Translations under genes and position numbers: made by a program
Source of the DNA: Pseudomonadota bacterium
Lineage (GTDB): Bacteria > Pseudomonadota > Gammaproteobacteria > Burkholderiales > Burkholderiaceae_C
DNA: 64,000 nt
Direction: 5' to 3'
Assembly: GCA_029779845.1 (NCBI GenBank)
Contig: JAKOZT010000064.1
Location: 334 to 64,333, forward strand
Notes under the pieces: generated by a model
Databases searched by the model: none
Told to the model about the DNA's origin: nothing
Seen by the model: the letters and a program-made list of their open reading frames with translations, nothing else
In this document: positions 1 through 64,000 of the stretch, piece after piece
Layout: every line of letters starts with the position of its first letter
How positions within the stretch are numbered: position 1 is the stretch's first letter

Positions 1-39
1 CCCGAGCTGCGCTTCTATGCCATTGATCGCAACGTCGTA

Positions 40-1122
40 TCAGGCGCGCTTCTTCACGCCCACGCTGTAGCTGCCGGTGGCGGCGGCGGTCTTGTGCTTC
101 ACCGTCAGCCAGTACTCGCCCGGCTGCAGCTTGCGCACGATGCGCGCGTTCCTGCCCTGGCCGCGGTCGTCGTCCCAGGTGAGCACGGCGCCGCGGTCGC
201 CCGGGCCGTGCAGCGTCAGCACGGTGTCGGTCGGGCCTTCGGTGGTCATGATGTAGGTGGCGGCGGTGGCGACCGTGAAGTGGAACTCGTCGACTTCGCC
301 GGCCGTGGCCAGCTCGGCGCTGATGCGCTTGCCCATCGCCAGCTCGGTCATCGCCGGCGCGGCCTTCGGGTACTGGCGGCGCATGAACTCGATGTCCATC
401 GCCGAGAACTCGGTGTTCCAGCCGATCGCGTAGGAGCCGATCGTCAGCGAGTCGGGGATCGCGTACTCCATGATCGAGGTCGGGTCGAAGCTGGTGTGGT
501 TGGTGCTGTCCTCCGAATAGACCTGGAAGATGTTGAAGTCGACGTCGCCCTTGTCCCAGCCCTGCTGCGCGTAGTAGGCGTAGACCTTGGGCTTGTCCCA
601 CGGGATCTGCCCCTGCGCGGCCGGGTTCTGGTGCTCGTGGATCATGCCCAGCGCATGGCCGAACTCGTGGCGCACCACGCGCTGGTACTCGCGCAGCTCG
701 GTCGTGGGTTCGAGCCAGCCGTAGTTCATCGTCGCCTTGTCGGCGGCCACGGTGAGCGCGTCGGTGCCCACCGTCGACCACGAGAAGCCCTTCTCGGCGA
801 AGCTGATGCGGATCTGCGCCGTGCCGCTGCTCACGAACTCCAGCTTCAGGTTGGCGATGGCCTCCCACTCCTTCGCGATCGCCTGCACCTTGGCCTGCAC
901 CGCGGCGTTGCCGTCGAGGAACTTCACCTTCAGCGTGCGGCCGTTCTCCCACAGCTTGAGCTTCTCCACCGCGGCACGCGCCCGGCCCGCGCCGCCGCGC
1001 AGCGGCGTGATGCGCGTGTTGCCCACGCGCTCGCGCGCGGCGGCCTCGTCGCTGGACAGGCGCCCAGCCTCGCCGGTGAGGCCGGGCACGAAGGGCGAGC
1101 AGATCTTGCAGGTGTGGGTCAT
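40..1122 (-). CDS. astacin-like zinc metalloprotease (metzincin) with C-terminal PPC pre-peptidase domain, 360 aa, no signal peptide
   Basis: Last 360 codons of track ORF 40..5055. ATG at 1122-1120 (MTHTCKICSPF) with GAGGAAG 5 nt upstream. HEFGHALGMIHEH matches the HExxHxxGxxHE astacin-type zinc site, with a Met-turn-like SIMEY. The tail (GEVDEFHFTV..TLHGPGD..WDDDRGQGRNARI..GEYWLTV..GSYSVGV) fits the PPC domain pattern. The rest of the track ORF upstream is Arg/Ala/Pro-rich read-through. Confidence 0.85.
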   Translation of the reverse strand: MTHTCKICSPFVPGLTGEAGRLSSDEAAARERVGNTRITPLRGGAGRARAAVEKLKLWENGRTLKVKFLDGNAAVQAKVQAIAKEWEAIANLKLEFVSSGTAQIRISFAEKGFSWSTVGTDALTVAADKATMNYGWLEPTTELREYQRVVRHEFGHALGMIHEHQNPAAQGQIPWDKPKVYAYYAQQGWDKGDVDFNIFQVYSEDSTNHTSFDPTSIMEYAIPDSLTIGSYAIGWNTEFSAMDIEFMRRQYPKAAPAMTELAMGKRISAELATAGEVDEFHFTVATAATYIMTTEGPTDTVLTLHGPGDRGAVLTWDDDRGQGRNARIVRKLQPGEYWLTVKHKTAAATGSYSVGVKKRA

Positions 1123-1142
1123 GGAAGGCTTCCTCGGAAGGG

Positions 1143-4100
1143 TCAGGGCCAGGTGCGCACGACTTCGTCGATGACGCGGGCGATCGGCTGGAAGGGCAGC
1201 TCGAGGTGCGCGTTCTGCCACACGACGACGAACTCCGCCGCGTCGCTCCTGCGGCGCAGCCAGGCGCCCTCGGAGAACACCGTGCCGACGAAGGCCGAGC
1301 CGCTGGAGGCCTCGCCGATCTTGCATCCGGTGACCTCGAACGACGAGCCGGCGGTGGCGGTGTGGTCCTTCAGCCAGGTCCAGGGCGCGCCGGCCTCGAA
1401 GATCGTGCGCATGCGCTGGCTGGCGGCGGCGTCGACCAGCGTGCCGCGGTGCAGGTGGGCGAGCAGGCTGGCCATCGCCAGCGCCGTCATCGCGGCCGAC
1501 GACGTGCCGTTGCGCGGGGTCTTGCCGCCGCTGCGCGTGGCCACCGGCACGTGGAAGTCGGGCCAGTTGCCGTAGTCGGCGGTGGTCCAGACGCCGCTCG
1601 CGCTCGCTGCATCGAAGAAGCCGCCTGCTTCCAGCGCGCGGTTGACGTAGCTGTAGCCGAGGCGGTGCATGGTGTCGCGCGGCGTGATGTTCTGGTCCTG
1701 CTCGGAAAAGATCTTCTCGACGCCGTCCGCATGCGTGGCGTGCATCTCGACGCGGAAGCGGTTCGGCCCGTCGGGCAGCGCGCGCAGCGCCTTGTCGAAC
1801 TTCGTCGCGCGCCACTCGCCGGCGCGGTTGATGCGCGCCACCGAGCGCTCGATGGCCGGGCCGAACTCGCGGCGCACGCGGTCGAGGAACTTCGCCGCGG
1901 TGGGCGCCGTCAGCGCCGGCGCCAGTTCGTTGACCTGCTTCACCAGCTCGAAGCTGGCGTACAGCATCGCCACCTTCAGCAGGCTGGCGGAGAAGTACAT
2001 CTCGGTCTCGTGCACGCCGGCGTATTCCATCGTGCCGGTGGGCGTGAGCTTCGCGACCAGCAGCGCGAGCGCGTCGAGCCGGGCCGGGTTGGCGCCGCTC
2101 AGCGTGGCGCGCTGCGTCGCCAGCGCCGCGGCGAGGCGCGCGTTGTGCGCCGCCCCCGGCGTGAGCTGCAGTGCGTAGGGCACGGTCGGGAAGGGGTTGC
2201 GCACCGCGCTGTCGGCCACCGTGCTGCCGGCGATGCGCAGCGAACGCGCCGCGATGTTGGGGTGGTTCACGACCAGGCTGTCGACCGGCGCGGGCGCGAG
2301 CGCCACGTCGGCGCCGCCGCTGCGGATCACCGCCACCAGCAGCACGACGCGCCCCAGCGCCTCGCCGGTCAGGTCGAGGTCGAAGCTGGCGATGCCCGGG
2401 CGCACCGCATCCAGCGTCTGGCCGGTGAGCGTCTGCCGGCTGCCGACCAGGCTCCAGCCGGCGCCGAAGGGCAGCGAGGTCGTGCCCGGCGTCGAGTTCA
2501 GCACGTGGTTGGCCGCGCCGGTCCAGGGGGCGTCGCCCGTGGGCAGGGCGGTGCCCGACCACTTCAGCAGCGCCACGCGAACCTCGCCGCCGTCCAGCGG
2601 CGCGAGGCCGCGGTACTGCACCAGCACCTCCACCTTGCTCGGCCCCGGCGGCAGTTCGCCGGCCATGTCGCTGCCGGTGGGTTCGCGCAGCGTGGGGCCG
2701 AGCTCGATCAGGTCGGCGCTGCCCGGCCGCGCCGGGCCCCAGGGCTCGGCGTTCGCCCAGGGCAGCTGCATGCTCTGCTCCCAGTACGCCTTGCCGATGC
2801 GCACCGTGCCGAGCACGCTGGGTGCGCCGAGCGTGGCGAGCACCTCGTTGAACTGGTTGTCCCACTTGCCGGTGGCGCGCACGCGCGCGTCGCCGGTGCG
2901 CGCGCGCAGCGCGCTCTGGAAGCGCCGCAGCGGCTCGGCTTCGATCAGCGGCGAGCCCATCGTCCACGGCAGCGTGGCCGGCGTGGTCGCGGGGATGGGG
3001 GCGCGGCGTGGCCGCAGGTCGGGGCTGGCGTGCCAGGGGCGGGTCGTCACGCCGTCGCGCCCGGTCAGCGAGGCGGCGGCGCGGTAGCGCAGGTCGTCGG
3101 CGTGGGCGCGCAGGTAGGCGAGGTCCGCCACGTCGTCGGCATCGAGGCGCAGCTCCCACACGCCGCGCGCGGCCAGCCCGGCGCGCAGCAGGCGCAGGCC
3201 GTCGCGGCTGTAGAGCGCGAGATCCTGCACGACAGCTTCGGGCAGGCCGTTGAGAAGCGCGCTCCAGGTCCAGGCCGGCTTGCCCGGGTCGGCGAGGTTG
3301 CGCACGCCCTTCCACACGCCGATGGTCGTGCCGACGTACACCTCGTTCGGAAACGCCGGGTCGCAGGCGATCGCGGTCACCGGGGTGGGAACGGCGGCAC
3401 GAAGCTTGGTGGCGAACCAATGCTCGCCGCCGTCGAACCACCACAGCGTGTCCACATCCTCGGCGGCCGGCTTGCCGACGGTGCCGAGATACACCGCCCC
3501 GCGCGTGCCGCGCGCCACTGGCTCGCCGCCCGGTGCGGCCGGCGGCTCGAGGTTGACGGCGATGTCGGTCCAGGTCGCGGCGTCGCGGATCGGGCCATTG
3601 GCCTTGGTCTCGTCCTTCTTCTGCTTGACGCCGCGCTCGATGATGGTCTGCGCCGTCCACGCGCCCGGGCCGGCCGCCGCATCGCTGCCGGCCGTGCGCG
3701 CATAGCGCCGCAGCCGGCCTTCGCCCAGCACCCAGGCGACTTCGCTGCCCTGCCAGCGGCACACCGTGATGCGCCGGCCGAAGTCGTCGTGCGCGAGGTT
3801 GCCGGCCGGCGGCGCGGCGGCGCCGGGCAGCGTCACCCAGCTGGCGCCGAAGTCTTCCGAGTACCACAGGCGCGAGGTGCCGACGATCGTCTGCGTCACC
3901 GTCTGCTGCCCGGCCGGCGCGCCGGGGCGCTGCTTGGCCGTCATCGCCGGCTGCGAGAGTTCGGCGCTGCGCCCGGCGCGGTTCTCGCCCAGCGCGAGCG
4001 GCAGCGTGATCGCGCCTTGCGACGAGGCCCACTCGCCGTGGTGCAGCTGGTAGACATGCCGCGACGGTTGGTTCGGGTCGAAGGCGATGCCGCCGCCTTG

Positions 4101-6344
4101 CGCGAAGGTGCTGCTCTCGCGCCGCCACGCCGCGCCGCCGAGCCGGCGCGCCACGCCGTGGCGGTGCACGCCGGCCAGCACCATGCCTTCGCACACCGGG
4201 TGGTTGGCGACGTAGTTGATCTCCGCCACCGCGAGCCCGTCGTTCATCGCGACGAAGCCCGAGGGCACGCCGATGCGGTCGCTGCGGTACACGCCGCCAT
4301 CGCTCGCCGCCCACAGGCGCTGGCCGGCGTTGCTGAAGACGACGTGGTGCACGTAGGCATGCACGCCGCCGCCCAGCAGCGCGGCGCGGCCGAAGGCGAG
4401 CGTGCCGCCGAGGCCGGCGGCCACGGGCGCGAGCGTCAGTGCGGCGTCGTCGTCCGCGCCGGCGCGGCGGCCGCCGGCGATCACGACGTGGTCGGGCCGG
4501 GAAGGGTCGACCGCGAGTGCGATCGCATAGCTGCCCGAGTCGCCCAGCACGTCGGGCACGCCGGTCACCGACACGGCGATCGGCTCGGCGGCGGGGTCGG
4601 CCGGAGCGTCGATGCGGAACAGCAGCGGGCGCATCAGCTCGGGGTAGATCGCATTGATCGCCGCCACGTCGCCGGCCGACAGCCCGACGCGCTGGCCGAT
4701 CGCCTGCCCGCCGATCGGCACGATGGTGTCCAGCCGGGTGGCGTCCTTGCTGAAGGCGCGGCGGCCGTAATGCATGATCGAGCCGAAGTCGTAGGCGCCG
4801 ATGTCGTCGCCGTCGCTGATCTGCTGCTGGAAGTTGTGCTCCTCGCCGCTCTTGATGTTCTCGGTGAGCACGCGCACGAAGCTGTTGCGGTCCTCGCGGC
4901 TCTGCTCGTGCCACAGCCCGAGCGAATGGCCGATCTCGTGCACCGCCGCGCCGAAGCCGCAGCCGGTGCCCAGCGAGATCACCTGCTTGCCGCCCTGCAT
5001 GCCCACCGGCGAGAAGCAGCCGTCGAGCGCCTCGAACGAGATCCAGTTCGGGCACACCGCCGCGTTGGCCGGCGTGCGCTCGACGAAGCGGATGCGCGTG
5101 CGCGCCTGCCAGTGCGCGATCGCCGATTCGACCAGCGGGCGCAGCGCGGCGATGGTCTCCCAGGGCACCACGCCGCCCGGCCAGCGGTAGCGCTCGCCGG
5201 TGATCGCGACGCCGAAGGGCACGCCGCCGGGCCGCGCGGCCGCCTTGCGCATGCGCTCCATCTCGGTGGCGGGGCCGAGGTCGATGTCGCCTTCGAAGAT
5301 CGTGCGGCCGCCGATCTCATTGCAGTCCACCGCCTTCACTTCGCCGCTGTCGATCAGGCGCACGAAGCCCTGCTGCTTGCGCGGCGAGGAGCGGAACCAG
5401 CAGCCGCAGTCGTCCGGCGGCAGCGCGGCCGCCGCCGGCACCTCGGGCCGGGCGCTGTGCGGCAGCGGCGCGCCGCCGGGGGCGCCGGCCACGCTGGTGG
5501 CCGCGCCGGGCTGGTCGCAGAACAGCCAGATCTGCTGCGGGTTCACCGCCGCCAGCACCGCGCGGCGCGCGACCGCGCCGGGCGCCTGGATGCGCCGCCA
5601 GTCGGCGCCGGCGGCGTTGGCGGCGCGCATCCACAGCCCGGCGTTCGCGCCGCTCTCGACCCACACCCACCAGCGTGTCGGCAGCGTGCCGGCGGCGGGT
5701 GTCCACAGCACGTCGGTGCAGATCGCGTCCAGCGTCTCGAACGGCGCGCCGGCCACGCGCTGCCACGCGGCGGCGGCATTGGTGGCGGGACGTTCGTACA
5801 AGCCGCTGCTGGTGGCCGCGACGATGCGCGTGCCCGCGCCCGGCTCGATCGCGATGCGGTAGACGCTGGCGCCGAGCAGGTCGGCCGCTTCGTGCGCCCA
5901 GGCGACGTTGCCGCTGGCCAGCGTGTGCGTGCCGACGAAGATGCTCACCCCGCCGAGCGGCTGCCCCGGCGCCGCGCCGATGTGCTGCGCGCGCGGCGCG
6001 GCCGGGTCGTGCCAGGGCTCGCCGGTGCCGAGCACCACGGTGTCGCTGGCGGTGCCGAAATTGACCGCGAGCGCGCCGCAGGCGAAGCGGCTCGCGGCGC
6101 GGTCTATCGTCTGCGGCGAAGGCGTGGGCTCGAAGCCGTCGAGCGAGCGCCATGACGCACCGCCGTCGCCCGAGTACCAGAGCCCGCCGTTGGCCGTCGC
6201 CGCGTAGACGCGCTCGCCGTCCGGATGCACCGCCAGCGCGTTGACCGCGCCGCTGATGCGCCCCGCGCCCTGCACCTCGCCGTTGAGCAGCGTGTGCGGC
6301 CCGAGCGGCTGCCACAGATGCGTTCGCGAGGTGGGTGCACTCAT
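1143..6344 (-). CDS. 1733-aa multidomain protein: BNR/Asp-box beta-propeller-like regions, embedded astacin (M12A-like) protease domain, C-terminal beta-lactamase/transpeptidase-like serine hydrolase domain
   Basis: Distal part of track ORF 1143..9611. ATG at 6344-6342 (MSAPTSRTHLWQP) overlaps the upstream stop as ATGA. Asp-box-like motifs are present (SGDGGASWRSL, SEDFGASWVTL, ASDGGVYRS). Astacin signature RWPGGVVPW ... HEIGHSLGLWHEQSREDR (nt 4905-4940) ... SIMHYG; domain at about nt 4641-5216. The last ~300 aa (about nt 1146-2040) carry FSASLLK (S-x-x-K, nt ~1975-1995), YSYVN (Y-x-N) and CKIG (K-x-G). No N-terminal signal peptide. Confidence 0.85.
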   Translation of the reverse strand: MSAPTSRTHLWQPLGPHTLLNGEVQGAGRISGAVNALAVHPDGERVYAATANGGLWYSGDGGASWRSLDGFEPTPSPQTIDRAASRFACGALAVNFGTASDTVVLGTGEPWHDPAAPRAQHIGAAPGQPLGGVSIFVGTHTLASGNVAWAHEAADLLGASVYRIAIEPGAGTRIVAATSSGLYERPATNAAAAWQRVAGAPFETLDAICTDVLWTPAAGTLPTRWWVWVESGANAGLWMRAANAAGADWRRIQAPGAVARRAVLAAVNPQQIWLFCDQPGAATSVAGAPGGAPLPHSARPEVPAAAALPPDDCGCWFRSSPRKQQGFVRLIDSGEVKAVDCNEIGGRTIFEGDIDLGPATEMERMRKAAARPGGVPFGVAITGERYRWPGGVVPWETIAALRPLVESAIAHWQARTRIRFVERTPANAAVCPNWISFEALDGCFSPVGMQGGKQVISLGTGCGFGAAVHEIGHSLGLWHEQSREDRNSFVRVLTENIKSGEEHNFQQQISDGDDIGAYDFGSIMHYGRRAFSKDATRLDTIVPIGGQAIGQRVGLSAGDVAAINAIYPELMRPLLFRIDAPADPAAEPIAVSVTGVPDVLGDSGSYAIALAVDPSRPDHVVIAGGRRAGADDDAALTLAPVAAGLGGTLAFGRAALLGGGVHAYVHHVVFSNAGQRLWAASDGGVYRSDRIGVPSGFVAMNDGLAVAEINYVANHPVCEGMVLAGVHRHGVARRLGGAAWRRESSTFAQGGGIAFDPNQPSRHVYQLHHGEWASSQGAITLPLALGENRAGRSAELSQPAMTAKQRPGAPAGQQTVTQTIVGTSRLWYSEDFGASWVTLPGAAAPPAGNLAHDDFGRRITVCRWQGSEVAWVLGEGRLRRYARTAGSDAAAGPGAWTAQTIIERGVKQKKDETKANGPIRDAATWTDIAVNLEPPAAPGGEPVARGTRGAVYLGTVGKPAAEDVDTLWWFDGGEHWFATKLRAAVPTPVTAIACDPAFPNEVYVGTTIGVWKGVRNLADPGKPAWTWSALLNGLPEAVVQDLALYSRDGLRLLRAGLAARGVWELRLDADDVADLAYLRAHADDLRYRAAASLTGRDGVTTRPWHASPDLRPRRAPIPATTPATLPWTMGSPLIEAEPLRRFQSALRARTGDARVRATGKWDNQFNEVLATLGAPSVLGTVRIGKAYWEQSMQLPWANAEPWGPARPGSADLIELGPTLREPTGSDMAGELPPGPSKVEVLVQYRGLAPLDGGEVRVALLKWSGTALPTGDAPWTGAANHVLNSTPGTTSLPFGAGWSLVGSRQTLTGQTLDAVRPGIASFDLDLTGEALGRVVLLVAVIRSGGADVALAPAPVDSLVVNHPNIAARSLRIAGSTVADSAVRNPFPTVPYALQLTPGAAHNARLAAALATQRATLSGANPARLDALALLVAKLTPTGTMEYAGVHETEMYFSASLLKVAMLYASFELVKQVNELAPALTAPTAAKFLDRVRREFGPAIERSVARINRAGEWRATKFDKALRALPDGPNRFRVEMHATHADGVEKIFSEQDQNITPRDTMHRLGYSYVNRALEAGGFFDAASASGVWTTADYGNWPDFHVPVATRSGGKTPRNGTSSAAMTALAMASLLAHLHRGTLVDAAASQRMRTIFEAGAPWTWLKDHTATAGSSFEVTGCKIGEASSGSAFVGTVFSEGAWLRRRSDAAEFVVVWQNAHLELPFQPIARVIDEVVRTWP

Positions 6345-9300
6345 GATGAGCTTCCCTCCGGCTTGGCCGGCGCCACGCGGATCCAGCCTTCGCGGAACTC
6401 CGCCGGCGTGTCGGGCAGCAGCGCGGTCTGCGTGGCGGCGAGGATGGCGTCGCTGCGCCAGCTCGCCGGCGTGTCGCGCCAGAGGAAGTTCTGGTCCTTG
6501 CCGAACACCGACACCTTGGGCAGGCGCACCTGGCCTTCCTTCGCGAGATCGGTCTCCACCAGCACCGGCCCGGTGCGCAGCGAGGGCGCGATCGCCTGCA
6601 GGCCGGGGCCGACCCAGTCGCGCGCCAGCGCCAGCGCCTTGCGCGGCAGCAGGCCCGAGCTGAGCGTGGCCTTGCCGGCCGGGTGCATGAAGATCGTCAG
6701 CGTCACCGTCTGGCCGAGGTGCAGCAGCAGCGTGTCGGCGTCGTCGCTGCCGGCGATGTACGGGTGCACGATGGCACTGGCCGCCGGCAGCCCGGCCGAC
6801 CGCGCGAACACGCCGAGCTGGCCGCGGCTGCGCCCGGCCTCGGGTGCGATGCCGGCGATCGCCTTGTCGACGAGGCGGAAGCGCGAATAGTCGTCGTCGA
6901 CGAAGAAGCCGAGCACGCCGTCGTCGCTGCGCGTCAACTCGCCGATGCGCACCGGGAAGGCGTGGCGCGCCGCCTCCTGCTCGGCCTGTGCCCACTCGGC
7001 GGCGCGCTGCGGGTCGCTCAGGTCGATGTCCTCGGGCGGGCGCAGTTCGAGGCGCAACTGCGCGCGCACCACCGCGATCGGCCGGCCCACCAGCCCGGCG
7101 ACGTGCTCGCTGCCCAGCGAGGCGAAGCTGTCCACCGTCCACAGCGTGGTGTCGATGGCGCGCAGCAATGCCGACAGCGCGCTCTCGGCGGCCGTGTCCT
7201 CGCCCACCGGCGTGCCGCCGCGCGCGGCCGCGTCCGCCGCCACCAGCGCGGCGGCGAAGTCGGCCAGCGGCTTCTGCGCCGGCGCGAGGCCATGGTGCGG
7301 GCCGGCATCGGCCGGGCCTTCGCGGCCGGCGGCGATCTCCCACATCACGCCGCCGCTGACCGGCTCGTGCAGCAGCTCGCCGATAGCCGCGCCGTCGGCG
7401 CCGAACACTTCCAGGCTCTCGTCGAGGTGGTCGGGCATCACGAAGCCGGCCACCGGATTGACCTGCAAGGCCGCTTCGATCTGGTCGACGCGCGCTTCCG
7501 TTCCTTCGGCGCCCGGCGGCGTCGCCGCATCGACGAGGCGGAACAGCCAGCGCGCCGGGCGCAGCAGGCGCGGGCGCAGCAGCAGCGCGCCGGCGCGGTC
7601 GGGCAGCGTCTCGCGCGTAGTCGTGATGACGCCCTGCACCGGCAGCTCCAGCGTGCGGCCGAAGGCGTCGAGCACACGTGCGCGCGTCAGCGTCGCGCAG
7701 CCGGCCAGCAGCAGGTGTGGCGGCGCGGTTGGCGCGGGGTTGCTCACGCCGCTGGCGGCGCTGGGCCGGTGCAGGCCGTCGCGCGCCGGCAGGCCGAGCA
7801 GCTGCGTGCGCAGGCCGTCGCAGGTGGCGGTCATCACGTCGAGGTGCTGCACCGCGCTGTCGAGCACGCGGTAGGCGTCTTCCAGCGCTTCGTCGACCTG
7901 GCCGGCGCCGTCGTCGTCGAGCGCGTCTTCGGCCTTCAGCCAGTCGCTGATCGCGTCGTGCAGGGTCTTCGCGGCGCCGCTGGTCAGCGGCGCGCGGCCG
8001 CGCAGCGTGGCGGTGTCGCCCTCGAACGTCGTCGTGCTGCCTTCGAGATCCACCGCGCCGAGCTGCCAGGCCTGCAGCGTCGGCGGGTCCAGCCCCTCGA
8101 CCTTCAGCTCCCATTCCAGCCACAGCGGCACCCAGGGCTGCGCCCAGGTGCTGACGCCGACGAGATCCGGGTCGGCGCCCTTGTAGAGCGAGAACTTGCG
8201 CAGCTCGTCGGACACCAGCGATTGCTGCTCGCGCAGGCCGGGGCGAACGCCTTGCGCCGGTGCGCGCGCGCTGCGCGACGGCGAGCGGGCGAGCGTCGCG
8301 GCCAGCACCGCGGTGCCGCCGTCGTAGGCGCCGTCGCGCCCGAAGCGCAGCACCGATTCGGCCTTCAGCCGCGTCAGCAGCGCGTTGCGGCCGGTGCCGG
8401 GCGGTGCCAGCGCGGCGGCGATCCATTCGTCGTGATACGGGTCGTGCAGCAGCGCTTCGCGCGACAGCGTCAGCACTTCCGGCGGCAGCGAGCCGTTGCC
8501 CAGCGAGCGGATGAAGCGGTCCTTCGCGATCACGCCGTCGATCTCGGCGATCACGTGCGTGGGCCAGCGGCAGCTCAGCTTGCCGTCGGCCGAGCCGCGC
8601 CCGTCGTTGCCGTGGCGCAGGCTGCGGCCGGCGCCGCGCAGCGCGAGCATCGGTTCGGTGGGGAAGGCGAAGCGCGGCGCGGGGTGGTCGACCACGCGCG
8701 CTTCGGTGGGCGAGAGCACGTCGCCGACGCGCGAGCGGGCGAGGTCGTTGATCAAAGCCTCGGTGGCCTTGATCAGGTTCGGCTTGCCCTGGGTCGCGAA
8801 GTGCGTCTCGGCCTGCAGCTTCGGGCCTTGCGCGCCGAGCACGTTTTTCGTAGCCTTGGTCTGCGCCGTGAGGCCGACACGCTCGCCGCGCTTGCGCCCG
8901 AGACCCAAGCCGCCCGCGCCGCCGGTCTGCACGCGCTGCAGAAAGCGGTCCGTGCCGGCCGAGCCGGCCGGCAGCGACGCGAAGGCGATCGTGTGTTCGT
9001 GCTCTTCCAGCGCCACCGCGCCATCGGGCGAACCCAGCTGGTTGACTTTCTGCGCGGTGAAGGCGGTCAGCAGCCGCTCGGTGGCGCGGCGCTGCTCGGG
9101 CGTGGCCTGCGCGGCGGCGAAGGCGGCGATCAGGTCGTCGTCGTGCAGGCCGAAGGCGATGCTCACCGCTTCGGCGGCGGGGCGCCGGTCGATGCCCGCC
9201 GCGCCCGTCACCGGCACGCCGTGGATCGCGCCGTGCAGCAGCGAGGAACGCAGCTGCCAGGCCGGCGCGGTGTAGCGCTGCGCCGCGTCGGCGGCGAAAA

Positions 9301-10345
9301 CCGAGGCGGCGACCAGATGCTCCTGCCTGGCGACCACGGTCTTGTCGATCGGCACGAACACCGAAGCGCCAGCGGCGGCCGCGCGCGCGGCGCGCGCCGT
9401 CTTCGCCTTCACGGGGCGCGGCGTCGCGCCGCGCTCGCCTTCGGTCAGGCCGAGCGCACGGCGCAAGTCGGTCTGCGCCTTCTCCTGCGCGCGCGCCCAG
9501 GATTCGTCGCCCCATTCGTAGAGCAGCCGCCAGCGCAGCCTCTCCAGCATCTCGTGCAGGCTGCCGTTGTCGCGCGCCTTGTCGAGCGGGTCGAGCGCGG
9601 GGTCGCTCCACCAGCCGGCGATCAGGTAGCTGGCGCAGTCTTCGTCCACGCCGCGCGGCGCGATCGTCGCGAGGTCGGCCAGCGGGTCGTGGAAGGCGAA
9701 GCGGTTCAGCACCGCGTCGTACACGCCCGACCAGACCAGCGCGCCGCCCACCGTGCCGGTGAGCTGCTCGCGTGTCAGCGCTTCTCCGGCATTAGGCGCG
9801 GCGGTGGAAGCGGCACCACCTTCGCTCCATTGCGCCAGCGGCACGGCCGCGGCGCGGTCGGCTTCGAGCACCCAGCCGGTCAGCACCGGCTCGCTCGCGC
9901 CGCGCGGCAGCACGATGCGCAGCACCACCCAGCGATCCGGCAGCGGCGGCAGCGCGAGGCGGTTGGCGCTGCCGTCGGCGGCCGATGCGAAGCGTCCGCG
10001 CAGCAGCGCATCCGGCATCGCCCAGTGCAGGTGCACGCCCGCCGGGCGCGGCGTGCCCTCGGTGAAGGGGTCGGGCAGGCCGTCTTCGATGTCGGCGATC
10101 GGCTTGCCGTCGACGTGAGCCACCAGCATCGGCAGCCGCACCATCTTCTCCTGGCTGCCCGGCGCGACGTAGAGCGCCTGCACGTCGACGGGCACCAGCA
10201 GGCGGTGCTCGCGCAGCAGGTACCTGTCCCAGGTGGCGATCTCCGCGACGTCGAGCGCGGCGCGGTCGGCGGCCAGGAAGCGCTTGCTGCGCAGCAGTTG
10301 CTGCACCTGCGCGGCATCCATCGCGGCGGTGGGCTTGGTGCTCAT
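6341..10345 (-). CDS. hypothetical protein, 1334 aa (operon member, no recognisable domain)
   Basis: Complete track ORF with normal amino-acid composition (MSTKPTAAMDAAQVQQLLRSKRFLAADR..). The ATG at 10345 lies 1 nt after the upstream gene stop (TGAcATG). Its stop overlaps the next gene start (ATGA at 6341-6344). I see no Walker A, signal peptide or catalytic motif. Confidence 0.8.
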   Translation of the reverse strand: MSTKPTAAMDAAQVQQLLRSKRFLAADRAALDVAEIATWDRYLLREHRLLVPVDVQALYVAPGSQEKMVRLPMLVAHVDGKPIADIEDGLPDPFTEGTPRPAGVHLHWAMPDALLRGRFASAADGSANRLALPPLPDRWVVLRIVLPRGASEPVLTGWVLEADRAAAVPLAQWSEGGAASTAAPNAGEALTREQLTGTVGGALVWSGVYDAVLNRFAFHDPLADLATIAPRGVDEDCASYLIAGWWSDPALDPLDKARDNGSLHEMLERLRWRLLYEWGDESWARAQEKAQTDLRRALGLTEGERGATPRPVKAKTARAARAAAAGASVFVPIDKTVVARQEHLVAASVFAADAAQRYTAPAWQLRSSLLHGAIHGVPVTGAAGIDRRPAAEAVSIAFGLHDDDLIAAFAAAQATPEQRRATERLLTAFTAQKVNQLGSPDGAVALEEHEHTIAFASLPAGSAGTDRFLQRVQTGGAGGLGLGRKRGERVGLTAQTKATKNVLGAQGPKLQAETHFATQGKPNLIKATEALINDLARSRVGDVLSPTEARVVDHPAPRFAFPTEPMLALRGAGRSLRHGNDGRGSADGKLSCRWPTHVIAEIDGVIAKDRFIRSLGNGSLPPEVLTLSREALLHDPYHDEWIAAALAPPGTGRNALLTRLKAESVLRFGRDGAYDGGTAVLAATLARSPSRSARAPAQGVRPGLREQQSLVSDELRKFSLYKGADPDLVGVSTWAQPWVPLWLEWELKVEGLDPPTLQAWQLGAVDLEGSTTTFEGDTATLRGRAPLTSGAAKTLHDAISDWLKAEDALDDDGAGQVDEALEDAYRVLDSAVQHLDVMTATCDGLRTQLLGLPARDGLHRPSAASGVSNPAPTAPPHLLLAGCATLTRARVLDAFGRTLELPVQGVITTTRETLPDRAGALLLRPRLLRPARWLFRLVDAATPPGAEGTEARVDQIEAALQVNPVAGFVMPDHLDESLEVFGADGAAIGELLHEPVSGGVMWEIAAGREGPADAGPHHGLAPAQKPLADFAAALVAADAAARGGTPVGEDTAAESALSALLRAIDTTLWTVDSFASLGSEHVAGLVGRPIAVVRAQLRLELRPPEDIDLSDPQRAAEWAQAEQEAARHAFPVRIGELTRSDDGVLGFFVDDDYSRFRLVDKAIAGIAPEAGRSRGQLGVFARSAGLPAASAIVHPYIAGSDDADTLLLHLGQTVTLTIFMHPAGKATLSSGLLPRKALALARDWVGPGLQAIAPSLRTGPVLVETDLAKEGQVRLPKVSVFGKDQNFLWRDTPASWRSDAILAATQTALLPDTPAEFREGWIRVAPAKPEGSSS

Positions 10346-10346
10346 G

Positions 10347-11369
10347 TCATGCCTTCCCGAGTTGGGTGGCGAGCGTGCTCTTCCACACGTCCAGCTTCAC
10401 CGTCGCCTTGAAGCGATCCAGCGCGTAGAACTTCTGCCCCTCGTCGTCCTTCGGGTCGCCGAACACCTGGCGGTAGGGGAAGCGCAGCATCTGCAAGGCG
10501 TACTCGTTCGACTCCAGCGTGCCGCCGCTGTGGGGCGCCTTGGCGGCGAGGCGCTGGCGCAGCGTGTGGATGTCGATGACGCCCGGCGCGCCGGCGCGGA
10601 ACGGCACCTCGACCGAGTTCGCGTTGGTGAAGTCGTCCAGCGGCGGCACGCTGTCGCCCGTGTTGCAGTCGCGCACCTTGACCTTGGCGCGGCGTGCGTT
10701 GGGCGGGTCCTCCGGATCGAGGCGCGCGCCGAACTGGATGCCCTGGCGCGGCTCCTCGATGTGCACCACTGCCGGCACGCCGTCGAACAGCACCAGCAGC
10801 ACCGCCGGCGCGAGGCGCTCCATGCGCAGCACCTTCATGCGCGCCGGGTGCGACTCGGCCACGTCGCTCAGCTCGGCGTCGGGCAGCGAATCGGTGGAAT
10901 AGGCGCGCACGTGCAGGTTGGGCCAGCCCGACACCGCGCGCGAGCGCATCAGAAAGCCGGTGATCGTGCCGCTGCCGGCCTTCAGCAAGGCCTCGCCGCG
11001 CGGCTTGCGGATCGTGCGCTCGGCCTCGTCGACCTCGGCGCGGATGTGCGGGTACACCGCTTCGAGCTGCGTGCGGTCGGCGCTGCTGATGGTGCCGACG
11101 CTGAGCGCGCCTTGCACCAGCGCATCGGTCCAGGCGCGGTCGAGGTAGAAGAAGCGGATGGATTCGACCGGCAGCAGCGCGGCATCCGGCACGAGGTAGC
11201 TGAAAGGCACGCCGTGCAGCAGGCGCAGCCGCGCGAGGAAGCGGCGCAGCTCGCCGGGCACGACGTGCGCGCCGTCGTCGGGGTCGTTGTCGGTGGCGAT
11301 CTCGGCGTAGTGCGTCGCGGCCTTCACGGCCGCCCGCAGAGCGACTTCGGCGCTGATGGTGGACTTCAT
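10347..11369 (-). CDS. hypothetical protein, 340 aa (operon member)
   Basis: Distal part of track ORF 10347..13016. ATG at 11369-11367 (MKSTISAEVALRAAVKAATHYAEI) overlaps the upstream stop as ATGA. Composition is normal after this Met and Arg/Gly-rich junk before it. Notable motif: LLHGVPFSYLVPDAALLPVESIRFFYLDRAWTDALVQGALSVG. Confidence 0.8.
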   Translation of the reverse strand: MKSTISAEVALRAAVKAATHYAEIATDNDPDDGAHVVPGELRRFLARLRLLHGVPFSYLVPDAALLPVESIRFFYLDRAWTDALVQGALSVGTISSADRTQLEAVYPHIRAEVDEAERTIRKPRGEALLKAGSGTITGFLMRSRAVSGWPNLHVRAYSTDSLPDAELSDVAESHPARMKVLRMERLAPAVLLVLFDGVPAVVHIEEPRQGIQFGARLDPEDPPNARRAKVKVRDCNTGDSVPPLDDFTNANSVEVPFRAGAPGVIDIHTLRQRLAAKAPHSGGTLESNEYALQMLRFPYRQVFGDPKDDEGQKFYALDRFKATVKLDVWKSTLATQLGKA

Positions 11370-13378
11370 GGCTGGGCCTCCTCGTCGTCCTCGTCGGCGG
11401 GCGCATTGGCGATCAGATCGTCGAGTGCATCCGGCATGCGCGCCGCCTGCGCGCGCCGCACGCCGCCGATCACCCCCTTGGTGGGCGGCGCCGCCACCGC
11501 CAGCGTGCGCTGCAGCTCGCCTTGCAGCGCGGCGCGCAGCGCGGGGATCACCAGCTTTTCGCTCGGCGCCTGGCCGGGCTGCACCGCCAGCGGCACGCCG
11601 GTGGTCTGCAAGGCGCTGAGCAGGCCGACCGCGTCGGCGCGTTTCTTCAGCGCGGCGAGGTCGAAGCCGAGTCCGGCGGCGACCAGCTTGTCGAGGTCGC
11701 CATCGACGCGCAGCGGCCGCCCCGGATCGGCCACCGGGCGCTGCGGGCCGATCATGCGATCGGTGTTCTTCGCCAGCACCGGCAGCACCTGCATCGCGAC
11801 GAAGCGGCCGAGATCGACGCGCTCGTCGCGCAGGTCGGGCAGCGCGAAGGGCATCAGCTCGGCGAGGATCTCGCGCACGCGCCCGGCGCCGAACTGCTCG
11901 GCGCGGAAGCGCAGCAGCGCCGACACCACCGACAGCTGCGACAGCGCCAGCAGCCGGCCGATCTCGAAGGCGGCGGCCAGCGCCAGGTCTTCGCGGCCGT
12001 CGGGGATCACGCGGCGCAGCTGGTCGGCCGAATGCGCCAGCGCGAGCGGCTCGTCCTTCGCGTTCGAATCGCGCGGCGTCGGGAAGGGCACGCAGGGGCC
12101 GCGGTACCAGGCGCGCAGCGGGTCGCCGCGGCGCGTGCGGTGCGCCAGGCCGATGTGGCCGGTCTGCACCACCTCGGGCTGGGCCTGGGAAGCGGGGGAA
12201 TTCGGCGCGACTTCGGGCACGCTGCCGAGCAGGCCGACGTCGAGATCCTGCATCAAGGTCTCGAAGGTCGCGCCCTCGTTGGTGGTGAACGACCAGTGCG
12301 CCAGCAGCGGGAAGCGCAGCACCTTCTCCTGCGCGTACAGCTCGATCGGCAGGCGAAAGCCCAGCGCCATCGTGTCGCGCACCATGCGCTTGGCATCGGG
12401 GTCGAGCGCGGCGGCGGCCACCTTCTGCGTGGCGCTCGCGCTCCACTGCTTGCTCACCGTGGGCTGCTGCATCGTCGTGCCGCCGTCGAGCGCCGCGCCG
12501 AGCCTGGCGCCCTTGGCGTTGGCGTTGGCGGCCGCCAACGCCGCCTGCGCGCGCGGCGCGCCCGGGCCCAGCGCGGGCGAGGGCAGCACGACGTTGCCGA
12601 TGGCGACGTTGCCCATCACCTGCGCGTCGGCCGAGCCGAGCGCGTTGACCGTCGCGAGCACGGACCAGTCCTGCGCCAGCGCGAACTCGAAACTCGCCTT
12701 CGGCGGCTGCGGCTTGGGCAGCGCCTCGAGCTGGCCTTCGAGGTTGACCAGGCAGGCCATGTAGCGCACCGGCTTGCCTGCTGCCTTGTCGAACACCGGC
12801 AGGCGGTTGGCCAGCACCACCGCGAGCCAGCCGTCGTCGTCGCCGTTGGCGAGTTCGGTGTCGTTGACGTCGACCTCGCGCACGTGCGCGAGCAGCTCGA
12901 GATCTTCCTTGCAGGGGAAGACCTTCTTCACCACCGTCTCGGTGACGCCGAGGTACAGGCCCTGCTCGACGTCCTTGTCGCCGGGGTCGAGCAGCGCGGT
13001 GCCGGGCGTCACGCACTCGCGCACCGGCGTCGCGGTAGACAGCGTCGCCTCGCCTTCGGCCACCACCACCAGCGCGAGCCAGGGCGTGGGCGAAGGCGCG
13101 ATCGCGCCGGCCGGGTTGCGCTCCCAGGGCAGGGTGCGGCGCTTGAGCACGATCTGCGGCAACCGGTCGCCGAAGGCGCCTTCGGCGTTGGCGGGCGGGA
13201 AGCTGGACAGGATCTGGTCGACCGGCATCGTGTAGCGCGGCGCCGCCACCTGGATGTGCGTGCTCTCGGGCTCCACCTCGAAGGGCAGGCCGGTCTGCTC
13301 GGTGCGCAGCTCGTAGCGCCCCGCCGTGATCTTGGGCATCACGTTGGAGTGCAGGATGAAGTGGCCGGTGCGGGGCAT
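11366..13378 (-). CDS. hypothetical protein, 670 aa (operon member)
   Basis: Complete track ORF (MPRTGHFILHSNVMPKITAGRYELRTEQ..) with normal composition and an acidic C-terminus (ADEDDEEAQP). ATG at 13378, with an alternative ATG 13 codons downstream. No clear SD for either start. No recognisable domain. Confidence 0.75.
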   Translation of the reverse strand: MPRTGHFILHSNVMPKITAGRYELRTEQTGLPFEVEPESTHIQVAAPRYTMPVDQILSSFPPANAEGAFGDRLPQIVLKRRTLPWERNPAGAIAPSPTPWLALVVVAEGEATLSTATPVRECVTPGTALLDPGDKDVEQGLYLGVTETVVKKVFPCKEDLELLAHVREVDVNDTELANGDDDGWLAVVLANRLPVFDKAAGKPVRYMACLVNLEGQLEALPKPQPPKASFEFALAQDWSVLATVNALGSADAQVMGNVAIGNVVLPSPALGPGAPRAQAALAAANANAKGARLGAALDGGTTMQQPTVSKQWSASATQKVAAAALDPDAKRMVRDTMALGFRLPIELYAQEKVLRFPLLAHWSFTTNEGATFETLMQDLDVGLLGSVPEVAPNSPASQAQPEVVQTGHIGLAHRTRRGDPLRAWYRGPCVPFPTPRDSNAKDEPLALAHSADQLRRVIPDGREDLALAAAFEIGRLLALSQLSVVSALLRFRAEQFGAGRVREILAELMPFALPDLRDERVDLGRFVAMQVLPVLAKNTDRMIGPQRPVADPGRPLRVDGDLDKLVAAGLGFDLAALKKRADAVGLLSALQTTGVPLAVQPGQAPSEKLVIPALRAALQGELQRTLAVAAPPTKGVIGGVRRAQAARMPDALDDLIANAPADEDDEEAQP

Positions 13379-13400
13379 GTCAGTGGTCCGCGTGAAACAA

Positions 13401-13571
13401 CCGTTCGCCCTGAGCGGGGGACTGAGCTTGTCGAAGTCCCCGTGTCGAAGGGGCGGCGATGGCGGGGCGCCTCGAGGGCTTCGACAAAGCCTGTCCTGAG
13501 CTTGTCGAAGGGCTCAGCCCCTTCGGCAAGCTCAGGACCCGCGGGGGCTTCGACAAGCTCAGCCCGAACGG
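13401..13571. repeat. cluster of REP-like palindromic units (CTGAGCTTGTCGAAG / CTTCGACAAGCTCAG) in the intercistronic gap
   Basis: CTGAGCTTGTCGAAG occurs at 13422-13436 and 13496-13510. Its reverse complement CTTCGACAAGCTCAG is at 13548-13562, with a degenerate copy CTTCGACAAAGCCTG at 13479-13493. Outer arms are CCGTTCG (13401-13407) and CGAACGG (13565-13571). A related copy lies at 55381-55453. Confidence 0.8.
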
Positions 13572-13602
13572 AGCAGGGGGGCAGCAGATACCGGTTTTCA
13601 TT

Positions 13603-16600
13603 TCAGCGTCGTCCTCTCGATGTGCGTTGGCTGCCGCGCGCCATGCGCCGCGCCAGCGCCATCACCGCGGTGCCGCCTTGCGCGCGCGCCTTGGCGGTGG
13701 CGCGTTCGTCGGCGCTGCGCGTCGGCGCCACCCAGGCGATGCGGCTGGTGGCGGCACCTTCGGCGGGGTTCATCGCCGCGAAGGGCTGCATCGCCGCGTC
13801 CAGCCCGCGCGAGGCGACCAGCGCCACCGCGCCGGTGGCGTCGACCTCGGCCGAGGCCATCACGCCGACCAGTGACCAGCCTTGCTCGCTGGCGATGGTC
13901 ACGACCACCGGCCGGATGTCGCCCTGACCGCCCTCGGGCACGATGTCGTAGGCGAGCACGCTGCGGTTGTCCATCGCCAGCAGCACCGGCGCGCGTTCGT
14001 TGCCGGCGGCGTCGAGCGCGCGCGCGGCGCCGTCGAGGCCCAGCAGCAATTGCCGCGCTTCGATCGGCTCGCCCGAGGCCGCCGGGTCGTCGAGCGCGAT
14101 CAGCACGGTGCGTGCCGGGATGGAGAAGGTGGTGGTCACCGTGCTGACGCCGCGCGCCAGCTCGGCGCCGCCGACCCAGCCGGCCTCCAGCCGCTCGCGG
14201 TGCGGCATCAGGCGCTCGCCGGCCGAGCGAGCCACGCAGCCCGGGCCGATGGCGCTGCCCCAGCCGGCATACGGCAGCTGCATGCCGGCGTGCCAGCCGG
14301 CCAGGCCGATGCGCGCGCCGGCGGCCGCACCGGCACGCTGCACCACGCCCTGGCCGATCGCGACGATGCGCTCGGTGCCTTGCGGAATCTCGAGGTTGTC
14401 GCGCTGCATCTCGGGGCCGACCAGCACATCGGCGATGGTCCGGCCGCCATGCGCGAGCAGTACCACACGCGCCGGCGCACCTGTCACCACGAGGCGAGGC
14501 CTGCGGCCCTCGGGCGCGGCGTCGGCGCGCGCGTTGGGCAGCTTGAGCACCACGGTCTGCCCGGTGGCGAGCGCAGCGCCGGGGCTGTTGGCGGCGCTGG
14601 CACCGGCACGCGCCGCACGCAGCGTCGAGCCCACGGCCAGCGCGCTGCCGAATTCCGCCAGCGGCGCGGCCAGCGGCGTGCCGCGGCGCGCCACCAGCGC
14701 GGTCGCGCCGTGCGCCACCGCGCTGGGCGGCACGCTCTGCGCGGCGATCAGCGTGGCGGCACCGCCTTCGCGGCCGTTCATCGCCGGCGTGTCGGTGACG
14801 ACCAGCTTGGCCGCGACGGAGCGGCTGCGCTGCGCTTCCACGCCGGCCAGCGTCGGCGGCGCCGTGCGCCAGGCGCGCTCCGAGCCCTTCACCGTGGTGC
14901 GCACCTTGGCCGCGGCGGCGATGCCCACCGTCGCGCCGGCCAGCAGGCCGACGACCAGCGGCGCGTCGACGAAATGGTCGTAGACCTTGGGCGCGGGCGG
15001 CTCGGCGGTGTCGGGCACGGTGATGGGCGTGGCGGCTTCCAGCCCTTCGGTCAGCGTGCCCAGCCGCGGCGGCGCCTGGCGTTCGCCGCGCAGCGCCGCC
15101 AGCGCGGTGGGCGAAGCGCGCGAGGCGAGGAAGTCCCGGGCCGACGCGAACGCCGCATCGACGCTGGTGGGCGCCGCCAGCAGTTCGCTCACCGACTTCG
15201 CCGCATTGCGCTGCGCGTTGATCTCGACGGCGCGGCGCGTGAAGGGCAGCGGCTTGCGCTTGCCGATCTCGACCTGGTAATACGGAATCTCCGGCCCGCC
15301 CGGCGTGGGCGTGGCGCTGCACACCATGTCGAGCTCGGACAGCGCCTCGATCATCTCGGCCTTGGGCACCTTGCGCGCGTTCGGGTCTTGCGGCAGCCCC
15401 CACACGCCGACCGGGAAGCGCCCGAACGGCCGCGCGCGGTCGACGAAGGGGTAGGGCTGGTCGACGCCGTTGCGCCGCCAGCTGATCACGATGGTCGGCG
15501 TGACGTTCGCCTTGTCCATCGGTGCGACGCCGAGCGCGCGGCTGGGCGCGTGGTTGCTGGTCGCCTGTGCCGCCGGCGCCAGCGTGCGCGTGACGCGCGA
15601 GGCCGGCACGGTGCTGGTGAACGTCATCGAGAACTCGACCACCACGACGAAGGGCCGCGAGGACGATCCATCCGGCGTCGAGTCCTCGCCCTTGGCCGGC
15701 AGCGCGCCGGTGTTGGTCATCAGCGCGTGCGGGCGTGCCTTGCCGCTGTCGGCCGCTTCGAGGTACTTGAGGATGAAGGCGTCGGCCGCCAGCGGCTGCT
15801 TCTGCTCCTTGCCGTCGCCGCCGAACTCGAAGGTCAGCTCGATCGGGCCGACCTCGAAGGTGACGCTGCCGCGGAACTCCGGGCCGAGCACGTGGATGCG
15901 CGCGCCGAGGTGGATCGAGATCGTGATCTCGCCGAACAGCCAGGTGTCGATGGTCACGCCCGCGGCGATGCGCGCGTAGGCCATCACGTCGTAGTGGAAG
16001 GGATCGAAGTAGACGATGCCGTGCGCGCCGAACTTCACCTCGGCCCAGGCCGGCCCGAAATGCGCCGAGGCCTCGAAGTCGCCGCCGGCCATCAGCGCCT
16101 CGGAGGTCAGCGCGAAGTAGCTGCCGGCCTTGATGACGATGTTGTCGCCGATGCTCCAGCGCAGCCCCAGGCGCGGCACCACCGGGTAGCCGTCGCGGTG
16201 GAAGTCGGGGTGGTAGCCGCCCAGCGTCAGCACGAACTCGCCGGCCTTCTCGCCCTTGAACCAGATCACGTAGGCGAAGCCGCCGGTCAGCTTGATGTCG
16301 GGGTAGAGCAGCCAGGAGTTGTCGGTCAGCTGCCCCTGCACCCACAGCACGCCCTCGCTGCTGGAAAAGCGCACCAGCAGCGCCAGCTCGATCGAGACGA
16401 TCGCCGCCTGCGGGCGTGGCAGCGCCATGCGCGCCAGGCCCATCAGGTTGATGTCCAGCCCGTCGCCGATCTGCACGCCCACCACCGCGATGCCGTCGAC
16501 CAGCGCGAAGCTGTTGAAGCTCAGCCCGGCGGCGAACCAGAAGGTGCCCTTCTTCATCGGGAAGTAGTTGCCCAGCGCGCGCAGCTGCGCCATCGGTTCG

Positions 16601-19600
16601 CCGGGCTTGGCGGCGATGTCCAGCGCCTGGATCAGCGGGTAGTCGCCGAACTTCGCGAGGTCGCTCGGCAGGCGCATCAGCCGGTTGATGCCGAAGCCGC
16701 CGCCGATGCCGGTGAGGAAGAAGGCCGGCGGCCCGCCGATCGGCCCGTTGACCGCACCGATCGCGAAGAAGGCGGTGAAGCGCTGGCCGTTCTCCTCGCC
16801 CTCGCCATAGCCGCCGTAGACCGTCAGGCCGTAGACCGCGAAGCGGCCCAGCAGCATGCCGAGGTACTCGATGTTCGGCGCCACGCCCTGCTTGAGCAGG
16901 CCGCCGGCGATGGACACGCCGGCCATGTCGGCCGAGACCGCCAGGCCGGCCAGGTCGATGGACCAGCTGCCCGGGTTGAAGAAGTCGTTGTTGCCGACGA
17001 AGTAGGTGATCTGCAGGTCGTCGACCGCGCAGGTCAGCCCGAACATGGACACCGAGCCGTCCATCAGCAGCGAGATGCGCTCCAGGCGGCCTTGGGGCGA
17101 GGCGGCGCCGAAGCCGATCTGCTCGAGGTACAGCGGGCCGAAGCCCTTCTGGATCGCGATCCACCACGGCCCGGTGCCGTCGCCTGCCGTGAGCGACACC
17201 TGCACCGCGCCGCCGTCGTGCGCCTGGATCGCCAGCGCGGGCGAAAACGCCGGCTTGGGCGGCGTCGGCCCGGTGTCGCGCATCACGCCCTGCGCGATGC
17301 CGTTGTCGCCCTTGGCGCCGGAGGCCGAGACGGCGAGATTCGAGAACTGCAACTGCGCGCCGCCGCCCTTGACGCCGGCCGCCGTGATCGCGGCGAAGAC
17401 GTGCAGCGCGATGGATTCGAGCGTGATGCCGGCGTCGAGCAGCGGCCCGGAGCGCTTGCCGACGCGCAGCCCCAGGCCGTTGACGACCAGGCTGGGCTCG
17501 AAGCGCAGCGGCAGCGTGGGCGGGATGAAGCCGACGAACAGGCCGCCGTCGTCCGTGCCGGACGCGCCGTCGATCCAGCGCGCATCGTTCTCCAGCCACA
17601 GCGACACGTCGCCTTCGACCAGCGCGAAACGATCGCCCACGCCGACCTGCAAGCCGATCGTGCCGGTGTCGTCGTGCTGCTTGAACGCGAGCACGAAGTC
17701 GTCGATCGTGATCGTGATGCCCGCGCCGGCGATGTTGGTGAAGAGGCGGTGGAAGCGCGCGAGCAGCGTGGCCGGGTCGAACAGGCCGTCGATGAGCTGC
17801 GCGTTGTCGGCCGGATCGAGCACCACGCCTTCGAGCAGGAAGCGCACGTTCCGGTCGCCGACTTCGGTGTCGAGCAGATCCTTCACCGGCTGCTGCGCCA
17901 TCGCGACGGCGGCCACCAGGTCGGCGACGATGTCGACGATGCGCAGCGCCACCTGCGCCGGGTCGGCGGTGGCCACGGCGGTGGCGAGCGCGCCGTCGCT
18001 GGCGACGATGTCGAAGCCGCCGCCGTCCAGCCTCCAGCGCGCCGCGAAGTGGTGCGTGTCGTCGGCCGAGAGCCCGACCATCACGCGCCGCCCGCCGGCC
18101 GGCGCGAGGCCGGCGGCCACACTCGCGAACGGCCGCAGCCGCACACCGCCGGCGTCTATGTCGGCGGGGCCGAGCGCGACGCTCAGTTCGTCGAGGCCGG
18201 CGGCGCTGATGGCCAGCGTCAGGCCCAGCGTCTCGATGCCCGGCACGGGGATGCCGGGCACGCTGATCGCGACGCGGCTGGAGGCGGGGCGCCAGGAGAG
18301 CGTGAAGAGATCGTCGACGGCGACACGCAGCTCGTTGACGTCGCCGCTGGCGCTCACCTGGGCGGGCAGGAAGTCGTCGAGGATGGGCGCGATCAGGTTC
18401 AGGCCGGTGGCGGTGATCGAAGGCACCGCCGCTGTCAGCGCGCCCACAGGGTTGGCAGCCCATTGCCGCAGCGCCTCGGCGCTGAAGGCTTTGGGCGTGC
18501 CGGCGCGCAGCGCCAGCGCATCGCCGACGGTGCGCACCAGATTGCCCGGCGTGCCGGGCAGCTCGGCGAGCTTGTCGAGCAGGAAGGGCAAGGCCGCCTC
18601 GGCCGCCGCCGCGAGGCCGCCCAGGCCGGCGAAGGGCACCAGCGCAATGTCGGCGCCGCTGGCCGGGCGCAGGAAGAGTTCGACGCCGGCGTTGCCGATG
18701 CGCGTGTGCACCGCCTGGCGTCCCGGTTCGGCGCTGTCGAGGCCGAGATGCGCTTCGAGTGCCACGCGCGGAGCGCCGCTCAGGCCCACCGCGAGGCTTG
18801 CGCCGATCGCGCCCGACAGGCGCGCACCGCCGCCGCCCGGCGCGGCCCACACGCTCGGATCGACCGCGATGAGCAGCCGCGCGCCGCCACCGTCGGCGCT
18901 GACCGCCAGACTGACGCCGTTGGCGATCGACAAGGGCGAGCCCGGCGCACCGGTCAAGCCCATCAAGGGGCGCAGCGCGTCGAAGAGGGTCTGGATCTTC
19001 AGCGGATTGGCAGCAAGGGATTCCGCGCTGCGCAGCCAGCCCGCCGGGTCGGCCAGCAGTCCGGGGAGCGGGCGCAGCGCGCGCTCCGCGTCGCCGGCTG
19101 TGCCGGCGAGCATGCCGAAGGCATCCAGCATCGCGTCGATCAATGGCCGCGCTTCTTCGTCGGCGCGGCGCATCAGTTCGAGCGCGACGTGCGCCGCGAG
19201 GCTGGGCGCCGCCTGCGCGAGCAGCCGCGCGAGCGCCTCGCCATCGGGCGCCGGCCACAGCGGCGCGATCGCCGTGCGCGTGCTGCTCTGATGCCAGTGC
19301 AGATCGACCGCGAAGGGGTTCAGCGCGATCTGCAATTGCACGCCGCCGACGGTGGGCAGCGCCGTGCCGGGGCCGACGCTCAGCGTGCCCGTCAGCCCGG
19401 CGGGCGACGCGCTGACATCCGCCGCCCAGCCGAAACGCCCCGTGCCGCTGCCTTGCACATGCACCGCGTGCGCGGCTAGGTCGACGCTGGCGCCCAGCGG
19501 GCCGAGCAGCGCATTGACCGCCGATGCGAGCTGCCCACCGGCCGCGGCAAGCCGCTGGCGGATCAATCCGGCCGGGTCGTGCACGAGTTGGTCGACCGCA

Positions 19601-22600
19601 TCGCCGACCACGCCGCCATTCACGCCGGTCAGCCCGAGCGCGGCGAACAGATTCGACAGCGCCAGCGAACGTGCGCTGCCCAGGTCGGCCGTCAGCCGCT
19701 GCACCGCGGCGGAGAGCAGCACACGCGCCTCGGGCAGCACCGGCAGCGCGTCGTCGCCGATCGCGCCGAGCGCCAGCGCCTCCCATGACTGGCCGAACAC
19801 ACGCGCTTCGTGCAGCACCACGCGCGCTTCGCCGGGCGAGCTGCCGTCCAGCGGCAGCGTCAGCACGGCCGACAGCGCGCGCAGTTCCAGTTCGGGCGTG
19901 GCGGCGAGCCAGCCGAGTGCATCGCCGATGCGCAGCTCGATGCGAAGTTCTTGGTCGTGTGCGATGCCTCCCGCGAGTTCGTAGCCGAACAGCCGCAGCT
20001 GCGCGCTGGCGCGGATGCGCAGCGTGCCGCTGTCGTCCTCGGGCAGCGCCCAGCGCAGGCCGGCGTGCACGCCGCTGGGCAGCGCAGCGGCGACGTCCCC
20101 GAACGCGGCACGCTCGGCGGCGCGCGAAGCGATGCCGGCGGCGACGATGGCGGTGAGCGCCTGCGCGATGCGTTCGGCCGGCACATCGCCGAACACCGCC
20201 TGCACCGCCAGCCCGGCGCGCGGCGCTTCGGGCGGCGCCACCGGCGGGCGCAGATCGGCGGCCGGGTCGGCCAGCGGCGCGAGTTCCATCAGCGCGCCGA
20301 CCAGCGCGCGGCCGAGCGCGAGGTCGTCGTTCTCGGTGCTGTCGGCCGGCGGCAGCAGGCGGTCGAGCAGGCGCAGCGCATCGGCGGTGGGCTGCACGCT
20401 GAGCGCGGTCAGCGAGATCGGTGCCAGCGGCGTGCCCAGCAGCACGAGGTCGGTGACGGCGACGCGCGCGGCCGGCTGCACCGCGAGGCGCGCCGCGTGG
20501 CCAGCACCGGCCAGGGCGACGACGGCGATGTCGCTGGCGACTCCCGCCAGCGCATCGAACACGCGGCCCAGGCGCGCGGCCTGCTCGGGCGTGCCGTCCG
20601 TGCTGCTGCCGGCTAACTTGCAATCGGCGCGAGTGCCGAGTGCGACGAACCACTCGCCCGCTTCCACCGCCGGCAGCGTGAACATCGCGGCGTCGAGCCC
20701 GGCGGTGCTGAGGTCGATGAGGCGATCCTCCGGCGCATCGGGCCAGGCGTTCGCGCCGAGCGCGACGTAGACCGTGGTCGTCGGCGTGCGGCCGAGCGCT
20801 TCGGCCAAGTCGAGCTGCCCGAGCAACTGCCCCGCGGCGCAGCCGACGCGCTTCAGCGTGATGCCGGCCGGTGTGCTCGCCGGCGGCGCGATGCGCCCGT
20901 CGCCGGCCAGCCAGCGCTGCGCGATCGAATCGAAGGCGGTCTCCAGCTCGCGCCCTTCGAGCAGCGCACGAAGGTCGGCTGCCACGCTCGCCTCGGCACG
21001 CAGCGCGGCGGCCAGCGCCACGGCCGGCAGGCCCGCATCGCCCGATTGCCAGTTGCGGATCGCATCGGAAGCCGCGCTCGCCAGCGGCGCCAGCCCTTCG
21101 GGCGGGAACCACACGGCGATGTTGGGCAGGCCCTCGGCGAGCGCGAAGTGGTACGGGTCTTCCGGCCGCCCGCTGCCCTCGATCACGCCGCGCGCCGCGC
21201 CCAGCCCGCCGAACGCATCGGCGACCAGCGCCAGCGCGTGCTCGCCCAGCTCGCTCATCGCCAGGCGCGGCAGCCAGTCGCGCAGCGCCGCTTCGGGCGA
21301 ATGGATCAGGTCGCCGAGGCGCAGCCGCGCGACGTTCACGTCGGTGGCCGGCTTCCAGCCCAGCGCGTTGACCAGCTCGGCCAGCGTGCCGCCGATCATG
21401 TCGCCGAGGTAGCCGGCGAGTGCCTCCACGCCGTCCCAGGCTTCGTCGGGCAGCGTGACGCTGCCATCGCTGCCGATGACCGGCAGCGTGATGGGCACAT
21501 TCACATCGGCGAGTTCGAGGCGCAGATGCGGCGCGCTGACCTCGGCCGCGAGCCCGCCCTCGGGCGCCCACGCGAGCCGCAGCCCGACGTGATCGGCAAC
21601 GACCGCCGCCGCATCGCCCAGCGCCAGCCGCGCGCGCTTCGGGTCGGCGCCGCGTTCGCGCGCGGTGAGCGTCGCTTCCACCGCGCCGAGCAGGCTGGCG
21701 CTGCGCGCGGCGAGGTCGATGCGCGCCAGCGCGACGGCGATGCGCGTCTCGACCACGGTGCAGCGCTGGCCGAGCGTGTCGATTTGCGTCGCGGCGCCCA
21801 GGCCGACGTTGAGCACGTCGCCGCTGGCCGACACTTCGAGCGCCAGCGGGCCGATCAGCGGCAGCCGCCACGGCGTGGCCGCGCTGCCGTCGCCGTCGAC
21901 GATGGATACGGCTTCGCTGGCATCGGTGAGCGCGAGGCGCAGCGCCGAGAGCACCTGGCGCGCCGCCGCGTCGTTGGTGACGAGCTGCCGCCAGTAGCCC
22001 ACCACCGCGGCCACCGGGTCGGCCATCAGCGCGGCGAGTGTCACCGCCGGAATGCCGGCGGGGGGCGAGAGCCCGAGCAGCTGCCGCGCCAGCGCGAGCG
22101 CATCGCCCAGGCCGGCGAGCAGTTCGCCCGCGATGTCTTCCACCGCGTTGCCGGCGGCGTCCATCACCGCGTCGGGCGAGGTGAGGTCTAGCGTGGCGTA
22201 GTCGTGCGTGCCGATGCGCACCGCGTCGGCGGCGAGCACGAAGTTCAGGTGCCGCTGCGCGTCGAGCCCGAAGCCCAGGCGCAGCGTGTCGGCGCGCACC
22301 ACGGTGGGCGCGGTGAGGTCGAGGATGCGCGCGCCGCTGCGCCCGGCCGCGGCCCACACGCCCAGGCTGGGCAGCGCGAAGGCCTGGCCGCTGACGAGGT
22401 CGATGCGGAAGATGTCGGCGCGCGCCTCGACGCGCGCCGCGTCGTTGCCGAGTTCGACCGCGAGGCTGGGCGTCAGCAGCGGGTTGCCGCTGGGGCCGCT
22501 GGCCATGCGCAGCGCGAGCGTCAGCTGCGCGACGCCGCCGAGATCGAAGCGCACCGCATCGCCGACGCGCGCGCCGCCCACCAGCGCGGCGAGGTGGCCC

Positions 22601-23463
22601 AGCCAGTCGGCGCGGCTCGCGTCGGCGGTGAGGATGCCGCGCACCCAGTCGGCCAGCGCGAGCGCGCCGCGCACGGGCAAGGTGGTGATCGGGAAATCGG
22701 GCACCGCATCGCCGCTGCGCAGGCCGAGCAGCCCGGCCACCGCGACCAGCGCCGGATGCGCCAGCGCCGCGTCGGCCTGCGCCTTCACCAGCGACATCAC
22801 CAGATCGAGCAGCGCGTCGTCGAGCTGGTCGGCGCCGTTGGCCGAGACGCGCATGTCGCGCGGCGCGGCGGCGCCGGGCAGTTGCAGGCCGGTGAGCGCG
22901 AGGCCGAAGACGGGGCCTTGCGGGTCGGTCGGCGAGGTGGGCAGGTCGACTTCGAGCCCGATGCCGCCCAGGCGCGCCTGCCCCGGCACCGGCGCATTGC
23001 CGTCGATGGTGATCGTGGTGGCGACGCGGATGCGCCCGCCCGCCGAGCCGAGCAGCAGCGGCTGGCTGACCGCCGGCCCGCCCTGCTTGTGCGCGCGAAA
23101 CAGCGGCAGCGCCAGCGTGGTGGTCGAGGCCGGGTCGGTGGTGGCCACGCGCAGCCCCAGGCCGATGTGCAGGCCGTCGCTGCGGCCCTCGTCGATGGTG
23201 ACGGCCACCGCCAGCGGCGGGTCGTCGATCTCGACGATCGGCAGCCAGGTGACGCCGCCTTCGCTGCTGCGATCGGCGCCGCCCATCGCCTCGTCGACGA
23301 AGGCGATCAGCGCCGCGCGCTGCGCCTCGTTGGCGAGCATGTTCTTCAGCGACTCCTCGGGGTGGGCGAACCATCCCTGGTTGGGGTTGCCCGAGGCGTC
23401 GAACAGGCCCAGCGCTTTCGCCAGGTGGCCGAGCACGCCGAGATCGCCGCTGGTCATGCCCAT
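13603..23463 (-). CDS. giant hypothetical protein, 3286 aa, with beta-rich DUF6603-like core
   Basis: Complete track ORF (MGMTSGDLGVLGHLAKALGLFDASGNPNQGWF..) with balanced composition across its whole length. The competing same-strand ORF 13598..23374 is Arg-rich junk. ATG at 23463 has GAGG about 8 nt upstream. The core at about nt 15810-17000 (GGLLKQGVAPNIEYLGMLLGRFAVYGLTVYGGYG..FFLTGIGGGFGINR..GGYHPDF..VTFEVGPIELTFEFGG) resembles Pfam DUF6603 from memory; this is unverified. Confidence 0.85.
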   Translation of the reverse strand: MGMTSGDLGVLGHLAKALGLFDASGNPNQGWFAHPEESLKNMLANEAQRAALIAFVDEAMGGADRSSEGGVTWLPIVEIDDPPLAVAVTIDEGRSDGLHIGLGLRVATTDPASTTTLALPLFRAHKQGGPAVSQPLLLGSAGGRIRVATTITIDGNAPVPGQARLGGIGLEVDLPTSPTDPQGPVFGLALTGLQLPGAAAPRDMRVSANGADQLDDALLDLVMSLVKAQADAALAHPALVAVAGLLGLRSGDAVPDFPITTLPVRGALALADWVRGILTADASRADWLGHLAALVGGARVGDAVRFDLGGVAQLTLALRMASGPSGNPLLTPSLAVELGNDAARVEARADIFRIDLVSGQAFALPSLGVWAAAGRSGARILDLTAPTVVRADTLRLGFGLDAQRHLNFVLAADAVRIGTHDYATLDLTSPDAVMDAAGNAVEDIAGELLAGLGDALALARQLLGLSPPAGIPAVTLAALMADPVAAVVGYWRQLVTNDAAARQVLSALRLALTDASEAVSIVDGDGSAATPWRLPLIGPLALEVSASGDVLNVGLGAATQIDTLGQRCTVVETRIAVALARIDLAARSASLLGAVEATLTARERGADPKRARLALGDAAAVVADHVGLRLAWAPEGGLAAEVSAPHLRLELADVNVPITLPVIGSDGSVTLPDEAWDGVEALAGYLGDMIGGTLAELVNALGWKPATDVNVARLRLGDLIHSPEAALRDWLPRLAMSELGEHALALVADAFGGLGAARGVIEGSGRPEDPYHFALAEGLPNIAVWFPPEGLAPLASAASDAIRNWQSGDAGLPAVALAAALRAEASVAADLRALLEGRELETAFDSIAQRWLAGDGRIAPPASTPAGITLKRVGCAAGQLLGQLDLAEALGRTPTTTVYVALGANAWPDAPEDRLIDLSTAGLDAAMFTLPAVEAGEWFVALGTRADCKLAGSSTDGTPEQAARLGRVFDALAGVASDIAVVALAGAGHAARLAVQPAARVAVTDLVLLGTPLAPISLTALSVQPTADALRLLDRLLPPADSTENDDLALGRALVGALMELAPLADPAADLRPPVAPPEAPRAGLAVQAVFGDVPAERIAQALTAIVAAGIASRAAERAAFGDVAAALPSGVHAGLRWALPEDDSGTLRIRASAQLRLFGYELAGGIAHDQELRIELRIGDALGWLAATPELELRALSAVLTLPLDGSSPGEARVVLHEARVFGQSWEALALGAIGDDALPVLPEARVLLSAAVQRLTADLGSARSLALSNLFAALGLTGVNGGVVGDAVDQLVHDPAGLIRQRLAAAGGQLASAVNALLGPLGASVDLAAHAVHVQGSGTGRFGWAADVSASPAGLTGTLSVGPGTALPTVGGVQLQIALNPFAVDLHWHQSSTRTAIAPLWPAPDGEALARLLAQAAPSLAAHVALELMRRADEEARPLIDAMLDAFGMLAGTAGDAERALRPLPGLLADPAGWLRSAESLAANPLKIQTLFDALRPLMGLTGAPGSPLSIANGVSLAVSADGGGARLLIAVDPSVWAAPGGGGARLSGAIGASLAVGLSGAPRVALEAHLGLDSAEPGRQAVHTRIGNAGVELFLRPASGADIALVPFAGLGGLAAAAEAALPFLLDKLAELPGTPGNLVRTVGDALALRAGTPKAFSAEALRQWAANPVGALTAAVPSITATGLNLIAPILDDFLPAQVSASGDVNELRVAVDDLFTLSWRPASSRVAISVPGIPVPGIETLGLTLAISAAGLDELSVALGPADIDAGGVRLRPFASVAAGLAPAGGRRVMVGLSADDTHHFAARWRLDGGGFDIVASDGALATAVATADPAQVALRIVDIVADLVAAVAMAQQPVKDLLDTEVGDRNVRFLLEGVVLDPADNAQLIDGLFDPATLLARFHRLFTNIAGAGITITIDDFVLAFKQHDDTGTIGLQVGVGDRFALVEGDVSLWLENDARWIDGASGTDDGGLFVGFIPPTLPLRFEPSLVVNGLGLRVGKRSGPLLDAGITLESIALHVFAAITAAGVKGGGAQLQFSNLAVSASGAKGDNGIAQGVMRDTGPTPPKPAFSPALAIQAHDGGAVQVSLTAGDGTGPWWIAIQKGFGPLYLEQIGFGAASPQGRLERISLLMDGSVSMFGLTCAVDDLQITYFVGNNDFFNPGSWSIDLAGLAVSADMAGVSIAGGLLKQGVAPNIEYLGMLLGRFAVYGLTVYGGYGEGEENGQRFTAFFAIGAVNGPIGGPPAFFLTGIGGGFGINRLMRLPSDLAKFGDYPLIQALDIAAKPGEPMAQLRALGNYFPMKKGTFWFAAGLSFNSFALVDGIAVVGVQIGDGLDINLMGLARMALPRPQAAIVSIELALLVRFSSSEGVLWVQGQLTDNSWLLYPDIKLTGGFAYVIWFKGEKAGEFVLTLGGYHPDFHRDGYPVVPRLGLRWSIGDNIVIKAGSYFALTSEALMAGGDFEASAHFGPAWAEVKFGAHGIVYFDPFHYDVMAYARIAAGVTIDTWLFGEITISIHLGARIHVLGPEFRGSVTFEVGPIELTFEFGGDGKEQKQPLAADAFILKYLEAADSGKARPHALMTNTGALPAKGEDSTPDGSSSRPFVVVVEFSMTFTSTVPASRVTRTLAPAAQATSNHAPSRALGVAPMDKANVTPTIVISWRRNGVDQPYPFVDRARPFGRFPVGVWGLPQDPNARKVPKAEMIEALSELDMVCSATPTPGGPEIPYYQVEIGKRKPLPFTRRAVEINAQRNAAKSVSELLAAPTSVDAAFASARDFLASRASPTALAALRGERQAPPRLGTLTEGLEAATPITVPDTAEPPAPKVYDHFVDAPLVVGLLAGATVGIAAAAKVRTTVKGSERAWRTAPPTLAGVEAQRSRSVAAKLVVTDTPAMNGREGGAATLIAAQSVPPSAVAHGATALVARRGTPLAAPLAEFGSALAVGSTLRAARAGASAANSPGAALATGQTVVLKLPNARADAAPEGRRPRLVVTGAPARVVLLAHGGRTIADVLVGPEMQRDNLEIPQGTERIVAIGQGVVQRAGAAAGARIGLAGWHAGMQLPYAGWGSAIGPGCVARSAGERLMPHRERLEAGWVGGAELARGVSTVTTTFSIPARTVLIALDDPAASGEPIEARQLLLGLDGAARALDAAGNERAPVLLAMDNRSVLAYDIVPEGGQGDIRPVVVTIASEQGWSLVGVMASAEVDATGAVALVASRGLDAAMQPFAAMNPAEGAATSRIAWVAPTRSADERATAKARAQGGTAVMALARRMARGSQRTSRGRR

Positions 23464-23473
23464 GGCGGCCGCC

Positions 23474-24097
23474 TCACTTCGGCGCCTTCAGCGTCGACGA
23501 ACCCGAGAAGCGGTGCCGCGCCATCGGCAGGATCTGGATGCCGCGCGCGCTGACCGCCAGCTCCACCGGCACCAGCAGGTTGCCGCGCGCGTCCTTGCCG
23601 GTGGCCGCGGCGATGCCGGTGACCAGGCCCAGCACGCATTGCCACGCAAAGGCCACCAGCGCATCGCCCCAGGCCGCGACCACCACTTCCGACCCGTTCG
23701 GGCGGCGCGCGGTGGCGGCGTACAGGCCGGCCGGCTCGCTGGGCGAGCCGGTGGCGAACAGCACCTCGACGCTCGCCGCGCCGCTCTGGTCGCAGCGCAC
23801 CGGGATGCGCACGCGGATCAGCCCGTCGGCGAGCTTGACGTCGACGCCCGCGATGCCCACCGCCAGCTCGTTCTCGCCCTCGACCCACACCACTTCGCTG
23901 CGCTGGGTGGGGCGGAAGAAGCCGGCGGCGCGGCGCGAGGCCACGCGCAGCAGCTCGACGCTGCGGCCCGCGGCGATGAACACCGGCTCGAAGACATCGC
24001 CCTCGGCCATCTTGCGCGCGGCCAGCGCCGGCAGGCGCTTGGCGCGGCGCTCGGCCTCGACGAATCGCGCGAACTCCGGGGCGACGGTCTCGGTCAA
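23474..24097 (-). CDS. hypothetical protein, 207 aa (first gene of operon)
   Basis: Complete track ORF (MTETVAPEFARFVEAERRAKRL..). The start codon is TTG (plus strand caa at 24095-24097) with AGGAGGG 4 nt upstream. The stop lies 10 nt before the giant gene start. No recognisable domain. Confidence 0.65.
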   Translation of the reverse strand: MTETVAPEFARFVEAERRAKRLPALAARKMAEGDVFEPVFIAAGRSVELLRVASRRAAGFFRPTQRSEVVWVEGENELAVGIAGVDVKLADGLIRVRIPVRCDQSGAASVEVLFATGSPSEPAGLYAATARRPNGSEVVVAAWGDALVAFAWQCVLGLVTGIAAATGKDARGNLLVPVELAVSARGIQILPMARHRFSGSSTLKAPK

Positions 24098-24131
24098 GAA
24101 CCCTCCTCGCCCCGACGGGGCGCGGGGGTTC
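24098..24131 (-). promoter_or_regulatory. two-tier hairpin in the 5' leader that includes the Shine-Dalgarno of the first operon gene
   Basis: Minus-strand RNA reads GAACCC-CCG-CGCCCC-GUC-GGGGCG-AGGA-GGGUUC followed directly by the UUG start. The outer 6-bp and inner 6-bp stems are perfect complements. The SD (AGGAGGG) is partly inside the 3' arm. Confidence 0.45.
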
Positions 24132-24244
24132 CCTCAATCTAGTTCGCCGTCACCACGTCGCCATCCCTAGCTTGCCGCGTCGAGCAAGGTGTTGCCATTG
24201 CTTGCAAAGCACGTGTGCGTGACCGTGCTGCTAGGCTGCGCGCC

Positions 24245-24940
24245 ATGCGCAACCTGATCGACTTCAGTTCCTGGCAGGGCCTGCTGTCGACGCTGCTCGG
24301 GCTGATCCTGGTGACGGCGATCGCGGTGGGCATCCGGCTGCTGGTGATGCAGCGCGTGCAGCAGCGCCGCGAACGCCAGAACCGCCAGATCAACGAGCGG
24401 CTGAAGACGCTGATCGCCGCCTACAAGACCCTCGGGGGCTCCTTCACCGGCGACCTCGCGGTGGACCCGAGCCACCTGCGCGACGTGCGCCTGCGCGGCG
24501 GCGAGGCGGCCGAAGGCGCCGACGGTTCCGAACGCCGCCGCCGCATCCGCGACGCGGTGGAGGCGGCGCTGTCCGACGTGATGCTGCTCGGCACCGCCGA
24601 GCAGGTGCGCCTGGCCGTGCAGGCCGCCGACGACATGGTGGCCGGCCGCCGCATCGAGACCGCCGCGCTGGTGATCTCGCTGCGCGACTTCATCCGCGAA
24701 GTGCTCGAACTCGACGCCGTGCCGGCCGACCTGGCGATGCCCAAGCAGGGGCCGCTGCGCAGCGTGGCGGCGGGTGGGCGTGGCGGGAACGCCGGTGCAG
24801 GTGCGGGAGCACGAGGCGGCGGAGGCGGTGGAGGCGCCGGCACCGGCATGGCCGCCGGCGGGGCGTTGGGGATCGGCGCGGGCCGCGCGGCGCAGGATGC
24901 CGACGATTCGTTGCCGGGTACGCAGACGCGCGAGAACTGA
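24245..24940 (+). CDS. hypothetical membrane protein with Gly-rich C-terminal region
   Basis: Track ORF 24215..24940 begins at a GTG; I prefer the ATG at 24245 (MRNLIDFSSWQ). One clear TM helix (GLLSTLLGLILVTAIAVGIRLLVM). The tail is GGRGGNAGAGAGARGGGGGGGAGTGMAAGG. Confidence 0.6.
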   Translation: MRNLIDFSSWQGLLSTLLGLILVTAIAVGIRLLVMQRVQQRRERQNRQINERLKTLIAAYKTLGGSFTGDLAVDPSHLRDVRLRGGEAAEGADGSERRRRIRDAVEAALSDVMLLGTAEQVRLAVQAADDMVAGRRIETAALVISLRDFIREVLELDAVPADLAMPKQGPLRSVAAGGRGGNAGAGAGARGGGGGGGAGTGMAAGGALGIGAGRAAQDADDSLPGTQTREN

Positions 24941-25052
24941 CCCCCGCGCGCCTTCTTCCTACAGCGCTTGCTCCCCTGCGCCGACGCCGCCCGCGCGTCG
25001 CGGCCCGCACGATCCGCGCAGCGCGCCGCCGGCGCGAACGAAGGAGACGGCG

Positions 25053-25211
25053 ATGAGCCTCGGACTGATCCTGCTGATCGTGCTGCTGCTGATGCTGATC
25101 GGTGCCATCCCCGCCTGGCCCTACAGCCGCGGCTGGGGTTATGGCCCGAGCGGCGGCCTCGGCCTGGTGCTGGTGGTGCTGCTGATCCTCGTGCTGATGG
25201 GGCGCATCTGA
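25053..25211 (+). CDS. DUF3309 family small membrane protein, 52 aa
   Basis: AAGGAG at 25041-25046, then ATG at 25053. MSLGLILLIVLLLMLIGAIPAWPYSRGWGYGPSGGLGLVLVVLLILVLMGRI is the typical DUF3309 pattern. Confidence 0.8.
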   Translation: MSLGLILLIVLLLMLIGAIPAWPYSRGWGYGPSGGLGLVLVVLLILVLMGRI

Positions 25212-25220
25212 CGATTCACG

Positions 25221-25252
25221 CAAAAAGGGCACGCGCCGCAGCGCGCGCCCTT
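25221..25252 (-). terminator. rho-independent-type terminator between convergent genes
   Basis: AAGGGCaCGCG-CCGCAG-CGCGcGCCCTT hairpin at 25225-25252. On the minus strand it is followed by a U-run (complement of AAAAA at 25222-25226), just downstream of the lipoprotein gene stop at 25260. Confidence 0.55.
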
Positions 25253-25259
25253 CGCGGCT

Positions 25260-26618
25260 TCACTGCTTCAGGTCGTCCATGCGGATGACTTCGAAGTTCG
25301 AGCCCTTCACGCTGCCGAGCTGCGACGACAGCGTGCTGTCGTTCCAGCGCGAATCCGGCGCGCCGCTGACGAACCAGTTGCTGCCGTTGTCGGCCACGAA
25401 CATGCCGTAGGTCTTCATCGCCTGCAGGATCGCCTTGACCTCGGTGCTGAAGTTCGCCGGGATCTGGTAGCTCGCCTTCAGGCGCACGCGCATGCCCATC
25501 GGCGGCAGGTTGGCGCTGGTGTTGCTCGACGCGAAGTGCGTCGCCGGCGGCACGTAGGCGCGGCGGCTGTTCTGCACCGTGAAGCGCAGCGCGTGGCGGA
25601 TCACGCCGGCGGAGGCTTCGTCGTAGCGCACCAGGCCGGGGAAGATCGGCAGGCCGGCCGCGTCGGCGCTGGTCCAGCCGGGCTGGCCGCCCGGGCGCAC
25701 GGTGTTGCTGCCGAGGTCGAACACCGCGCCCGAATCGGCCGTCCAGGTGTTGCTCGCCACCGGGTGGGCGACGAACATCTCGTAGAGCCGGTTGTTGCTG
25801 CGGTTGATCACCAGCACGTGGCGGTCGCCCGTTCCGTTCGGGCCGCCTTCGATCGGCGTGTCCTGCGGCACCGGGTAGGGGCCGGGGTCGCTCTCGGAGC
25901 CGTAGGCGGTGAACTTGATCGTCGCGCCCGGCGTCGAGCTGTCGACCACGCGGTACGGGATGCCGATCGGCCCGCCGTTCCAGGTGCCCGAGCCGAAGTC
26001 GGCATGCAGCCCGGTGTTCAGGCCGATGCTGGCGATCAGGTTGGCCGAGTTCGGATCGACCGGCGCGCTGGAGATGTCGGTGTTCCACGGGTTGCCGGCC
26101 GGGAACGGGATCGCGCCGTTCAGGCTGGCGCCCACGCCCAGGCTGGCGCCGGCCAGCGAGCCATAGGTGACGCCGGGGGCCGGCGCCGGGGCAGGTGCAG
26201 GCGAGGGGCTGGGCGCAGGGGTCGGTGCGGGGGTGGGCGCGGGCGCGGGTGCCGGGCTCGGCGCGGGGGCGGACACCTGCACCTGGCAGGTCTTGTCGAC
26301 GCCGGGCGCGGGGTCGCGGCCGAAGAAAGCGTTGGTGCACTTGCCGCTGCCGGTCACGCTCTTGGTCACCCAGCGCGTGTCGGAGCCGTAGCGCACGGTC
26401 TTCGTGCCGCTGACGCGGAACGACTGGTATTCGTTGGCGATGCGCGTCCAGCTGGTGCTGACGGCTTCGGCCTGCTTGCGCGCGTCGGCCGCGTCCGCCG
26501 CTGCGGCTTCGTCGGCGCCGATGTCGGCGCCGTTGCCGCCGCCGCCGCACCCGGCCAGCGCGATGCATGCGAACAGCTCCGCCACGGCCCGCCGGCGGGC
26601 CTTCAATGTCTTCTCCAC
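25260..26618 (-). CDS. hypothetical secreted lipoprotein with Pro/Ala/Ser/Thr linker, 452 aa
   Basis: Distal part of track ORF 25260..26861. GTG at 26618-26616 (VEKTLKARRRAVAELFACIALAGCGGG) has AGGAAAGG upstream and a lipobox LAGC. Linker is APAPSPAPAPAPTPAPTPAPSPSPAPAPAPAP. The C-terminal ~300 aa is well-composed but I do not recognise it. Confidence 0.65.
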   Translation of the reverse strand: MEKTLKARRRAVAELFACIALAGCGGGGNGADIGADEAAAADAADARKQAEAVSTSWTRIANEYQSFRVSGTKTVRYGSDTRWVTKSVTGSGKCTNAFFGRDPAPGVDKTCQVQVSAPAPSPAPAPAPTPAPTPAPSPSPAPAPAPAPGVTYGSLAGASLGVGASLNGAIPFPAGNPWNTDISSAPVDPNSANLIASIGLNTGLHADFGSGTWNGGPIGIPYRVVDSSTPGATIKFTAYGSESDPGPYPVPQDTPIEGGPNGTGDRHVLVINRSNNRLYEMFVAHPVASNTWTADSGAVFDLGSNTVRPGGQPGWTSADAAGLPIFPGLVRYDEASAGVIRHALRFTVQNSRRAYVPPATHFASSNTSANLPPMGMRVRLKASYQIPANFSTEVKAILQAMKTYGMFVADNGSNWFVSGAPDSRWNDSTLSSQLGSVKGSNFEVIRMDDLKQ

Positions 26619-26991
26619 GGGGATGACCTTTCCTGTATTCGGCCGGCCGGCGCAGCGTGCAGACGTGCCCGGGCGGCCCCCAACGACCAAGACTCCGCGA
26701 GGGCCGTTCTTGCGACGGCGCGCTTCGCGAAGGAGCGAGCGCACAGAGTGCCGCCGCGCCCCCCCGGCGCTGAAACCTGATGTAGGCCGGGGGCTTTGCG
26801 GACATCGCGCGCCGACGCCCGCCCCGTGGTGGATGAGCGCGCGCCGCGAGGGCCGCGCCATGACGATTCATGCACGCCCGGCAACGAGCGGCGACGCGAT
26901 CCGCGCGCTTGTTGCAAACGGCGACGCGGCCGTCAGCGCTGCTGTCGTGCCTGCCGGGAGAAGATCTTGCTGCGGTTCATTTCAGCGCCGT

Positions 26992-27267
26992 TCAGCGCAT
27001 TGCCAGGTGCGTGGCGACGATGATCGGCAGCACCACCATCAGCCAGCCGAGCACGAAGCGGCGCCACACCGCCGGCGCGCCGCGCAGTTCCATGAACTCC
27101 AGCGCGATCGCCAGGCCCTTGCCGAAGGCGAGGCCGAACACGGCGAAGATCGCCCAGGCCGGCGCCGCGCCGGCGCGCGCCTCGCCGATCCACCACGACA
27201 GCGCGGTGGCGGCGAGCATGGCCCACCACAGCCTGTCGATCCTGCGGCGCAGCTTGTCGTCGTTCAT
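26992..27267 (-). CDS. cytochrome c oxidase subunit IV family small membrane protein (NorF-like), 91 aa
   Basis: ATG at 27267-27265 (MNDDKLRRRIDRLWWAMLAATALSWWIGE) overlaps the upstream stop as ATGA. Three hydrophobic segments. Paired with a subunit III family gene. Confidence 0.6.
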   Translation of the reverse strand: MNDDKLRRRIDRLWWAMLAATALSWWIGEARAGAAPAWAIFAVFGLAFGKGLAIALEFMELRGAPAVWRRFVLGWLMVVLPIIVATHLAMR

Positions 27268-27881
27268 CGCAGCACGTAGACCAGGGGGAAGAGAACGACC
27301 CACAGCAGGTCGACCATGTGCCAGAACACCGCCGCCGTCTCCGGCACGTGCGTTCGATCGCCGCCGCCCGCCCAGCCGCGCCGCGGCGCCAGCCAGGCCA
27401 CGCCGGCGAGGAACAGCACGGCCGCGGCGACATGCAGGAAGTGAAAGCCGGTGAGCAGGTAGTACAGCGTCCAGAAGGTGTCGCTGTCGAGGTCGTGGCC
27501 GGCGGCCATCTTGGCGCGGTACTCCAGGCTCTTGGCGACGAGGAAGCACACGCCCAGCGCCGCCGCGCCCCACAGCCAGCGCACGCCTGCTTGCATCCGG
27601 TCGCGCCGCAGCGCCAGCACGCCGCGCACCGCCGCCCAGCTACCGGTCAGCAGCAGCGCGGTGTTGGCCGCGCCCAGGTGCAGGTCGAGCGTCGCCTGCC
27701 CGGCCTGGAACAGCGCCGGCTCGCGCAGCCGCGCCACCGAGAAGACGATGAACATCAGGCCGAAGGTCAGCATCTCGATGCCGACGATGAACCAGATCGC
27801 CAGGTCGCCGGCCAGGCGCGGCTCGGGCAGCGCGGCGGGTCGTTGCAGCGGCAGCGCCGCGGAGGAAGTCATGGCCGCCAT
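27264..27881 (-). CDS. cytochrome c oxidase subunit III family protein (NorE-like), 205 aa
   Basis: Distal part of track ORF 27264..28457. Start MAAMTSSAALPLQ at 27881, or 27872. Typical CoxIII-family helices (FWTLYYLLTGFHFLHVAAAVLFL, AAVFWHMVDLLWVVLFPLVYV). Confidence 0.75.
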   Translation of the reverse strand: MAAMTSSAALPLQRPAALPEPRLAGDLAIWFIVGIEMLTFGLMFIVFSVARLREPALFQAGQATLDLHLGAANTALLLTGSWAAVRGVLALRRDRMQAGVRWLWGAAALGVCFLVAKSLEYRAKMAAGHDLDSDTFWTLYYLLTGFHFLHVAAAVLFLAGVAWLAPRRGWAGGGDRTHVPETAAVFWHMVDLLWVVLFPLVYVLR

Positions 27882-27937
27882 GCTCGGCACATGCCGGCAG
27901 CATGGAATTGACGCAGGGCAAATCCGCGGCCTGGGCC

Positions 27938-28411
27938 CTAGCCTGCCGCCAGCCACGCCTTGATCTGCCGCTGCACGGCCGGCTCCGACAGCCCCGTGCG
28001 CGGGTCGCACAGCACCAGCTCGGGCGGGGGCGGGTCGCCGAAGGCGACCGGCGAATCGTCGAGGATGATGTAGCTCGTCACCGTCGGGTGGCGCGCCAGC
28101 CAGGCCTGGATGCAGGCGTAGCGCTCGCCCTTGGGCGTGCAGCCGAGGTAGCGGTTGCCCAGGCTGCCGAGCAGGTCGCCGATCTCCTCGGGCGTGTGGT
28201 TGAAGCGCCAGTTGGAATGCACCACCACGTACACGTCGTCGTGGCCGGCCAGCAGGCCGGGCAGGATGTCGAACCAGCAGAAGGCGTCGAACCGCACGCG
28301 GGCCAGCGCCGAACCGCGGTGCGCGGCGCGCGCTTCGTCGTCGGTGGCGCAGGGGTGCGTGACGCCGCCGAAGTCGAGGAAGATGACGCGCATGTCCTGA
28401 TGATCCGCCAT
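27938..28411 (-). CDS. HAD-like domain protein with degenerate motif I, 157 aa
   Basis: Complete track ORF starting at ATG 28411 (MADHQDMRVIFLDFGGVTHP). LDFGGV sits where HAD motif I DxDG(T/V) is expected. Normal composition. Confidence 0.5.
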   Translation of the reverse strand: MADHQDMRVIFLDFGGVTHPCATDDEARAAHRGSALARVRFDAFCWFDILPGLLAGHDDVYVVVHSNWRFNHTPEEIGDLLGSLGNRYLGCTPKGERYACIQAWLARHPTVTSYIILDDSPVAFGDPPPPELVLCDPRTGLSEPAVQRQIKAWLAAG

Positions 28412-28482
28412 TCGGCGAGACTAGGGGCGCGCGGCGCCGCCGTCCCTGTGCCAACACAAAACCAAGCGATTGCCGGTTGCGG

Positions 28483-28794
28483 ATGAACGAGCACTCCCAG
28501 ATCCTGCTGCCCGAGGCCTTCCTCGACCTCTACCGCGCCCGCCCGGGCAGCGCGCGGCTCGTGCTGCCGCTGGCCGAAGTGGCCGCGCGCCACGAGCTGT
28601 GCGAAGACCTCGCGCAGGCGCTCACCGAGCACGCCCGCGCGCTGCTGCTCGGCGCGCACATCGCCGAAGACGAAGTGCTGCGCCGCTGCCTCGCCGGCCT
28701 GCGCGCGCAGGGTGCGGGCGTCAGCGAGGCCGAAGCCGTGTGGGTGGTGCGGCGGCTGGCCGAGCTGCTCGAGTGGCAGCAGCCCGAACTGTGA
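28483..28794 (+). CDS. hypothetical protein, 103 aa
   Basis: Track ORF 28477..28794 starts at a TTG; ATG at 28483 (MNEHSQILLPEAFLDLYRARPG). Normal composition, no motif recognised. Confidence 0.45.
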   Translation: MNEHSQILLPEAFLDLYRARPGSARLVLPLAEVAARHELCEDLAQALTEHARALLLGAHIAEDEVLRRCLAGLRAQGAGVSEAEAVWVVRRLAELLEWQQPEL

Positions 28795-28797
28795 CGC

Positions 28798-29631
28798 TCA
28801 GAGATCGCAGCAGTCGAACAGCCCGCTGCCCAGGTCGTGGCGCGAGCCGCGCACGCAATACCCGGCGGGCGCCGCTGGCGTCTTGACGGGCTTCACCGCC
28901 CCCGCCGCGCCGCCGCGCGCGCCCGCGCCGAAGCTCACCTCCGGCACCGGCAGGTCGACCGCCTTGCACAGCCCGGCCACGTCCAGCAGCACCAGCTGGC
29001 GCCCGCTGCCGCCCAGCAGCCCCTCGCGGCGGAACGCGCTCAGCAGGCGCGACAGCGTCACCGGCGTCACGTTCAGCTGCTTGGCCAGCACGTTGCCGTT
29101 GACCGGCAGCGCCAGCCAGTTGCTGCCCTGCTGCATGTGCAGGCTCACCAGGTAGCCCACCAGCCGCTGGCCGGATTTGCCGGTGGTCAGCAGGTCGATG
29201 CGGTTGACCGACTGGTGCACCCGGTTCGAGATCGAGGTCAGGAAGGCGAACGCCAGCTCGGGCACCGTGTGCGAGAGCTCGCGCAGCCGCTGCCCCGACA
29301 GGCGCCACACCACGCTGGCCGTCTGCGCGCGCGCCGACACGGGGTAGCGCCCCGGCTCGGCGAACATCACCGTCTCGGCGATCACGTGGGTGGACTGCAT
29401 CACGCGGAACACCTTCTCGTCGCCGTCGTAGGCCGGGCGGTACAGCACGATGCCGCCCGACTCCACCACGTAGAAGTGCTGCGCCTCGTCCTCCATCTCG
29501 AAGAGGTGCTCGCGCGCGCCCAGCTTGAGACGCAGCGCGTCTTGCGTCAATTGCTCCAGCTCGGCCGGCGCGAGGCTGCGGAACGCGGGCGCCTGCGCCA
29601 ACGCCTGCTGCAGGAACTGCTTGTTGGCCAT
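28798..29631 (-). CDS. Crp/Fnr family transcriptional regulator with ~45-aa Cys-containing C-terminal extension
   Basis: ATG at 29631-29629 (MANKQFLQQALAQAPAFRSL). cNMP-binding-like N-terminal domain. HTH is NVLAKQLNVTPVTLSRLLSAFRREGLL. Tail is ..PAGYCVRGSRHDLGSGLFDCCDL. Confidence 0.8.
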   Translation of the reverse strand: MANKQFLQQALAQAPAFRSLAPAELEQLTQDALRLKLGAREHLFEMEDEAQHFYVVESGGIVLYRPAYDGDEKVFRVMQSTHVIAETVMFAEPGRYPVSARAQTASVVWRLSGQRLRELSHTVPELAFAFLTSISNRVHQSVNRIDLLTTGKSGQRLVGYLVSLHMQQGSNWLALPVNGNVLAKQLNVTPVTLSRLLSAFRREGLLGGSGRQLVLLDVAGLCKAVDLPVPEVSFGAGARGGAAGAVKPVKTPAAPAGYCVRGSRHDLGSGLFDCCDL

Positions 29632-29686
29632 CTCAACCCCCCTCGAAGCGCCGCACCGGGAAGGTGCCGTTGCACGCACAATAGAT

Positions 29687-29705
29687 GAGATTGATTCTCA
29701 TTTCA
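29687..29705. promoter_or_regulatory. Fur-box-like site
   Basis: The reverse complement TGAAATGAGAATCAATCTC matches the Fur consensus GATAATGATAATCATTATC at 13/19 by hand alignment. It shares the core AAATGAGAATCAWTCT with the site at 34789-34807. It lies 56-74 nt upstream of the Crp/Fnr-family start. Confidence 0.5.
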
Positions 29706-29791
29706 ACTTCTTAAAGCCCTGTACTCGAAGGGTATCCGGCGCTCGAACCCCGGGGCGCTCGCCCATCTTCCCAGCCCCGGCGCACGGAACG

Positions 29792-29809
29792 CTTAACAAA
29801 TGATGTTGG
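29792..29809 (+). promoter_or_regulatory. conserved AT-rich 18-mer CTTAACAAATGATGTTGG (copy 1)
   Basis: 17/18 identical to 34745-34762. Contains the inverted half-sites AACA-N5-TGTT. Lies 190 nt upstream of the 29999 gene. Confidence 0.4.
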
Positions 29810-29998
29810 GAGATGGCGGCAAGTCGCGGACGATACATGAATGCGAATCGCTTGCATCTCCGTCGCGACAGGGTCCGGCCGGCAAGGCCGGGGAGCGGCG
29901 ATCGGAATCGAGCTGTCGGCCGCTTCCCTGGGGGTCGGCGGTCTTTCTCTGTTGTGGACCCCCGCCTGACTGCAGTTTCACTGCAGAAGGAGATCAGC

Positions 29999-30556
29999 AT
30001 GAAGAAGCGTTTCATTCCCAAGCTGGCGGCCACGGCCGCAGCGGTGCTGGCCATCGGCAGCACTGGGCTCGCAGCGGCGGGTACGCCGAACCTCAACCTC
30101 TCGGGCAAGGTTGCATCGACCAAGCTGTACGTGCGGACCACCCCCGCTGGCGCGGTGCAAGGCACGTATTGCAGTCCCGTCAATTGGACGTGGAACCTCA
30201 CGGGCGGCAACGGCACGGTGACGGCCTCCGACGGTTGCCTCAATCCCACGGGCGGCGGGTCTTCCATCTACTACGAGATCTGGTCCGACTCGTCGATGAC
30301 CTCGAAGGATCTGACGGTGACGCACATCAGCGGCGGCCTTTATCACGTCGACTACTACTTCGTCATCCACTATCCCGGCGGGGATCGACAGTTCAGCACC
30401 TGGAATTGCCTGGATCTCACGCTGAGTGGCACCAACCTCACCGTGTTCACGCCGGATTGCGATAGCAGTGGCGTCTACGGGCGCGTCATCCCGGCCAACG
30501 CCTCCAATCCGCCTCTCCCCTTCGGCGCCATCGAACAGGAGTGGGTCTCGCCCTGA
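29999..30556 (+). CDS. hypothetical secreted protein, 185 aa
   Basis: AAGGAG at 29987-29992, then ATG at 29999. Signal-peptide-like MKKRFIPKLAATAAAVLAIGSTGLAAAG. Four Cys residues. Visibly lower GC than the flanks. Confidence 0.7.
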   Translation: MKKRFIPKLAATAAAVLAIGSTGLAAAGTPNLNLSGKVASTKLYVRTTPAGAVQGTYCSPVNWTWNLTGGNGTVTASDGCLNPTGGGSSIYYEIWSDSSMTSKDLTVTHISGGLYHVDYYFVIHYPGGDRQFSTWNCLDLTLSGTNLTVFTPDCDSSGVYGRVIPANASNPPLPFGAIEQEWVSP

Positions 30557-30572
30557 ACCTCTCCTGATCCGC

Positions 30573-30602
30573 ACGGCCGGCCCTGCTTGCGGGGCCGGCC
30601 GT
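30573..30602 (+). terminator. strong GC hairpin downstream of the 185-aa gene (possible terminator or attenuator)
   Basis: ACGGCCGGCCC-tgcttgcg-GGGCCGGCCGT, an 11-bp perfect stem. T-rich sequence (CCCGTTCTTTTTGTTCTCTCTT) follows only about 20 nt later, so this is not a textbook terminator. Confidence 0.4.
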
Positions 30603-30658
30603 TGCCGCCTCACTGACTTCCCGTTCTTTTTGTTCTCTCTTGCACTGCGCACTCCGTC

Positions 30659-32740
30659 ATGAATAAAACCTGCCCTTCGCCCCGCTCCCGCCTGTACGTC
30701 GCGGTGGCGCTGTTCGCTTTGTCCGCTGCGCAGGTCGCGCAAGCCGCACCCACCGGCCAGTACTTCGGTCGCTACCAGATCACGATGAACAGCCCGGTCA
30801 ACGCGCTGTCGCCGGCGCCGTGGCGGGTCAAGGGCACCGACACCACCTACATGGTGCTGGGCTGGAGCGAGCAGCCATCCTTCTGGTTGTGGGACTTCGA
30901 CAAGAAGACCATTTCCGTCTCGGGCGGCACGCTATGGGCACTCAATTCGATGCCGCCTCCCTATGCGCTGTACAGCCCGACGCACGTGCGCGACCCCAAC
31001 CAGAAGCTGCGCTCCAACAGCCTCACGCCCTCGGACCTGACGGGCGAGTTGATCGCCAATGCCGACGGCACCTACACCGTGCGCTTCGCCTACGGGATTT
31101 ACCTGCAACTTGCGGGTTGGCCGCAAACGCTCATCGAAGCCAAGGTACGGGTGGAAGAGCAGGCCGACGGCACGCTGAAGATCACCACGCTCGACGAAGC
31201 GCCGGACAGCGTAGTGATTCCACAAGACTTCTTCCCGGATGGTGGCTACAACGCCGCGGGCAGCCAGGACGTGAGCTTGTATGTGGCCTCCGGCGGCTCA
31301 CGCAAGGACGGCATCCCGGGCGTCATCAAGCCCAGCACAGCGGAAGACAAGGCGAACGGTGCATTCCCCTTCCGCGTCTCGCCGCAGTGGGACAGCGAGC
31401 GTATGGTGAAGATCGACGCGACCAAGGACAGCAACAAGGACGCCATCCCCGACGCGGTGGCGCTGGCGCTGGGCCTGAACCCCTACGTGGCCGACACCGA
31501 CGGCGACGGCATTTCCGACAAAGACGAGATCGGCCCGAACTGGCAGGAGCCCGTCGACACGGATCAGGACGGCATTCCCGACGTGCTGGAGCCCGGCGAC
31601 GCGGCCAAGAACTTCAGAGTCGTCGGCAACGCCATGCTGGCCAACAACGAACGGGTGACGGTGCAGGTGCTGGACGGGGAGCGCTTCGGTACCAAGGACT
31701 TCCCCACCGGAGTGATGACCAAGCCGCTGGAGCCGCGCTGGAAGAACATCGCTGAACTGCTGGTGGCCTTCCTGTTCGGCGAGAAGAGCCCGCTGCCCGA
31801 GAAGGATGCCGATGGCGTGGCCTACAACTACGACCTCGGCCGCCTGACCTACCACATCTCCGAGGCCTACACGCCCTACGCCACGTACACCGTAACGCGC
31901 ACTTCCTTTTCACAAGTCCTGGCCACGCAGAACTCCCTCGCGGTGTACAGGAACGCCGTGACTCAGGCCCAAGCGACTTACGACGCCGATCCGACGGACG
32001 CCAACAAGGCTGACCTGGACCTCAAGAAGAAACAGGTGGCCGATACGGAAGCCTTGCTGGCCAAGGCCATCCGACTCAGTGCGCGGGTCCGCGACGTCTA
32101 CCGCCAGCGCATCATCGACCACCTCGGCATCGAGTTCCTCAGCGTCACGACGTATGCCGAATTCATGGCGCTGATCACGAGCAAAGGCATCGACCCCGAG
32201 AAACTGCGCAAGAACGCCGACGTTCGCATCACCTTCCACAACGGCATTCCGAAGGGCTTGAAGCTGTTCTGGACCACCGAGTTCGGTGCGCTCGCTCCGC
32301 TGCCCGCCGACATCGTTCCCTCTCGGAAGGTCGGCCGCGCCGGGAGCGGCTGGAGCGGTGTGCAAGCCAACAACGTTCCATTCGAAGTGCTGGAGGATGG
32401 CAAGACCATCAAACTGGGGTTCCGGGATAACGGCTACGCTGTGACGCCCAGTTTCGTCTACGGTAGCAGTGGCACCCTGGACGCCACCAGCAGTGAGGAA
32501 GACTTCCTGAACGCATCGGGATTCGTCTCCCACCGCATCGTCCTCGCCCACACCGAAACCGCCCGCCCCGCATTGGTCTTCACCGACCCCAACCCGCCCG
32601 CCACCAACGACGGCGGCAGCGACGGCGGTGGCGGTGGCGCGCTCGATGGCTACTCGCTCGCCGCCGGCCTGCTGGCGCTGCTCGGCCTGGGCCTGCCGCG
32701 TCTGCGGCAGCGCTTCGCACGCGCCCGCCGCGTGCAGTAG
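30659..32740 (+). CDS. secreted protein with thrombospondin type-3-like Ca-binding repeats and GlyGly-CTERM-like sorting tail, 693 aa
   Basis: Complete track ORF. Signal peptide LYVAVALFALSAAQVAQA. Repeats DTDGDGISDKDE and DTDQDGIPD. C-terminus is GGSDGGGGGALDGYSLAAGLLALLGLGLPRLRQRFARARR (Gly run, hydrophobic helix, basic cluster). Paralogous to 37079..38416. Confidence 0.8.
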   Translation: MNKTCPSPRSRLYVAVALFALSAAQVAQAAPTGQYFGRYQITMNSPVNALSPAPWRVKGTDTTYMVLGWSEQPSFWLWDFDKKTISVSGGTLWALNSMPPPYALYSPTHVRDPNQKLRSNSLTPSDLTGELIANADGTYTVRFAYGIYLQLAGWPQTLIEAKVRVEEQADGTLKITTLDEAPDSVVIPQDFFPDGGYNAAGSQDVSLYVASGGSRKDGIPGVIKPSTAEDKANGAFPFRVSPQWDSERMVKIDATKDSNKDAIPDAVALALGLNPYVADTDGDGISDKDEIGPNWQEPVDTDQDGIPDVLEPGDAAKNFRVVGNAMLANNERVTVQVLDGERFGTKDFPTGVMTKPLEPRWKNIAELLVAFLFGEKSPLPEKDADGVAYNYDLGRLTYHISEAYTPYATYTVTRTSFSQVLATQNSLAVYRNAVTQAQATYDADPTDANKADLDLKKKQVADTEALLAKAIRLSARVRDVYRQRIIDHLGIEFLSVTTYAEFMALITSKGIDPEKLRKNADVRITFHNGIPKGLKLFWTTEFGALAPLPADIVPSRKVGRAGSGWSGVQANNVPFEVLEDGKTIKLGFRDNGYAVTPSFVYGSSGTLDATSSEEDFLNASGFVSHRIVLAHTETARPALVFTDPNPPATNDGGSDGGGGGALDGYSLAAGLLALLGLGLPRLRQRFARARRVQ

Positions 32741-32777
32741 GCGGCCCACCCGCGCGGCGGCTCGCGCGCCCATCGCC

Positions 32778-33149
32778 ATGAGCCCCGCCGCGCGGCGCCG
32801 CTCCACCGGCTTCACGCTGGTGGAGGTGCTGGTGGCGCTGAGCATGGTGGCCGTCGCGCTGATGGCCGGCTTCAAGGCCAGCCAGGCGGCGGTGACGGGG
32901 GTGGAGCGGCAGTCGCAGCTGCTGCTCGCGCAGCTGTGCGTCGAGAACGAGCTGGCGCGCCTGCGCCTGGCCGCGCAGCTGCCCGGCGTCGGCATCAGCG
33001 AGGCGGCCTGCGAGCAGGGCGGCCGCGCTTTCGTGCTGCGCACGCAGGCGATGCCCACGCCCAACCGCCAGTTCCGCCGCGTCACCGCGCAGGCGCTCGA
33101 CGGCGATGCCCACGTGGTGCTGGGCGTCACCACCGTGGTGGGGCGCTGA
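32778..33149 (+). CDS. gspI: type II secretion minor pseudopilin GspI-like, 123 aa
   Basis: Prepilin-type N-terminus MSPAARRRSTGFTLVEVLVALSMVAVALMAG. Size and position ahead of J/K-like genes fit GspI. Confidence 0.7.
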   Translation: MSPAARRRSTGFTLVEVLVALSMVAVALMAGFKASQAAVTGVERQSQLLLAQLCVENELARLRLAAQLPGVGISEAACEQGGRAFVLRTQAMPTPNRQFRRVTAQALDGDAHVVLGVTTVVGR

Positions 33150-33151
33150 GC

Positions 33152-33811
33152 ATGCCAGCCCGCGCGCGCCGCGCCGGCCTCACCCTGGTGGAGGTACTGG
33201 TGGCGCTGTTCGTGATGAGCCTGATGACCGCGCTGAGCTGGCGCTCGGTCGACGCGATGCTGCGCGGCTGGGCCGCCGGCCGCCTGATGGGCGACGAGCT
33301 GCGCGCCGTGCAGGCCGGCCTGGGCCAGTGGGAGGCCGACATGGATGCGCTGGTGGAAACCGGCGTCGTCAGCGCGCTGGAGTTCGACGGCCTGGCGCTG
33401 CGCATGACGCGCGCCAACCGCCCCCGCCCCGGCGAGGGCCGCCTGGTGGTGGCCTGGGCGCTGCGTCCGGGCGCCGACGGCGCGCCGCGCTGGACGCGCT
33501 GGCAGTCGCCGCCGCTGCACACGCGCGCGCAGCTGCAGCAGGCCTGGCAGCAGGCCGCGCTGTGGGCCCAGGGGCATGGTGGCGCGGCGGCCGGCGCGAC
33601 GCCGGTGGCCCTGGCCGGCGCCTGGAGCGTGCTGTACTTTCGCGGCGGCGCGTGGAGCAACGCCTTGTCGTCGGCCGACCGGGGGCCGGTCACCGTGGTG
33701 CCGCTGCCCGACGCGGTGCAGCTCACGCTCGACCTCGCCCCCGGCCACGCCGTCGGCGGGCGGCTGGTGAAGGTGTGGGTGCGGCCGGACTTCGCGGGGA
33801 GGGCGGCATGA
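33152..33811 (+). CDS. gspJ: type II secretion minor pseudopilin GspJ-like, 219 aa
   Basis: MPARARRAGLTLVEVLVALFVMSLMTALSW prepilin-type N-terminus. The gene starts 2 nt after the gspI-like stop. Confidence 0.65.
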   Translation: MPARARRAGLTLVEVLVALFVMSLMTALSWRSVDAMLRGWAAGRLMGDELRAVQAGLGQWEADMDALVETGVVSALEFDGLALRMTRANRPRPGEGRLVVAWALRPGADGAPRWTRWQSPPLHTRAQLQQAWQQAALWAQGHGGAAAGATPVALAGAWSVLYFRGGAWSNALSSADRGPVTVVPLPDAVQLTLDLAPGHAVGGRLVKVWVRPDFAGRAA

Positions 33812-34749
33812 AGAAAGGCCAGCAGGGGGCGGCGATTCTTCTGGCGATGCTGGTGGTGGCGCTGGTGTCCACGCTGGCCGCATCGGCGGTGTGGCGCCAG
33901 CAGCTCGACGTGGAGGTGGAGACGGCCGAGCGCGGCCGCATGCAGGCGCGCTGGGTGCTCACCGGCGCGCTCGACTGGGCGCGCACGCTGCTGCGCGAGG
34001 ACGGGCGCACCAGCACGGTCGACCACCTGGGCGAGCCCTGGGCCGTGCCCTTGCAGGAGGCCCGGCTGTCGGCCTTCCTGGCCGCCGATGCGGCTGACGA
34101 AGCGGGCATGCCGATGGCCTTTCTGTCCGGCCGGCTGCTGGACATGCAGGCACGCCTGAACGTGAACGACCTCGCCAACGGCGGCGCGCCGGTGCCCGAG
34201 GTGGTGGCGATGTTCGAGCGGCTGTTCGACCGCCTCGGGCTGCCGCGCGCCGAGCTGGCCGCGCTGGCGGCCGCGGTGGCGCGCGCCGATGCCGGCGAGC
34301 GGGCCGGCGCTGATGCGCCGCTGCCGCTGTGGCAATTGGCCGATCTGCTCGACCTGGGCGTCGGCGAGGCCACGCTGCAGCGCCTGGCGCCCTACGTGGC
34401 GGTGCTGCCGCTGCGCAGCCCGGTGAACCTGAACACCGCGCCGCCGGAGGTGCTGTACGCGAGCCTGCCGGGCCTCGAATGGGCGGACGCGCTGCGCCTC
34501 GCGCTGCAGCGCGAGCGCAAGCCCTTCGGCTCGATCCGCGACGCCGCCGCCGCGCTGTCGTCGCCGCAAGCCGCGGCGCTGTCGCCGATGCTGCACGGCA
34601 CCTCCACGCGCTACTTCGAGGCCACGCTGCGCCTGCGCCTCGATGCCCTGGAACTCGAGGAGCGCGCGGTGCTGTTCCGCAACGGCCTGAACGTGCGCCC
34701 GCTGTGGCGGCGGGCCGGCCCGGCTGCGGCCGGGCAGCCCGACTCTTAA
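33808..34749 (+). CDS. gspK: type II secretion minor pseudopilin GspK-like, 313 aa
   Basis: The ATG overlaps the upstream stop (ATGA at 33808-33811). MKKGQQGAAILLAMLVVALVSTLAASAVW and the motifs LGEPWA, VNLNTAPPEVL are typical of GspK. Confidence 0.7.
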   Translation: MKKGQQGAAILLAMLVVALVSTLAASAVWRQQLDVEVETAERGRMQARWVLTGALDWARTLLREDGRTSTVDHLGEPWAVPLQEARLSAFLAADAADEAGMPMAFLSGRLLDMQARLNVNDLANGGAPVPEVVAMFERLFDRLGLPRAELAALAAAVARADAGERAGADAPLPLWQLADLLDLGVGEATLQRLAPYVAVLPLRSPVNLNTAPPEVLYASLPGLEWADALRLALQRERKPFGSIRDAAAALSSPQAAALSPMLHGTSTRYFEATLRLRLDALELEERAVLFRNGLNVRPLWRRAGPAAAGQPDS

Positions 34750-34762
34750 CAATTGATGTTGG
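34745..34762 (+). promoter_or_regulatory. conserved AT-rich 18-mer CTTAACAATTGATGTTGG (copy 2)
   Basis: 17/18 identical to 29792-29809. Overlaps the gspK-like TAA stop. Lies 27 nt upstream of the Fur box and 104 nt upstream of the TonB-receptor ATG. Confidence 0.4.
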
Positions 34763-34788
34763 TGCCGCAGCAGCTTCGGGGCAAAATA

Positions 34789-34807
34789 GCAAATGAGAAT
34801 CATTCTT
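34789..34807 (+). promoter_or_regulatory. Fur box
   Basis: GCAAATGAGAATCATTCTT matches GATAATGATAATCATTATC at 14/19 by hand alignment. Lies 59 nt upstream of the TonB-dependent receptor start. Confidence 0.65.
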
Positions 34808-34865
34808 GTCTGATCGTGCGATCGATGGTGATCGGCGCGCCCAGCTCGCTCACGCTCTGCCGCCG

Positions 34866-37061
34866 ATGCACCAAGATCCCGCCCGCCTGCCGGCCGTCAC
34901 CGGCCCCCTCTTCGCCATCGCCCTGACCGTCCTGTGCTGCGCAGCCGACGCCCGCGCCGACGAGCCGGCCAAGGAGTCGACGCTGCCACCCGTGACGGTG
35001 CGCGCCGCGCCGCTCAGCCCCGCGCAGGCGCAGGCGCAAGAGGCGCGCGAGACGCTCGACAAGGTGCCCGGCGGCACCAACCTGATCGACCTCGACGAGT
35101 TCCAGGGCAGCCAGGCCTCGGTGGCGCGCGTGCTCGAGTTCGAGCCGGGCATCGTGATCCAGGAGTTCTTCGGCGGCAACGACCAGCCGCGCGTCAACGT
35201 GCGCGGCTCCGGCATCCAGGACAACCCCGTCAGCCGCGGCATCCAGCTGCTGTACGACGGCCTGCCGCTGAACCAGGCCGACGGCAGCTTCATCATCGGC
35301 CTGCTCGACCCCGAGCTGGCGCGCCAGGTGTCGGTCTACCGCGGCGCCAACGCGCTGCGCTTCGGCGCGACGACGCTGGGCGGCGCGATCGACTTCGGCC
35401 TGCGCAACGCGCGCAACAGCCCGGCCTCGCAGGCCACGCTGGAGGCCGGCTCCTACGGGCTGCGCAAGGGCAGCGCCGCGCTGGCCGGCGCCGGCGAGGC
35501 CTGGGACCTGCTGCTGCGCGTGGCCGACAGCCGCGCCGACGGCTGGCGCGCGCACAGCGAGGCGCAGCGCAGCAGCCTGGCGCTGAACGCCGGGCTGCGC
35601 GACGGCGCGCTGGAGAACCGCACGCTGCTGCTGTACACGCGCAACCGCTTCGACGCGCCCTTCCTGCTGACCAAGCACCGCGCGCTGACCGACCCGCGCT
35701 CGGTGATGGGCGACTACGTCGGCCTGCCGCCCGACGAGGGCGGGCTGTTCGAGCAGTTCCTCAACGTGCGCGTGCGCGACCCGCACCGCGACACCGAGCA
35801 GCTGCGCCTGTCGAGCCGCACCACGCTGTTCGGCGAGGCGGCCACGCACGTGCTGGGGGTCTATGCCGAGCGCGTCGACGACACCTTCCGCAACCCGGCC
35901 ACCGAGGTGCGCACCGCGGCTACCAATGCCGGGCTGGACTACGCCGTCGACGGCGCGCCGCGGCTGTGGGGCGAACGCGCCACCGAGCTGCAAGGCTTCG
36001 TCTCGGCCAACGCCGGGCGCATGCCGCGCGAGCACCACCTGGTGAGCCCGATGGACGGCTCGCTGGCGGGCAATTTCGCGAAGGTGGGCCAGCGCGCCGC
36101 CAACCTGGTGATCGGCGGCCAGGCGCTTCAGCCGCTGGCGCCGGGCTGGCAGGCGCTGGCGGCGGCGCAGTGGGTGCGCAACGTGCGCGACATCGACGAC
36201 CGGCAGCGCCCCGGGCTGCTCGACAGCCGCATGCGCTACTCGGCCTTCAACCCCAAGCTGGGCCTGATCTTCAAGCCGGGCGAGAACGAGCGCTGGTTCG
36301 CCAACCTCAGCCGCAGCTCGGAGGCGCCGACCTTCTGGCAGCTCGCCGACCTGGGCGCCGGCTCCAACCCGGGCAGCCCGAACACGCTGTACCTCCAGGC
36401 GCACCCGCTGAAGCTGCAGACGGCCACCACCTTCGAGATCGGCACGCAGCAGCGCTCGCCGCGGCTGGGCTGGGAGGCGGCGTACTACCTCTCGCGCGTG
36501 CGCGACGAGCTGATCGCCGAGGTGCAGAACTACGCCATCGACGGCACCACGGTGAACTACGACCACCCGACGCGCCACCAGGGCGTGGAGCTGGCCTTCA
36601 ACGCCGCCACCGCGCCGGGCGTGCTGATGCGCGCCGACCGCTTCACGCTGCGCGGCATCTACAACTGGAGCGACTTCCGCTTCCGCGGCGGGCGCTACGC
36701 CGGCAAGCGCATCGCCGGCGTGCCGCAGCACCTGCTGTTTGCCGAGGGCGGCTGGTGGCCGCTGCCGGGGCTGTTCGTGGGCCTGAACGCGCGCTGGCAG
36801 CCGAAAGACACGCCGGTGGACCACGCCAACGCCGGGCTGGTGCAGGACGCCTACCTGCTGCTGGGCGCCAAGCTGAGCTGGCGGCCGAACCCGAAGGCGG
36901 AGTTCTTCCTCGACCTGCACAACCTCGCCGACCGCAAGTACCAGACCGCCTACGTGGTGCGCGGCTACTCGCCGGACAACTCGGCCTCGCCGCTGAACAT
37001 GCCCACCTTCATCCCCGGCCCGGGGCGCAGCGGCTCGGCCGGCGTCACGCTGCGCTGGTGA
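34866..37061 (+). CDS. TonB-dependent outer-membrane receptor, 731 aa
   Basis: Track ORF 34806..37061; I prefer ATG 34866 (MHQDPARLPAVTGPLFAIALTVLCCAADARA signal peptide). TonB-box-like TLPPVTVRA. Plug motifs (GGTNLIDL, RVNVRGSGIQ) and a beta-barrel C-terminus ending ..GVTLRW. Confidence 0.85.
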   Translation: MHQDPARLPAVTGPLFAIALTVLCCAADARADEPAKESTLPPVTVRAAPLSPAQAQAQEARETLDKVPGGTNLIDLDEFQGSQASVARVLEFEPGIVIQEFFGGNDQPRVNVRGSGIQDNPVSRGIQLLYDGLPLNQADGSFIIGLLDPELARQVSVYRGANALRFGATTLGGAIDFGLRNARNSPASQATLEAGSYGLRKGSAALAGAGEAWDLLLRVADSRADGWRAHSEAQRSSLALNAGLRDGALENRTLLLYTRNRFDAPFLLTKHRALTDPRSVMGDYVGLPPDEGGLFEQFLNVRVRDPHRDTEQLRLSSRTTLFGEAATHVLGVYAERVDDTFRNPATEVRTAATNAGLDYAVDGAPRLWGERATELQGFVSANAGRMPREHHLVSPMDGSLAGNFAKVGQRAANLVIGGQALQPLAPGWQALAAAQWVRNVRDIDDRQRPGLLDSRMRYSAFNPKLGLIFKPGENERWFANLSRSSEAPTFWQLADLGAGSNPGSPNTLYLQAHPLKLQTATTFEIGTQQRSPRLGWEAAYYLSRVRDELIAEVQNYAIDGTTVNYDHPTRHQGVELAFNAATAPGVLMRADRFTLRGIYNWSDFRFRGGRYAGKRIAGVPQHLLFAEGGWWPLPGLFVGLNARWQPKDTPVDHANAGLVQDAYLLLGAKLSWRPNPKAEFFLDLHNLADRKYQTAYVVRGYSPDNSASPLNMPTFIPGPGRSGSAGVTLRW

Positions 37062-37078
37062 GCGCGGAGGCACGCACG

Positions 37079-38416
37079 ATGACCGCACGACTGATCGCCG
37101 CCGCACTGGCTATTCTTCTCGCCGCCCTGGCCGGCCCCGCGCGGGCGCAGCAGGGCACGCCCGGGCTGACCGGCATCTACCACGGCGAGCACCGCATCAC
37201 GATGCGCGGCTGCCCCGGCGCGTGCAGCGCCGCCACCGCGCTGGTGCTGGGCACCGGCGTGAAGGACGCCGCCTGGACCTTCAACTTCGACCAGGGCTGG
37301 GCCGAGATCGCCGGCACCACGTTGACGGTGGGCTTCGTCTACGAGGTGCAGGACCTGGGCAACCTCGACCCGAGCGGCAACCGCGTCTACTTCAGCGACC
37401 TCGGCGACGGCACCTACCGGCTGCGGCACGGCTTCCAGATCTACAACCCGAACGTCGGCAACCCGCGCGCCGACACCTTCACGCTGCTGCGCATCACGCG
37501 CAGCGGCAACGCGCTGGCGATCGAGACGCTGGACGGCGACGCGCCGCCCGACGGCATCCCCGGCACGCAGATCGTCAACGTGTTCCCGATGACGGTGCAG
37601 CCGGATTTCGCGGGCTGGGCGCGGCTGGAGGGCAGCGACAGCAGCGGCGGCGGCATCAGCGACGCCGACAAGCTGCGCCTGCACCTGAACCCGACGGTTC
37701 TGGACACCGACGGCGACGGCCTGGCGGACACCGACGAGCTGGGCCCCGACCTGAACGCCCCGCTGGACAGCGACGGCGACGGCGTGATCGACGCGCTCGA
37801 GCCCGGCGCCGCGGCGCACGATGCGCGCCTGGCCGCCGGCGTGCCGCTGCTCGACGGCGTGCCGGGCTACGCGAAGACGGCCGACGCGCTGGCCGGCGCC
37901 ACGGTGGCGCTGCAGCTGGCCGACGCGGCGCAGCGCTTCACCGCGGTGCGCACCGGCACGCTGGTGCTGGAGGCCGACGGCAGCGCGATTCCCGACGTGT
38001 CGCTGGGCGACGCGGGGCTGGACTACCGGCACGGCTACGTGGAGTTCGCCGTGGCGGGCAGCGGCGCGGTGAGCGTGCGGCTGACCTACTCGGCCGCGCT
38101 GCCGCAGCGCCTGCTGGTGTACGGCCTGCGGCAGGTGGCGGCCGACAGGCAGCGCTACACGCTGCTGGACGCCGGCGCGTGGAAGCGGGTGGACGAGCAC
38201 ACGCTGGAAGTGACCGTGGCCGACGGCGGGGCTAACGATCTGGATGAGCGTGAAGGCTACGTGCGCGCCGGCGTGGCGCCGGTGGAGAACACGCTGGGCG
38301 GCCACGACGTGGAGTCGGGCAACGGCGGCGGCGCGCTGGACGGCGCGCCGCTGGCGCTGCTGGCGCTGGCGGCGCTCGCGCTGCGGCGCCGCAAGGCGAA
38401 GGAGGGCGGGCGATGA
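37079..38416 (+). CDS. secreted protein with TSP3-like Ca-binding repeats and GlyGly-CTERM-like tail, 445 aa (paralog of 30659..32740)
   Basis: GGAGG at 37066-37070, then ATG at 37079. Signal peptide AAALAILLAALAGPARA. Repeats DTDGDGLADTDE and DSDGDGVIDALEPG. Also DGGANDLDEREGYVRAGVAPV. Tail is GNGGGALDGAPLALLALAALALRRRKAK. Confidence 0.8.
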   Translation: MTARLIAAALAILLAALAGPARAQQGTPGLTGIYHGEHRITMRGCPGACSAATALVLGTGVKDAAWTFNFDQGWAEIAGTTLTVGFVYEVQDLGNLDPSGNRVYFSDLGDGTYRLRHGFQIYNPNVGNPRADTFTLLRITRSGNALAIETLDGDAPPDGIPGTQIVNVFPMTVQPDFAGWARLEGSDSSGGGISDADKLRLHLNPTVLDTDGDGLADTDELGPDLNAPLDSDGDGVIDALEPGAAAHDARLAAGVPLLDGVPGYAKTADALAGATVALQLADAAQRFTAVRTGTLVLEADGSAIPDVSLGDAGLDYRHGYVEFAVAGSGAVSVRLTYSAALPQRLLVYGLRQVAADRQRYTLLDAGAWKRVDEHTLEVTVADGGANDLDEREGYVRAGVAPVENTLGGHDVESGNGGGALDGAPLALLALAALALRRRKAKEGGR

Positions 38417-39423
38417 AGCGGCGCCCTCTCGTGCTGGGCCTGGGCGCCGCGCTGGCGCTGCCGGCCGCGGCGCAGCCCGCGCCGGCGGCCTCCGCGCCGC
38501 GCCGCGCGCGGCTGGTGCTGGCCGGACCGTATGCCACGGTGTCGTTCCCGCTCATCCACATGGCCGAGAGCGGTGCGCTGGCCGGCTTTGCCGAGCAGGT
38601 GGTGTTCACCGGCTGGCGCACGCCCGACCAGCTGCGCGCGCTGGCGGTGGACGGCGGCGCGGCCTTCGTCGCCGCGCCCACCAACGTGGCGGCCAACCTC
38701 TACAACCGCGGCGTGGCGCTGCAGCTGCTCAACGTCAGCGTGTGGGGCATGCTGTCGCTGGTGTCGCGCTCGGCGGCGATGAAGACGCTGGCCGACTTCA
38801 AGGGCCAGGAGATCGCGGTGCCGTTCCGCGCCGACATGCCCGACATCGTGCTGCAGCTGCTGGCGCAGGCGCAGGGGCTGGACGCGCAGCGGGACTTCAG
38901 GCTGCGCTACGTGCCCACGCCGATGGACGCGGTGCAGCTGCTGATCCACCGCCGCGTCGACCACGCGCTGCTGGCCGAGCCGATGACCTCGATGGCGCTG
39001 CGGCGCACGCGCTCGTTCCCGGTGTCGGTGATCGCGCCGGAGCTGTTCCGCAGCGTCGACCTGCAGCAGGAGTGGGGGCGCGTGTTCGAGCGCGCGCCGC
39101 GCATCCCGCAGGCGGGCATCGCCGCGCTCGGCGCGGTGCGCGACGACGCGGCGCTGCTGTCGGCGTTTCGCGCCGCCTACCGCGCCTCGGCGCAGTGGTG
39201 CGTGCAGCAGCCGGCCGAGTGCGGCGCGCTGGTGGCGCGCCACGTCGAGATGCTCGATGCCGCGGCGGTGGCCGACGCGCTGCGCCAAGCGCCCTTGCAG
39301 GAGGTGCCGGCCGCCGAGACGCGCGCCGAGCTGGCCTTCTTCTTCGGCCTGCTGCACGAGCGCCAGAGCGCGCTGGTGGGCGGACGCCTGCCCGACGCGG
39401 CGTTCTACGGGCTGCTCGACTGA
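38413..39423 (+). CDS. ABC transporter periplasmic substrate-binding protein (NitT/TauT, NMT1-like family)
   Basis: The ATG overlaps the upstream stop (ATGA). Signal peptide MKRRPLVLGLGAALALPAAAQ. Followed directly by a cognate permease and ATPase. Confidence 0.65.
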   Translation: MKRRPLVLGLGAALALPAAAQPAPAASAPRRARLVLAGPYATVSFPLIHMAESGALAGFAEQVVFTGWRTPDQLRALAVDGGAAFVAAPTNVAANLYNRGVALQLLNVSVWGMLSLVSRSAAMKTLADFKGQEIAVPFRADMPDIVLQLLAQAQGLDAQRDFRLRYVPTPMDAVQLLIHRRVDHALLAEPMTSMALRRTRSFPVSVIAPELFRSVDLQQEWGRVFERAPRIPQAGIAALGAVRDDAALLSAFRAAYRASAQWCVQQPAECGALVARHVEMLDAAAVADALRQAPLQEVPAAETRAELAFFFGLLHERQSALVGGRLPDAAFYGLLD

Positions 39424-39429
39424 ACCGCT

Positions 39430-40254
39430 GTGATGCCGCGCCTCGCACGCGCAGTCCGCTGCCTGGGTGCGGCGTTGGGCGCGTGGCTGGCCGCCGCGGC
39501 CGCGTACCTGTGGAGCGGCTGGGGCGCGGTGGCCAGCCTGCTGCTGTTCATGGCCGCGTGGGAGGCCGGCGCGCTGCTGGCGGGCCCGCTGGTGCTGCCC
39601 GGCCCGCTGGCCACGCTGGAGACGCTGCGCGGCCTGTTCGATGCCGGCCAGGCCGCGCCGCAGATGCTGATCTCGGCGCGCCGCACGCTCGCCGGGCTGG
39701 GGCTGGCGGTGGGTGCCGGCACGGCGCTCGGCGTGGCCGCCGGGCTGTCGATGACCGGCGCGATGCTGGCGCGGCCGTGGATGACGCTGCTGATGGGCAT
39801 GCCGCCGATCGCCTGGCTGGTGCTGGCGATGCTGTGGTTCGGCATGGGCGATGCGACGCCGGTGTTCACGGTGTTCGTGGCCTGCTTTCCGATCGTCTTC
39901 GCCGGCGCCTTGCAGGGCACGCGCACGCTCGACGACGGCTTGCGCGAGGTGGCGCGCGCCTACCGCCTGCCGCGCCGCATGCTGCTGCTGGACGTGCTGC
40001 TGCCGCACGTGGCCTCGTACCTGTTCCCGGCCTGGGTGACGGCGCTGGGCAGCTCGTGGAAGGTGGTGGTGATGGCCGAGCTGCTGGCCGCCAACGACGG
40101 CGTCGGCGCCGCGCTGGCGGTATCGCGCGCGCAGCTCGACACGGCGGCGTCGCTGGGCTGGATCGCCGCGGTGCTGGCGCTGCTGCTGGGCGCCGAGTAC
40201 CTGCTGCTGGAGCCGGTCAAGCGCCGCGTCGAGCGCTGGCGGAGCGCGGCGTGA
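39430..40254 (+). CDS. ABC transporter permease (NitT/TauT family)
   Basis: Complete track ORF (GTG at 39430 or ATG at 39433). Multi-TM, with an EAA-like loop (..ARAYRLPRRMLLLDVLLPHV..). Confidence 0.75.
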   Translation: MMPRLARAVRCLGAALGAWLAAAAAYLWSGWGAVASLLLFMAAWEAGALLAGPLVLPGPLATLETLRGLFDAGQAAPQMLISARRTLAGLGLAVGAGTALGVAAGLSMTGAMLARPWMTLLMGMPPIAWLVLAMLWFGMGDATPVFTVFVACFPIVFAGALQGTRTLDDGLREVARAYRLPRRMLLLDVLLPHVASYLFPAWVTALGSSWKVVVMAELLAANDGVGAALAVSRAQLDTAASLGWIAAVLALLLGAEYLLLEPVKRRVERWRSAA

Positions 40255-41102
40255 TGAACACGCTGCGCATCGAAAATCTGTCGCACCGCTTCGGCGTCAC
40301 CGAGGTGCTGCACGGCATCACGCTGGAACTCGCCGCCGGCGAGACGCTGGCGCTGGTGGGGCCGTCGGGCTGCGGCAAGAGCACGCTGCTGCGCATCGCC
40401 GCCGGGCTGCTGGTGCCGGCCGAGGGCGAGGTGCACAACCCGTTTCGCGGCAGTGCCTGCGTGTTCCAGCAGCCGCGCCTGATGCCGTGGAAGACCGCGC
40501 TGGACAACGTCGCGCTGGGCCTGAAGGCGCTCGGCCTGCCGCGTGCGGCGCGGCGCCGGCAGGCGCATGCGCTGGCCTTGCAGCTCGGCCTGCAGGAAGA
40601 CGATCTGCGCAAGTACCCGCACGAGCTGTCGGGCGGCATGCAGAGCCGCGTGTCGCTGGCGCGCGCGCTCGTGCTGGCGCCCGACCTGCTGCTGCTCGAC
40701 GAGCCTTTCGCCTCGCTCGACGTCGGGCTGAAGCAGGCGCTCTACGCCGTGCTGCGCGCGCAGGTGGCCGCGCGCGGCTGCGCGATGCTGATGATCACGC
40801 ACGACCTGATTGAAGCGGTGCGGCTGGCCGACCGTATCTGCCTGATGGCCGGCACGCCCGGCCAGATGGTGCACCAGTACCGGCTGCGCCAGCCCTTCGA
40901 GGCGCGCGACGAGGACTGGGTGCACGCCACCACCGGCCGGCTGGTGCAGCGGCCCGAGGTGCGCGCGGCCTTCGGTCTGCCGGCGCTGGCGATGGCCGAA
41001 GCGGCACCGGCGGAAACCGCAGTGCAGGAGGCGTTCGCCGCACCGCCACTGCCGCCGCATCCCGCGCATCCTGGCGGCTGCGGGGATCTGTTCCGGCCAT
41101 GA
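40254..41102 (+). CDS. ABC transporter ATP-binding protein
   Basis: ATG at 40254 overlaps the permease stop (TGATG). Walker A GPSGCGKST, signature LSGGMQSRV, Walker B LLLLDEP. Confidence 0.9.
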   Translation: MNTLRIENLSHRFGVTEVLHGITLELAAGETLALVGPSGCGKSTLLRIAAGLLVPAEGEVHNPFRGSACVFQQPRLMPWKTALDNVALGLKALGLPRAARRRQAHALALQLGLQEDDLRKYPHELSGGMQSRVSLARALVLAPDLLLLDEPFASLDVGLKQALYAVLRAQVAARGCAMLMITHDLIEAVRLADRICLMAGTPGQMVHQYRLRQPFEARDEDWVHATTGRLVQRPEVRAAFGLPALAMAEAAPAETAVQEAFAAPPLPPHPAHPGGCGDLFRP

Positions 41103-42361
41103 GCAGCTTCGCCCGCGCCCGGGAACGCCTGCAGGCCCTGCCGCTGTTCATGTGCGGCTTCCGGCCGTTCTTCCTGCTTGCGGCTGCCGCCGCGGTGGCC
41201 GGCATGGTGCTGCTGCTGGGCGCCTGGAGCGGCCTGCTGCCGGTGCCGGCGGCGCTGCCCGGCGGTCTGGTGACGTGGCACGCGCACGAATTGATCTACG
41301 GCTTCGGCATGGCCGGCGTGACCGGTTTCCTGCTGACCGCCGTGCCCGAGTTCACCGGCAGCGCCCCATTCACGCCGCGCGTGACGCTCACGCTGGTGGC
41401 GCTGTGGCTGGCCGCGCGCCTGAGCTGGCTGGCGGCATCGCTGCTGCCGGCGCTGTTGCTGCCCTTCAACCTGGCGCTGGACGGTGCGCTGCTCGCACTG
41501 GTGGCGCCGCGCCTGTGGCGCGACCCGCTGCGCCGGCATCTGGGCTTCGCCGTCGCGCTGGCGCTGCTGACGCTGCTGCACGCCGGCTTCTTCGCCGCAC
41601 TGCTGGGCGGCGGCCGGCCGCTGGCCTGGCTGCACGCCGCGGTGGGTGCGATGGCCTGCCTCGTCATCGTGGCCACCAGCCGCATCTCGATGAGCGTGGT
41701 CAACGGCCTGATGGAGGCTGGCCGCCCGGGCGCGCCGCCGCCGCAGGCGGTGTACCTGGCGCGCCCGCCGCGGCGCCATCTGGCGGTGCTGGCGATCGCG
41801 CTGTGCGGCCTGTCCGAGTTCGCCGGCGGCCCGGTGCAGGTGACCGGCTGGCTGGCGCTGGCCGCGGCGGCGGCGATGCTGCACCTGCTCAACGACTGGC
41901 ACATCGGCCGCGCGCTCTTCACGCGCTGGGCGCTGATGCTGTACGGCAGCTACTGGCTGATCGCGCTGGGCTATGCCGCGCTCGGCGCCGCCTGGCTGGA
42001 CGCGCCGCTGCAGGCCTCGGCCGGCTGGCACTTGCTGACCGCCGGCGCGATGGGGCTGTCGATGTTCGCGGTGATGAGCATGGCCGGGCGCATCCACGCC
42101 GGGCTGTGGCTGGATCGGCGGCGCTGGCTGCCCGCCGCCGCCGCGGCGATCGTGCTGGCCGCACTGCTGCGCGCGGCCGCCGGCCTGAGCGGCGCGCCGC
42201 AATGGCCGCTGCTGGCCGTCGCCGGCCTGCTGTGGGCGGGCGCCTTCGCGGCCTACCTGTGGCACGCCGCGCCAGTGCTGCTGGCCGCGCGCAGCGACGG
42301 CCAGGGCGGCTGCGCCGAGCCGGCGATGGAGGACGAACACGCGCATCGCGGCTGTGCGTGA
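41099..42361 (+). CDS. nnrS: NnrS family heme/copper membrane protein
   Basis: ATGA overlap with the ABC ATPase stop. N-terminus LPLFMCGFRPFFLLAAAAA..WHAHELIYGF..GFLLTAVPEFTG is characteristic of NnrS. About 12 TM segments. Confidence 0.85.
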   Translation: MSSFARARERLQALPLFMCGFRPFFLLAAAAAVAGMVLLLGAWSGLLPVPAALPGGLVTWHAHELIYGFGMAGVTGFLLTAVPEFTGSAPFTPRVTLTLVALWLAARLSWLAASLLPALLLPFNLALDGALLALVAPRLWRDPLRRHLGFAVALALLTLLHAGFFAALLGGGRPLAWLHAAVGAMACLVIVATSRISMSVVNGLMEAGRPGAPPPQAVYLARPPRRHLAVLAIALCGLSEFAGGPVQVTGWLALAAAAAMLHLLNDWHIGRALFTRWALMLYGSYWLIALGYAALGAAWLDAPLQASAGWHLLTAGAMGLSMFAVMSMAGRIHAGLWLDRRRWLPAAAAAIVLAALLRAAAGLSGAPQWPLLAVAGLLWAGAFAAYLWHAAPVLLAARSDGQGGCAEPAMEDEHAHRGCA

Positions 42362-42420
42362 GCGTTACGCGTCGTCCATTTTGAGACTACACTATGTCTC
42401 GAAATGGACGGAGTAGCGAA

Positions 42421-42930
42421 ATGACCGACAAAGCAACCGCTCAACGGGCCGCCCCTGCCCGCAAGTACGTCACCTATGTCCGAAGCAAAGGCGTCGACGA
42501 CTTCGTGACCAACGTTCACGAGGCGGACCCTATCGAACTCATCGAGACCGAGCGCAATGGCGTGGCCAGCGTGTTCGTGAAGGATCTTTCCAGGCGCATG
42601 GAGATCCCGGCGCAGCGCATGTTCGACATCCTCGGCGTGCCCAAGGCCACTGCCGAGAAGAAGGCCGCCGCGGGCGAGCTGCTCTCCGGCAGCGGCGGCA
42701 GGGCTGCGCTCGGCATCGCCAGGCTGCTCGGCATCGCCAACGAGATCGTCGAGAACTCGACGGCGCCCGAGGCCAGGGGCTTCGACACCGCGAAGTGGCT
42801 CGGGCAATGGCTGGAAACGCCGCAGCCCGCGCTCGGCGGCCGCAAGCCCGCCGAACTCATCGACACGCCCACCGGGCTCGAAGTGGTGGCCAAGCTGCTC
42901 GGCGCCATTCAGAGCGGCGCCTACCAATGA
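42421..42930 (+). CDS. parS: ParS/MbcA-type antitoxin (Xre-like, DUF2384 toxin-binding domain)
   Basis: Track ORF 42394..42930. I prefer ATG 42421, which has GGAG 7 nt upstream. The C-terminal pattern AKWLGQWLETPQPALGGRKPAELIDTPTGLEVVAKLLGAIQSGAY is the DUF2384 signature. The stop overlaps the RES gene start. Confidence 0.8.
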   Translation: MTDKATAQRAAPARKYVTYVRSKGVDDFVTNVHEADPIELIETERNGVASVFVKDLSRRMEIPAQRMFDILGVPKATAEKKAAAGELLSGSGGRAALGIARLLGIANEIVENSTAPEARGFDTAKWLGQWLETPQPALGGRKPAELIDTPTGLEVVAKLLGAIQSGAYQ

Positions 42931-43403
42931 TTCTCTGGCGCATCGCCGCCGAGACGCGCAAATACGGCGCCGACGACTTGAGCGGAGCCGGCGCCGCGAA
43001 GAGTCCCGGTCGATGGAATGACGACGGCCAGCCCGCGCTGTACACGGCACCGACGATCGCCATCGCGGTGCTCGAAACGGCCGCGCACGTCGACGACTCC
43101 GGGCTACCTCTGAATCGCTATCTGGTGCGCATCGAAGTCCCGGACGGCGTGTGGGCTGCCAGAGAGATCATGGATGTTTCCAAGCTGCCGGTCAGTTGGT
43201 CGGCCATCCCCGCCGGGCGCGTGAGCGTTCAGGCCGGCGCCGATTGGCTGCGCGCCATGAGCACGGCGATCCTCGAGGTGCCATCGGTCATCGTGCCCGA
43301 GGAACCGGCGGCCCTCATCAATCCCCTGCATCCCGACGCGAAGAAACTGTCGGCCCGCATCGTGCGCCCATTCGAATACAACCGGCTGTTCCGCGGGGCT
43401 TGA
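42927..43403 (+). CDS. parT: RES domain toxin (ParT/MbcT-like NAD+-targeting), 158 aa
   Basis: ATGA overlap at 42927-42930. MILWRIAAETRKYGADDLSGAGAAKSPGRWNDDGQPALYTA..SVIVPEE contains the R..E..S pattern of RES domains. Confidence 0.8.
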   Translation: MILWRIAAETRKYGADDLSGAGAAKSPGRWNDDGQPALYTAPTIAIAVLETAAHVDDSGLPLNRYLVRIEVPDGVWAAREIMDVSKLPVSWSAIPAGRVSVQAGADWLRAMSTAILEVPSVIVPEEPAALINPLHPDAKKLSARIVRPFEYNRLFRGA

Positions 43404-43510
43404 TTTCCCCGATTTGCACGCGATTCGCTGCCGATCGCCGTCATGGGCCAGAATCGGGACCGTCACAGGGTTTTGAGTGGCATTCTTTTCACGAACCGTC
43501 GAGGAATCAG

Positions 43511-43969
43511 ATGACGACCTATCAATCGGTACGCGCCCAAATCGCCAAGCTCGAAAAGCAAGCCGAGTCGCTGCGGCAGCAGGAATTGAAGAATGTGATT
43601 GCGCAGGTGCGCGAGGTGGTCTCGCAATACGGCCTGACGGCGGCCGACCTCGGCCTGAGCGGTGCTCGCGGCGCGCGTGGTGCCAAAGTGCGCGGCGTGA
43701 AGCGGGCGCGCCGCGCCAGCGCGGGCGTGGCTAAATACCGCGACCCGGCCACCGGACAGACCTGGACCGGCCACGGCCGCCCGCCGGCGTGGATCGTCGC
43801 CGCGAAGGACCGCGAGGCTTTTCTGATCAACGGCGCGGCGCCGGCGAAGAAGAAGCCGGCCGCGAAGAAGCCGGCGGCGAAAAAGGCCGCGGCGAAGAAA
43901 TCGGCAAAGAAGGGCCGCGCGCGCAAGACGCCGGCGGTGCAGATCGAATCGGGCGTGGCGGCGCAGTAG
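43511..43969 (+). CDS. H-NS family nucleoid-associated protein with Lys/Ala-rich histone-H1-like tail, 152 aa
   Basis: ATG at 43511. N-terminal coiled coil (QIAKLEKQAESLRQQELKNVI). DNA-binding motif YRDPATGQTWTGHGRPPAWI. Tail is AAPAKKKPAAKKPAAKKAAAKKSAKKGRARK. Confidence 0.8.
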   Translation: MTTYQSVRAQIAKLEKQAESLRQQELKNVIAQVREVVSQYGLTAADLGLSGARGARGAKVRGVKRARRASAGVAKYRDPATGQTWTGHGRPPAWIVAAKDREAFLINGAAPAKKKPAAKKPAAKKAAAKKSAKKGRARKTPAVQIESGVAAQ

Positions 43970-43976
43970 TTTCATT

Positions 43977-46019
43977 TCAAAAGGCGCGCCGCACGCGCGC
44001 CATCAGATCGATCGCCGGCAGCGGCGTGGTATTCGCCGCTTCGGCGCCCAGCGCCGCCGCCGGCGCCATGCGCTCGAAATGGCGCTGCGCGATGTCTTCC
44101 GGAATGAAGCGCGTCAGCGCGCCGTACAGGTGGCGGTCGCCGTATTTCGCCTGCTGCGTGAGGTGGAATTTCTGCGGCACCAGCAGCGTGAGCTGGTGCC
44201 TGGCGCGCGTCATCGCCACGTAGAGCAGGCGGCGCTCTTCCTCGATCTCGTCGCCGTGGCCGGTGGCCACGTCGGCCGGCATGCAGCCGTCGACGGCGTT
44301 GAGCACGTGTACCGAGGCCCATTCCTGTCCCTTGGCGGAGTGCATGGTCGACAGGATCAGGTAGTCCTCGTCGCGATGCGGCGCGTCGGATTCGTCGCTG
44401 GTGGCCTCGGGCGGGTCGAGCGTCAGCTCGGCGAGAAAGCGCTCGCGGCTCGTGAAGGTCGCGGCGATGCGCTCGAGCTGCGCGAGGTCGCCGCGCCGGA
44501 TCGCGGCGTCTTCGTGCAGGCGTTCCAGTTGCGGCTCGTACCAGCGCCGCGCCAGCGTGATCGCCCCGGGCCAGGGCGCATCGGCCAGCGCGGCGTGCGC
44601 CGCCAGCCAGTCGCGCCAGCCCGCGGCGGCGGCGGCTGAAGGCTTGAAGCCGCGCAGCGCGGCGAGCGGGTCGGCCGCGGTCTCGATCGCATCGAGCAGC
44701 CGCCGCGCCGAGGCCGGCCCGAGCCCGGGGATCAGCGTCGCGACGCGGAACGCCGCCAGCCGGCCGCGCGGGTTCTGCGCCCAGCGCAGCACCGAGAGCA
44801 GGTCCTTCACGTGTGCCGCTTCGAGGAAGCGCAGCCCGCCGTACTTGACGAAGGGGATGCCGCGGCGCGTCAGCTCCAGTTCGAGCGCGGCGCCGTGGTG
44901 GCCGGTGCGGAACAGCACCGCCTGCTGGCGCAGCCGCAGCCCGTTCTCGCGCTGCAGCAGCACGTCGTCGGCGACGAAGCGCGCCTGAGCCGCCTCGTCG
45001 GCCACCGTCACGAGGCGCGGCTTCGCGCCGGCGCGGCCGCTGTGCAGATCCTTGGTGAAGCGCTCGGCGGCGCGCGCGATCACCGCGTTGGAGGCGTCGA
45101 GGATGGGCTGCGTCGAGCGGTAGTTGTGCGTCAGCGCCAGCGTGCGCGCGGCCGGCGCGAACTGCGCCGGGAAGTCGAGGATGTTGCGCACCTCGGCGGC
45201 GCGGAAGGAATAGATCGCCTGCGCGTCGTCGCCCACCACGGTGAGGCCGCGGCCGTCGGGTTGGAGCGCGCGCAGGATCGCGGCCTGCAGGCGGTTGGTG
45301 TCCTGGTATTCGTCGACCAGCACGTGGTCGAAGCGCGCGCCGATCGCCTGCGCCAGCGCCGGCTCGCTCATCGTCTGCTGCCAGTACAGCAGCAGGTCGT
45401 CGTAGTCGAGCACCTGCTGGCGCTGCTTGGCGTCCACATAGGCGGCGAACAGACGCTTCAGCTCGGCCTCGTGGCCGCGCACCCAGGGGAAGGTCGTGGC
45501 GACGACGTCGTCGACGCCGGCCTGCGCGTTGACCACGCGCGAATAGATCGCGAGGCAGGTGCCCTTGAGCGGAAAGCGCCGCTCGCCGCTGCCGAGTTCG
45601 AGTTCCTGGCGCACCCAGCCCATCAGGTCTTCGGCGTCGGCGCGGTCGAGCAGCGTGAACTGCGGCGCGAGGCCGATCGAAGCGGCGTACTCGCGCAGCA
45701 GCCGCGCGCCGACGGCGTGGAAGGTGCCGGCCCAGGGCAGCAGCGGCGCGCCCTGCGTGGCGTGCAGCCCGAGCGCGGCGTGCAGCAGCGCGCCGCAGCG
45801 GCGCTGCATCTCCTGCGCGGCGCGGCGCGAGAAGGTCAGCAGCAGGATGCGGTTCGGGTCGGCGCCGTCGAGCACGAGGCGGGCGACGCGCGCGGCCAGC
45901 GTCATCGTCTTGCCGGTACCCGCGCCGGCGATCACCAGCAGCGGCGCGCCGCGGTGCTCGACGGCGGCGCGCTGCGCGTCGTTGAGGGCGGCGAAAGGGT
46001 CGGCGAGGGCGGCGTTCAT
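43977..46019 (-). CDS. UvrD/Rep family ATP-dependent DNA helicase, 680 aa
   Basis: Distal part of track ORF 43977..46394. ATG at 46019 (MNAALADPFAALNDAQRAAVEH). Walker A AGAGTGKT. Motifs VDEYQDTN, VVGDDAQAIYSFR, TMHSAKGQEW. Confidence 0.9.
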   Translation of the reverse strand: MNAALADPFAALNDAQRAAVEHRGAPLLVIAGAGTGKTMTLAARVARLVLDGADPNRILLLTFSRRAAQEMQRRCGALLHAALGLHATQGAPLLPWAGTFHAVGARLLREYAASIGLAPQFTLLDRADAEDLMGWVRQELELGSGERRFPLKGTCLAIYSRVVNAQAGVDDVVATTFPWVRGHEAELKRLFAAYVDAKQRQQVLDYDDLLLYWQQTMSEPALAQAIGARFDHVLVDEYQDTNRLQAAILRALQPDGRGLTVVGDDAQAIYSFRAAEVRNILDFPAQFAPAARTLALTHNYRSTQPILDASNAVIARAAERFTKDLHSGRAGAKPRLVTVADEAAQARFVADDVLLQRENGLRLRQQAVLFRTGHHGAALELELTRRGIPFVKYGGLRFLEAAHVKDLLSVLRWAQNPRGRLAAFRVATLIPGLGPASARRLLDAIETAADPLAALRGFKPSAAAAAGWRDWLAAHAALADAPWPGAITLARRWYEPQLERLHEDAAIRRGDLAQLERIAATFTSRERFLAELTLDPPEATSDESDAPHRDEDYLILSTMHSAKGQEWASVHVLNAVDGCMPADVATGHGDEIEEERRLLYVAMTRARHQLTLLVPQKFHLTQQAKYGDRHLYGALTRFIPEDIAQRHFERMAPAAALGAEAANTTPLPAIDLMARVRRAF

Positions 46020-46061
46020 CGAAGCGAAACTGTATACGCATCCAGTGGCAGAATCCGCCGC

Positions 46062-46418
46062 ATGGCCCTCGTGTATTCCACCGATGGCGGGCGCATGTGC
46101 CCGCACTGCCGCCAGCCGCTGGCGGCCTGCCGCTGCGCCGAGGCGGCGCGCAAGGCGGTGCGCGAGACTGTTCGCGGTGGGGGCCAGGTGCGCGTCAGCC
46201 GCGAACGCGGCGGCCGCGGCGGCAAGACGGTGACGCTGGTGCGCGGCCTCGCGCTCGACGCCGACGCGCTGGCCGCCCTCGGCAAGCGCCTGCGCGCGGC
46301 CTGCGGCGCCGGCGGCGCGGCCAAGGACGGCGTGCTGGAGATCCAGGGCGACCACGTCGAGCGCGTGCTGGCGCTGCTCGCACAGGAGGGCCACGCGGCC
46401 AGGCGCTCCGGCGGCTGA
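46062..46418 (+). CDS. yciH: SUI1/YciH family translation initiation factor-like protein, 118 aa
   Basis: MALVYSTDGGRMCPHCRQPLAACRC..RGGRGGKTVTLVRGL..LKAACGAGGAAKDGVLEIQGDH matches the bacterial SUI1 pattern. Confidence 0.8.
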   Translation: MALVYSTDGGRMCPHCRQPLAACRCAEAARKAVRETVRGGGQVRVSRERGGRGGKTVTLVRGLALDADALAALGKRLRAACGAGGAAKDGVLEIQGDHVERVLALLAQEGHAARRSGG

Positions 46419-46524
46419 GGAGTGCCTCGGCAGCAGCGGCGTTTGCGCTCGCTTACCAATCCGTGTGACGGATTTCTCGTTTTGTCACGGTCCCGGGCTA
46501 TGCTGCGCGCCCGAGGAATCGACG

Positions 46525-47259
46525 ATGGCCACCGAAGAACACGCTTCCACGCTCTGGCAGATCAGCCACTTCGAGCGGGCGCACCCGCAGGCGCCGCGCA
46601 ACCCGGACCGGCCGACCATCGTCTCCAGCACGCTGATGGCCGAACTGGCCGCGCTGGAGCGCCGCCAGGACGAGAACGATGCGCTCGAAGTGCTGGCCGC
46701 CTGCGTGCGCCTGCAGGAGCCTGCGCTGGTGTACCTGCGCGTGGCCGAGCTGGTGTGGCCGGTGACGGTGTTCCCGGCGCAGATGCTCTACCACTCGCCG
46801 CGCCCGCTGACCGAGGCGGCCGACGCCGCGCTGGCGCGCGTGGCCGCGATGGCCGTCGAGCCGCCGGGGCTGCGCCCTCCCGGCCAGGCGCTGGACCAAC
46901 GCGCCGCGGCCGACGACAGCGTCTACGCGCTCGCGCCGGCGCTGTGGCGGCTCGCGCTGCATGGCCCGCGCGGCCGGCTGCTCAACGAGATCGGCGGCAC
47001 CGCGGCCTACCGCGTGCTGCGCAACCCGAAGCTCGACGAGCTGCCGCTGCCCGGCGCGCTCGGCGCGGCGGCCGAGCGGCTGCGGCGCGAATCGGCCTCG
47101 CTCAAGCAGATCGCCTCCTGGCCCGGCATGAGCGTGGAGCGCGCCGCGCGGCTGCTCAACGCGCTGTACCTGAACGCCAACCTGATGGTCTCGCGCAGCG
47201 GCGCCGCGGCGCGGCCCGAGCCGCGCAAGAGCCTGTTCGGCTGGTTGAGCGGGCGCTGA
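46525..47259 (+). CDS. hypothetical protein, 244 aa
   Basis: Track ORF 46465..47259. I prefer ATG 46525, with GAGGAA upstream (MATEEHASTLWQISHFERAH). Normal composition, no domain recognised. Confidence 0.5.
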   Translation: MATEEHASTLWQISHFERAHPQAPRNPDRPTIVSSTLMAELAALERRQDENDALEVLAACVRLQEPALVYLRVAELVWPVTVFPAQMLYHSPRPLTEAADAALARVAAMAVEPPGLRPPGQALDQRAAADDSVYALAPALWRLALHGPRGRLLNEIGGTAAYRVLRNPKLDELPLPGALGAAAERLRRESASLKQIASWPGMSVERAARLLNALYLNANLMVSRSGAAARPEPRKSLFGWLSGR

Positions 47260-47367
47260 TCGTTCCCGCTCAGGGCGACGGACTCCAAGTCATCGCGCCG
47301 TCACCGGGCCTTCACGCCCGCGTCACTCCGCCGCCCGAGCATCGCGGGCAATCACGGAGGACCGACG

Positions 47368-48207
47368 ATGCGGGATCTGCCCCTGCCCACGCTGCCCCTT
47401 GCCGACCTGATCGCGCCCGCCACGGCGAGCCGGAGGTCGCTTCATCCGCCGCCTGCGCACACCGACGCGCCGCGCCTCGTCGTGGCTTGGGCGGCTGACG
47501 CGGCGGATGTGCGCGCCGCGCAGCGGCTGAGGCATGCCGTCTTCGCCGACGAGATGGGCGCGAAGCTCGCCGTGCCGCCCGGCGCGCCGGGCGGCCACGA
47601 CATCGACGTGTTCGACGACTTCTGCGAGCACCTGATCGTGCGCGCGCCCGAGGGCGCCGACGGCGAGCTCGGCGAGGTGGTCGGCACCTACCGCGTGCTG
47701 ACGCCGGCGGCGGCGCGGCGTGTCGGCGGCCTGTACAGCGATCGCGAGTTCGACCTGACGCGGCTGCGCCCGTACCGCGCACGCCTGGTCGAGCTGGGCC
47801 GCTCCTGCGTGCATGCCGACTGGCGCTCCGGCGGCGTGATCCTCGCGCTGTGGGGCGCGCTGGCCGAATTCATGGCGCGCAACCGGCTCGAGACGATGAT
47901 CGGCTGCGCCAGCGTGGGCATGCGCGACGGCGGCCACGTGGCCGCCAGCCTGTGGGAGCAGCTGCGCCAGACGCACCTCGCGCCCATCGAATGCCAGGTG
48001 CGGCCGCGCCTGCCGCTGCCGGTGGAGGAACTGCGCCGCGACCTGGCGGTGGAGCCGCCGCCGCTGATCAAGGGCTACCTGCGCTGCGGCGCGAAGCTGC
48101 TCGGCGCGCCGGCCTGGGATCCCGACTTCGGCACCGCCGACCTGCCGCTGCTGCTGCGCATCGCCGACCTGCCGGCGCGCTACCGGCGCCACTTCGGCGC
48201 GGCCTGA
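47368..48207 (+). CDS. olsB: GNAT-fold N-acyltransferase, OlsB-like (ornithine/amino-acid lipid synthesis family)
   Basis: GGAGG, then ATG at 47368. AAQRLRHAVFADEMGA..FDDFCEHLIV..VVGTYRVL..YSDREFDL..ELGRSCVHADWR..IKGYLRCGA is the hemolysin-like/OlsB family pattern. Confidence 0.7.
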   Translation: MRDLPLPTLPLADLIAPATASRRSLHPPPAHTDAPRLVVAWAADAADVRAAQRLRHAVFADEMGAKLAVPPGAPGGHDIDVFDDFCEHLIVRAPEGADGELGEVVGTYRVLTPAAARRVGGLYSDREFDLTRLRPYRARLVELGRSCVHADWRSGGVILALWGALAEFMARNRLETMIGCASVGMRDGGHVAASLWEQLRQTHLAPIECQVRPRLPLPVEELRRDLAVEPPPLIKGYLRCGAKLLGAPAWDPDFGTADLPLLLRIADLPARYRRHFGAA

Positions 48208-49076
48208 ACGCCGCCGGCACCGGCCGGGCGCAGCAGCGTGCGTACGGCCTCGTCGTGCAGCGCGTCGACCGCCGCCGACTGCGCCGAAGCCTTGCTGCGC
48301 AGCACCGCCACTTCCATCGTCGAGAGCGCCGGCAGGCCCTGCTTGTCGCCCAGGATCGTCAGGCCCGGCGGCACGCTGCAGCGCGTCAGCACCGCCACCG
48401 CGATGCCGCTTTCCACCGCGGCGATCTGGCCGGCCAGGCTGGAGCTGTTGTAGACCACGCGCCAGGCGCGCCGCTGTGCGCCCAGCGCCGCGAACGCCTG
48501 CTTGCGCGCCAGGCTGCCCGGCTCGTAGACGGCCACCGGCAGCGGCTCGCGCCGCCAGGCTTCGTGCTGCGCCGCGCCCACCCACACCAGCGGCTCCTCG
48601 AACAGCAGCGTGCCGCGCGTGGGCCGGTCGCGCGAGACCAGCGCCAGGTCCAGCTCGCCGCGCTGCACGCGCGGGATCAGCGCGGTCGACTGCTCGCAGT
48701 CGAGCACGATCTCGACGCCGGCGTGGCGCGCCGCGAAGCTGCGCAGCACCGGCGTCAGGTAGCGCGCCGCGTAGTCGTCGGGCACGCCCAGGCGCACGCG
48801 GCCGCTGAGCTGCGGGCCGTGCAGCGCGGCCAGCGCGTCGCCGTGCAGCTCGAGCAGGCGGCGCGCGTAGCCGAGCAGCTCGGCGCCGGCCGGCGTCAGC
48901 TCGAGGTGGCGCGGCCCGCGCAGCAGCAGCGGCGCTCCGGCGGCTTCTTCGAGCTTGAGCAGCTGCATGCTCACCGCCGAGGCCGAGCGGTGCAGGCGCG
49001 GCGCCGCCGCGGCCAGCGAGCCGGCATCGACCACGGCGACGAAGGCGCGCAGCCAGTCGAGTTGCAGGTCGCGCAT
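48180..49076 (-). CDS. LysR family transcriptional regulator, 298 aa
   Basis: ATG at 49076 (MRDLQLDWLRAFVAVVDAGSLAAAAPRLHRSASAVSMQLLKLEE is a LysR HTH). Divergent from the EamA transporter gene. Confidence 0.9.
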   Translation of the reverse strand: MRDLQLDWLRAFVAVVDAGSLAAAAPRLHRSASAVSMQLLKLEEAAGAPLLLRGPRHLELTPAGAELLGYARRLLELHGDALAALHGPQLSGRVRLGVPDDYAARYLTPVLRSFAARHAGVEIVLDCEQSTALIPRVQRGELDLALVSRDRPTRGTLLFEEPLVWVGAAQHEAWRREPLPVAVYEPGSLARKQAFAALGAQRRAWRVVYNSSSLAGQIAAVESGIAVAVLTRCSVPPGLTILGDKQGLPALSTMEVAVLRSKASAQSAAVDALHDEAVRTLLRPAGAGGVQAAPKWRR

Positions 49077-49089
49077 GCCCGTTCCTTCA

Positions 49090-49110
49090 ATCGTTCGATT
49101 TTCGAATGAT
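49090..49110. promoter_or_regulatory. LysR-type T-N11-A palindromic box
   Basis: ATCGTTCGA-TTT-TCGAATGAT, with 8/9 arm complementarity. Lies in the 88-bp divergent intergenic region between the LysR and EamA genes. Confidence 0.5.
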
Positions 49111-49164
49111 AGACAGCTGAAGATTCCGCTTTTCTGACGCTGCCGCCACGGCGACGATGGCGGC

Positions 49165-50097
49165 ATGACATCCTCTTCACATCAACGCCAGGGCCTGTGG
49201 CTGATGAGCGCCGGCGGCGCGCTGCTCGGCACGCTGGGCCTGTTCCTCGAGCGCTCGGGCGCGCAGCCGCTGACGGCGGTGTGGTTCCGCTGCGCCTTCG
49301 GCTTGCTGGCGCTGCTGGCCTGGGGCGCGGCGACGCGGCGCCTCGCCGAGTTGCGCCTGCGTGGCCGCATGTTGGCGGCCGCGCTGGGCGCCGGCGCGCT
49401 GGTGGTGTTCAACTGGGCGAGCTTCTTCGCGGCCATCGAGCGCACCTCGATCGGCGTGGCGACAGTGGTCGTTCACGTGCAGCCGATCTGGGTGATGCTG
49501 CTGGGCGCCTGGTGGTGGCGCGAGCGCATCTCTGCGCGCCAGGCGCTGGCGGTGCCCGTGGCGCTGCTCGGCCTCGCGCTCGCCAGCGGTGTGCTCGACG
49601 AAAGCCGTGCGGCGATCGGCCACGACTACCTCGTCGGCCTCGCGCTGTGCCTGGTCGGCTCGTTCACCTACGCGATCGTCACGCTGCTCGCCAAGGCGGC
49701 GCAGGGCGTGGGCTCGTATGCCTTCGCCACCTGGCAGTGCGGCGTCGGCGCGCTGGCGCTGGCGTGGTGGCCGTGGCTGCACGGCTGGCCCGGGCTTGCT
49801 GCCTGGGGCTGGCTCGCCGGCCTGGGCGTGCTGCACACCGGCCTGGCCTACGTGCTGATGTACGCCGGCATGGCGAAGCTGCCCACGGCGCGCATCGCGG
49901 TGCTGCAGTTCGTCTACCCGGCGGTGGCGGTGCTGGTCGACCAGCTGGTTTACGCCCGCGTGCTGAGCCCGCTGCAATGGGGCGGCGTCGCGCTGATGGG
50001 CCTGGCACTGTGGGGTGCGAACCGCAATGCGCAGCCGGCGCGCCGCGAGGCTGGCAAGATAGCGCCCCGCCGTCGCGGCTGCACGCCCAGTTCATGA
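49165..50097 (+). CDS. EamA/DMT family transporter
   Basis: Complete track ORF. About ten hydrophobic helices, a two-EamA-repeat layout, and a basic C-terminal tail. Confidence 0.8.
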   Translation: MTSSSHQRQGLWLMSAGGALLGTLGLFLERSGAQPLTAVWFRCAFGLLALLAWGAATRRLAELRLRGRMLAAALGAGALVVFNWASFFAAIERTSIGVATVVVHVQPIWVMLLGAWWWRERISARQALAVPVALLGLALASGVLDESRAAIGHDYLVGLALCLVGSFTYAIVTLLAKAAQGVGSYAFATWQCGVGALALAWWPWLHGWPGLAAWGWLAGLGVLHTGLAYVLMYAGMAKLPTARIAVLQFVYPAVAVLVDQLVYARVLSPLQWGGVALMGLALWGANRNAQPARREAGKIAPRRRGCTPSS

Positions 50098-51692
50098 CCC
50101 ACTCCTTCCTCGGCCGGCGCGGCATCGCCGTCGCGCCGCACAGCCTGGCCTCCGAATCCGCCCTGCGCGTGCTGCGCGAAGGCGGCAATGCGCTCGAAGC
50201 GATGATCGCCGCCGCCGCGACCATCGCCGTGGTCTACCCGCACATGAACTCGATCGGCGGCGACGGGTTCTGGGTGATCGGCGGGCCGAACGGCCCGCTC
50301 GCGGGCATCGACGCCAGCGGGGCGAGCGCGGCCGCCGCGTCGATCGAGCGCTACGCGCGGCGCGGCATCACGGGCAGCATTCCGTTTCGCGGCGGCATGG
50401 CCGCGCTGACCGTGGCCGGCACGATCTCCGGCTGGGGCGCGGCGCAGGCGCTGGCGAAGGAATGGGGCGGGCGCCTGCCGCTCGCGCGCCTGCTCGAAGA
50501 CGCGATCTGGTACGCACGCGAAGGCATTCCGGTGACGCACAGCCAGCACGCCGCCACGGCCGCCAAGCTCGGCGAGCTGCGCGACATCCCGGGCTTCGCG
50601 GCGAGCTTCCTGATCGACGGCCAGGCGCCGGCCGCTTTCAGCAATTTCCGCCAGCCGCGCCTGGCCGCCACGCTGGCGCGCATCGCCGAACACGGCAGCG
50701 AGGACTTCTACCGCGGCGCGCTGGCGAAGCAGATCGCCGCCGAGCTCGCCGCGGTCGGCAGCCCGCTCACGGCCGACGATCTCGCCGCGCACCACGCCAG
50801 GCGCGTCGATCCGCTGACGCTGGAGATTCCGAACGCGACGCTCGCCAACATGACGCCACCCTCGCAGGGCGTGGTGTCGCTGATGATCCTGGGCATCATG
50901 CAGCGCCTGCCGGGCTGGGACGCCGACCCGCTCGGCGCGCCCTTCGTGCATGCGCAGGTGGAAGCCACCAAGCAGGCCTTCGCGCTGCGCGACCGCCACG
51001 TCACCGACCCGGCGTTCATGTCGATCGCTCCCGCCGACCTGCTGCGCGCCGAACTGCTGGACGAACTCGCCGCGAACATCGACATGCGTCGCGCCGCGCC
51101 CTGGGGCCGGCGCAGCGATCCCGGCGACACGGTGTGGATGGGTGTGATCGACGACCACGGCCGCGCGGTCTCGTTCATCCAGAGCATCTACCACGAGTTC
51201 GGCGCCGGCGTGGTGCTGGCCGGCTCGGGCATCAACTGGCAGAACCGCGGCTGCAGCTTCAGCCTGGATGCGCGCCACATCAACGCGCTGGCGCCGCGCA
51301 AGCGGCCCTTCCACACGCTCAACCCGGCGCTGGCGCGGCTGGCCGACGGCCGGCTGATGGTCTACGGCACGATGGGCGGCGACGGCCAGCCGCAGACGCA
51401 GGCCACGGTGTTCAACCGCATCCAGCGCTTCGGCCTCGATCCGCAGGCCGCGATCGAAGCACCGCGCTGGGTGCTCGGCCGCACCTGGGGGCTGGCGAGC
51501 GACAGCCTGAAGCTCGAAGCGCGCTTTCCCTCGGCCACCGTCGACGTGCTGCGCGCGATCGGCCACGAGGTCGAACTGCTCGCCGACTGGGACGAATCGG
51601 TCGGCCACGCCGGCGCATTGATCCGCCATGACGACGGCCTCCTGATCGGCGGCTTCGACCCGCGCAGCAACGGCGCGGTGGCGGCGTTCTGA
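50094..51692 (+). CDS. gamma-glutamyltransferase family protein, 532 aa
   Basis: ATGA overlap with the EamA stop. GIAVAPHSLASESALRVLREGGNALEA..NSIGGDGFW..PGDTVWMGVID (Thr nucleophile context)..TLNPA..GTMGGDGQPQ. Confidence 0.85.
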   Translation: MTHSFLGRRGIAVAPHSLASESALRVLREGGNALEAMIAAAATIAVVYPHMNSIGGDGFWVIGGPNGPLAGIDASGASAAAASIERYARRGITGSIPFRGGMAALTVAGTISGWGAAQALAKEWGGRLPLARLLEDAIWYAREGIPVTHSQHAATAAKLGELRDIPGFAASFLIDGQAPAAFSNFRQPRLAATLARIAEHGSEDFYRGALAKQIAAELAAVGSPLTADDLAAHHARRVDPLTLEIPNATLANMTPPSQGVVSLMILGIMQRLPGWDADPLGAPFVHAQVEATKQAFALRDRHVTDPAFMSIAPADLLRAELLDELAANIDMRRAAPWGRRSDPGDTVWMGVIDDHGRAVSFIQSIYHEFGAGVVLAGSGINWQNRGCSFSLDARHINALAPRKRPFHTLNPALARLADGRLMVYGTMGGDGQPQTQATVFNRIQRFGLDPQAAIEAPRWVLGRTWGLASDSLKLEARFPSATVDVLRAIGHEVELLADWDESVGHAGALIRHDDGLLIGGFDPRSNGAVAAF

Positions 51693-51694
51693 CC

Positions 51695-52963
51695 ATGTCA
51701 TCGAACGACGCCACCACCCTCACCACGCTCGCCAACGGCGTGCGCGTCATCGTGCTGGCGCTGCCCGGCGCCGGCAGCGCGAGCGTCAGCGTGTTCGTGC
51801 GCACCGGCAGCGCGCACGAGGGCGCGAAGCTCAACGGCATCAGCCACGTGGTCGAGCACATGGCCTTCAAGGGCACGCGCACGCGCGACTGCCAGCGCAT
51901 CAACCTCGACGCCGAGCGGCTCGGCGCCGAGGTCAACGCGCACACCGACAAGGACCACACCGCCTTCCACATGCGCGGCCTGGCCGGCGACGCGCCGGCC
52001 TTCGTGCGCCAGCTCGGCGACATCGTGCGCGACAGCACCTTCCCCGACGACGAGCTGGAGCGCGAGCGCCGCGTGATCCTGCACGAGATCGCCGACGACG
52101 AGGACGACCCGCTGACCCTGGCCTTCCAGGCCTTCGACCGCGAATGCTTCGGCGCGCACCCGGCCGGGCTGCCGGTGATCGGCAAGCGCGCCAACATCGA
52201 GCGCTTCACGCGCGACGACCTGCTCGGCTATGTGCAGCGCCAGTACAGCGGCGCCAACGTGGTGGTCGGCGTGGCCGGCGAGGTCGACGCGGCGGCGGTG
52301 CTCGACGCGGCCGAAGAGGCCTTCGGCGGCCTGCCGCAAGGCGAGGTGAATGCGCTCGCCGCGCCGCCCTGGATCGGCGGCATCGCGACCAGGCGCCTGA
52401 CCGGCAGCAGCCAGACGCACGTGGTGATCGGCTGGCCGATCGCCTCCTTGGTCGACGACGACCCGGCCGCCATCGTCGCCGCCGCGGTGCTGGGCGAGGG
52501 CATGAGCTCGCCGCTGCTCGACCGCATCCGCGAGCGCAAGGGCCTGGCCTACTACACCCACTGCTCGGCCGACGTGCTCGGGCTGTGGGGCCAGTTCGTC
52601 GTCGAGGCTTCGGTGGCGCCGGAGCATCTCGACGAGTTCTGCACCGAGGTGCTCGCGCTGATGCGCGAGCTGGCCGGCGGCGTGGGCGCGGTCGACCTGG
52701 AGCGCGCGCGCAACCAGCTCGCGGTGCGCGCGCTGCGCTCGGCCGAGCAGCCGTACCGGCGCGTCGAGGAGGCCTGCCTCGACTTGCTCTTTCTCGACCG
52801 CGTGCGCCCGCGCGAACAAAGCCTGCAGCGGCTGCTCGGCGTGAGCGGCGAGCGCATCGCCGAGACCTTCGCCGCGATGCTGGCGCGGCCGGTGGCGGCC
52901 GCGCTGGCGGGCAGCCTGCCGCGCCAGGCGCTGCGCCACGCCGAGGCGAGGCTGCGTGGCTGA
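51695..52963 (+). CDS. M16 (pitrilysin/insulinase) family zinc peptidase
   Basis: Complete track ORF. Inverted zinc motif HVVEHMAFKGT (HxxEH), with a downstream E in RERRVILHEI. Confidence 0.85.
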   Translation: MSSNDATTLTTLANGVRVIVLALPGAGSASVSVFVRTGSAHEGAKLNGISHVVEHMAFKGTRTRDCQRINLDAERLGAEVNAHTDKDHTAFHMRGLAGDAPAFVRQLGDIVRDSTFPDDELERERRVILHEIADDEDDPLTLAFQAFDRECFGAHPAGLPVIGKRANIERFTRDDLLGYVQRQYSGANVVVGVAGEVDAAAVLDAAEEAFGGLPQGEVNALAAPPWIGGIATRRLTGSSQTHVVIGWPIASLVDDDPAAIVAAAVLGEGMSSPLLDRIRERKGLAYYTHCSADVLGLWGQFVVEASVAPEHLDEFCTEVLALMRELAGGVGAVDLERARNQLAVRALRSAEQPYRRVEEACLDLLFLDRVRPREQSLQRLLGVSGERIAETFAAMLARPVAAALAGSLPRQALRHAEARLRG

Positions 52964-53624
52964 GCCGGCCGCCGACCCGCGCCTGCTGCCGCTGCTGCTG
53001 ACCGCGGTGGAAGCGGCGGCGACGATCGCCTTCGCGCTCTCGGGCCTGCTCGAAGCGGCGCGCAAGCGGCTCGATGCCGTCGGCGTGTGCGTGGTCGCCG
53101 GGCTGGCGGCCTTCGGCGGCGGCACGCTGCGCGACGTGCTGCTCGATCGCCGGCCGTTCTTCTGGGTCGAGCACGCCGCCTGGCTGTGGGTGCTGCTGGG
53201 CCTGTGCATCGCCGCGATGGCGGTGCTGCGCGCGCGCCACTTCGCGCCCACAGAGCGCGCGATGCAGTGGCCCGATGCGCTCGGCCTCGGCCTCTTCGCC
53301 GCCGGCGGCACGCAGATCGCGCTGGCGCAGGGGCTGCCGTCCATCGTCGCGGTGCTGATGGGCGTGGTCACCGCCACCTTCGGCGGCGTGCTGCGCGACA
53401 TCGTCTGCAACCAGATCCCCAGCGCGTTCAGCGACCACCGCCCCTACGCGGTGTGCGCCTTCGCCGGCGGCTGGGTGCTGGTGGGCGCGCTCGCGCTCGG
53501 GTTGCCCGACGGCAGCGCGCTGCTGCTCGGCGCCGGCAGCGCCACGGGCTTGCGGGCGCTGGCGTTGTGGGCCGATCTGAAGCTGCCGCAGTGGTCGTCG
53601 GGCGACGACGCGCCGCGCGGCTGA
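52956..53624 (+). CDS. TRIC (UPF0126/YadS) family cation channel
   Basis: GTG start at 52956 overlaps the upstream gene by 8 nt. Duplicated motif GGGTLRDVLL / FGGVLRDIVC in a 7-TM layout. Confidence 0.8.
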   Translation: MAEPAADPRLLPLLLTAVEAAATIAFALSGLLEAARKRLDAVGVCVVAGLAAFGGGTLRDVLLDRRPFFWVEHAAWLWVLLGLCIAAMAVLRARHFAPTERAMQWPDALGLGLFAAGGTQIALAQGLPSIVAVLMGVVTATFGGVLRDIVCNQIPSAFSDHRPYAVCAFAGGWVLVGALALGLPDGSALLLGAGSATGLRALALWADLKLPQWSSGDDAPRG

Positions 53625-53674
53625 GCCACATCGTGTTGCAAGGGCAGGCGCGAAGCACGCTAGGCTGAGAGGCT

Positions 53675-54361
53675 ATGTGGGGAAACAACAAACCTGTCGT
53701 GCTCTCGTATGGCCGGCCGCGCTCGCGCTGGTCGCTGCCGCCCTGGCTGGTGCTGCTGATCGTCGGCGCGGCCGCCGGCGTGGCCGGCGTGATCTACGTG
53801 CAGGAGAAGCACCTGCCGCCGCGCCTGTCGGCCGCCGAATCGTCGGAGCTGCGCAGCGCCTTCGAGCAGGCCGATGCCGAGCGCAGGCAGCTCAAGGCCG
53901 ACCTCGACGCCACCACGCGCAAGCTGCAGGCCGCGCAGGGCGACGCCAAGAAGGCGGCCGACGATCTCGCCGCCGGCCGCAGCGGCAGCGAGAAGCTGCG
54001 CCAGGACCTGGACTTCGCCGTCGACGCGCTGCCGCCCGATCCGCGCGGCGGTTCGGTCGAGGTGCGCGCCGGGCGCCTGCAGCGCAGGGGTTCGAGTCTC
54101 GCCTATGAAGTGGCGCTGACGCGCGGCGCGGGCGCGAAGCCGATGAATGCCGTCCTGCAGATCGCCGTCAGCGGGCAGGGCGGCAGCGGCGCGGAGACGC
54201 GCGTGGTCGGCAAGCCGGTGCCGCTGTCGATCGGCGCTTACGAAATCGCGCGCGGCACGCTGGCCTTGCCGGAGGGCTTTCGCGCCGGGCAGGCGACGAT
54301 CAGCGTGCTCGACCGGCCCGATGGCCGCCAGCTCGGCATGCGCGTTCTCTACGTGAAGTGA
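53675..54361 (+). CDS. hypothetical membrane-anchored coiled-coil protein, 228 aa
   Basis: Complete track ORF. TM helix WLVLLIVGAAAGVAGVIYV, followed by a coiled-coil-like segment (AERRQLKADLDATTRKLQAAQGDAKKAADDL). Confidence 0.6.
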   Translation: MWGNNKPVVLSYGRPRSRWSLPPWLVLLIVGAAAGVAGVIYVQEKHLPPRLSAAESSELRSAFEQADAERRQLKADLDATTRKLQAAQGDAKKAADDLAAGRSGSEKLRQDLDFAVDALPPDPRGGSVEVRAGRLQRRGSSLAYEVALTRGAGAKPMNAVLQIAVSGQGGSGAETRVVGKPVPLSIGAYEIARGTLALPEGFRAGQATISVLDRPDGRQLGMRVLYVK

Positions 54362-54377
54362 AGTAGGCTTGCGCGCG

Positions 54378-55487
54378 ATGCGCATCGCCGAGCTTCGCCA
54401 CCGCCTGCGCGCCCTGGGCGCGAACCCGCAGCACGAGGAGCGCGTGCTGCGCCTGTGGGCGAACGCGCTGCCGCAGACGCACGGCCGGCGCCGCATCGAG
54501 GACTGGCTGCCGCTGGCGCTGCGCGAGGCGCTGCCCGCGCTCGAAGCCGAGTTGGCCGCGCTCGCCACGCTGCGCTCGGCGCACGACGGCGAAGACGGTT
54601 CCGAGCGATTGCTGGTGTCGCTCGCCGACGGCCAGACGGTGGAAGCCGTGCTGCTGCCGCGCGAGGGCCTGTGCGTCTCGACGCAGGCCGGCTGCGCGGT
54701 CGGCTGCGTGTTCTGCATGACCGGGCGCGACGGGCTGATCCGCCAGCTGGCGAGCGCCGAGATCGTCGCGCAGGTGGCGCTGGCACGGCGCCGCCGCGCC
54801 TTGCGCAAGGTGGTGTTCATGGGCATGGGCGAGCCGGCGCACAACCTCGACGCGGTGCTCGAGGCGATCGACCTGCTCGGCACGGCCGGCGGCATCGCGC
54901 ACAAGCAGCTGGTGTTCTCGACGGTGGGCGATGCGCGTGTCTTCGAGCGGCTGCCGCAGGGGCGCGTCAAGCCGGCGCTGGCCTTGTCGCTGCACACCAC
55001 CAAGGCGGCGCTGCGCGCGCAACTGCTGCCGCGCGCGCCGCGCTTCGAGCCAGCCGAGCTGATCGAGGCCGGCGAGCGCTATGCCCGCGCCACCGGCTAC
55101 CCGATCCAGTACCAGTGGACGCTGATCGAAGGCGTCAACGACGGCGACGACGAGGTCGAGGCGCTGGTCGGGCTGCTGAAGGGCCGCTACGCGATCATGA
55201 ACATGATCCCGTTCAACGCGATCGACGGCCTCGGTTTCCGCCGCCCGTCGGCGGAACGCGCGGCGCAGATCATGCGGATGCTCAATCGCCGCGGCGTGCT
55301 GGCGCGGCTGCGCCAGTCGGCGGGGCAGGACGTGGATGCCGGCTGCGGGCAGCTGCGTGCGCGCGAGCTGGGCAAGGGTCCCGTTCGGGCTGAGCCTGTC
55401 GAAGCCCCGGTCGAGGTGCAGCGCCAGGTTCTTCGACGGGCTCAGGGCGAACGCAAGCCTGCGTCGTATCAGGCCGGCAGCGTGTAG
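54378..55487 (+). CDS. RlmN/Cfr family radical SAM rRNA/tRNA methyltransferase, with REP-encoded C-terminal tail
   Basis: Track ORF begins at TTG 54369; ATG at 54378 (MRIAELRHRLRALG). Radical SAM cluster CAVGCVFCMTG. Motifs FMGMGEPAHNL, LIEGVNDGDDE, and the second catalytic Cys in DAGCGQL. The last ~35 codons are read from the repeat at 55381-55453. Confidence 0.8.
   Translation: MRIAELRHRLRALGANPQHEERVLRLWANALPQTHGRRRIEDWLPLALREALPALEAELAALATLRSAHDGEDGSERLLVSLADGQTVEAVLLPREGLCVSTQAGCAVGCVFCMTGRDGLIRQLASAEIVAQVALARRRRALRKVVFMGMGEPAHNLDAVLEAIDLLGTAGGIAHKQLVFSTVGDARVFERLPQGRVKPALALSLHTTKAALRAQLLPRAPRFEPAELIEAGERYARATGYPIQYQWTLIEGVNDGDDEVEALVGLLKGRYAIMNMIPFNAIDGLGFRRPSAERAAQIMRMLNRRGVLARLRQSAGQDVDAGCGQLRARELGKGPVRAEPVEAPVEVQRQVLRRAQGERKPASYQAGSV
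55381..55453. repeat. REP-like inverted repeat (same family as 13401-13571)
   Basis: CCGTTCGGGCTGAGCCTGTCGAAG (55381-55404) and CTTCGACGGGCTCAGGGCGAACG (55431-55453) are near-perfect reverse complements. The element sits at the junction of two convergent genes. Confidence 0.8.
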
Positions 55488-57754
55488 CGCGTCGCCGGGC
55501 CCTTGCCGGTCTGCACCAGCAGGCCGCGCGCGGCCAGCGTCACGAGGTGCTTGGAGGCGGTGGCGGGGCTCAGCTCGCACAGCTGCGCATAACCGCTCTT
55601 GTTCAGCGAGCCGGCTTCCAGCAGCCGCGCCAGCACGGCCTGGCAGCGCTGCGCATTGATCAGGTCGGCGCTCGCCTCGCGCCAGGCGCCGGCGAGCTTC
55701 TGCTCGCGCGTCAGCTCGCGCTCGAAGGTGCGGCGCAGCGTGTCCATCTCTTCGGTGAAGCCGCCGCCCAGCGCATGGCGGCCGATCAGCGCCAGCGCGG
55801 CCTCGCGCTCCTTCATCGCGATGGCGAGGTAGGCGCGCGCGATCGCCAGGTGCGCGCGCACGTGCTCGCCCGGCGCGCCGGGCAGCGCGAGCAGCTCGCG
55901 CTGATGCTGCACCTCGGCGATCTCGGCGTAGTGCGTGGCGGCCTCGGAAGACAGCATGCGGTCGCGCGCGCGGTCTTCGGCGGGGCCGAGGATGTCGCGC
56001 TTCAGGCGCTTGGTGGCCTCGGCGTGGGTCGGGTCGCTCTCGTGCGGCCAGATCGCCGTCGCGGCGGCGGCGTGCATGTCACCGCGCTGTTCGTCGAGCT
56101 TGTCGCCCGATTGCTTGAACTGCAGGTAGGCGACTTCGGCGAGGTTGTAGTGCGCCCGCCCCGCGAGGCTGTGCAGGTGGTGGCGCATCGCGATCGCGAG
56201 CGCTGCTTCGTACTCACGCCGTGCGCTGGCAAAGTCGGACTGCCAGAACCACGCTACGCCCAGGTTCATGTGCGTGCTGGCGAGGATCTCGGGCTCCACC
56301 GTCATCGTTTCGGCCAGCGCCAGCACGCGCTGCGCATAGCCGCGCGCGCGCGCGAAGTCCTTCGCCTCGCCGTAGATCAGACTCAGGTTGCCGTAGGTCT
56401 TCAGGATGGCCTGGCGGTCGTCGATGCGCTCGTACAGCAGCAGCGCGCGGTGCTTGTGCTCGAGCGCGCGCGGCAGGTCGCCAGCGCGGCGCAGGCACTC
56501 ACCCCAGGTCTGCTCGAGCATCGCCAGTGTCGCGGGCGAGAGCACATAGCGGCCCGCCACCGCCTGCGCGCGCTCCAGCAGCGAGAGCGCGCGCGGGTCG
56601 TTGCGCAGCGCGTACAGCCAGGCCAGGCGCACCAGCGTCGCCACGTACTCCTCGATCACCTCGACGGCCGCGCCCGCCTCGTCGCCCAGGCCGCAGCGGC
56701 GCAGGTGCTCGACGCTGTCCTGGTAGTAGGCGAAGGCGCGGTCCAGGTCGCGCGGCTCGTGGAACTTGCCGAGCGCGCCGTAGACGATGCCCAGCAGCAG
56801 CGTGTCGTCGGCCTCGGCGGCCAGCCGCAGCGCCTGCTCCTGGCGCGCCTGCTCGCCGGCCGCGTCGCCGCGCATGCGCGCCAGCGCGGCGCGCGCCAGC
56901 TGCAGCTCGAAGCGCTCGCGGGTGTTCGCGGCCGTGGCCTCCACCGCGTCGGCGATGGCTTCCGTCTCGACTTCGTTGGCCAGCTCGACGCTGTGGCGTT
57001 GCAGCGTGCGCGTCACGCCGGCGGTGTCGCCGGCCTGCGCGAAGTGCCACAGCGCGGCCAGGCTGTCGCCCGCCACCTGCGCCGCCGCGGCGCGGCGCGT
57101 GTGCCACGCGGCGCGCGCCTCGGCCGTGACCAGGGCGCAGCGCGCCGCCGCGTGCCCGCCGGCCAGGGCGCGCAGCGCCAGGCGCTGCTCGGCGCTCGCC
57201 GGCACGCCGCGCAGGCACTGCGCCAGCGCGCGCTTGCCCTTGTCGAGGTAGCGGTAGTAGGTGCTGGCGCCCACCGACCACAGCCCGCAGAGCTGGCTCG
57301 CCGCGGCCTCGTCGGCATGGCCGCGGTAGCGCTCGCGGAAGGCCGGCACCGCGACGAAGCCGAGCTGGCAGGCCAGCGCCAGCACCGGCCGCCAGCTGGT
57401 GCGATCCAGCCAGGCGTCGCGTGCGATCGGCTCGGCCAACGCGGCGCGGTCCGGGCGCAGCTGGCCCACCGCCCAGCGCAGCAGCAGATCGACCGCCGCC
57501 GCCGGGTGCGCGGCATCCAGTGTCCCGCCGGCCGCGCCCTGCAAGGGGCCCAGCCAATGGCACGTCAGCCAGCGTGCGATGCGGCGGTGCCGGCGCAGCC
57601 AGTCCTCCAGCGCGCCCGCGCGCACGGCGGCCAGCAGGCTCTCGACCGCCGCCTCGGCCACCGGCTGGGGCGGCTGGCGCGGCGCGGCAAAAGTGTTAAC
57701 AGGTGTTTCCATCGCAGATGGGAATCGTCTCACGATCGTCTCGTCGATGGCCAT
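55469..57754 (-). CDS. TPR-repeat regulator with C-terminal winged-helix DNA-binding domain
   Basis: Distal part of track ORF 55469..57904. Start at ATG 57754 (MAIDETIV) or ATG 57712 (METPVNTF); neither has a clear SD. TPR-like repeats (AFAYYQDSVEHL, ALEHKHRALLLYERI, ARGYAQRVLALAE, AEVAYLQFKQSGD). C-terminus is SGYAQLCELSPATASKHLVTLAARGLLVQTGKGPATRYTL. Confidence 0.7.
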   Translation of the reverse strand: MAIDETIVRRFPSAMETPVNTFAAPRQPPQPVAEAAVESLLAAVRAGALEDWLRRHRRIARWLTCHWLGPLQGAAGGTLDAAHPAAAVDLLLRWAVGQLRPDRAALAEPIARDAWLDRTSWRPVLALACQLGFVAVPAFRERYRGHADEAAASQLCGLWSVGASTYYRYLDKGKRALAQCLRGVPASAEQRLALRALAGGHAAARCALVTAEARAAWHTRRAAAAQVAGDSLAALWHFAQAGDTAGVTRTLQRHSVELANEVETEAIADAVEATAANTRERFELQLARAALARMRGDAAGEQARQEQALRLAAEADDTLLLGIVYGALGKFHEPRDLDRAFAYYQDSVEHLRRCGLGDEAGAAVEVIEEYVATLVRLAWLYALRNDPRALSLLERAQAVAGRYVLSPATLAMLEQTWGECLRRAGDLPRALEHKHRALLLYERIDDRQAILKTYGNLSLIYGEAKDFARARGYAQRVLALAETMTVEPEILASTHMNLGVAWFWQSDFASARREYEAALAIAMRHHLHSLAGRAHYNLAEVAYLQFKQSGDKLDEQRGDMHAAAATAIWPHESDPTHAEATKRLKRDILGPAEDRARDRMLSSEAATHYAEIAEVQHQRELLALPGAPGEHVRAHLAIARAYLAIAMKEREAALALIGRHALGGGFTEEMDTLRRTFERELTREQKLAGAWREASADLINAQRCQAVLARLLEAGSLNKSGYAQLCELSPATASKHLVTLAARGLLVQTGKGPATRYTLPA

Positions 57755-57854
57755 CCCACCGAAGGACGAATGCCTGTGAATGGGAGCTTGGCGGGCGTAA
57801 CGTCCGTTCACCGTGCACGCGAGGGCGTCGCGGCCCTGACCAGGAGGAATCACC

Positions 57855-59468
57855 ATGACTTTGCCGCGACTCGTGCCGGACAAGCCCGACACAACGCCCC
57901 TCACCGACAGTGTGCTGTTCGCCGTCTACGCGCCCTTCGGCAGCGACGAGACGCTGTCCACCTATCCCGAGGGCAGTTCGCAGACGCTGGCCCAGCACCC
58001 ACTGGTGCAGGGGCTGATGAAGGTGGCGGCGCAGGGCATCCACGTGGCCGCGCTGGTCGACCGCGCAGGCGACGACACCTGGCTGATCGAGATCGAAGCC
58101 GGCAAGCCGGCCGAGGCACGCATCACCTCGCGCTGGAAGCAGGACATGGCCGCGCCGGCCAACCTGGCCGGCTTCCTGCGCCACGCACACCAGAGCCGGC
58201 CGACGGCGGCGATCGTGCTGGCGCTGGAAGGCCACGGCGCCGGCTACCTGCCGGAGATCGACCGGCGCCAGCTCAGCCTCGCCAACCTGACCGACAACGG
58301 CCGCTTCGAATGGCGCATGGGCGCTTCCGGTGGCGCGCCGGTGTTGCCCACCGGATCGCCGCTGTTGCCGACCGGCTCGCCGCTCCTGCCGACGGGCTCG
58401 CCCTTGCTGCCCACCGGTTCGCCGCTGCTGCCCACCAACCACATGCCCCTGTCCACCTGGGGCCTGGGCGCGGCGCTGAAGGCGGCGCTCGACGCCGGTG
58501 TTCCCAAGCTCTCGGTGATCCACTTCGACAACTGCTTCAACATGTCCGCCGAAGTGCTGCACACCGTGGCGCCCTACGCCGAGTACGCCACCGGCTACCC
58601 GAACTACAACTTCTTCACCGCCGGCGAGGGCTACCCGGGCGTGTTCGCGCCGCTGGCGCAGCAGGGCACATCCACCGCCAAGGAGCTGGCACACGCCTTC
58701 GCCAAGGGCAATCAGAAGATCCTCGAAGCCAAGGGCAACCACCCGACCATCGGCTGCACCGTGCGGCTCGAGCGCATGAAGGACGTCACCGAGCGCCTCG
58801 ACGACCTGGCCGACGCGCTGCTGGCCGCGCTGCGCACGCCGCCGCCGCACTCGCAGGCGCGCCAGCTGGTCGTGCAGGCGATCGGCAAGGCCATCCTCGA
58901 AGCGCAGCAGTACGACACCGAGGCCGGCTACCTGCTCGAGGCGCCCGACCAGCTCACCGACCTGGCGAGCTTCGCCGCCGCGCTGCTGAACCAGGACTTC
59001 CGCCCGCACCCGGTGCACGCCGCCGCCAAGGCGCTGCGCGACGCGCTGCAAGGCATCAAGGTCTATGGCAGCACCGACGAGCCCTGGGTCGCCGCGGGCA
59101 GCGGCATCGTGTGGGACTTCGCCTCCGACGCGCTGGCGATGAACATCTTCCTGCCCGACCCGCTGCTGCGCGGGCAGTGGGACTGGCGCTCGCCGTTCTA
59201 CCTCGACATCAACCCCGACCCGAACCAGCCGCGCGTGCAGCCGCACATCATCGACTTCGTGAAGGTCACCGACTGGGTCGACTTCATCATCGAGTACCAC
59301 AAGGAGAGCCGCGAATGGGTGCGGCTGCTGCCGGCGGCAATTCCCGAGCTCCCGGTCTTCAATGCCAGCTTCGACCCGAAGAAGGTGCCGCCGCCCGGCG
59401 GCCCCGGCAAGCCGCCGCGCAAGTGCCGCGGCCTGTACGGCGGCCCGGCCGGCAAGGCGGGTGCCTGA
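57855..59468 (+). CDS. clostripain-like (peptidase C11 family) cysteine peptidase homologue, 537 aa, no signal peptide
   Basis: AGGAGG at 57842-57847, then ATG at 57855. Candidate catalytic His in ALEGHGAGY and Cys in IHFDNCFNMS, compared with the clostripain GHG / FDAC pattern. A PTGSPLL x4 insert lies between them. Pro/Gly/Lys-rich tail. Confidence 0.65.
   Translation: MTLPRLVPDKPDTTPLTDSVLFAVYAPFGSDETLSTYPEGSSQTLAQHPLVQGLMKVAAQGIHVAALVDRAGDDTWLIEIEAGKPAEARITSRWKQDMAAPANLAGFLRHAHQSRPTAAIVLALEGHGAGYLPEIDRRQLSLANLTDNGRFEWRMGASGGAPVLPTGSPLLPTGSPLLPTGSPLLPTGSPLLPTNHMPLSTWGLGAALKAALDAGVPKLSVIHFDNCFNMSAEVLHTVAPYAEYATGYPNYNFFTAGEGYPGVFAPLAQQGTSTAKELAHAFAKGNQKILEAKGNHPTIGCTVRLERMKDVTERLDDLADALLAALRTPPPHSQARQLVVQAIGKAILEAQQYDTEAGYLLEAPDQLTDLASFAAALLNQDFRPHPVHAAAKALRDALQGIKVYGSTDEPWVAAGSGIVWDFASDALAMNIFLPDPLLRGQWDWRSPFYLDINPDPNQPRVQPHIIDFVKVTDWVDFIIEYHKESREWVRLLPAAIPELPVFNASFDPKKVPPPGGPGKPPRKCRGLYGGPAGKAGA
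58344..58436 (+). repeat. 21-bp in-frame tandem repeat, 4.4 units (LPTGSPL)n
   Basis: Units at 58344, 58365, 58386 and 58407, plus a partial unit at 58428. The peptide is identical in every unit, while the DNA differs at synonymous positions (ttgcccaccggatcgccgctg / ttgccgaccggctcgccgctc / ctgccgacgggctcgcccttg / ctgcccaccggttcgccgctg). Confidence 0.9.
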
Positions 59469-59600
59469 TCGTCTGAGCATCGTCGCGGCGCGCGACGCCA
59501 ATCACGCCTGAGCGGCGTCGCAATGGGAAGGGCGCTGGACTGCAATGGAGCCAGGACGACACGCAGGAGTCGTCCAGCCCTCAGCCCCAGGAGAGTCACC

Positions 59601-59840
59601 ATGATGAACACGCAACTGCTCCACGCCCTTCCCGCCGAACAGGCGCGCTGCCGCGAGCTGGCGCGCAAGTACGTGGCCATCGGCTCGGCCGGCGCCTTCG
59701 CCAGCGCGCTGATCGAGCACTCGCTGCGCCGCGCCGACCGCGCGGTGATCGACGGCGACGAAGCCGACATCCGCCGCGCGCTGGCCGAGCTGCAGGGCTA
59801 CGAAGGCACGCCGCGCGAACCTTTGCGCCTGGCCGCATGA
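59601..59840 (+). CDS. hypothetical small protein, 79 aa
   Basis: AGGAGAG at 59589-59595, then ATG at 59601 (MMNTQLLHALPAEQARCRELARKYVAIGS). Normal composition. Confidence 0.45.
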   Translation: MMNTQLLHALPAEQARCRELARKYVAIGSAGAFASALIEHSLRRADRAVIDGDEADIRRALAELQGYEGTPREPLRLAA

Positions 59841-59889
59841 GGCGGCCATCCGGGGCGTAGGATGAACGCCGAACCCCTGGAGGCCCCCG

Positions 59890-61107
59890 ATGAAATCCGG
59901 AAAGATCCTCGTCGCGCAAGGCGGCGGCCCGACCGCCGTGATCAACCAGTCGCTGGTCGGCGTGGCGCTCGAAGCGCGCCGCTTCGGTGAGGTCCGCAGG
60001 ATCTACGGCGCGCGCCACGGCGTGCGCGGCATCGTCGACGAGGACTTCGTCGACCTCACGCAGGAGACCAGCCACAACCTCGAGCTGGTGGCGAACACGC
60101 CGGCCTCGGCGCTGGGCTCCACGCGCGACAAGCCCGACCTGAAGTACTGCCGGGAGATCTTCGCGGTGCTGCGCGCGCACGAGATCGAGCACTTCTTCTA
60201 CATCGGCGGCAACGACTCGGCCGACACCGTGCGCATCGTCAGCGAGGAGGCCGCCAAGGCCGGCTACCCGCTGCGCTCCATCCACATCCCGAAGACCATC
60301 GACAACGACCTGGTCGGCTGCGACCACACGCCGGGCTTTCCCTCGGCGGCGCGCTTCGTCGCGCAGGCCTTCGCCGGCGCCAACCTCGACAACGCCGCGC
60401 TGCCGGGCGTCTACATCGCGGTGGTGATGGGGCGGCACGCCGGCTTCCTGACGGCCGCGTCGGCGCTGGGCAAGAAATTCCCCGACGACGGCCCGCACCT
60501 GATCTACCTGCCCGAGCGCACCTTCGTGCTGGAGAAGTTCCTCGCCGACGTGAAGGCCACCTACGAGCGCCACGGCCGCTGCGTGGTGGCGGTGTCCGAG
60601 GGCATCCACGATGCCAGCGGCGCGCCGATCGCCGCGCAACTGACCAAGGACCTGGAGCGCGACGCGCACGGCAACGTGCAGCTGTCCGGCAGCGGCGCAT
60701 TGGCCGACCTGCTGTGCGAGGAGATCAAGCGCCAGCTGAAGATCAAGCGCGTGCGCGGCGACACCTTCGGCTACGTGCAGCGCAGCTTCATCGGCTGCGT
60801 CAGCGACGTCGACCAGCGCGAGGCGCGCGAGGTCGGCGAGAAGGCGGTGCAGTACGCGATGTGGGGCCAGCGCGACGGCTCGGTGGCGATCAAGCGCACC
60901 GGCTTCTATTCGGTGGACTACGAGCTGGCGCCGCTGGCCGCCGTGGCCGGCAAGACGCGCACGATGGAAGACGCCTTCATCAGCGCCAGCGGCACCGACG
61001 TGACCGACGCCTTCCGGCTCTACCTGCGCCCGCTGCTCGGCTCGGGCATGCCGGATGCGTTCCGGCTGCGCACCCACCCGGTGGCCAAGGTGCTCAAGCG
61101 CGGCTGA
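59890..61107 (+). CDS. 6-phosphofructokinase family enzyme (likely PPi-dependent type)
   Basis: Complete track ORF. ILVAQGGGPTAVINQS, FFYIGGNDSADT, PKTIDNDL, MGRHAGFL. Confidence 0.85.
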   Translation: MKSGKILVAQGGGPTAVINQSLVGVALEARRFGEVRRIYGARHGVRGIVDEDFVDLTQETSHNLELVANTPASALGSTRDKPDLKYCREIFAVLRAHEIEHFFYIGGNDSADTVRIVSEEAAKAGYPLRSIHIPKTIDNDLVGCDHTPGFPSAARFVAQAFAGANLDNAALPGVYIAVVMGRHAGFLTAASALGKKFPDDGPHLIYLPERTFVLEKFLADVKATYERHGRCVVAVSEGIHDASGAPIAAQLTKDLERDAHGNVQLSGSGALADLLCEEIKRQLKIKRVRGDTFGYVQRSFIGCVSDVDQREAREVGEKAVQYAMWGQRDGSVAIKRTGFYSVDYELAPLAAVAGKTRTMEDAFISASGTDVTDAFRLYLRPLLGSGMPDAFRLRTHPVAKVLKRG

Positions 61108-61115
61108 AGGCGTTT

Positions 61116-61140
61116 CGCGCCGCGCAGGCGCGTTTCGTCG
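61116..61140 (+). terminator. weak hairpin plus T-tract after the pfk-family gene
   Basis: CGCGCC-gcgca-GGCGCG followed by TTTCGTCG. The stem is only 6 bp. Confidence 0.3.
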
Positions 61141-61211
61141 CAGCGCGCTCGCGGCGCGGGGGGGCGGCGCCGCACGATGACGGCATTCAGTCATCGCCGC
61201 AGGAGCCGACC

Positions 61212-61634
61212 ATGTACAAGGATCCCTCGCTCGCCAGCCTGGCGCCCGCCGTGCTGGTCCACCTCGTCTTCGCCAGCATCGCGCTGCTGCTGGGCCCGGT
61301 CGCGCTGTGGGCGCGCAAGGGCTCGCGCGGGCACCGCGCCTTCGGCTACGCCTGGGTGGCGGCGATGATCGGCGCGGCGCTGTCGGCCTTCCTGATCCGC
61401 AGCACCGGTGCGTTCCAGTGGGCCGGCTTCTCGCCGATCCACCTGCTGGCCGTGGCGGCGCTGGCCGGCGTGGGCGGCGCGATCTATGCGATCGCCAGGC
61501 GCAACGTCTCGGCGCACCGCAAGGCGATGCAACGCACCTACTTCGGCGCCTGCGTCGGCGCCGGGCTGTTCACGCTGCTGCCGGGCCGCTACCTCGGCGA
61601 CCTGCTGTGGCACCACGCGCTGGGCGTGATGTGA
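61212..61634 (+). CDS. DUF2306 family membrane protein, 140 aa
   Basis: AGGAG at 61201-61205, then ATG at 61212. Four TM helices. Pattern HLVFASIALLLGPVAL..GHRAFGYAWV..HRKAM. Confidence 0.65.
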   Translation: MYKDPSLASLAPAVLVHLVFASIALLLGPVALWARKGSRGHRAFGYAWVAAMIGAALSAFLIRSTGAFQWAGFSPIHLLAVAALAGVGGAIYAIARRNVSAHRKAMQRTYFGACVGAGLFTLLPGRYLGDLLWHHALGVM

Positions 61635-61638
61635 GCGG

Positions 61639-63249
61639 TCAGTCGATGATGAACACGCGCAGCGATTGCGCCTGCATGCCGACGCTGGCGTTGCCGCCGG
61701 CATCGGCCTGAACGTCGGTGCCGCCGCTCGGAAAGGCATTGGCGAGGATCGCGTTGGCGGGCAGGCCGGCGGCATTCACCACGGCCTGCGCCGTGCCGTA
61801 GTTGATCAGCACCACGGCGCGCTGGTTGCCCTCGATGCGCTGGAAGCTCAGTGTCGTTCCGGAGGCCGTGGCGCCGGCGTGCGTGCCGCGTGTCAGCGAC
61901 GGGTAGGCCTTGCGCAGCGCGATCACGGTCTTGTACCAGTTGAGCAGCGAGCCGCTGCTGACCTGCTGCGTCTGCACGTTGTAGCTGGAGACGTTCGCAG
62001 ACAACGCGCGGAACGGCGTGCCGGTCGTGAAGCCGGCGCGGCTCGTGTCGGCCGTCCAGCTCATCGGCGTGCGCAGCTTGGGATCGCCACCGAGGCTGGC
62101 CGCGCCGCGCATGCCGATCTCCTCGCCGTAGTAGATGAAGGGCGTGCCGGGCTGCAGCAGGTAGGTGGCGGCGGCGAGCTTGTACTGGGCTTCGTTGCCG
62201 TTGAACTGGTCCATCGCCCGATCGCCGGCGAAGCTGTCGTGGTTGGACAGCATCGTCGACATGCTCGAAGGTGCGGTGTTGAAGTAGTTCGCCACCGCAG
62301 TGATCGCCGCCGCGTTGCCCTTGGCCGCGTTGACGAGGTCGGCCTGATGCCCGAACGCAAACGCGCTGCCGCAGGCCGGCGCGAACTGCAGCGGCGCCGA
62401 CGGCCCTTCGCAGACGATGAAGCGGTTCGCATACGAGCCCGCCACCAAGTCGCGCACGCCGCTCATCAGCGTGAAGTTCTCCGGCTGGTTCTCCCACGCC
62501 GCCGGCCCGTTCTCGACCAGGTTGCCCACCGCATCGAAGCGGAAGCCGTCGACGCCGCGGTTCAGCCAGAAGCGCAGGTTGTCGTGGTGCCAGTTCACCA
62601 CCGACGCGTTCTTCAGGTTGAAGTCGGGCATCTGGTCCCAGAAGGGCGCGAAGTACCAGCCGTCTCGGCCGCTGCGCCACGGGTCGCCGCCGTAGATGCT
62701 CCAGCCGGCGGGCTTGCTGGCGCTGAACACGTACCAGCCGCGAAAGGCATTCGTGCTGCCGCTGTTGGCGTTGACGAAGGCCGGGTGCTGCGCCGCGCTG
62801 TGGTTCATCACGTAGTCGAGCACCACGCCGATGCCGCGCGCGTGCGCCTCGCTCAGCAGCTCGTCGAGGTCGGCGAGGCTGCCGTAGGCCGGCTCGATGG
62901 CGCGGTAGTCGGCGACGGCGTAGCCGTGATCGCCGTCCTGGCTGCGCGTGATCGGCATCAGCCAGAGGCCGGTGACGCCGAGGTCGCGCAGGTAGTCGAG
63001 CCGGCTCGTCAGGCCCTTCAAGTCGCCGATGCCGTCGCCGTTGCTGTCCTGGTAGGCGCGCACGAAGATCTCGGCGAAGGGGCCGCGGCGCCAGTCGGCG
63101 TTCAGCGTGCTGCCCGGGTCGGCGGCGGCGACGGTCGAGGTGTCGACGCCCGGCAGCGGCCCGCTCGAGCCTCCACCACCGCCGCCGCCACAGGCGGCGA
63201 GCAGCGCGAGGGTGGCGGCGAGGGCGAAGCGGCGGGGGGATGCGAGCAT
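61639..63249 (-). CDS. GH13 alpha-amylase family glycosidase, lipoprotein
   Basis: Complete track ORF. Lipobox LALLAACGGGGGG. GH13 regions I-IV: VVLDYVMNHS, GVDGFRFDAVGN, FIVCEGP, MLSNHDSF. Confidence 0.9.
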   Translation of the reverse strand: MLASPRRFALAATLALLAACGGGGGGGSSGPLPGVDTSTVAAADPGSTLNADWRRGPFAEIFVRAYQDSNGDGIGDLKGLTSRLDYLRDLGVTGLWLMPITRSQDGDHGYAVADYRAIEPAYGSLADLDELLSEAHARGIGVVLDYVMNHSAAQHPAFVNANSGSTNAFRGWYVFSASKPAGWSIYGGDPWRSGRDGWYFAPFWDQMPDFNLKNASVVNWHHDNLRFWLNRGVDGFRFDAVGNLVENGPAAWENQPENFTLMSGVRDLVAGSYANRFIVCEGPSAPLQFAPACGSAFAFGHQADLVNAAKGNAAAITAVANYFNTAPSSMSTMLSNHDSFAGDRAMDQFNGNEAQYKLAAATYLLQPGTPFIYYGEEIGMRGAASLGGDPKLRTPMSWTADTSRAGFTTGTPFRALSANVSSYNVQTQQVSSGSLLNWYKTVIALRKAYPSLTRGTHAGATASGTTLSFQRIEGNQRAVVLINYGTAQAVVNAAGLPANAILANAFPSGGTDVQADAGGNASVGMQAQSLRVFIID

Positions 63250-63409
63250 GGGCGCGACTCTAGCGAGGCGCCGGATGAAAGGGGCGTAGTTCGGCCGCTA
63301 CAGCGCGGAGTGCATCCGAAACTGGGGAAAATCCGGGGCTCTTGAAACAGCGCGATGTGTCCCCACCCTCGTCGCGCCGGTGATCGGCGCGACTTGCATT
63401 TCCACGACC

Positions 63410-64000
63410 ATGAGCAAACAGACGCTTTCCTTCCAGGCCGAGGTCAAGCAGATCCTGCACCTCGTCACCCACTCGCTGTACTCCAACAAGGAGATCTTCC
63501 TGCGCGAGCTGGTCTCCAACGCCTCCGACGCCTGCGACAAGCTGCGCTTCGAGGCGCTCGATGCGCCCGAGCTGTTCGAGGACGCGCCCAACCTCGAGGT
63601 GCGCGTCGCGTTCGACGCCGAAGCGAAGACGATCACGATCACCGACAACGGCATCGGCCTGTCCGAGCCCGAGGCGGTGGCCAACCTGGGCACCATCGCC
63701 AAGAGCGGCACGCGCGAGTTCATGGCCGCGCTCGAGGGCGACAAGCGCAAGGACGCGCAGCTGATCGGCCAGTTCGGCGTCGGCTTCTACAGCGGCTTCA
63801 TCGTCGCCGACCGCATCACCGTCGAATCGCGCCGCGCCGGCCTGAAGCCGGAAGAGGGCGTGCGCTGGGCCAGCGACGGCAGCGGCGACTTCGAGGTCGA
63901 GACCATCATGCGCCCCGAGCGCGGCACCAGCGTGACGCTGCATTTGCGCGAGGGCGAGGAGGAGTTCCTCTCCGGCTGGAAGCTGCGCTCGATCATCGGC
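63410..64000 (+). CDS. htpG: molecular chaperone HtpG (Hsp90), 5' partial (runs off the window)
   Basis: Absent from the ORF track because there is no stop within the window. ATG at 63410; translation is [76 protein letters not shown]. Confidence 0.9.

Follow-up and report, generated by a model that had tools for sequence, protein, structure and literature searches.

A TonB-dependent receptor cassette with three paralogous beta-domain proteins, two of them carrying sorting-type tails

TonB-dependent receptors can have surface or secreted partners, namely the lipoproteins TbpB, LbpB and HpuA and the hemophores HasA and hemophilin. The stretch of DNA analysed here, 64 kb in length (the window), encodes proteins of 693, 445 and 185 aa that resemble these partners in being all-beta, probably iron-regulated and encoded beside a dedicated TonB-dependent receptor. 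Unlike TbpB, LbpB and HpuA, they have no lipobox, and if they are anchored, this would occur at the C-terminus and through rhombosortase; export would be by T2SS, not by Slam/T11SS or T1SS. Moreover, this cassette would combine tethered forms (445 and 693 aa) with a free form (185 aa). Fold likeness to TbpB (E=0.014) or to the LbpB N-lobe (probability 0.54) was not significant.

A second described system is that of VesB and other GlyGly-CTERM proteins of Vibrio cholerae, which rhombosortase (RssP/RrtA) processes and T2SS delivers to the surface (PMC6219818, PMC13393428, PMC3237569). In the published route, rhombosortase acts first, a glycerophosphoethanolamine-containing modification follows, and T2SS then takes the proteins to the cell surface (PMC6219818, PMC13393428). 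Similarities include an N-terminal signal peptide, an unstructured Gly/Ser-rich linker, and a C-terminal Gly motif followed by a TM helix and a basic cluster; in addition, orthologs of the window proteins pass the GlyGly-CTERM model TIGR03501 and are linked to TIGR03902 genes, and T2SS genes are present in the window operon. However, the passengers are unrelated (proteases and nucleases in Vibrio, a novel beta domain with TSP3-like loops here), the window motif is GGGALDG, below the model cutoff, instead of the Vibrio type GG(G)S-x-(G)W, and the window genes belong to a receptor/importer cassette behind Fur-like boxes.

The window proteins also share DxDxDGxxDxxE calcium-loop motifs with bacterial TSP3-repeat proteins (Pfam PF18884, e.g. 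OmpA-TSP3). A 60-residue TSP3-like segment matched thousands of these proteins, with 40-50% identity to PF18884-positive matches. Unlike PF18884 proteins, those of the window have two or three loops only, score 17 against a Pfam cutoff of 25, and differ in the rest of their sequence. The TSP3 label of the initial annotation is based on motif and homology; the 693-aa protein missed the Pfam TSP3_bac cutoff (17.0 versus 25) and the 445-aa protein gave no match.

Three paralogs and their N-terminal domain

The two ORFs described initially, of 693 and 445 aa (hereafter the large and medium paralogs), were confirmed; the start of the latter sits within a longer open frame, yet agrees with the database gene call P0001. 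The two proteins aligned by BLASTP with E=7e-20 and 28% identity over ~282 residues. This likeness was not confined to generic DxDxDG repeats, as the N-domains stripped of that segment still matched (E=6e-10), and the family profile matched the large N-domain with an hhalign probability of 98.2% (E=5e-14). All of the shared motifs listed earlier were found, two of them with a corrected spelling: Y-x-G-x-x-x-ITM (YFGRYQITM and YHGEHRITM) and W-x-(W/F)-x-FD. The large and medium proteins are real relatives that diverged anciently.

The 185-aa protein, overlooked in the initial annotation like the receptor, Fur and gspIJK context, is by homology a third, small paralog. Apart from its signal peptide, it consists of nothing but the family N-domain, a sorting tail being absent, and was recognized by the N-domain profile (hhalign probability 98.2%, E=3e-14, 155 columns) and by its match to a 187-aa protein of locus L024 (BLASTP E=9e-16). 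All three paralogs have a previously unnamed all-beta N-terminal domain of ~150 aa. Fold searches returned no significant neighbour (best E=0.01; TbpB/LbpB matches at probability 0.3-0.5), and a ligand-capture role is therefore without structural support.

From the N- to the C-terminus, the large protein was characterized by a signal peptide (~1-29), the all-beta N-domain (~30-182), an insert of low confidence (183-237) and TSP3-like Ca loops (~255-315). The C-terminal region has a confident helical hairpin (406-480), and the protein ends in a sorting-type tail (656-693; nt 32624-32737); all residue limits are approximate. Its orthologs were P0021 (44%), P0022 (35%) and a protein of L012 (32%, full length). 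The medium protein comprised a signal peptide, an N-domain (~28-183) in which the motifs GCPGxC and HGFQIYNPNVGNPR are invariant, and TSP3-like Ca loops (~190-245); these are followed by a beta-sandwich containing a choice-of-anchor U domain (312-400; 34.3 bits versus a cutoff of 32) and by the sorting-type tail (416-445; nt 38324-38413). The stop codon of this gene and the start codon of the following one overlap in ATGA (38413-38416).

Table 1. Features of the cassette in the window
Feature	Position	Strand	Evidence
Crp/Fnr-family cassette regulator	28798..29631	-	Pfam cNMP_binding + HTH_Crp_2
Fur-box-like palindrome 1, GATGAGATTGATTCTCATT	29684..29702	.	consensus match
18-nt motif copy 1, CTTAACAAATGATGTTGG, upstream of 185-aa gene	29792..29809	+	exact match
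Small paralog, 185 aa	29999..30556	+	hhalign to N-domain profile, BLASTP
Large paralog, 693 aa	30659..32740	+	homology, AlphaFold model, BLASTP, hhalign
gspI, minor pseudopilin, first of trio	32778..33149	+	TIGR01707 49.5 bits (cutoff 44.35); Pfam T2SSI, N_methyl
gspJ-like minor pseudopilin	33152..33811	+	N_methyl motif
gspK, minor pseudopilin	33808..34749	+	NF037980 228 bits (cutoff 130)
18-nt motif copy 2, CTTAACAATTGATGTTGG	34745..34762	+	exact match
Fur-box-like palindrome 2, AATGAGAATCATTCTTGTC	34792..34810	.	consensus match
TonB-dependent receptor	34866..37061	+	Pfam Plug + TonB_dep_Rec_b-barrel
Medium paralog, 445 aa	37079..38416	+	database gene call, domain profiles, AlphaFold model
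ABC importer, three genes	38413..41102	+	Pfam
Importer NMT1/SsuA-type binding protein	38413-39423	+	Pfam
Importer permease	39430-40254	+	Pfam
Importer ATPase	40254-41102	+	Pfam
NnrS-family membrane protein, last gene of unit	41099..42361	+	Pfam NnrS, 263 bits
Terminator-like hairpin, end of NnrS unit	42354-42372		

Sorting-type tails and gspIJK genes

As initially described, the large and medium proteins both end in a Gly run, a hydrophobic (TM) helix and a basic cluster: GGGGGALDG-YSLAAGLLALLGLGL-PRLRQRFARARRVQ in the large protein and GGGALDG-APLALLALAALAL-RRRKAKEGGR in the medium one. Among the ORF ends of the window, only these two were of the GGGALDG-TM-basic type, and both were modelled by AlphaFold as terminal helices. 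The shared GGGALDG is written with different synonymous codons in the two genes, which suggests selection and not a recent gene conversion.

The assignment of these tails to GlyGly-CTERM sorting, proposed from the start, was supported for the family and is tentative for the two copies in the window. Here, TIGR03501 gave 13.4 bits for the medium tail (cutoff 15.5) and no match for the large one, and no rhombosortase gene was encoded within the 64 kb. In contrast, orthologous tails pass the same model (15.5-22.1 bits), many more relatives have textbook SGGGSxGW-TM-RRR tails, and in Desulfurispirillum and Marinobacter, rhombosortase genes adjoin the cassette regulator gene (TIGR03902 127.9 and 127.2 bits, cutoff 84). 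The choice-of-anchor U domain of the medium protein likewise speaks for a sorting signal. MYXO-CTERM identity was rejected: that model gave 22.3 on the isolated medium tail, but neither tail has the invariant Cys of that signal.

The tails could instead be uncleaved membrane anchors of periplasmic proteins, or substrates of another sorting enzyme. This reading, which we hold to be possible if unlikely, draws on the failed TIGR03501 match, the window without a rhombosortase, the ALDG found where Ser and Trp would usually follow the Gly run, and the MYXO-CTERM score. The choice-of-anchor U domain is also in its favour, such names being given to domain families paired with more than one kind of anchor. 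It is opposed by the orthologs that pass the model and the cassette-linked rhombosortases, by the Cys missing for MYXO-CTERM, and by the IPTL and PEP models, neither of which matched. Moreover, the published list of GlyGly-CTERM proteins includes high-GC Burkholderiales (e.g. Leptothrix and Methylibium) in which rhombosortase is encoded at a distance (PMC3237569). We retain rhombosortase sorting, by which the divergent GGGALDG tails would be cleaved in this organism.

The gspIJK genes are embedded in the operon, in a tightly spaced string with the small and large paralogs. GspI was 53% identical to that of Caenimonas. The gspJ-like product shared 40% identity with Caenimonas GspJ over 221 aa, with a TIGR01711 score of 23.9, below the cutoff of 64.85. 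The best database relatives of GspK were Comamonadaceae GspK proteins (~50-53% identity). The canonical operon of Comamonadaceae is gspC|GHIJKLMNDE; no T2SS genes besides gspIJK were found in the window.

Conservation, regulation and history of the cassette

The cassette was found in about 12 lineages. Its constant genes encode the Crp-family regulator, the TonB-dependent receptor and the three paralogs (small, medium and large), which co-occur in the same or permuted order in loci L001-L014 and L017-L024. The variable part is either a conserved 4-TM protein or an ABC importer, the latter sometimes accompanied by NnrS. A rhombosortase of its own is part of the cassette in some genomes. The receptor is the best-conserved gene (48-67% identity in all related loci), and the regulator was 37-50% identical to that of every related cassette. 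The mechanical ORF of the receptor begins at 34806; its probable start codon was placed at 34866 because the identical contig L015 calls a receptor of 731 aa. Its nearest solved relatives were YncD/PqqU, at E about 1e-15 only, PqqU/YncD being a cofactor importer. The three importer genes also follow the medium paralog in L003, L005, L006, L011/L018 and L012, and NnrS is found at the corresponding place in L005, L006 and L018. The binding protein is of the NitT/TauT (NMT1) type, a class not commonly employed for siderophores, haem or ferric iron; this and the cofactor import by PqqU/YncD speak against the iron-uptake reading favoured below. An ECF sigma factor with FecR and a flavodoxin, both encoded among the neighbouring genes, speak for an iron link, whereas NnrS and a nearby COX3-like gene (27264-27881) would rather suit a nitric-oxide or respiration context.

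Two Fur-like palindromes were observed, both at promoters, one before each transcription unit of the window. The first, 53-71 nt upstream of the regulator start codon, overlaps with the region's single sigma-70-like promoter match (minus strand, 29706..29678); the second precedes the probable start codon of the receptor gene by 56-74 nt. With up to three mismatches, AATGAGAATCATTCTCATT occurred at these two sites only in 64 kb, versus 0 in 100 shuffles. In most of the other loci, too, the strongest or sole matches to the Fur consensus are located in promoter regions of the cassette, the boxes of L003, L012 and L024 being weak or unclear. The boxes are consensus matches only, and Fur control is inferred from them. 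An 18-nt motif, matched exactly twice in the window (0 expected), is common to both units and would argue for their co-regulation.

A cassette responding to NO or low oxygen rather than iron, in which a Dnr/NnrR-like regulator controls NnrS, the importer and the surface proteins in denitrification, seems distinctly unlikely. NnrS ends the operon, the regulator is of Crp/Fnr type with no FNR Cys cluster at its N-terminus, the COX3-like gene is close by, and perfect FNR-type boxes (TTGAT-N4-ATCAA) precede cassette genes in L005, L012 and L024. However, about half of the cassettes have no NnrS (L001, L002, L004, L014), most loci contain Fur-like boxes, and in no locus were nir, nor or nos genes seen.

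The lower GC reported initially for the small and large genes is real, although smaller than the hand count: 63.3% and 64.6%, respectively, versus 74.1% for the medium gene, 72.8% for the receptor gene and 75-77% for gspIJK. GC3 was 0.83 (z = -5.7) and 0.86 (z = -4.3) for the small and large genes, relative to 13 neighbours (mean 0.952, sd 0.022), and 0.96 for the medium gene. From this contrast, it had been proposed that the two proteins were acquired separately rather than by local duplication. Local duplication is indeed excluded, because separate orthologs exist for each paralog and, in other genomes, a single cassette contains both types. In contrast, the independent arrival of two Ca-binding GlyGly-CTERM proteins, functionally unconnected to each other and to the intervening genes, appears very unlikely to us: although the difference in GC3 and the low identity (28% only) would agree with it, as would L024, another high-GC host in which low-GC small and large genes lie beside a high-GC receptor gene, both types co-occur with the small paralog, receptor and regulator in about a dozen lineages. 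In addition, the window gene order (regulator, small, large, X, receptor, medium) is that of Alloalcanivorax L002, both units share the Fur-like box and the 18-nt motif, and both tails carry the unusual GGGALDG. The recurrence of the GC mosaic in L024 therefore suggests that the small and large module has its own history inside one functional system, and its lower GC is best read in this way, e.g. as a later replacement.

That these are Ca-dependent adhesins or matrix proteins, placed beside the receptor as a by-product of travelling together on one genomic island, is highly improbable: TSP3-like Ca loops, beta-sandwich domains, a surface-sorting tail and a weak filamin-repeat-like DNGDGTY motif would fit, but receptor linkage is universal, with genes that overlap or lie close together even in distant phyla, and the proteins are short, without the long repeat arrays typical of adhesins.

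A possible role in nutrient uptake

We favour, with somewhat better than even confidence in the full explanation, a reading in which the 693-, 445- and 185-aa proteins are the large, medium and small accessory components of an uptake cassette centred on the receptor and the Crp-type regulator. Iron starvation would lift Fur repression at two promoters, the first serving the regulator and possibly also the divergent unit from the small paralog to gspIJK, the second serving the unit from the receptor gene to NnrS. All three paralogs would be exported by Sec. By analogy with VesB, tails of the GlyGly-CTERM class would hold the medium and large proteins in the inner membrane until they enter the surface route, possibly assisted by the embedded GspIJK tip proteins. 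At the surface, TSP3-like loops with bound Ca2+ would stiffen the proteins, which may serve the adjacent receptor, e.g. in ligand capture, the tail-less small paralog being the free form. Both this surface role and the nature of the substrate are inferred.

Overall, the cluster looks like a nutrient-uptake system for iron starvation, whose large and medium helper proteins a known sorting enzyme probably cleaves and attaches to the cell surface. The cassette is rare, present in several unrelated bacteria, and horizontally spread.

Three paralogs in a conserved, probable uptake cassette

The 693-aa (large) and 445-aa (medium) ORFs were both found at the positions proposed by the initial annotation (see table), and the paralogy that it had seen along their N-terminal halves was borne out, with 28% identity over ~282 residues in a full-length BLASTP comparison (E=7e-20). 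This likeness is not confined to generic calcium loops, since the N-terminal domains (all-beta, ~150 aa; hereafter N-domain) still matched when the segment of DxDxDG, TSP3-like loops was cut away (E=6e-10). The 693-aa N-domain also matched a profile of the family N-domains (hhalign probability 98.2%, E=5e-14), and the 185-aa protein encoded upstream proved to be a small paralog (hhalign probability 98.2%, E=3e-14).

The loop segment was clearly homologous to TSP3-repeat proteins at the motif level. Against PF18884 (TSP3_bac), the 693-aa protein scored 17.0 bits, below the Pfam gathering score of 25 bits; the Pfam scan of the 445-aa protein gave no match to this family, only weak EF-hand matches. 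A choice-of-anchor U domain (NF041766) was identified in residues 312-400 of the 445-aa protein (34.3 bits, cutoff 32) and was undetected in the 693-aa protein. By inspection, both proteins carry signal-peptide-like N-termini (…AQVAQA/AP and …GPARA/QQ). The medium family is further marked by the invariant motifs GCPGxC and HGFQI(Y/F)NPNVGNPR, missing from the other two paralog types, and this conservation suggests a functional site.

AlphaFold models of the two proteins (pLDDT 74.7 for the 445-aa and 67.4 for the 693-aa protein) both consisted of an all-beta N-domain, a compact loop module, a beta-sandwich and a terminal helix (residues 423-441 and 665-692, respectively); in the 693-aa model, a confident helical hairpin (residues 406-480) was inserted in the C-terminal region after the loop module. 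Foldseek searches of the PDB with both models returned no neighbour with E below 0.01 (best E=0.01-0.06, probability 0.54 or lower), and assignment to PagP, lipocalin, TbpB/LbpB (beta-barrel-like) or nanobody-like folds was rejected, as these matches were not significant. No tie in fold or sequence to a known receptor-partner family of the TbpB/HpuA/hemophilin type was found, and profile searching against PDB sequences yielded nothing beyond weak filamin-repeat (filamin-motif) matches.

The families of both proteins are very small. When 1.84 billion representative proteins were searched exhaustively with a profile, 68 matches fell below E=1e-30, most of them to the loop segment only; about 25-30 were true family members (representatives at 50% identity, covering most of the profile). 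The genes recur in a cassette comprising a Crp-family regulator, a TonB-dependent receptor and the medium, small and large paralogs, which was present in only 9 of 185,579 species representatives, its hosts belonging to the Gamma-, Beta- and Alphaproteobacteria and the Chrysiogenota. Cassette receptors were 48-67% identical to that of the window, and wherever a locus extended far enough to tell, the receptor gene directly preceded the medium paralog. Across cassettes, small paralogs measured 164-196 aa and consisted of the N-domain only, and large paralogs measured 491-738 aa.

Two variants were distinguished. One adds an NMT1-type ABC importer, accompanied by NnrS in the window, Pollutimonas and locus L005 but not in Desulfurispirillum; the importer also occurs in a Hyphomicrobiales (L011) and a Colwellia (L012) metagenome-assembled genome. 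As the binding protein is of the NMT1 type and the receptor has PqqU-like relatives, a classical siderophore or haem substrate should not be assumed. In the other variant (Alloalcanivorax, Marinobacter, Thalassolituus and locus L001), the receptor gene is preceded by a gene for a 146-aa protein. The window has the same gene order as Alloalcanivorax (regulator, small, large, X, receptor, medium), X being gspIJK in the former versus the 146-aa gene in the latter.

The 146-aa protein has four predicted transmembrane helices and conserved His residues, occurs in cassettes devoid of the ABC importer, and is 65-80% identical across genera, which is above the conservation of the receptor. It had no Pfam, NCBIfam or PDB relative and was absent from the window. 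In the window, the stop codon of the 445-aa gene overlaps, as ATGA, the start codon of the gene for the ABC binding protein; the L005 gene call joins the medium paralog and the binding protein in one 757-aa protein (P0007), either a genuine fusion or an artefact of gene calling.

Coordinates of features in the window and in other cassette loci
Sequence	Position	Strand	Feature
Window	6341-26867	mostly -	3294-aa DUF6603 protein and flanking ORFs
Window	27264-28411		COX3-like and HAD_SAK_2 genes
Window	28798-29631	-	Crp/Fnr-family regulator
Window	29684-29702		Fur-like box
Window	29792-29809		18-nt motif
Window	29999-30556	+	Small paralog (185 aa)
Window	30659-32740	+	Large paralog (693 aa)
Window	32778-34749	+	gspIJK
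Window	34745-34762		18-nt motif
Window	34792-34810		Fur-like box
Window	34866-37061	+	TonB-dependent receptor (probable start)
Window	37079-38416	+	Medium paralog (445 aa)
Window	38413-38416	+	Overlap of medium paralog and ABC binding-protein gene
Window	42385-42930		Xre/MbcA/ParS-type antitoxin
Window	51632-59468		Peptidase and radical-SAM gene cluster
L001	1932-2375		146-aa protein gene, precedes receptor
L002 (Alloalcanivorax)	7350-7790		146-aa protein gene, precedes receptor
L004 (Marinobacter)	7404-7844		146-aa protein gene, precedes receptor
L014	7416-7847		146-aa protein gene, precedes receptor
L003 (Desulfurispirillum)	5596-7727		Large paralog, split in two genes
L003 (Desulfurispirillum)	18460-20989		Rhombosortase-regulator pair, then GDPD gene
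L004 (Marinobacter)	5208-6519		Rhombosortase with flanking FMN-reductase gene
L005	7070-9343		Medium paralog and ABC binding protein, called as one gene

C-terminal tails and rhombosortase

Both proteins end, as initially described, in a tripartite tail made up of a Gly run (GGGGGALDG or GGGALDG), a hydrophobic helix and a basic cluster, a layout found at no other ORF end in the window. The suggestion that these tails are GlyGly-CTERM signals was upheld by the layout and at the level of the family, but not by the scores of the window tails themselves. Against the GlyGly-CTERM model TIGR03501 (cutoff 15.5 bits), the 445-aa tail scanned alone reached 13.4 bits and the 693-aa tail gave no match, so that, strictly, the window copies fail membership. 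Tails of orthologs passed the model at 15.5-22.1 bits, with 22.1 (P0022) and 18.1 (P0021) bits for two orthologs of the 693-aa protein and 18.8 (P0003) and 15.5 bits (P0008) for two further orthologs, and another (P0006) scored 15.4 bits; textbook tails such as SSSGGSLGWLALTFLGWLGFRR were present in many true family members.

A tblastn search with two cassette rhombosortases detected no rhombosortase gene in the 64-kb window. In Desulfurispirillum indicum and three Marinobacter-type loci, a rhomboid-family gene adjoins the cassette regulator gene, and the rhombosortase model TIGR03902 (cutoff 84) was matched with 127.9 bits in the Desulfurispirillum locus and 127.2 bits in the Marinobacter locus L004; the cassette rhombosortase was also present in L013 and L021. 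It is mainly this linkage of rhombosortase to the cassette, together with the HMM-positive ortholog tails, that leads us to regard the family as rhombosortase substrates. Since the high-GC Burkholderiales Leptothrix and Methylibium encode a GlyGly-CTERM protein with its rhombosortase at a distance (Haft and Varghese, PMC3237569), a distant rhombosortase gene would be unremarkable here. Judged from sequence, the sorting-signal reading is supported for the family; the two divergent window tails are candidate signals, as yet unproven.

Other identities of the tails were considered. The GGGALDG string is common to both window tails but is written in different synonymous codons and lies in no extended DNA identity, on which grounds recent gene conversion between them was rejected; adaptation of both derived tails to one host enzyme fits these differing codons better. 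The MYXO-CTERM model (TIGR03901, cutoff 20) gave 22.3 bits for the 445-aa tail alone and 16.1 bits within the full protein, with no match for the 693-aa tail. The MYXO-CTERM signature motif requires an invariant Cys, according to PMC11980579, and neither window tail contains a Cys; the missing Cys, the sub-cutoff score in the full protein and the wrong taxon led us to reject this identity. The PEP-CTERM and IPTL-CTERM models of NCBIfam left the window tails unmatched at E up to 10, IPTL-CTERM reaching 12.5 on a single ortholog, below its cutoff of 20.5.

Some features of the rhombosortase-bearing loci were also recorded. A glycerophosphodiester phosphodiesterase (GDPD) gene comes after the rhombosortase-regulator pair of Desulfurispirillum, which is notable because the anchor of VesB, the only protein for which cleavage after the Gly motif and attachment of such a moiety are known, contains glycerophosphoethanolamine (PMC6219818). 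The large paralog of this locus is divided between a 206-aa product, corresponding to the N-domain, and a 478-aa product, which comprises the calcium loops and the C-terminal region and carries a textbook GlyGly-CTERM tail (SSSGGTFGWIPLLGLAALALRRR). In the Marinobacter locus L004, the rhombosortase gene is flanked by an FMN-reductase gene.

Base composition, secretion genes and promoter elements

The contrast in GC content reported by the initial annotation was real, but amounted to ~10 points rather than the 15-20 estimated by hand. In a window of 72.4% GC, the small (63.3% GC, GC3 0.83) and large (64.6% GC, GC3 0.86) genes departed from 13 neighbouring genes (mean GC3 0.952, sd 0.022) with z = -5.7 and -4.3, respectively, and the medium gene had 74.1% GC and a GC3 of 0.96. 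A recombination junction at the 693-aa tail was discarded, GC3 being low over the full length of the gene and the tail too short for a judgement. No mobile-element signature was detected around the low-GC block; there were no flanking long repeats, and the sole notable inverted pair was formed by two Fur-like boxes.

GC was uniform across all cassette genes in most loci. In a second high-GC host (L024), whose large paralog is the nearest homolog to the 693-aa protein (43%), the small and large genes had 52% GC (GC3 0.56) and the flanks, including the receptor, 69% GC (GC3 0.87-0.89). For the same mosaic in two high-GC hosts, the simplest reading is that the small and large genes form a surface-exposed, fast-evolving module which is swapped between lineages, or replaced, more frequently than the core of receptor and medium paralog. 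Compositional constraint on the small and large genes could, instead of exchange, also have lowered their GC content. The duplication that gave rise to the paralogs is ancient, and both lineages travel in one cassette. The separate acquisition proposed initially thus holds insofar as there was no local duplication and the GC mosaic suggests a differing history, but the genes are not unconnected, both being part of one conserved cassette.

Between the large paralog and receptor genes, and on the same strand, we identified gspI (49.5 bits, cutoff 44.35), a gspJ-like gene and gspK (228 bits, cutoff 130), with gaps of 38, 2, -4 and 56 nt, the receptor being taken as the mechanical ORF from 34806. 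The 64-kb window contained no gspC/G/H/L/M/N/D/E gene, and any core type II secretion system (T2SS) genes would lie outside it. The closest GspK relatives belong to the Comamonadaceae (~50% identity); in Caenimonas, the one related genome examined, gspK lies within a full gspC/GHIJKLMNDE operon. The trio was found in none of the other cassette loci. The GlyGly-CTERM proteins of Vibrio cholerae are cleaved by rhombosortase, acquire a glycerophosphoethanolamine-containing moiety and depend on the T2SS for arrival at the surface (PMC6219818, PMC13393428). A tie between the trio and the 445- and 693-aa proteins as cargo is plausible, and gspIJK could form a cargo-linked alternative pseudopilus tip.

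An inverted-repeat search paired positions 29683-29703 with 34791-34811. The 19-bp palindrome AATGAGAATCATTCTCATT, which we take to be a Fur box from its likeness to the known consensus, occurred with ≤3 mismatches only at these two places in the 64 kb and in 0 of 100 shuffles. The first box overlaps the region's only sigma-70-like promoter match, on the regulator strand, and the second is 56-74 nt upstream of where the receptor probably starts. Elsewhere, the top-scoring and often the sole Fur-consensus matches of a locus (13-17 of 19 positions) were located in the regulator promoter or ahead of the receptor gene or the small paralog; boxes were weak or unclear in L003, L012 and L024. An iron-limitation setting fits, as ECF-sigma/FecR and flavodoxin genes neighbour other cassette loci.

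Two exact copies of an 18-nt motif (CTTAACAAWTGATGTTGG; 0 expected) were also observed, one upstream of each of the two cassette transcription units. The motif, which is not clearly palindromic, was absent from the other cassette loci searched and is specific to the window lineage. Perfect FNR-type boxes (TTGATAATTATCAA, TTGATAAATATCAA) precede cassette genes in L005, L012 and L024 and are probably sites of the cassette's own regulator; the window promoters contained no FNR- or CRP-type box within 2 mismatches.

Outside the cassette, the window holds a large block of uncharacterised giant genes, in which ORFs of 1351, 715, 535, 265 and 219 aa flank the gene for a 3294-aa protein that carries a DUF6603 domain (380 bits). 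None of these flanking ORFs matched Pfam, and their sole NCBIfam match was that of the 535-aa ORF, far below threshold (16.8 bits, cutoff 3000). Just beyond the regulator gene lie genes for a COX3-like (subunit III-type) membrane protein and a HAD_SAK_2 domain protein. Directly after the cassette terminator, where the surrounding GC is lower (~66%), the antitoxin gene may belong to a toxin-antitoxin module marking an island border. Further downstream lies a possible peptide-modification locus, a cluster with genes for two peptidases (M16 and clostripain-family, C11), a radical-SAM protein and a TPR regulator.

Proposed surface proteins of a TonB-dependent uptake system

Taken together, these results are best explained, in our view and by a modest margin of confidence, by a Fur-controlled, TonB-dependent uptake cassette with accessory surface proteins sorted by rhombosortase and the T2SS. 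We consider it rather unlikely, though worth stating, that the cassette represents an undescribed class of iron-starvation uptake, in which receptor partners would be delivered by the T2SS and tethered at their C-terminus by rhombosortase, with a tail-less soluble paralog and, in this genome, a cargo-linked extra GspI-J-K pseudopilus tip set that would adapt the secretion machine to these substrates. Such partners would differ from N-terminal lipoproteins and from free hemophores.

Work on rhombosortase substrates has so far dealt mainly with hydrolases from Vibrio, Shewanella and Acinetobacter, and the known surface placement of receptor partner proteins relies on lipoprotein/Slam routes or secreted hemophores. 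The literature searched contained no paper linking rhombosortase to TonB-dependent uptake. Should the cassette function in the proposed manner, it would add a third way of placing a receptor partner protein on the Gram-negative surface and would assign the N-domain family, so far unnamed, a role open to testing. The embedded gspIJK genes provide a natural test of the contribution of minor pseudopilins to cargo choice.
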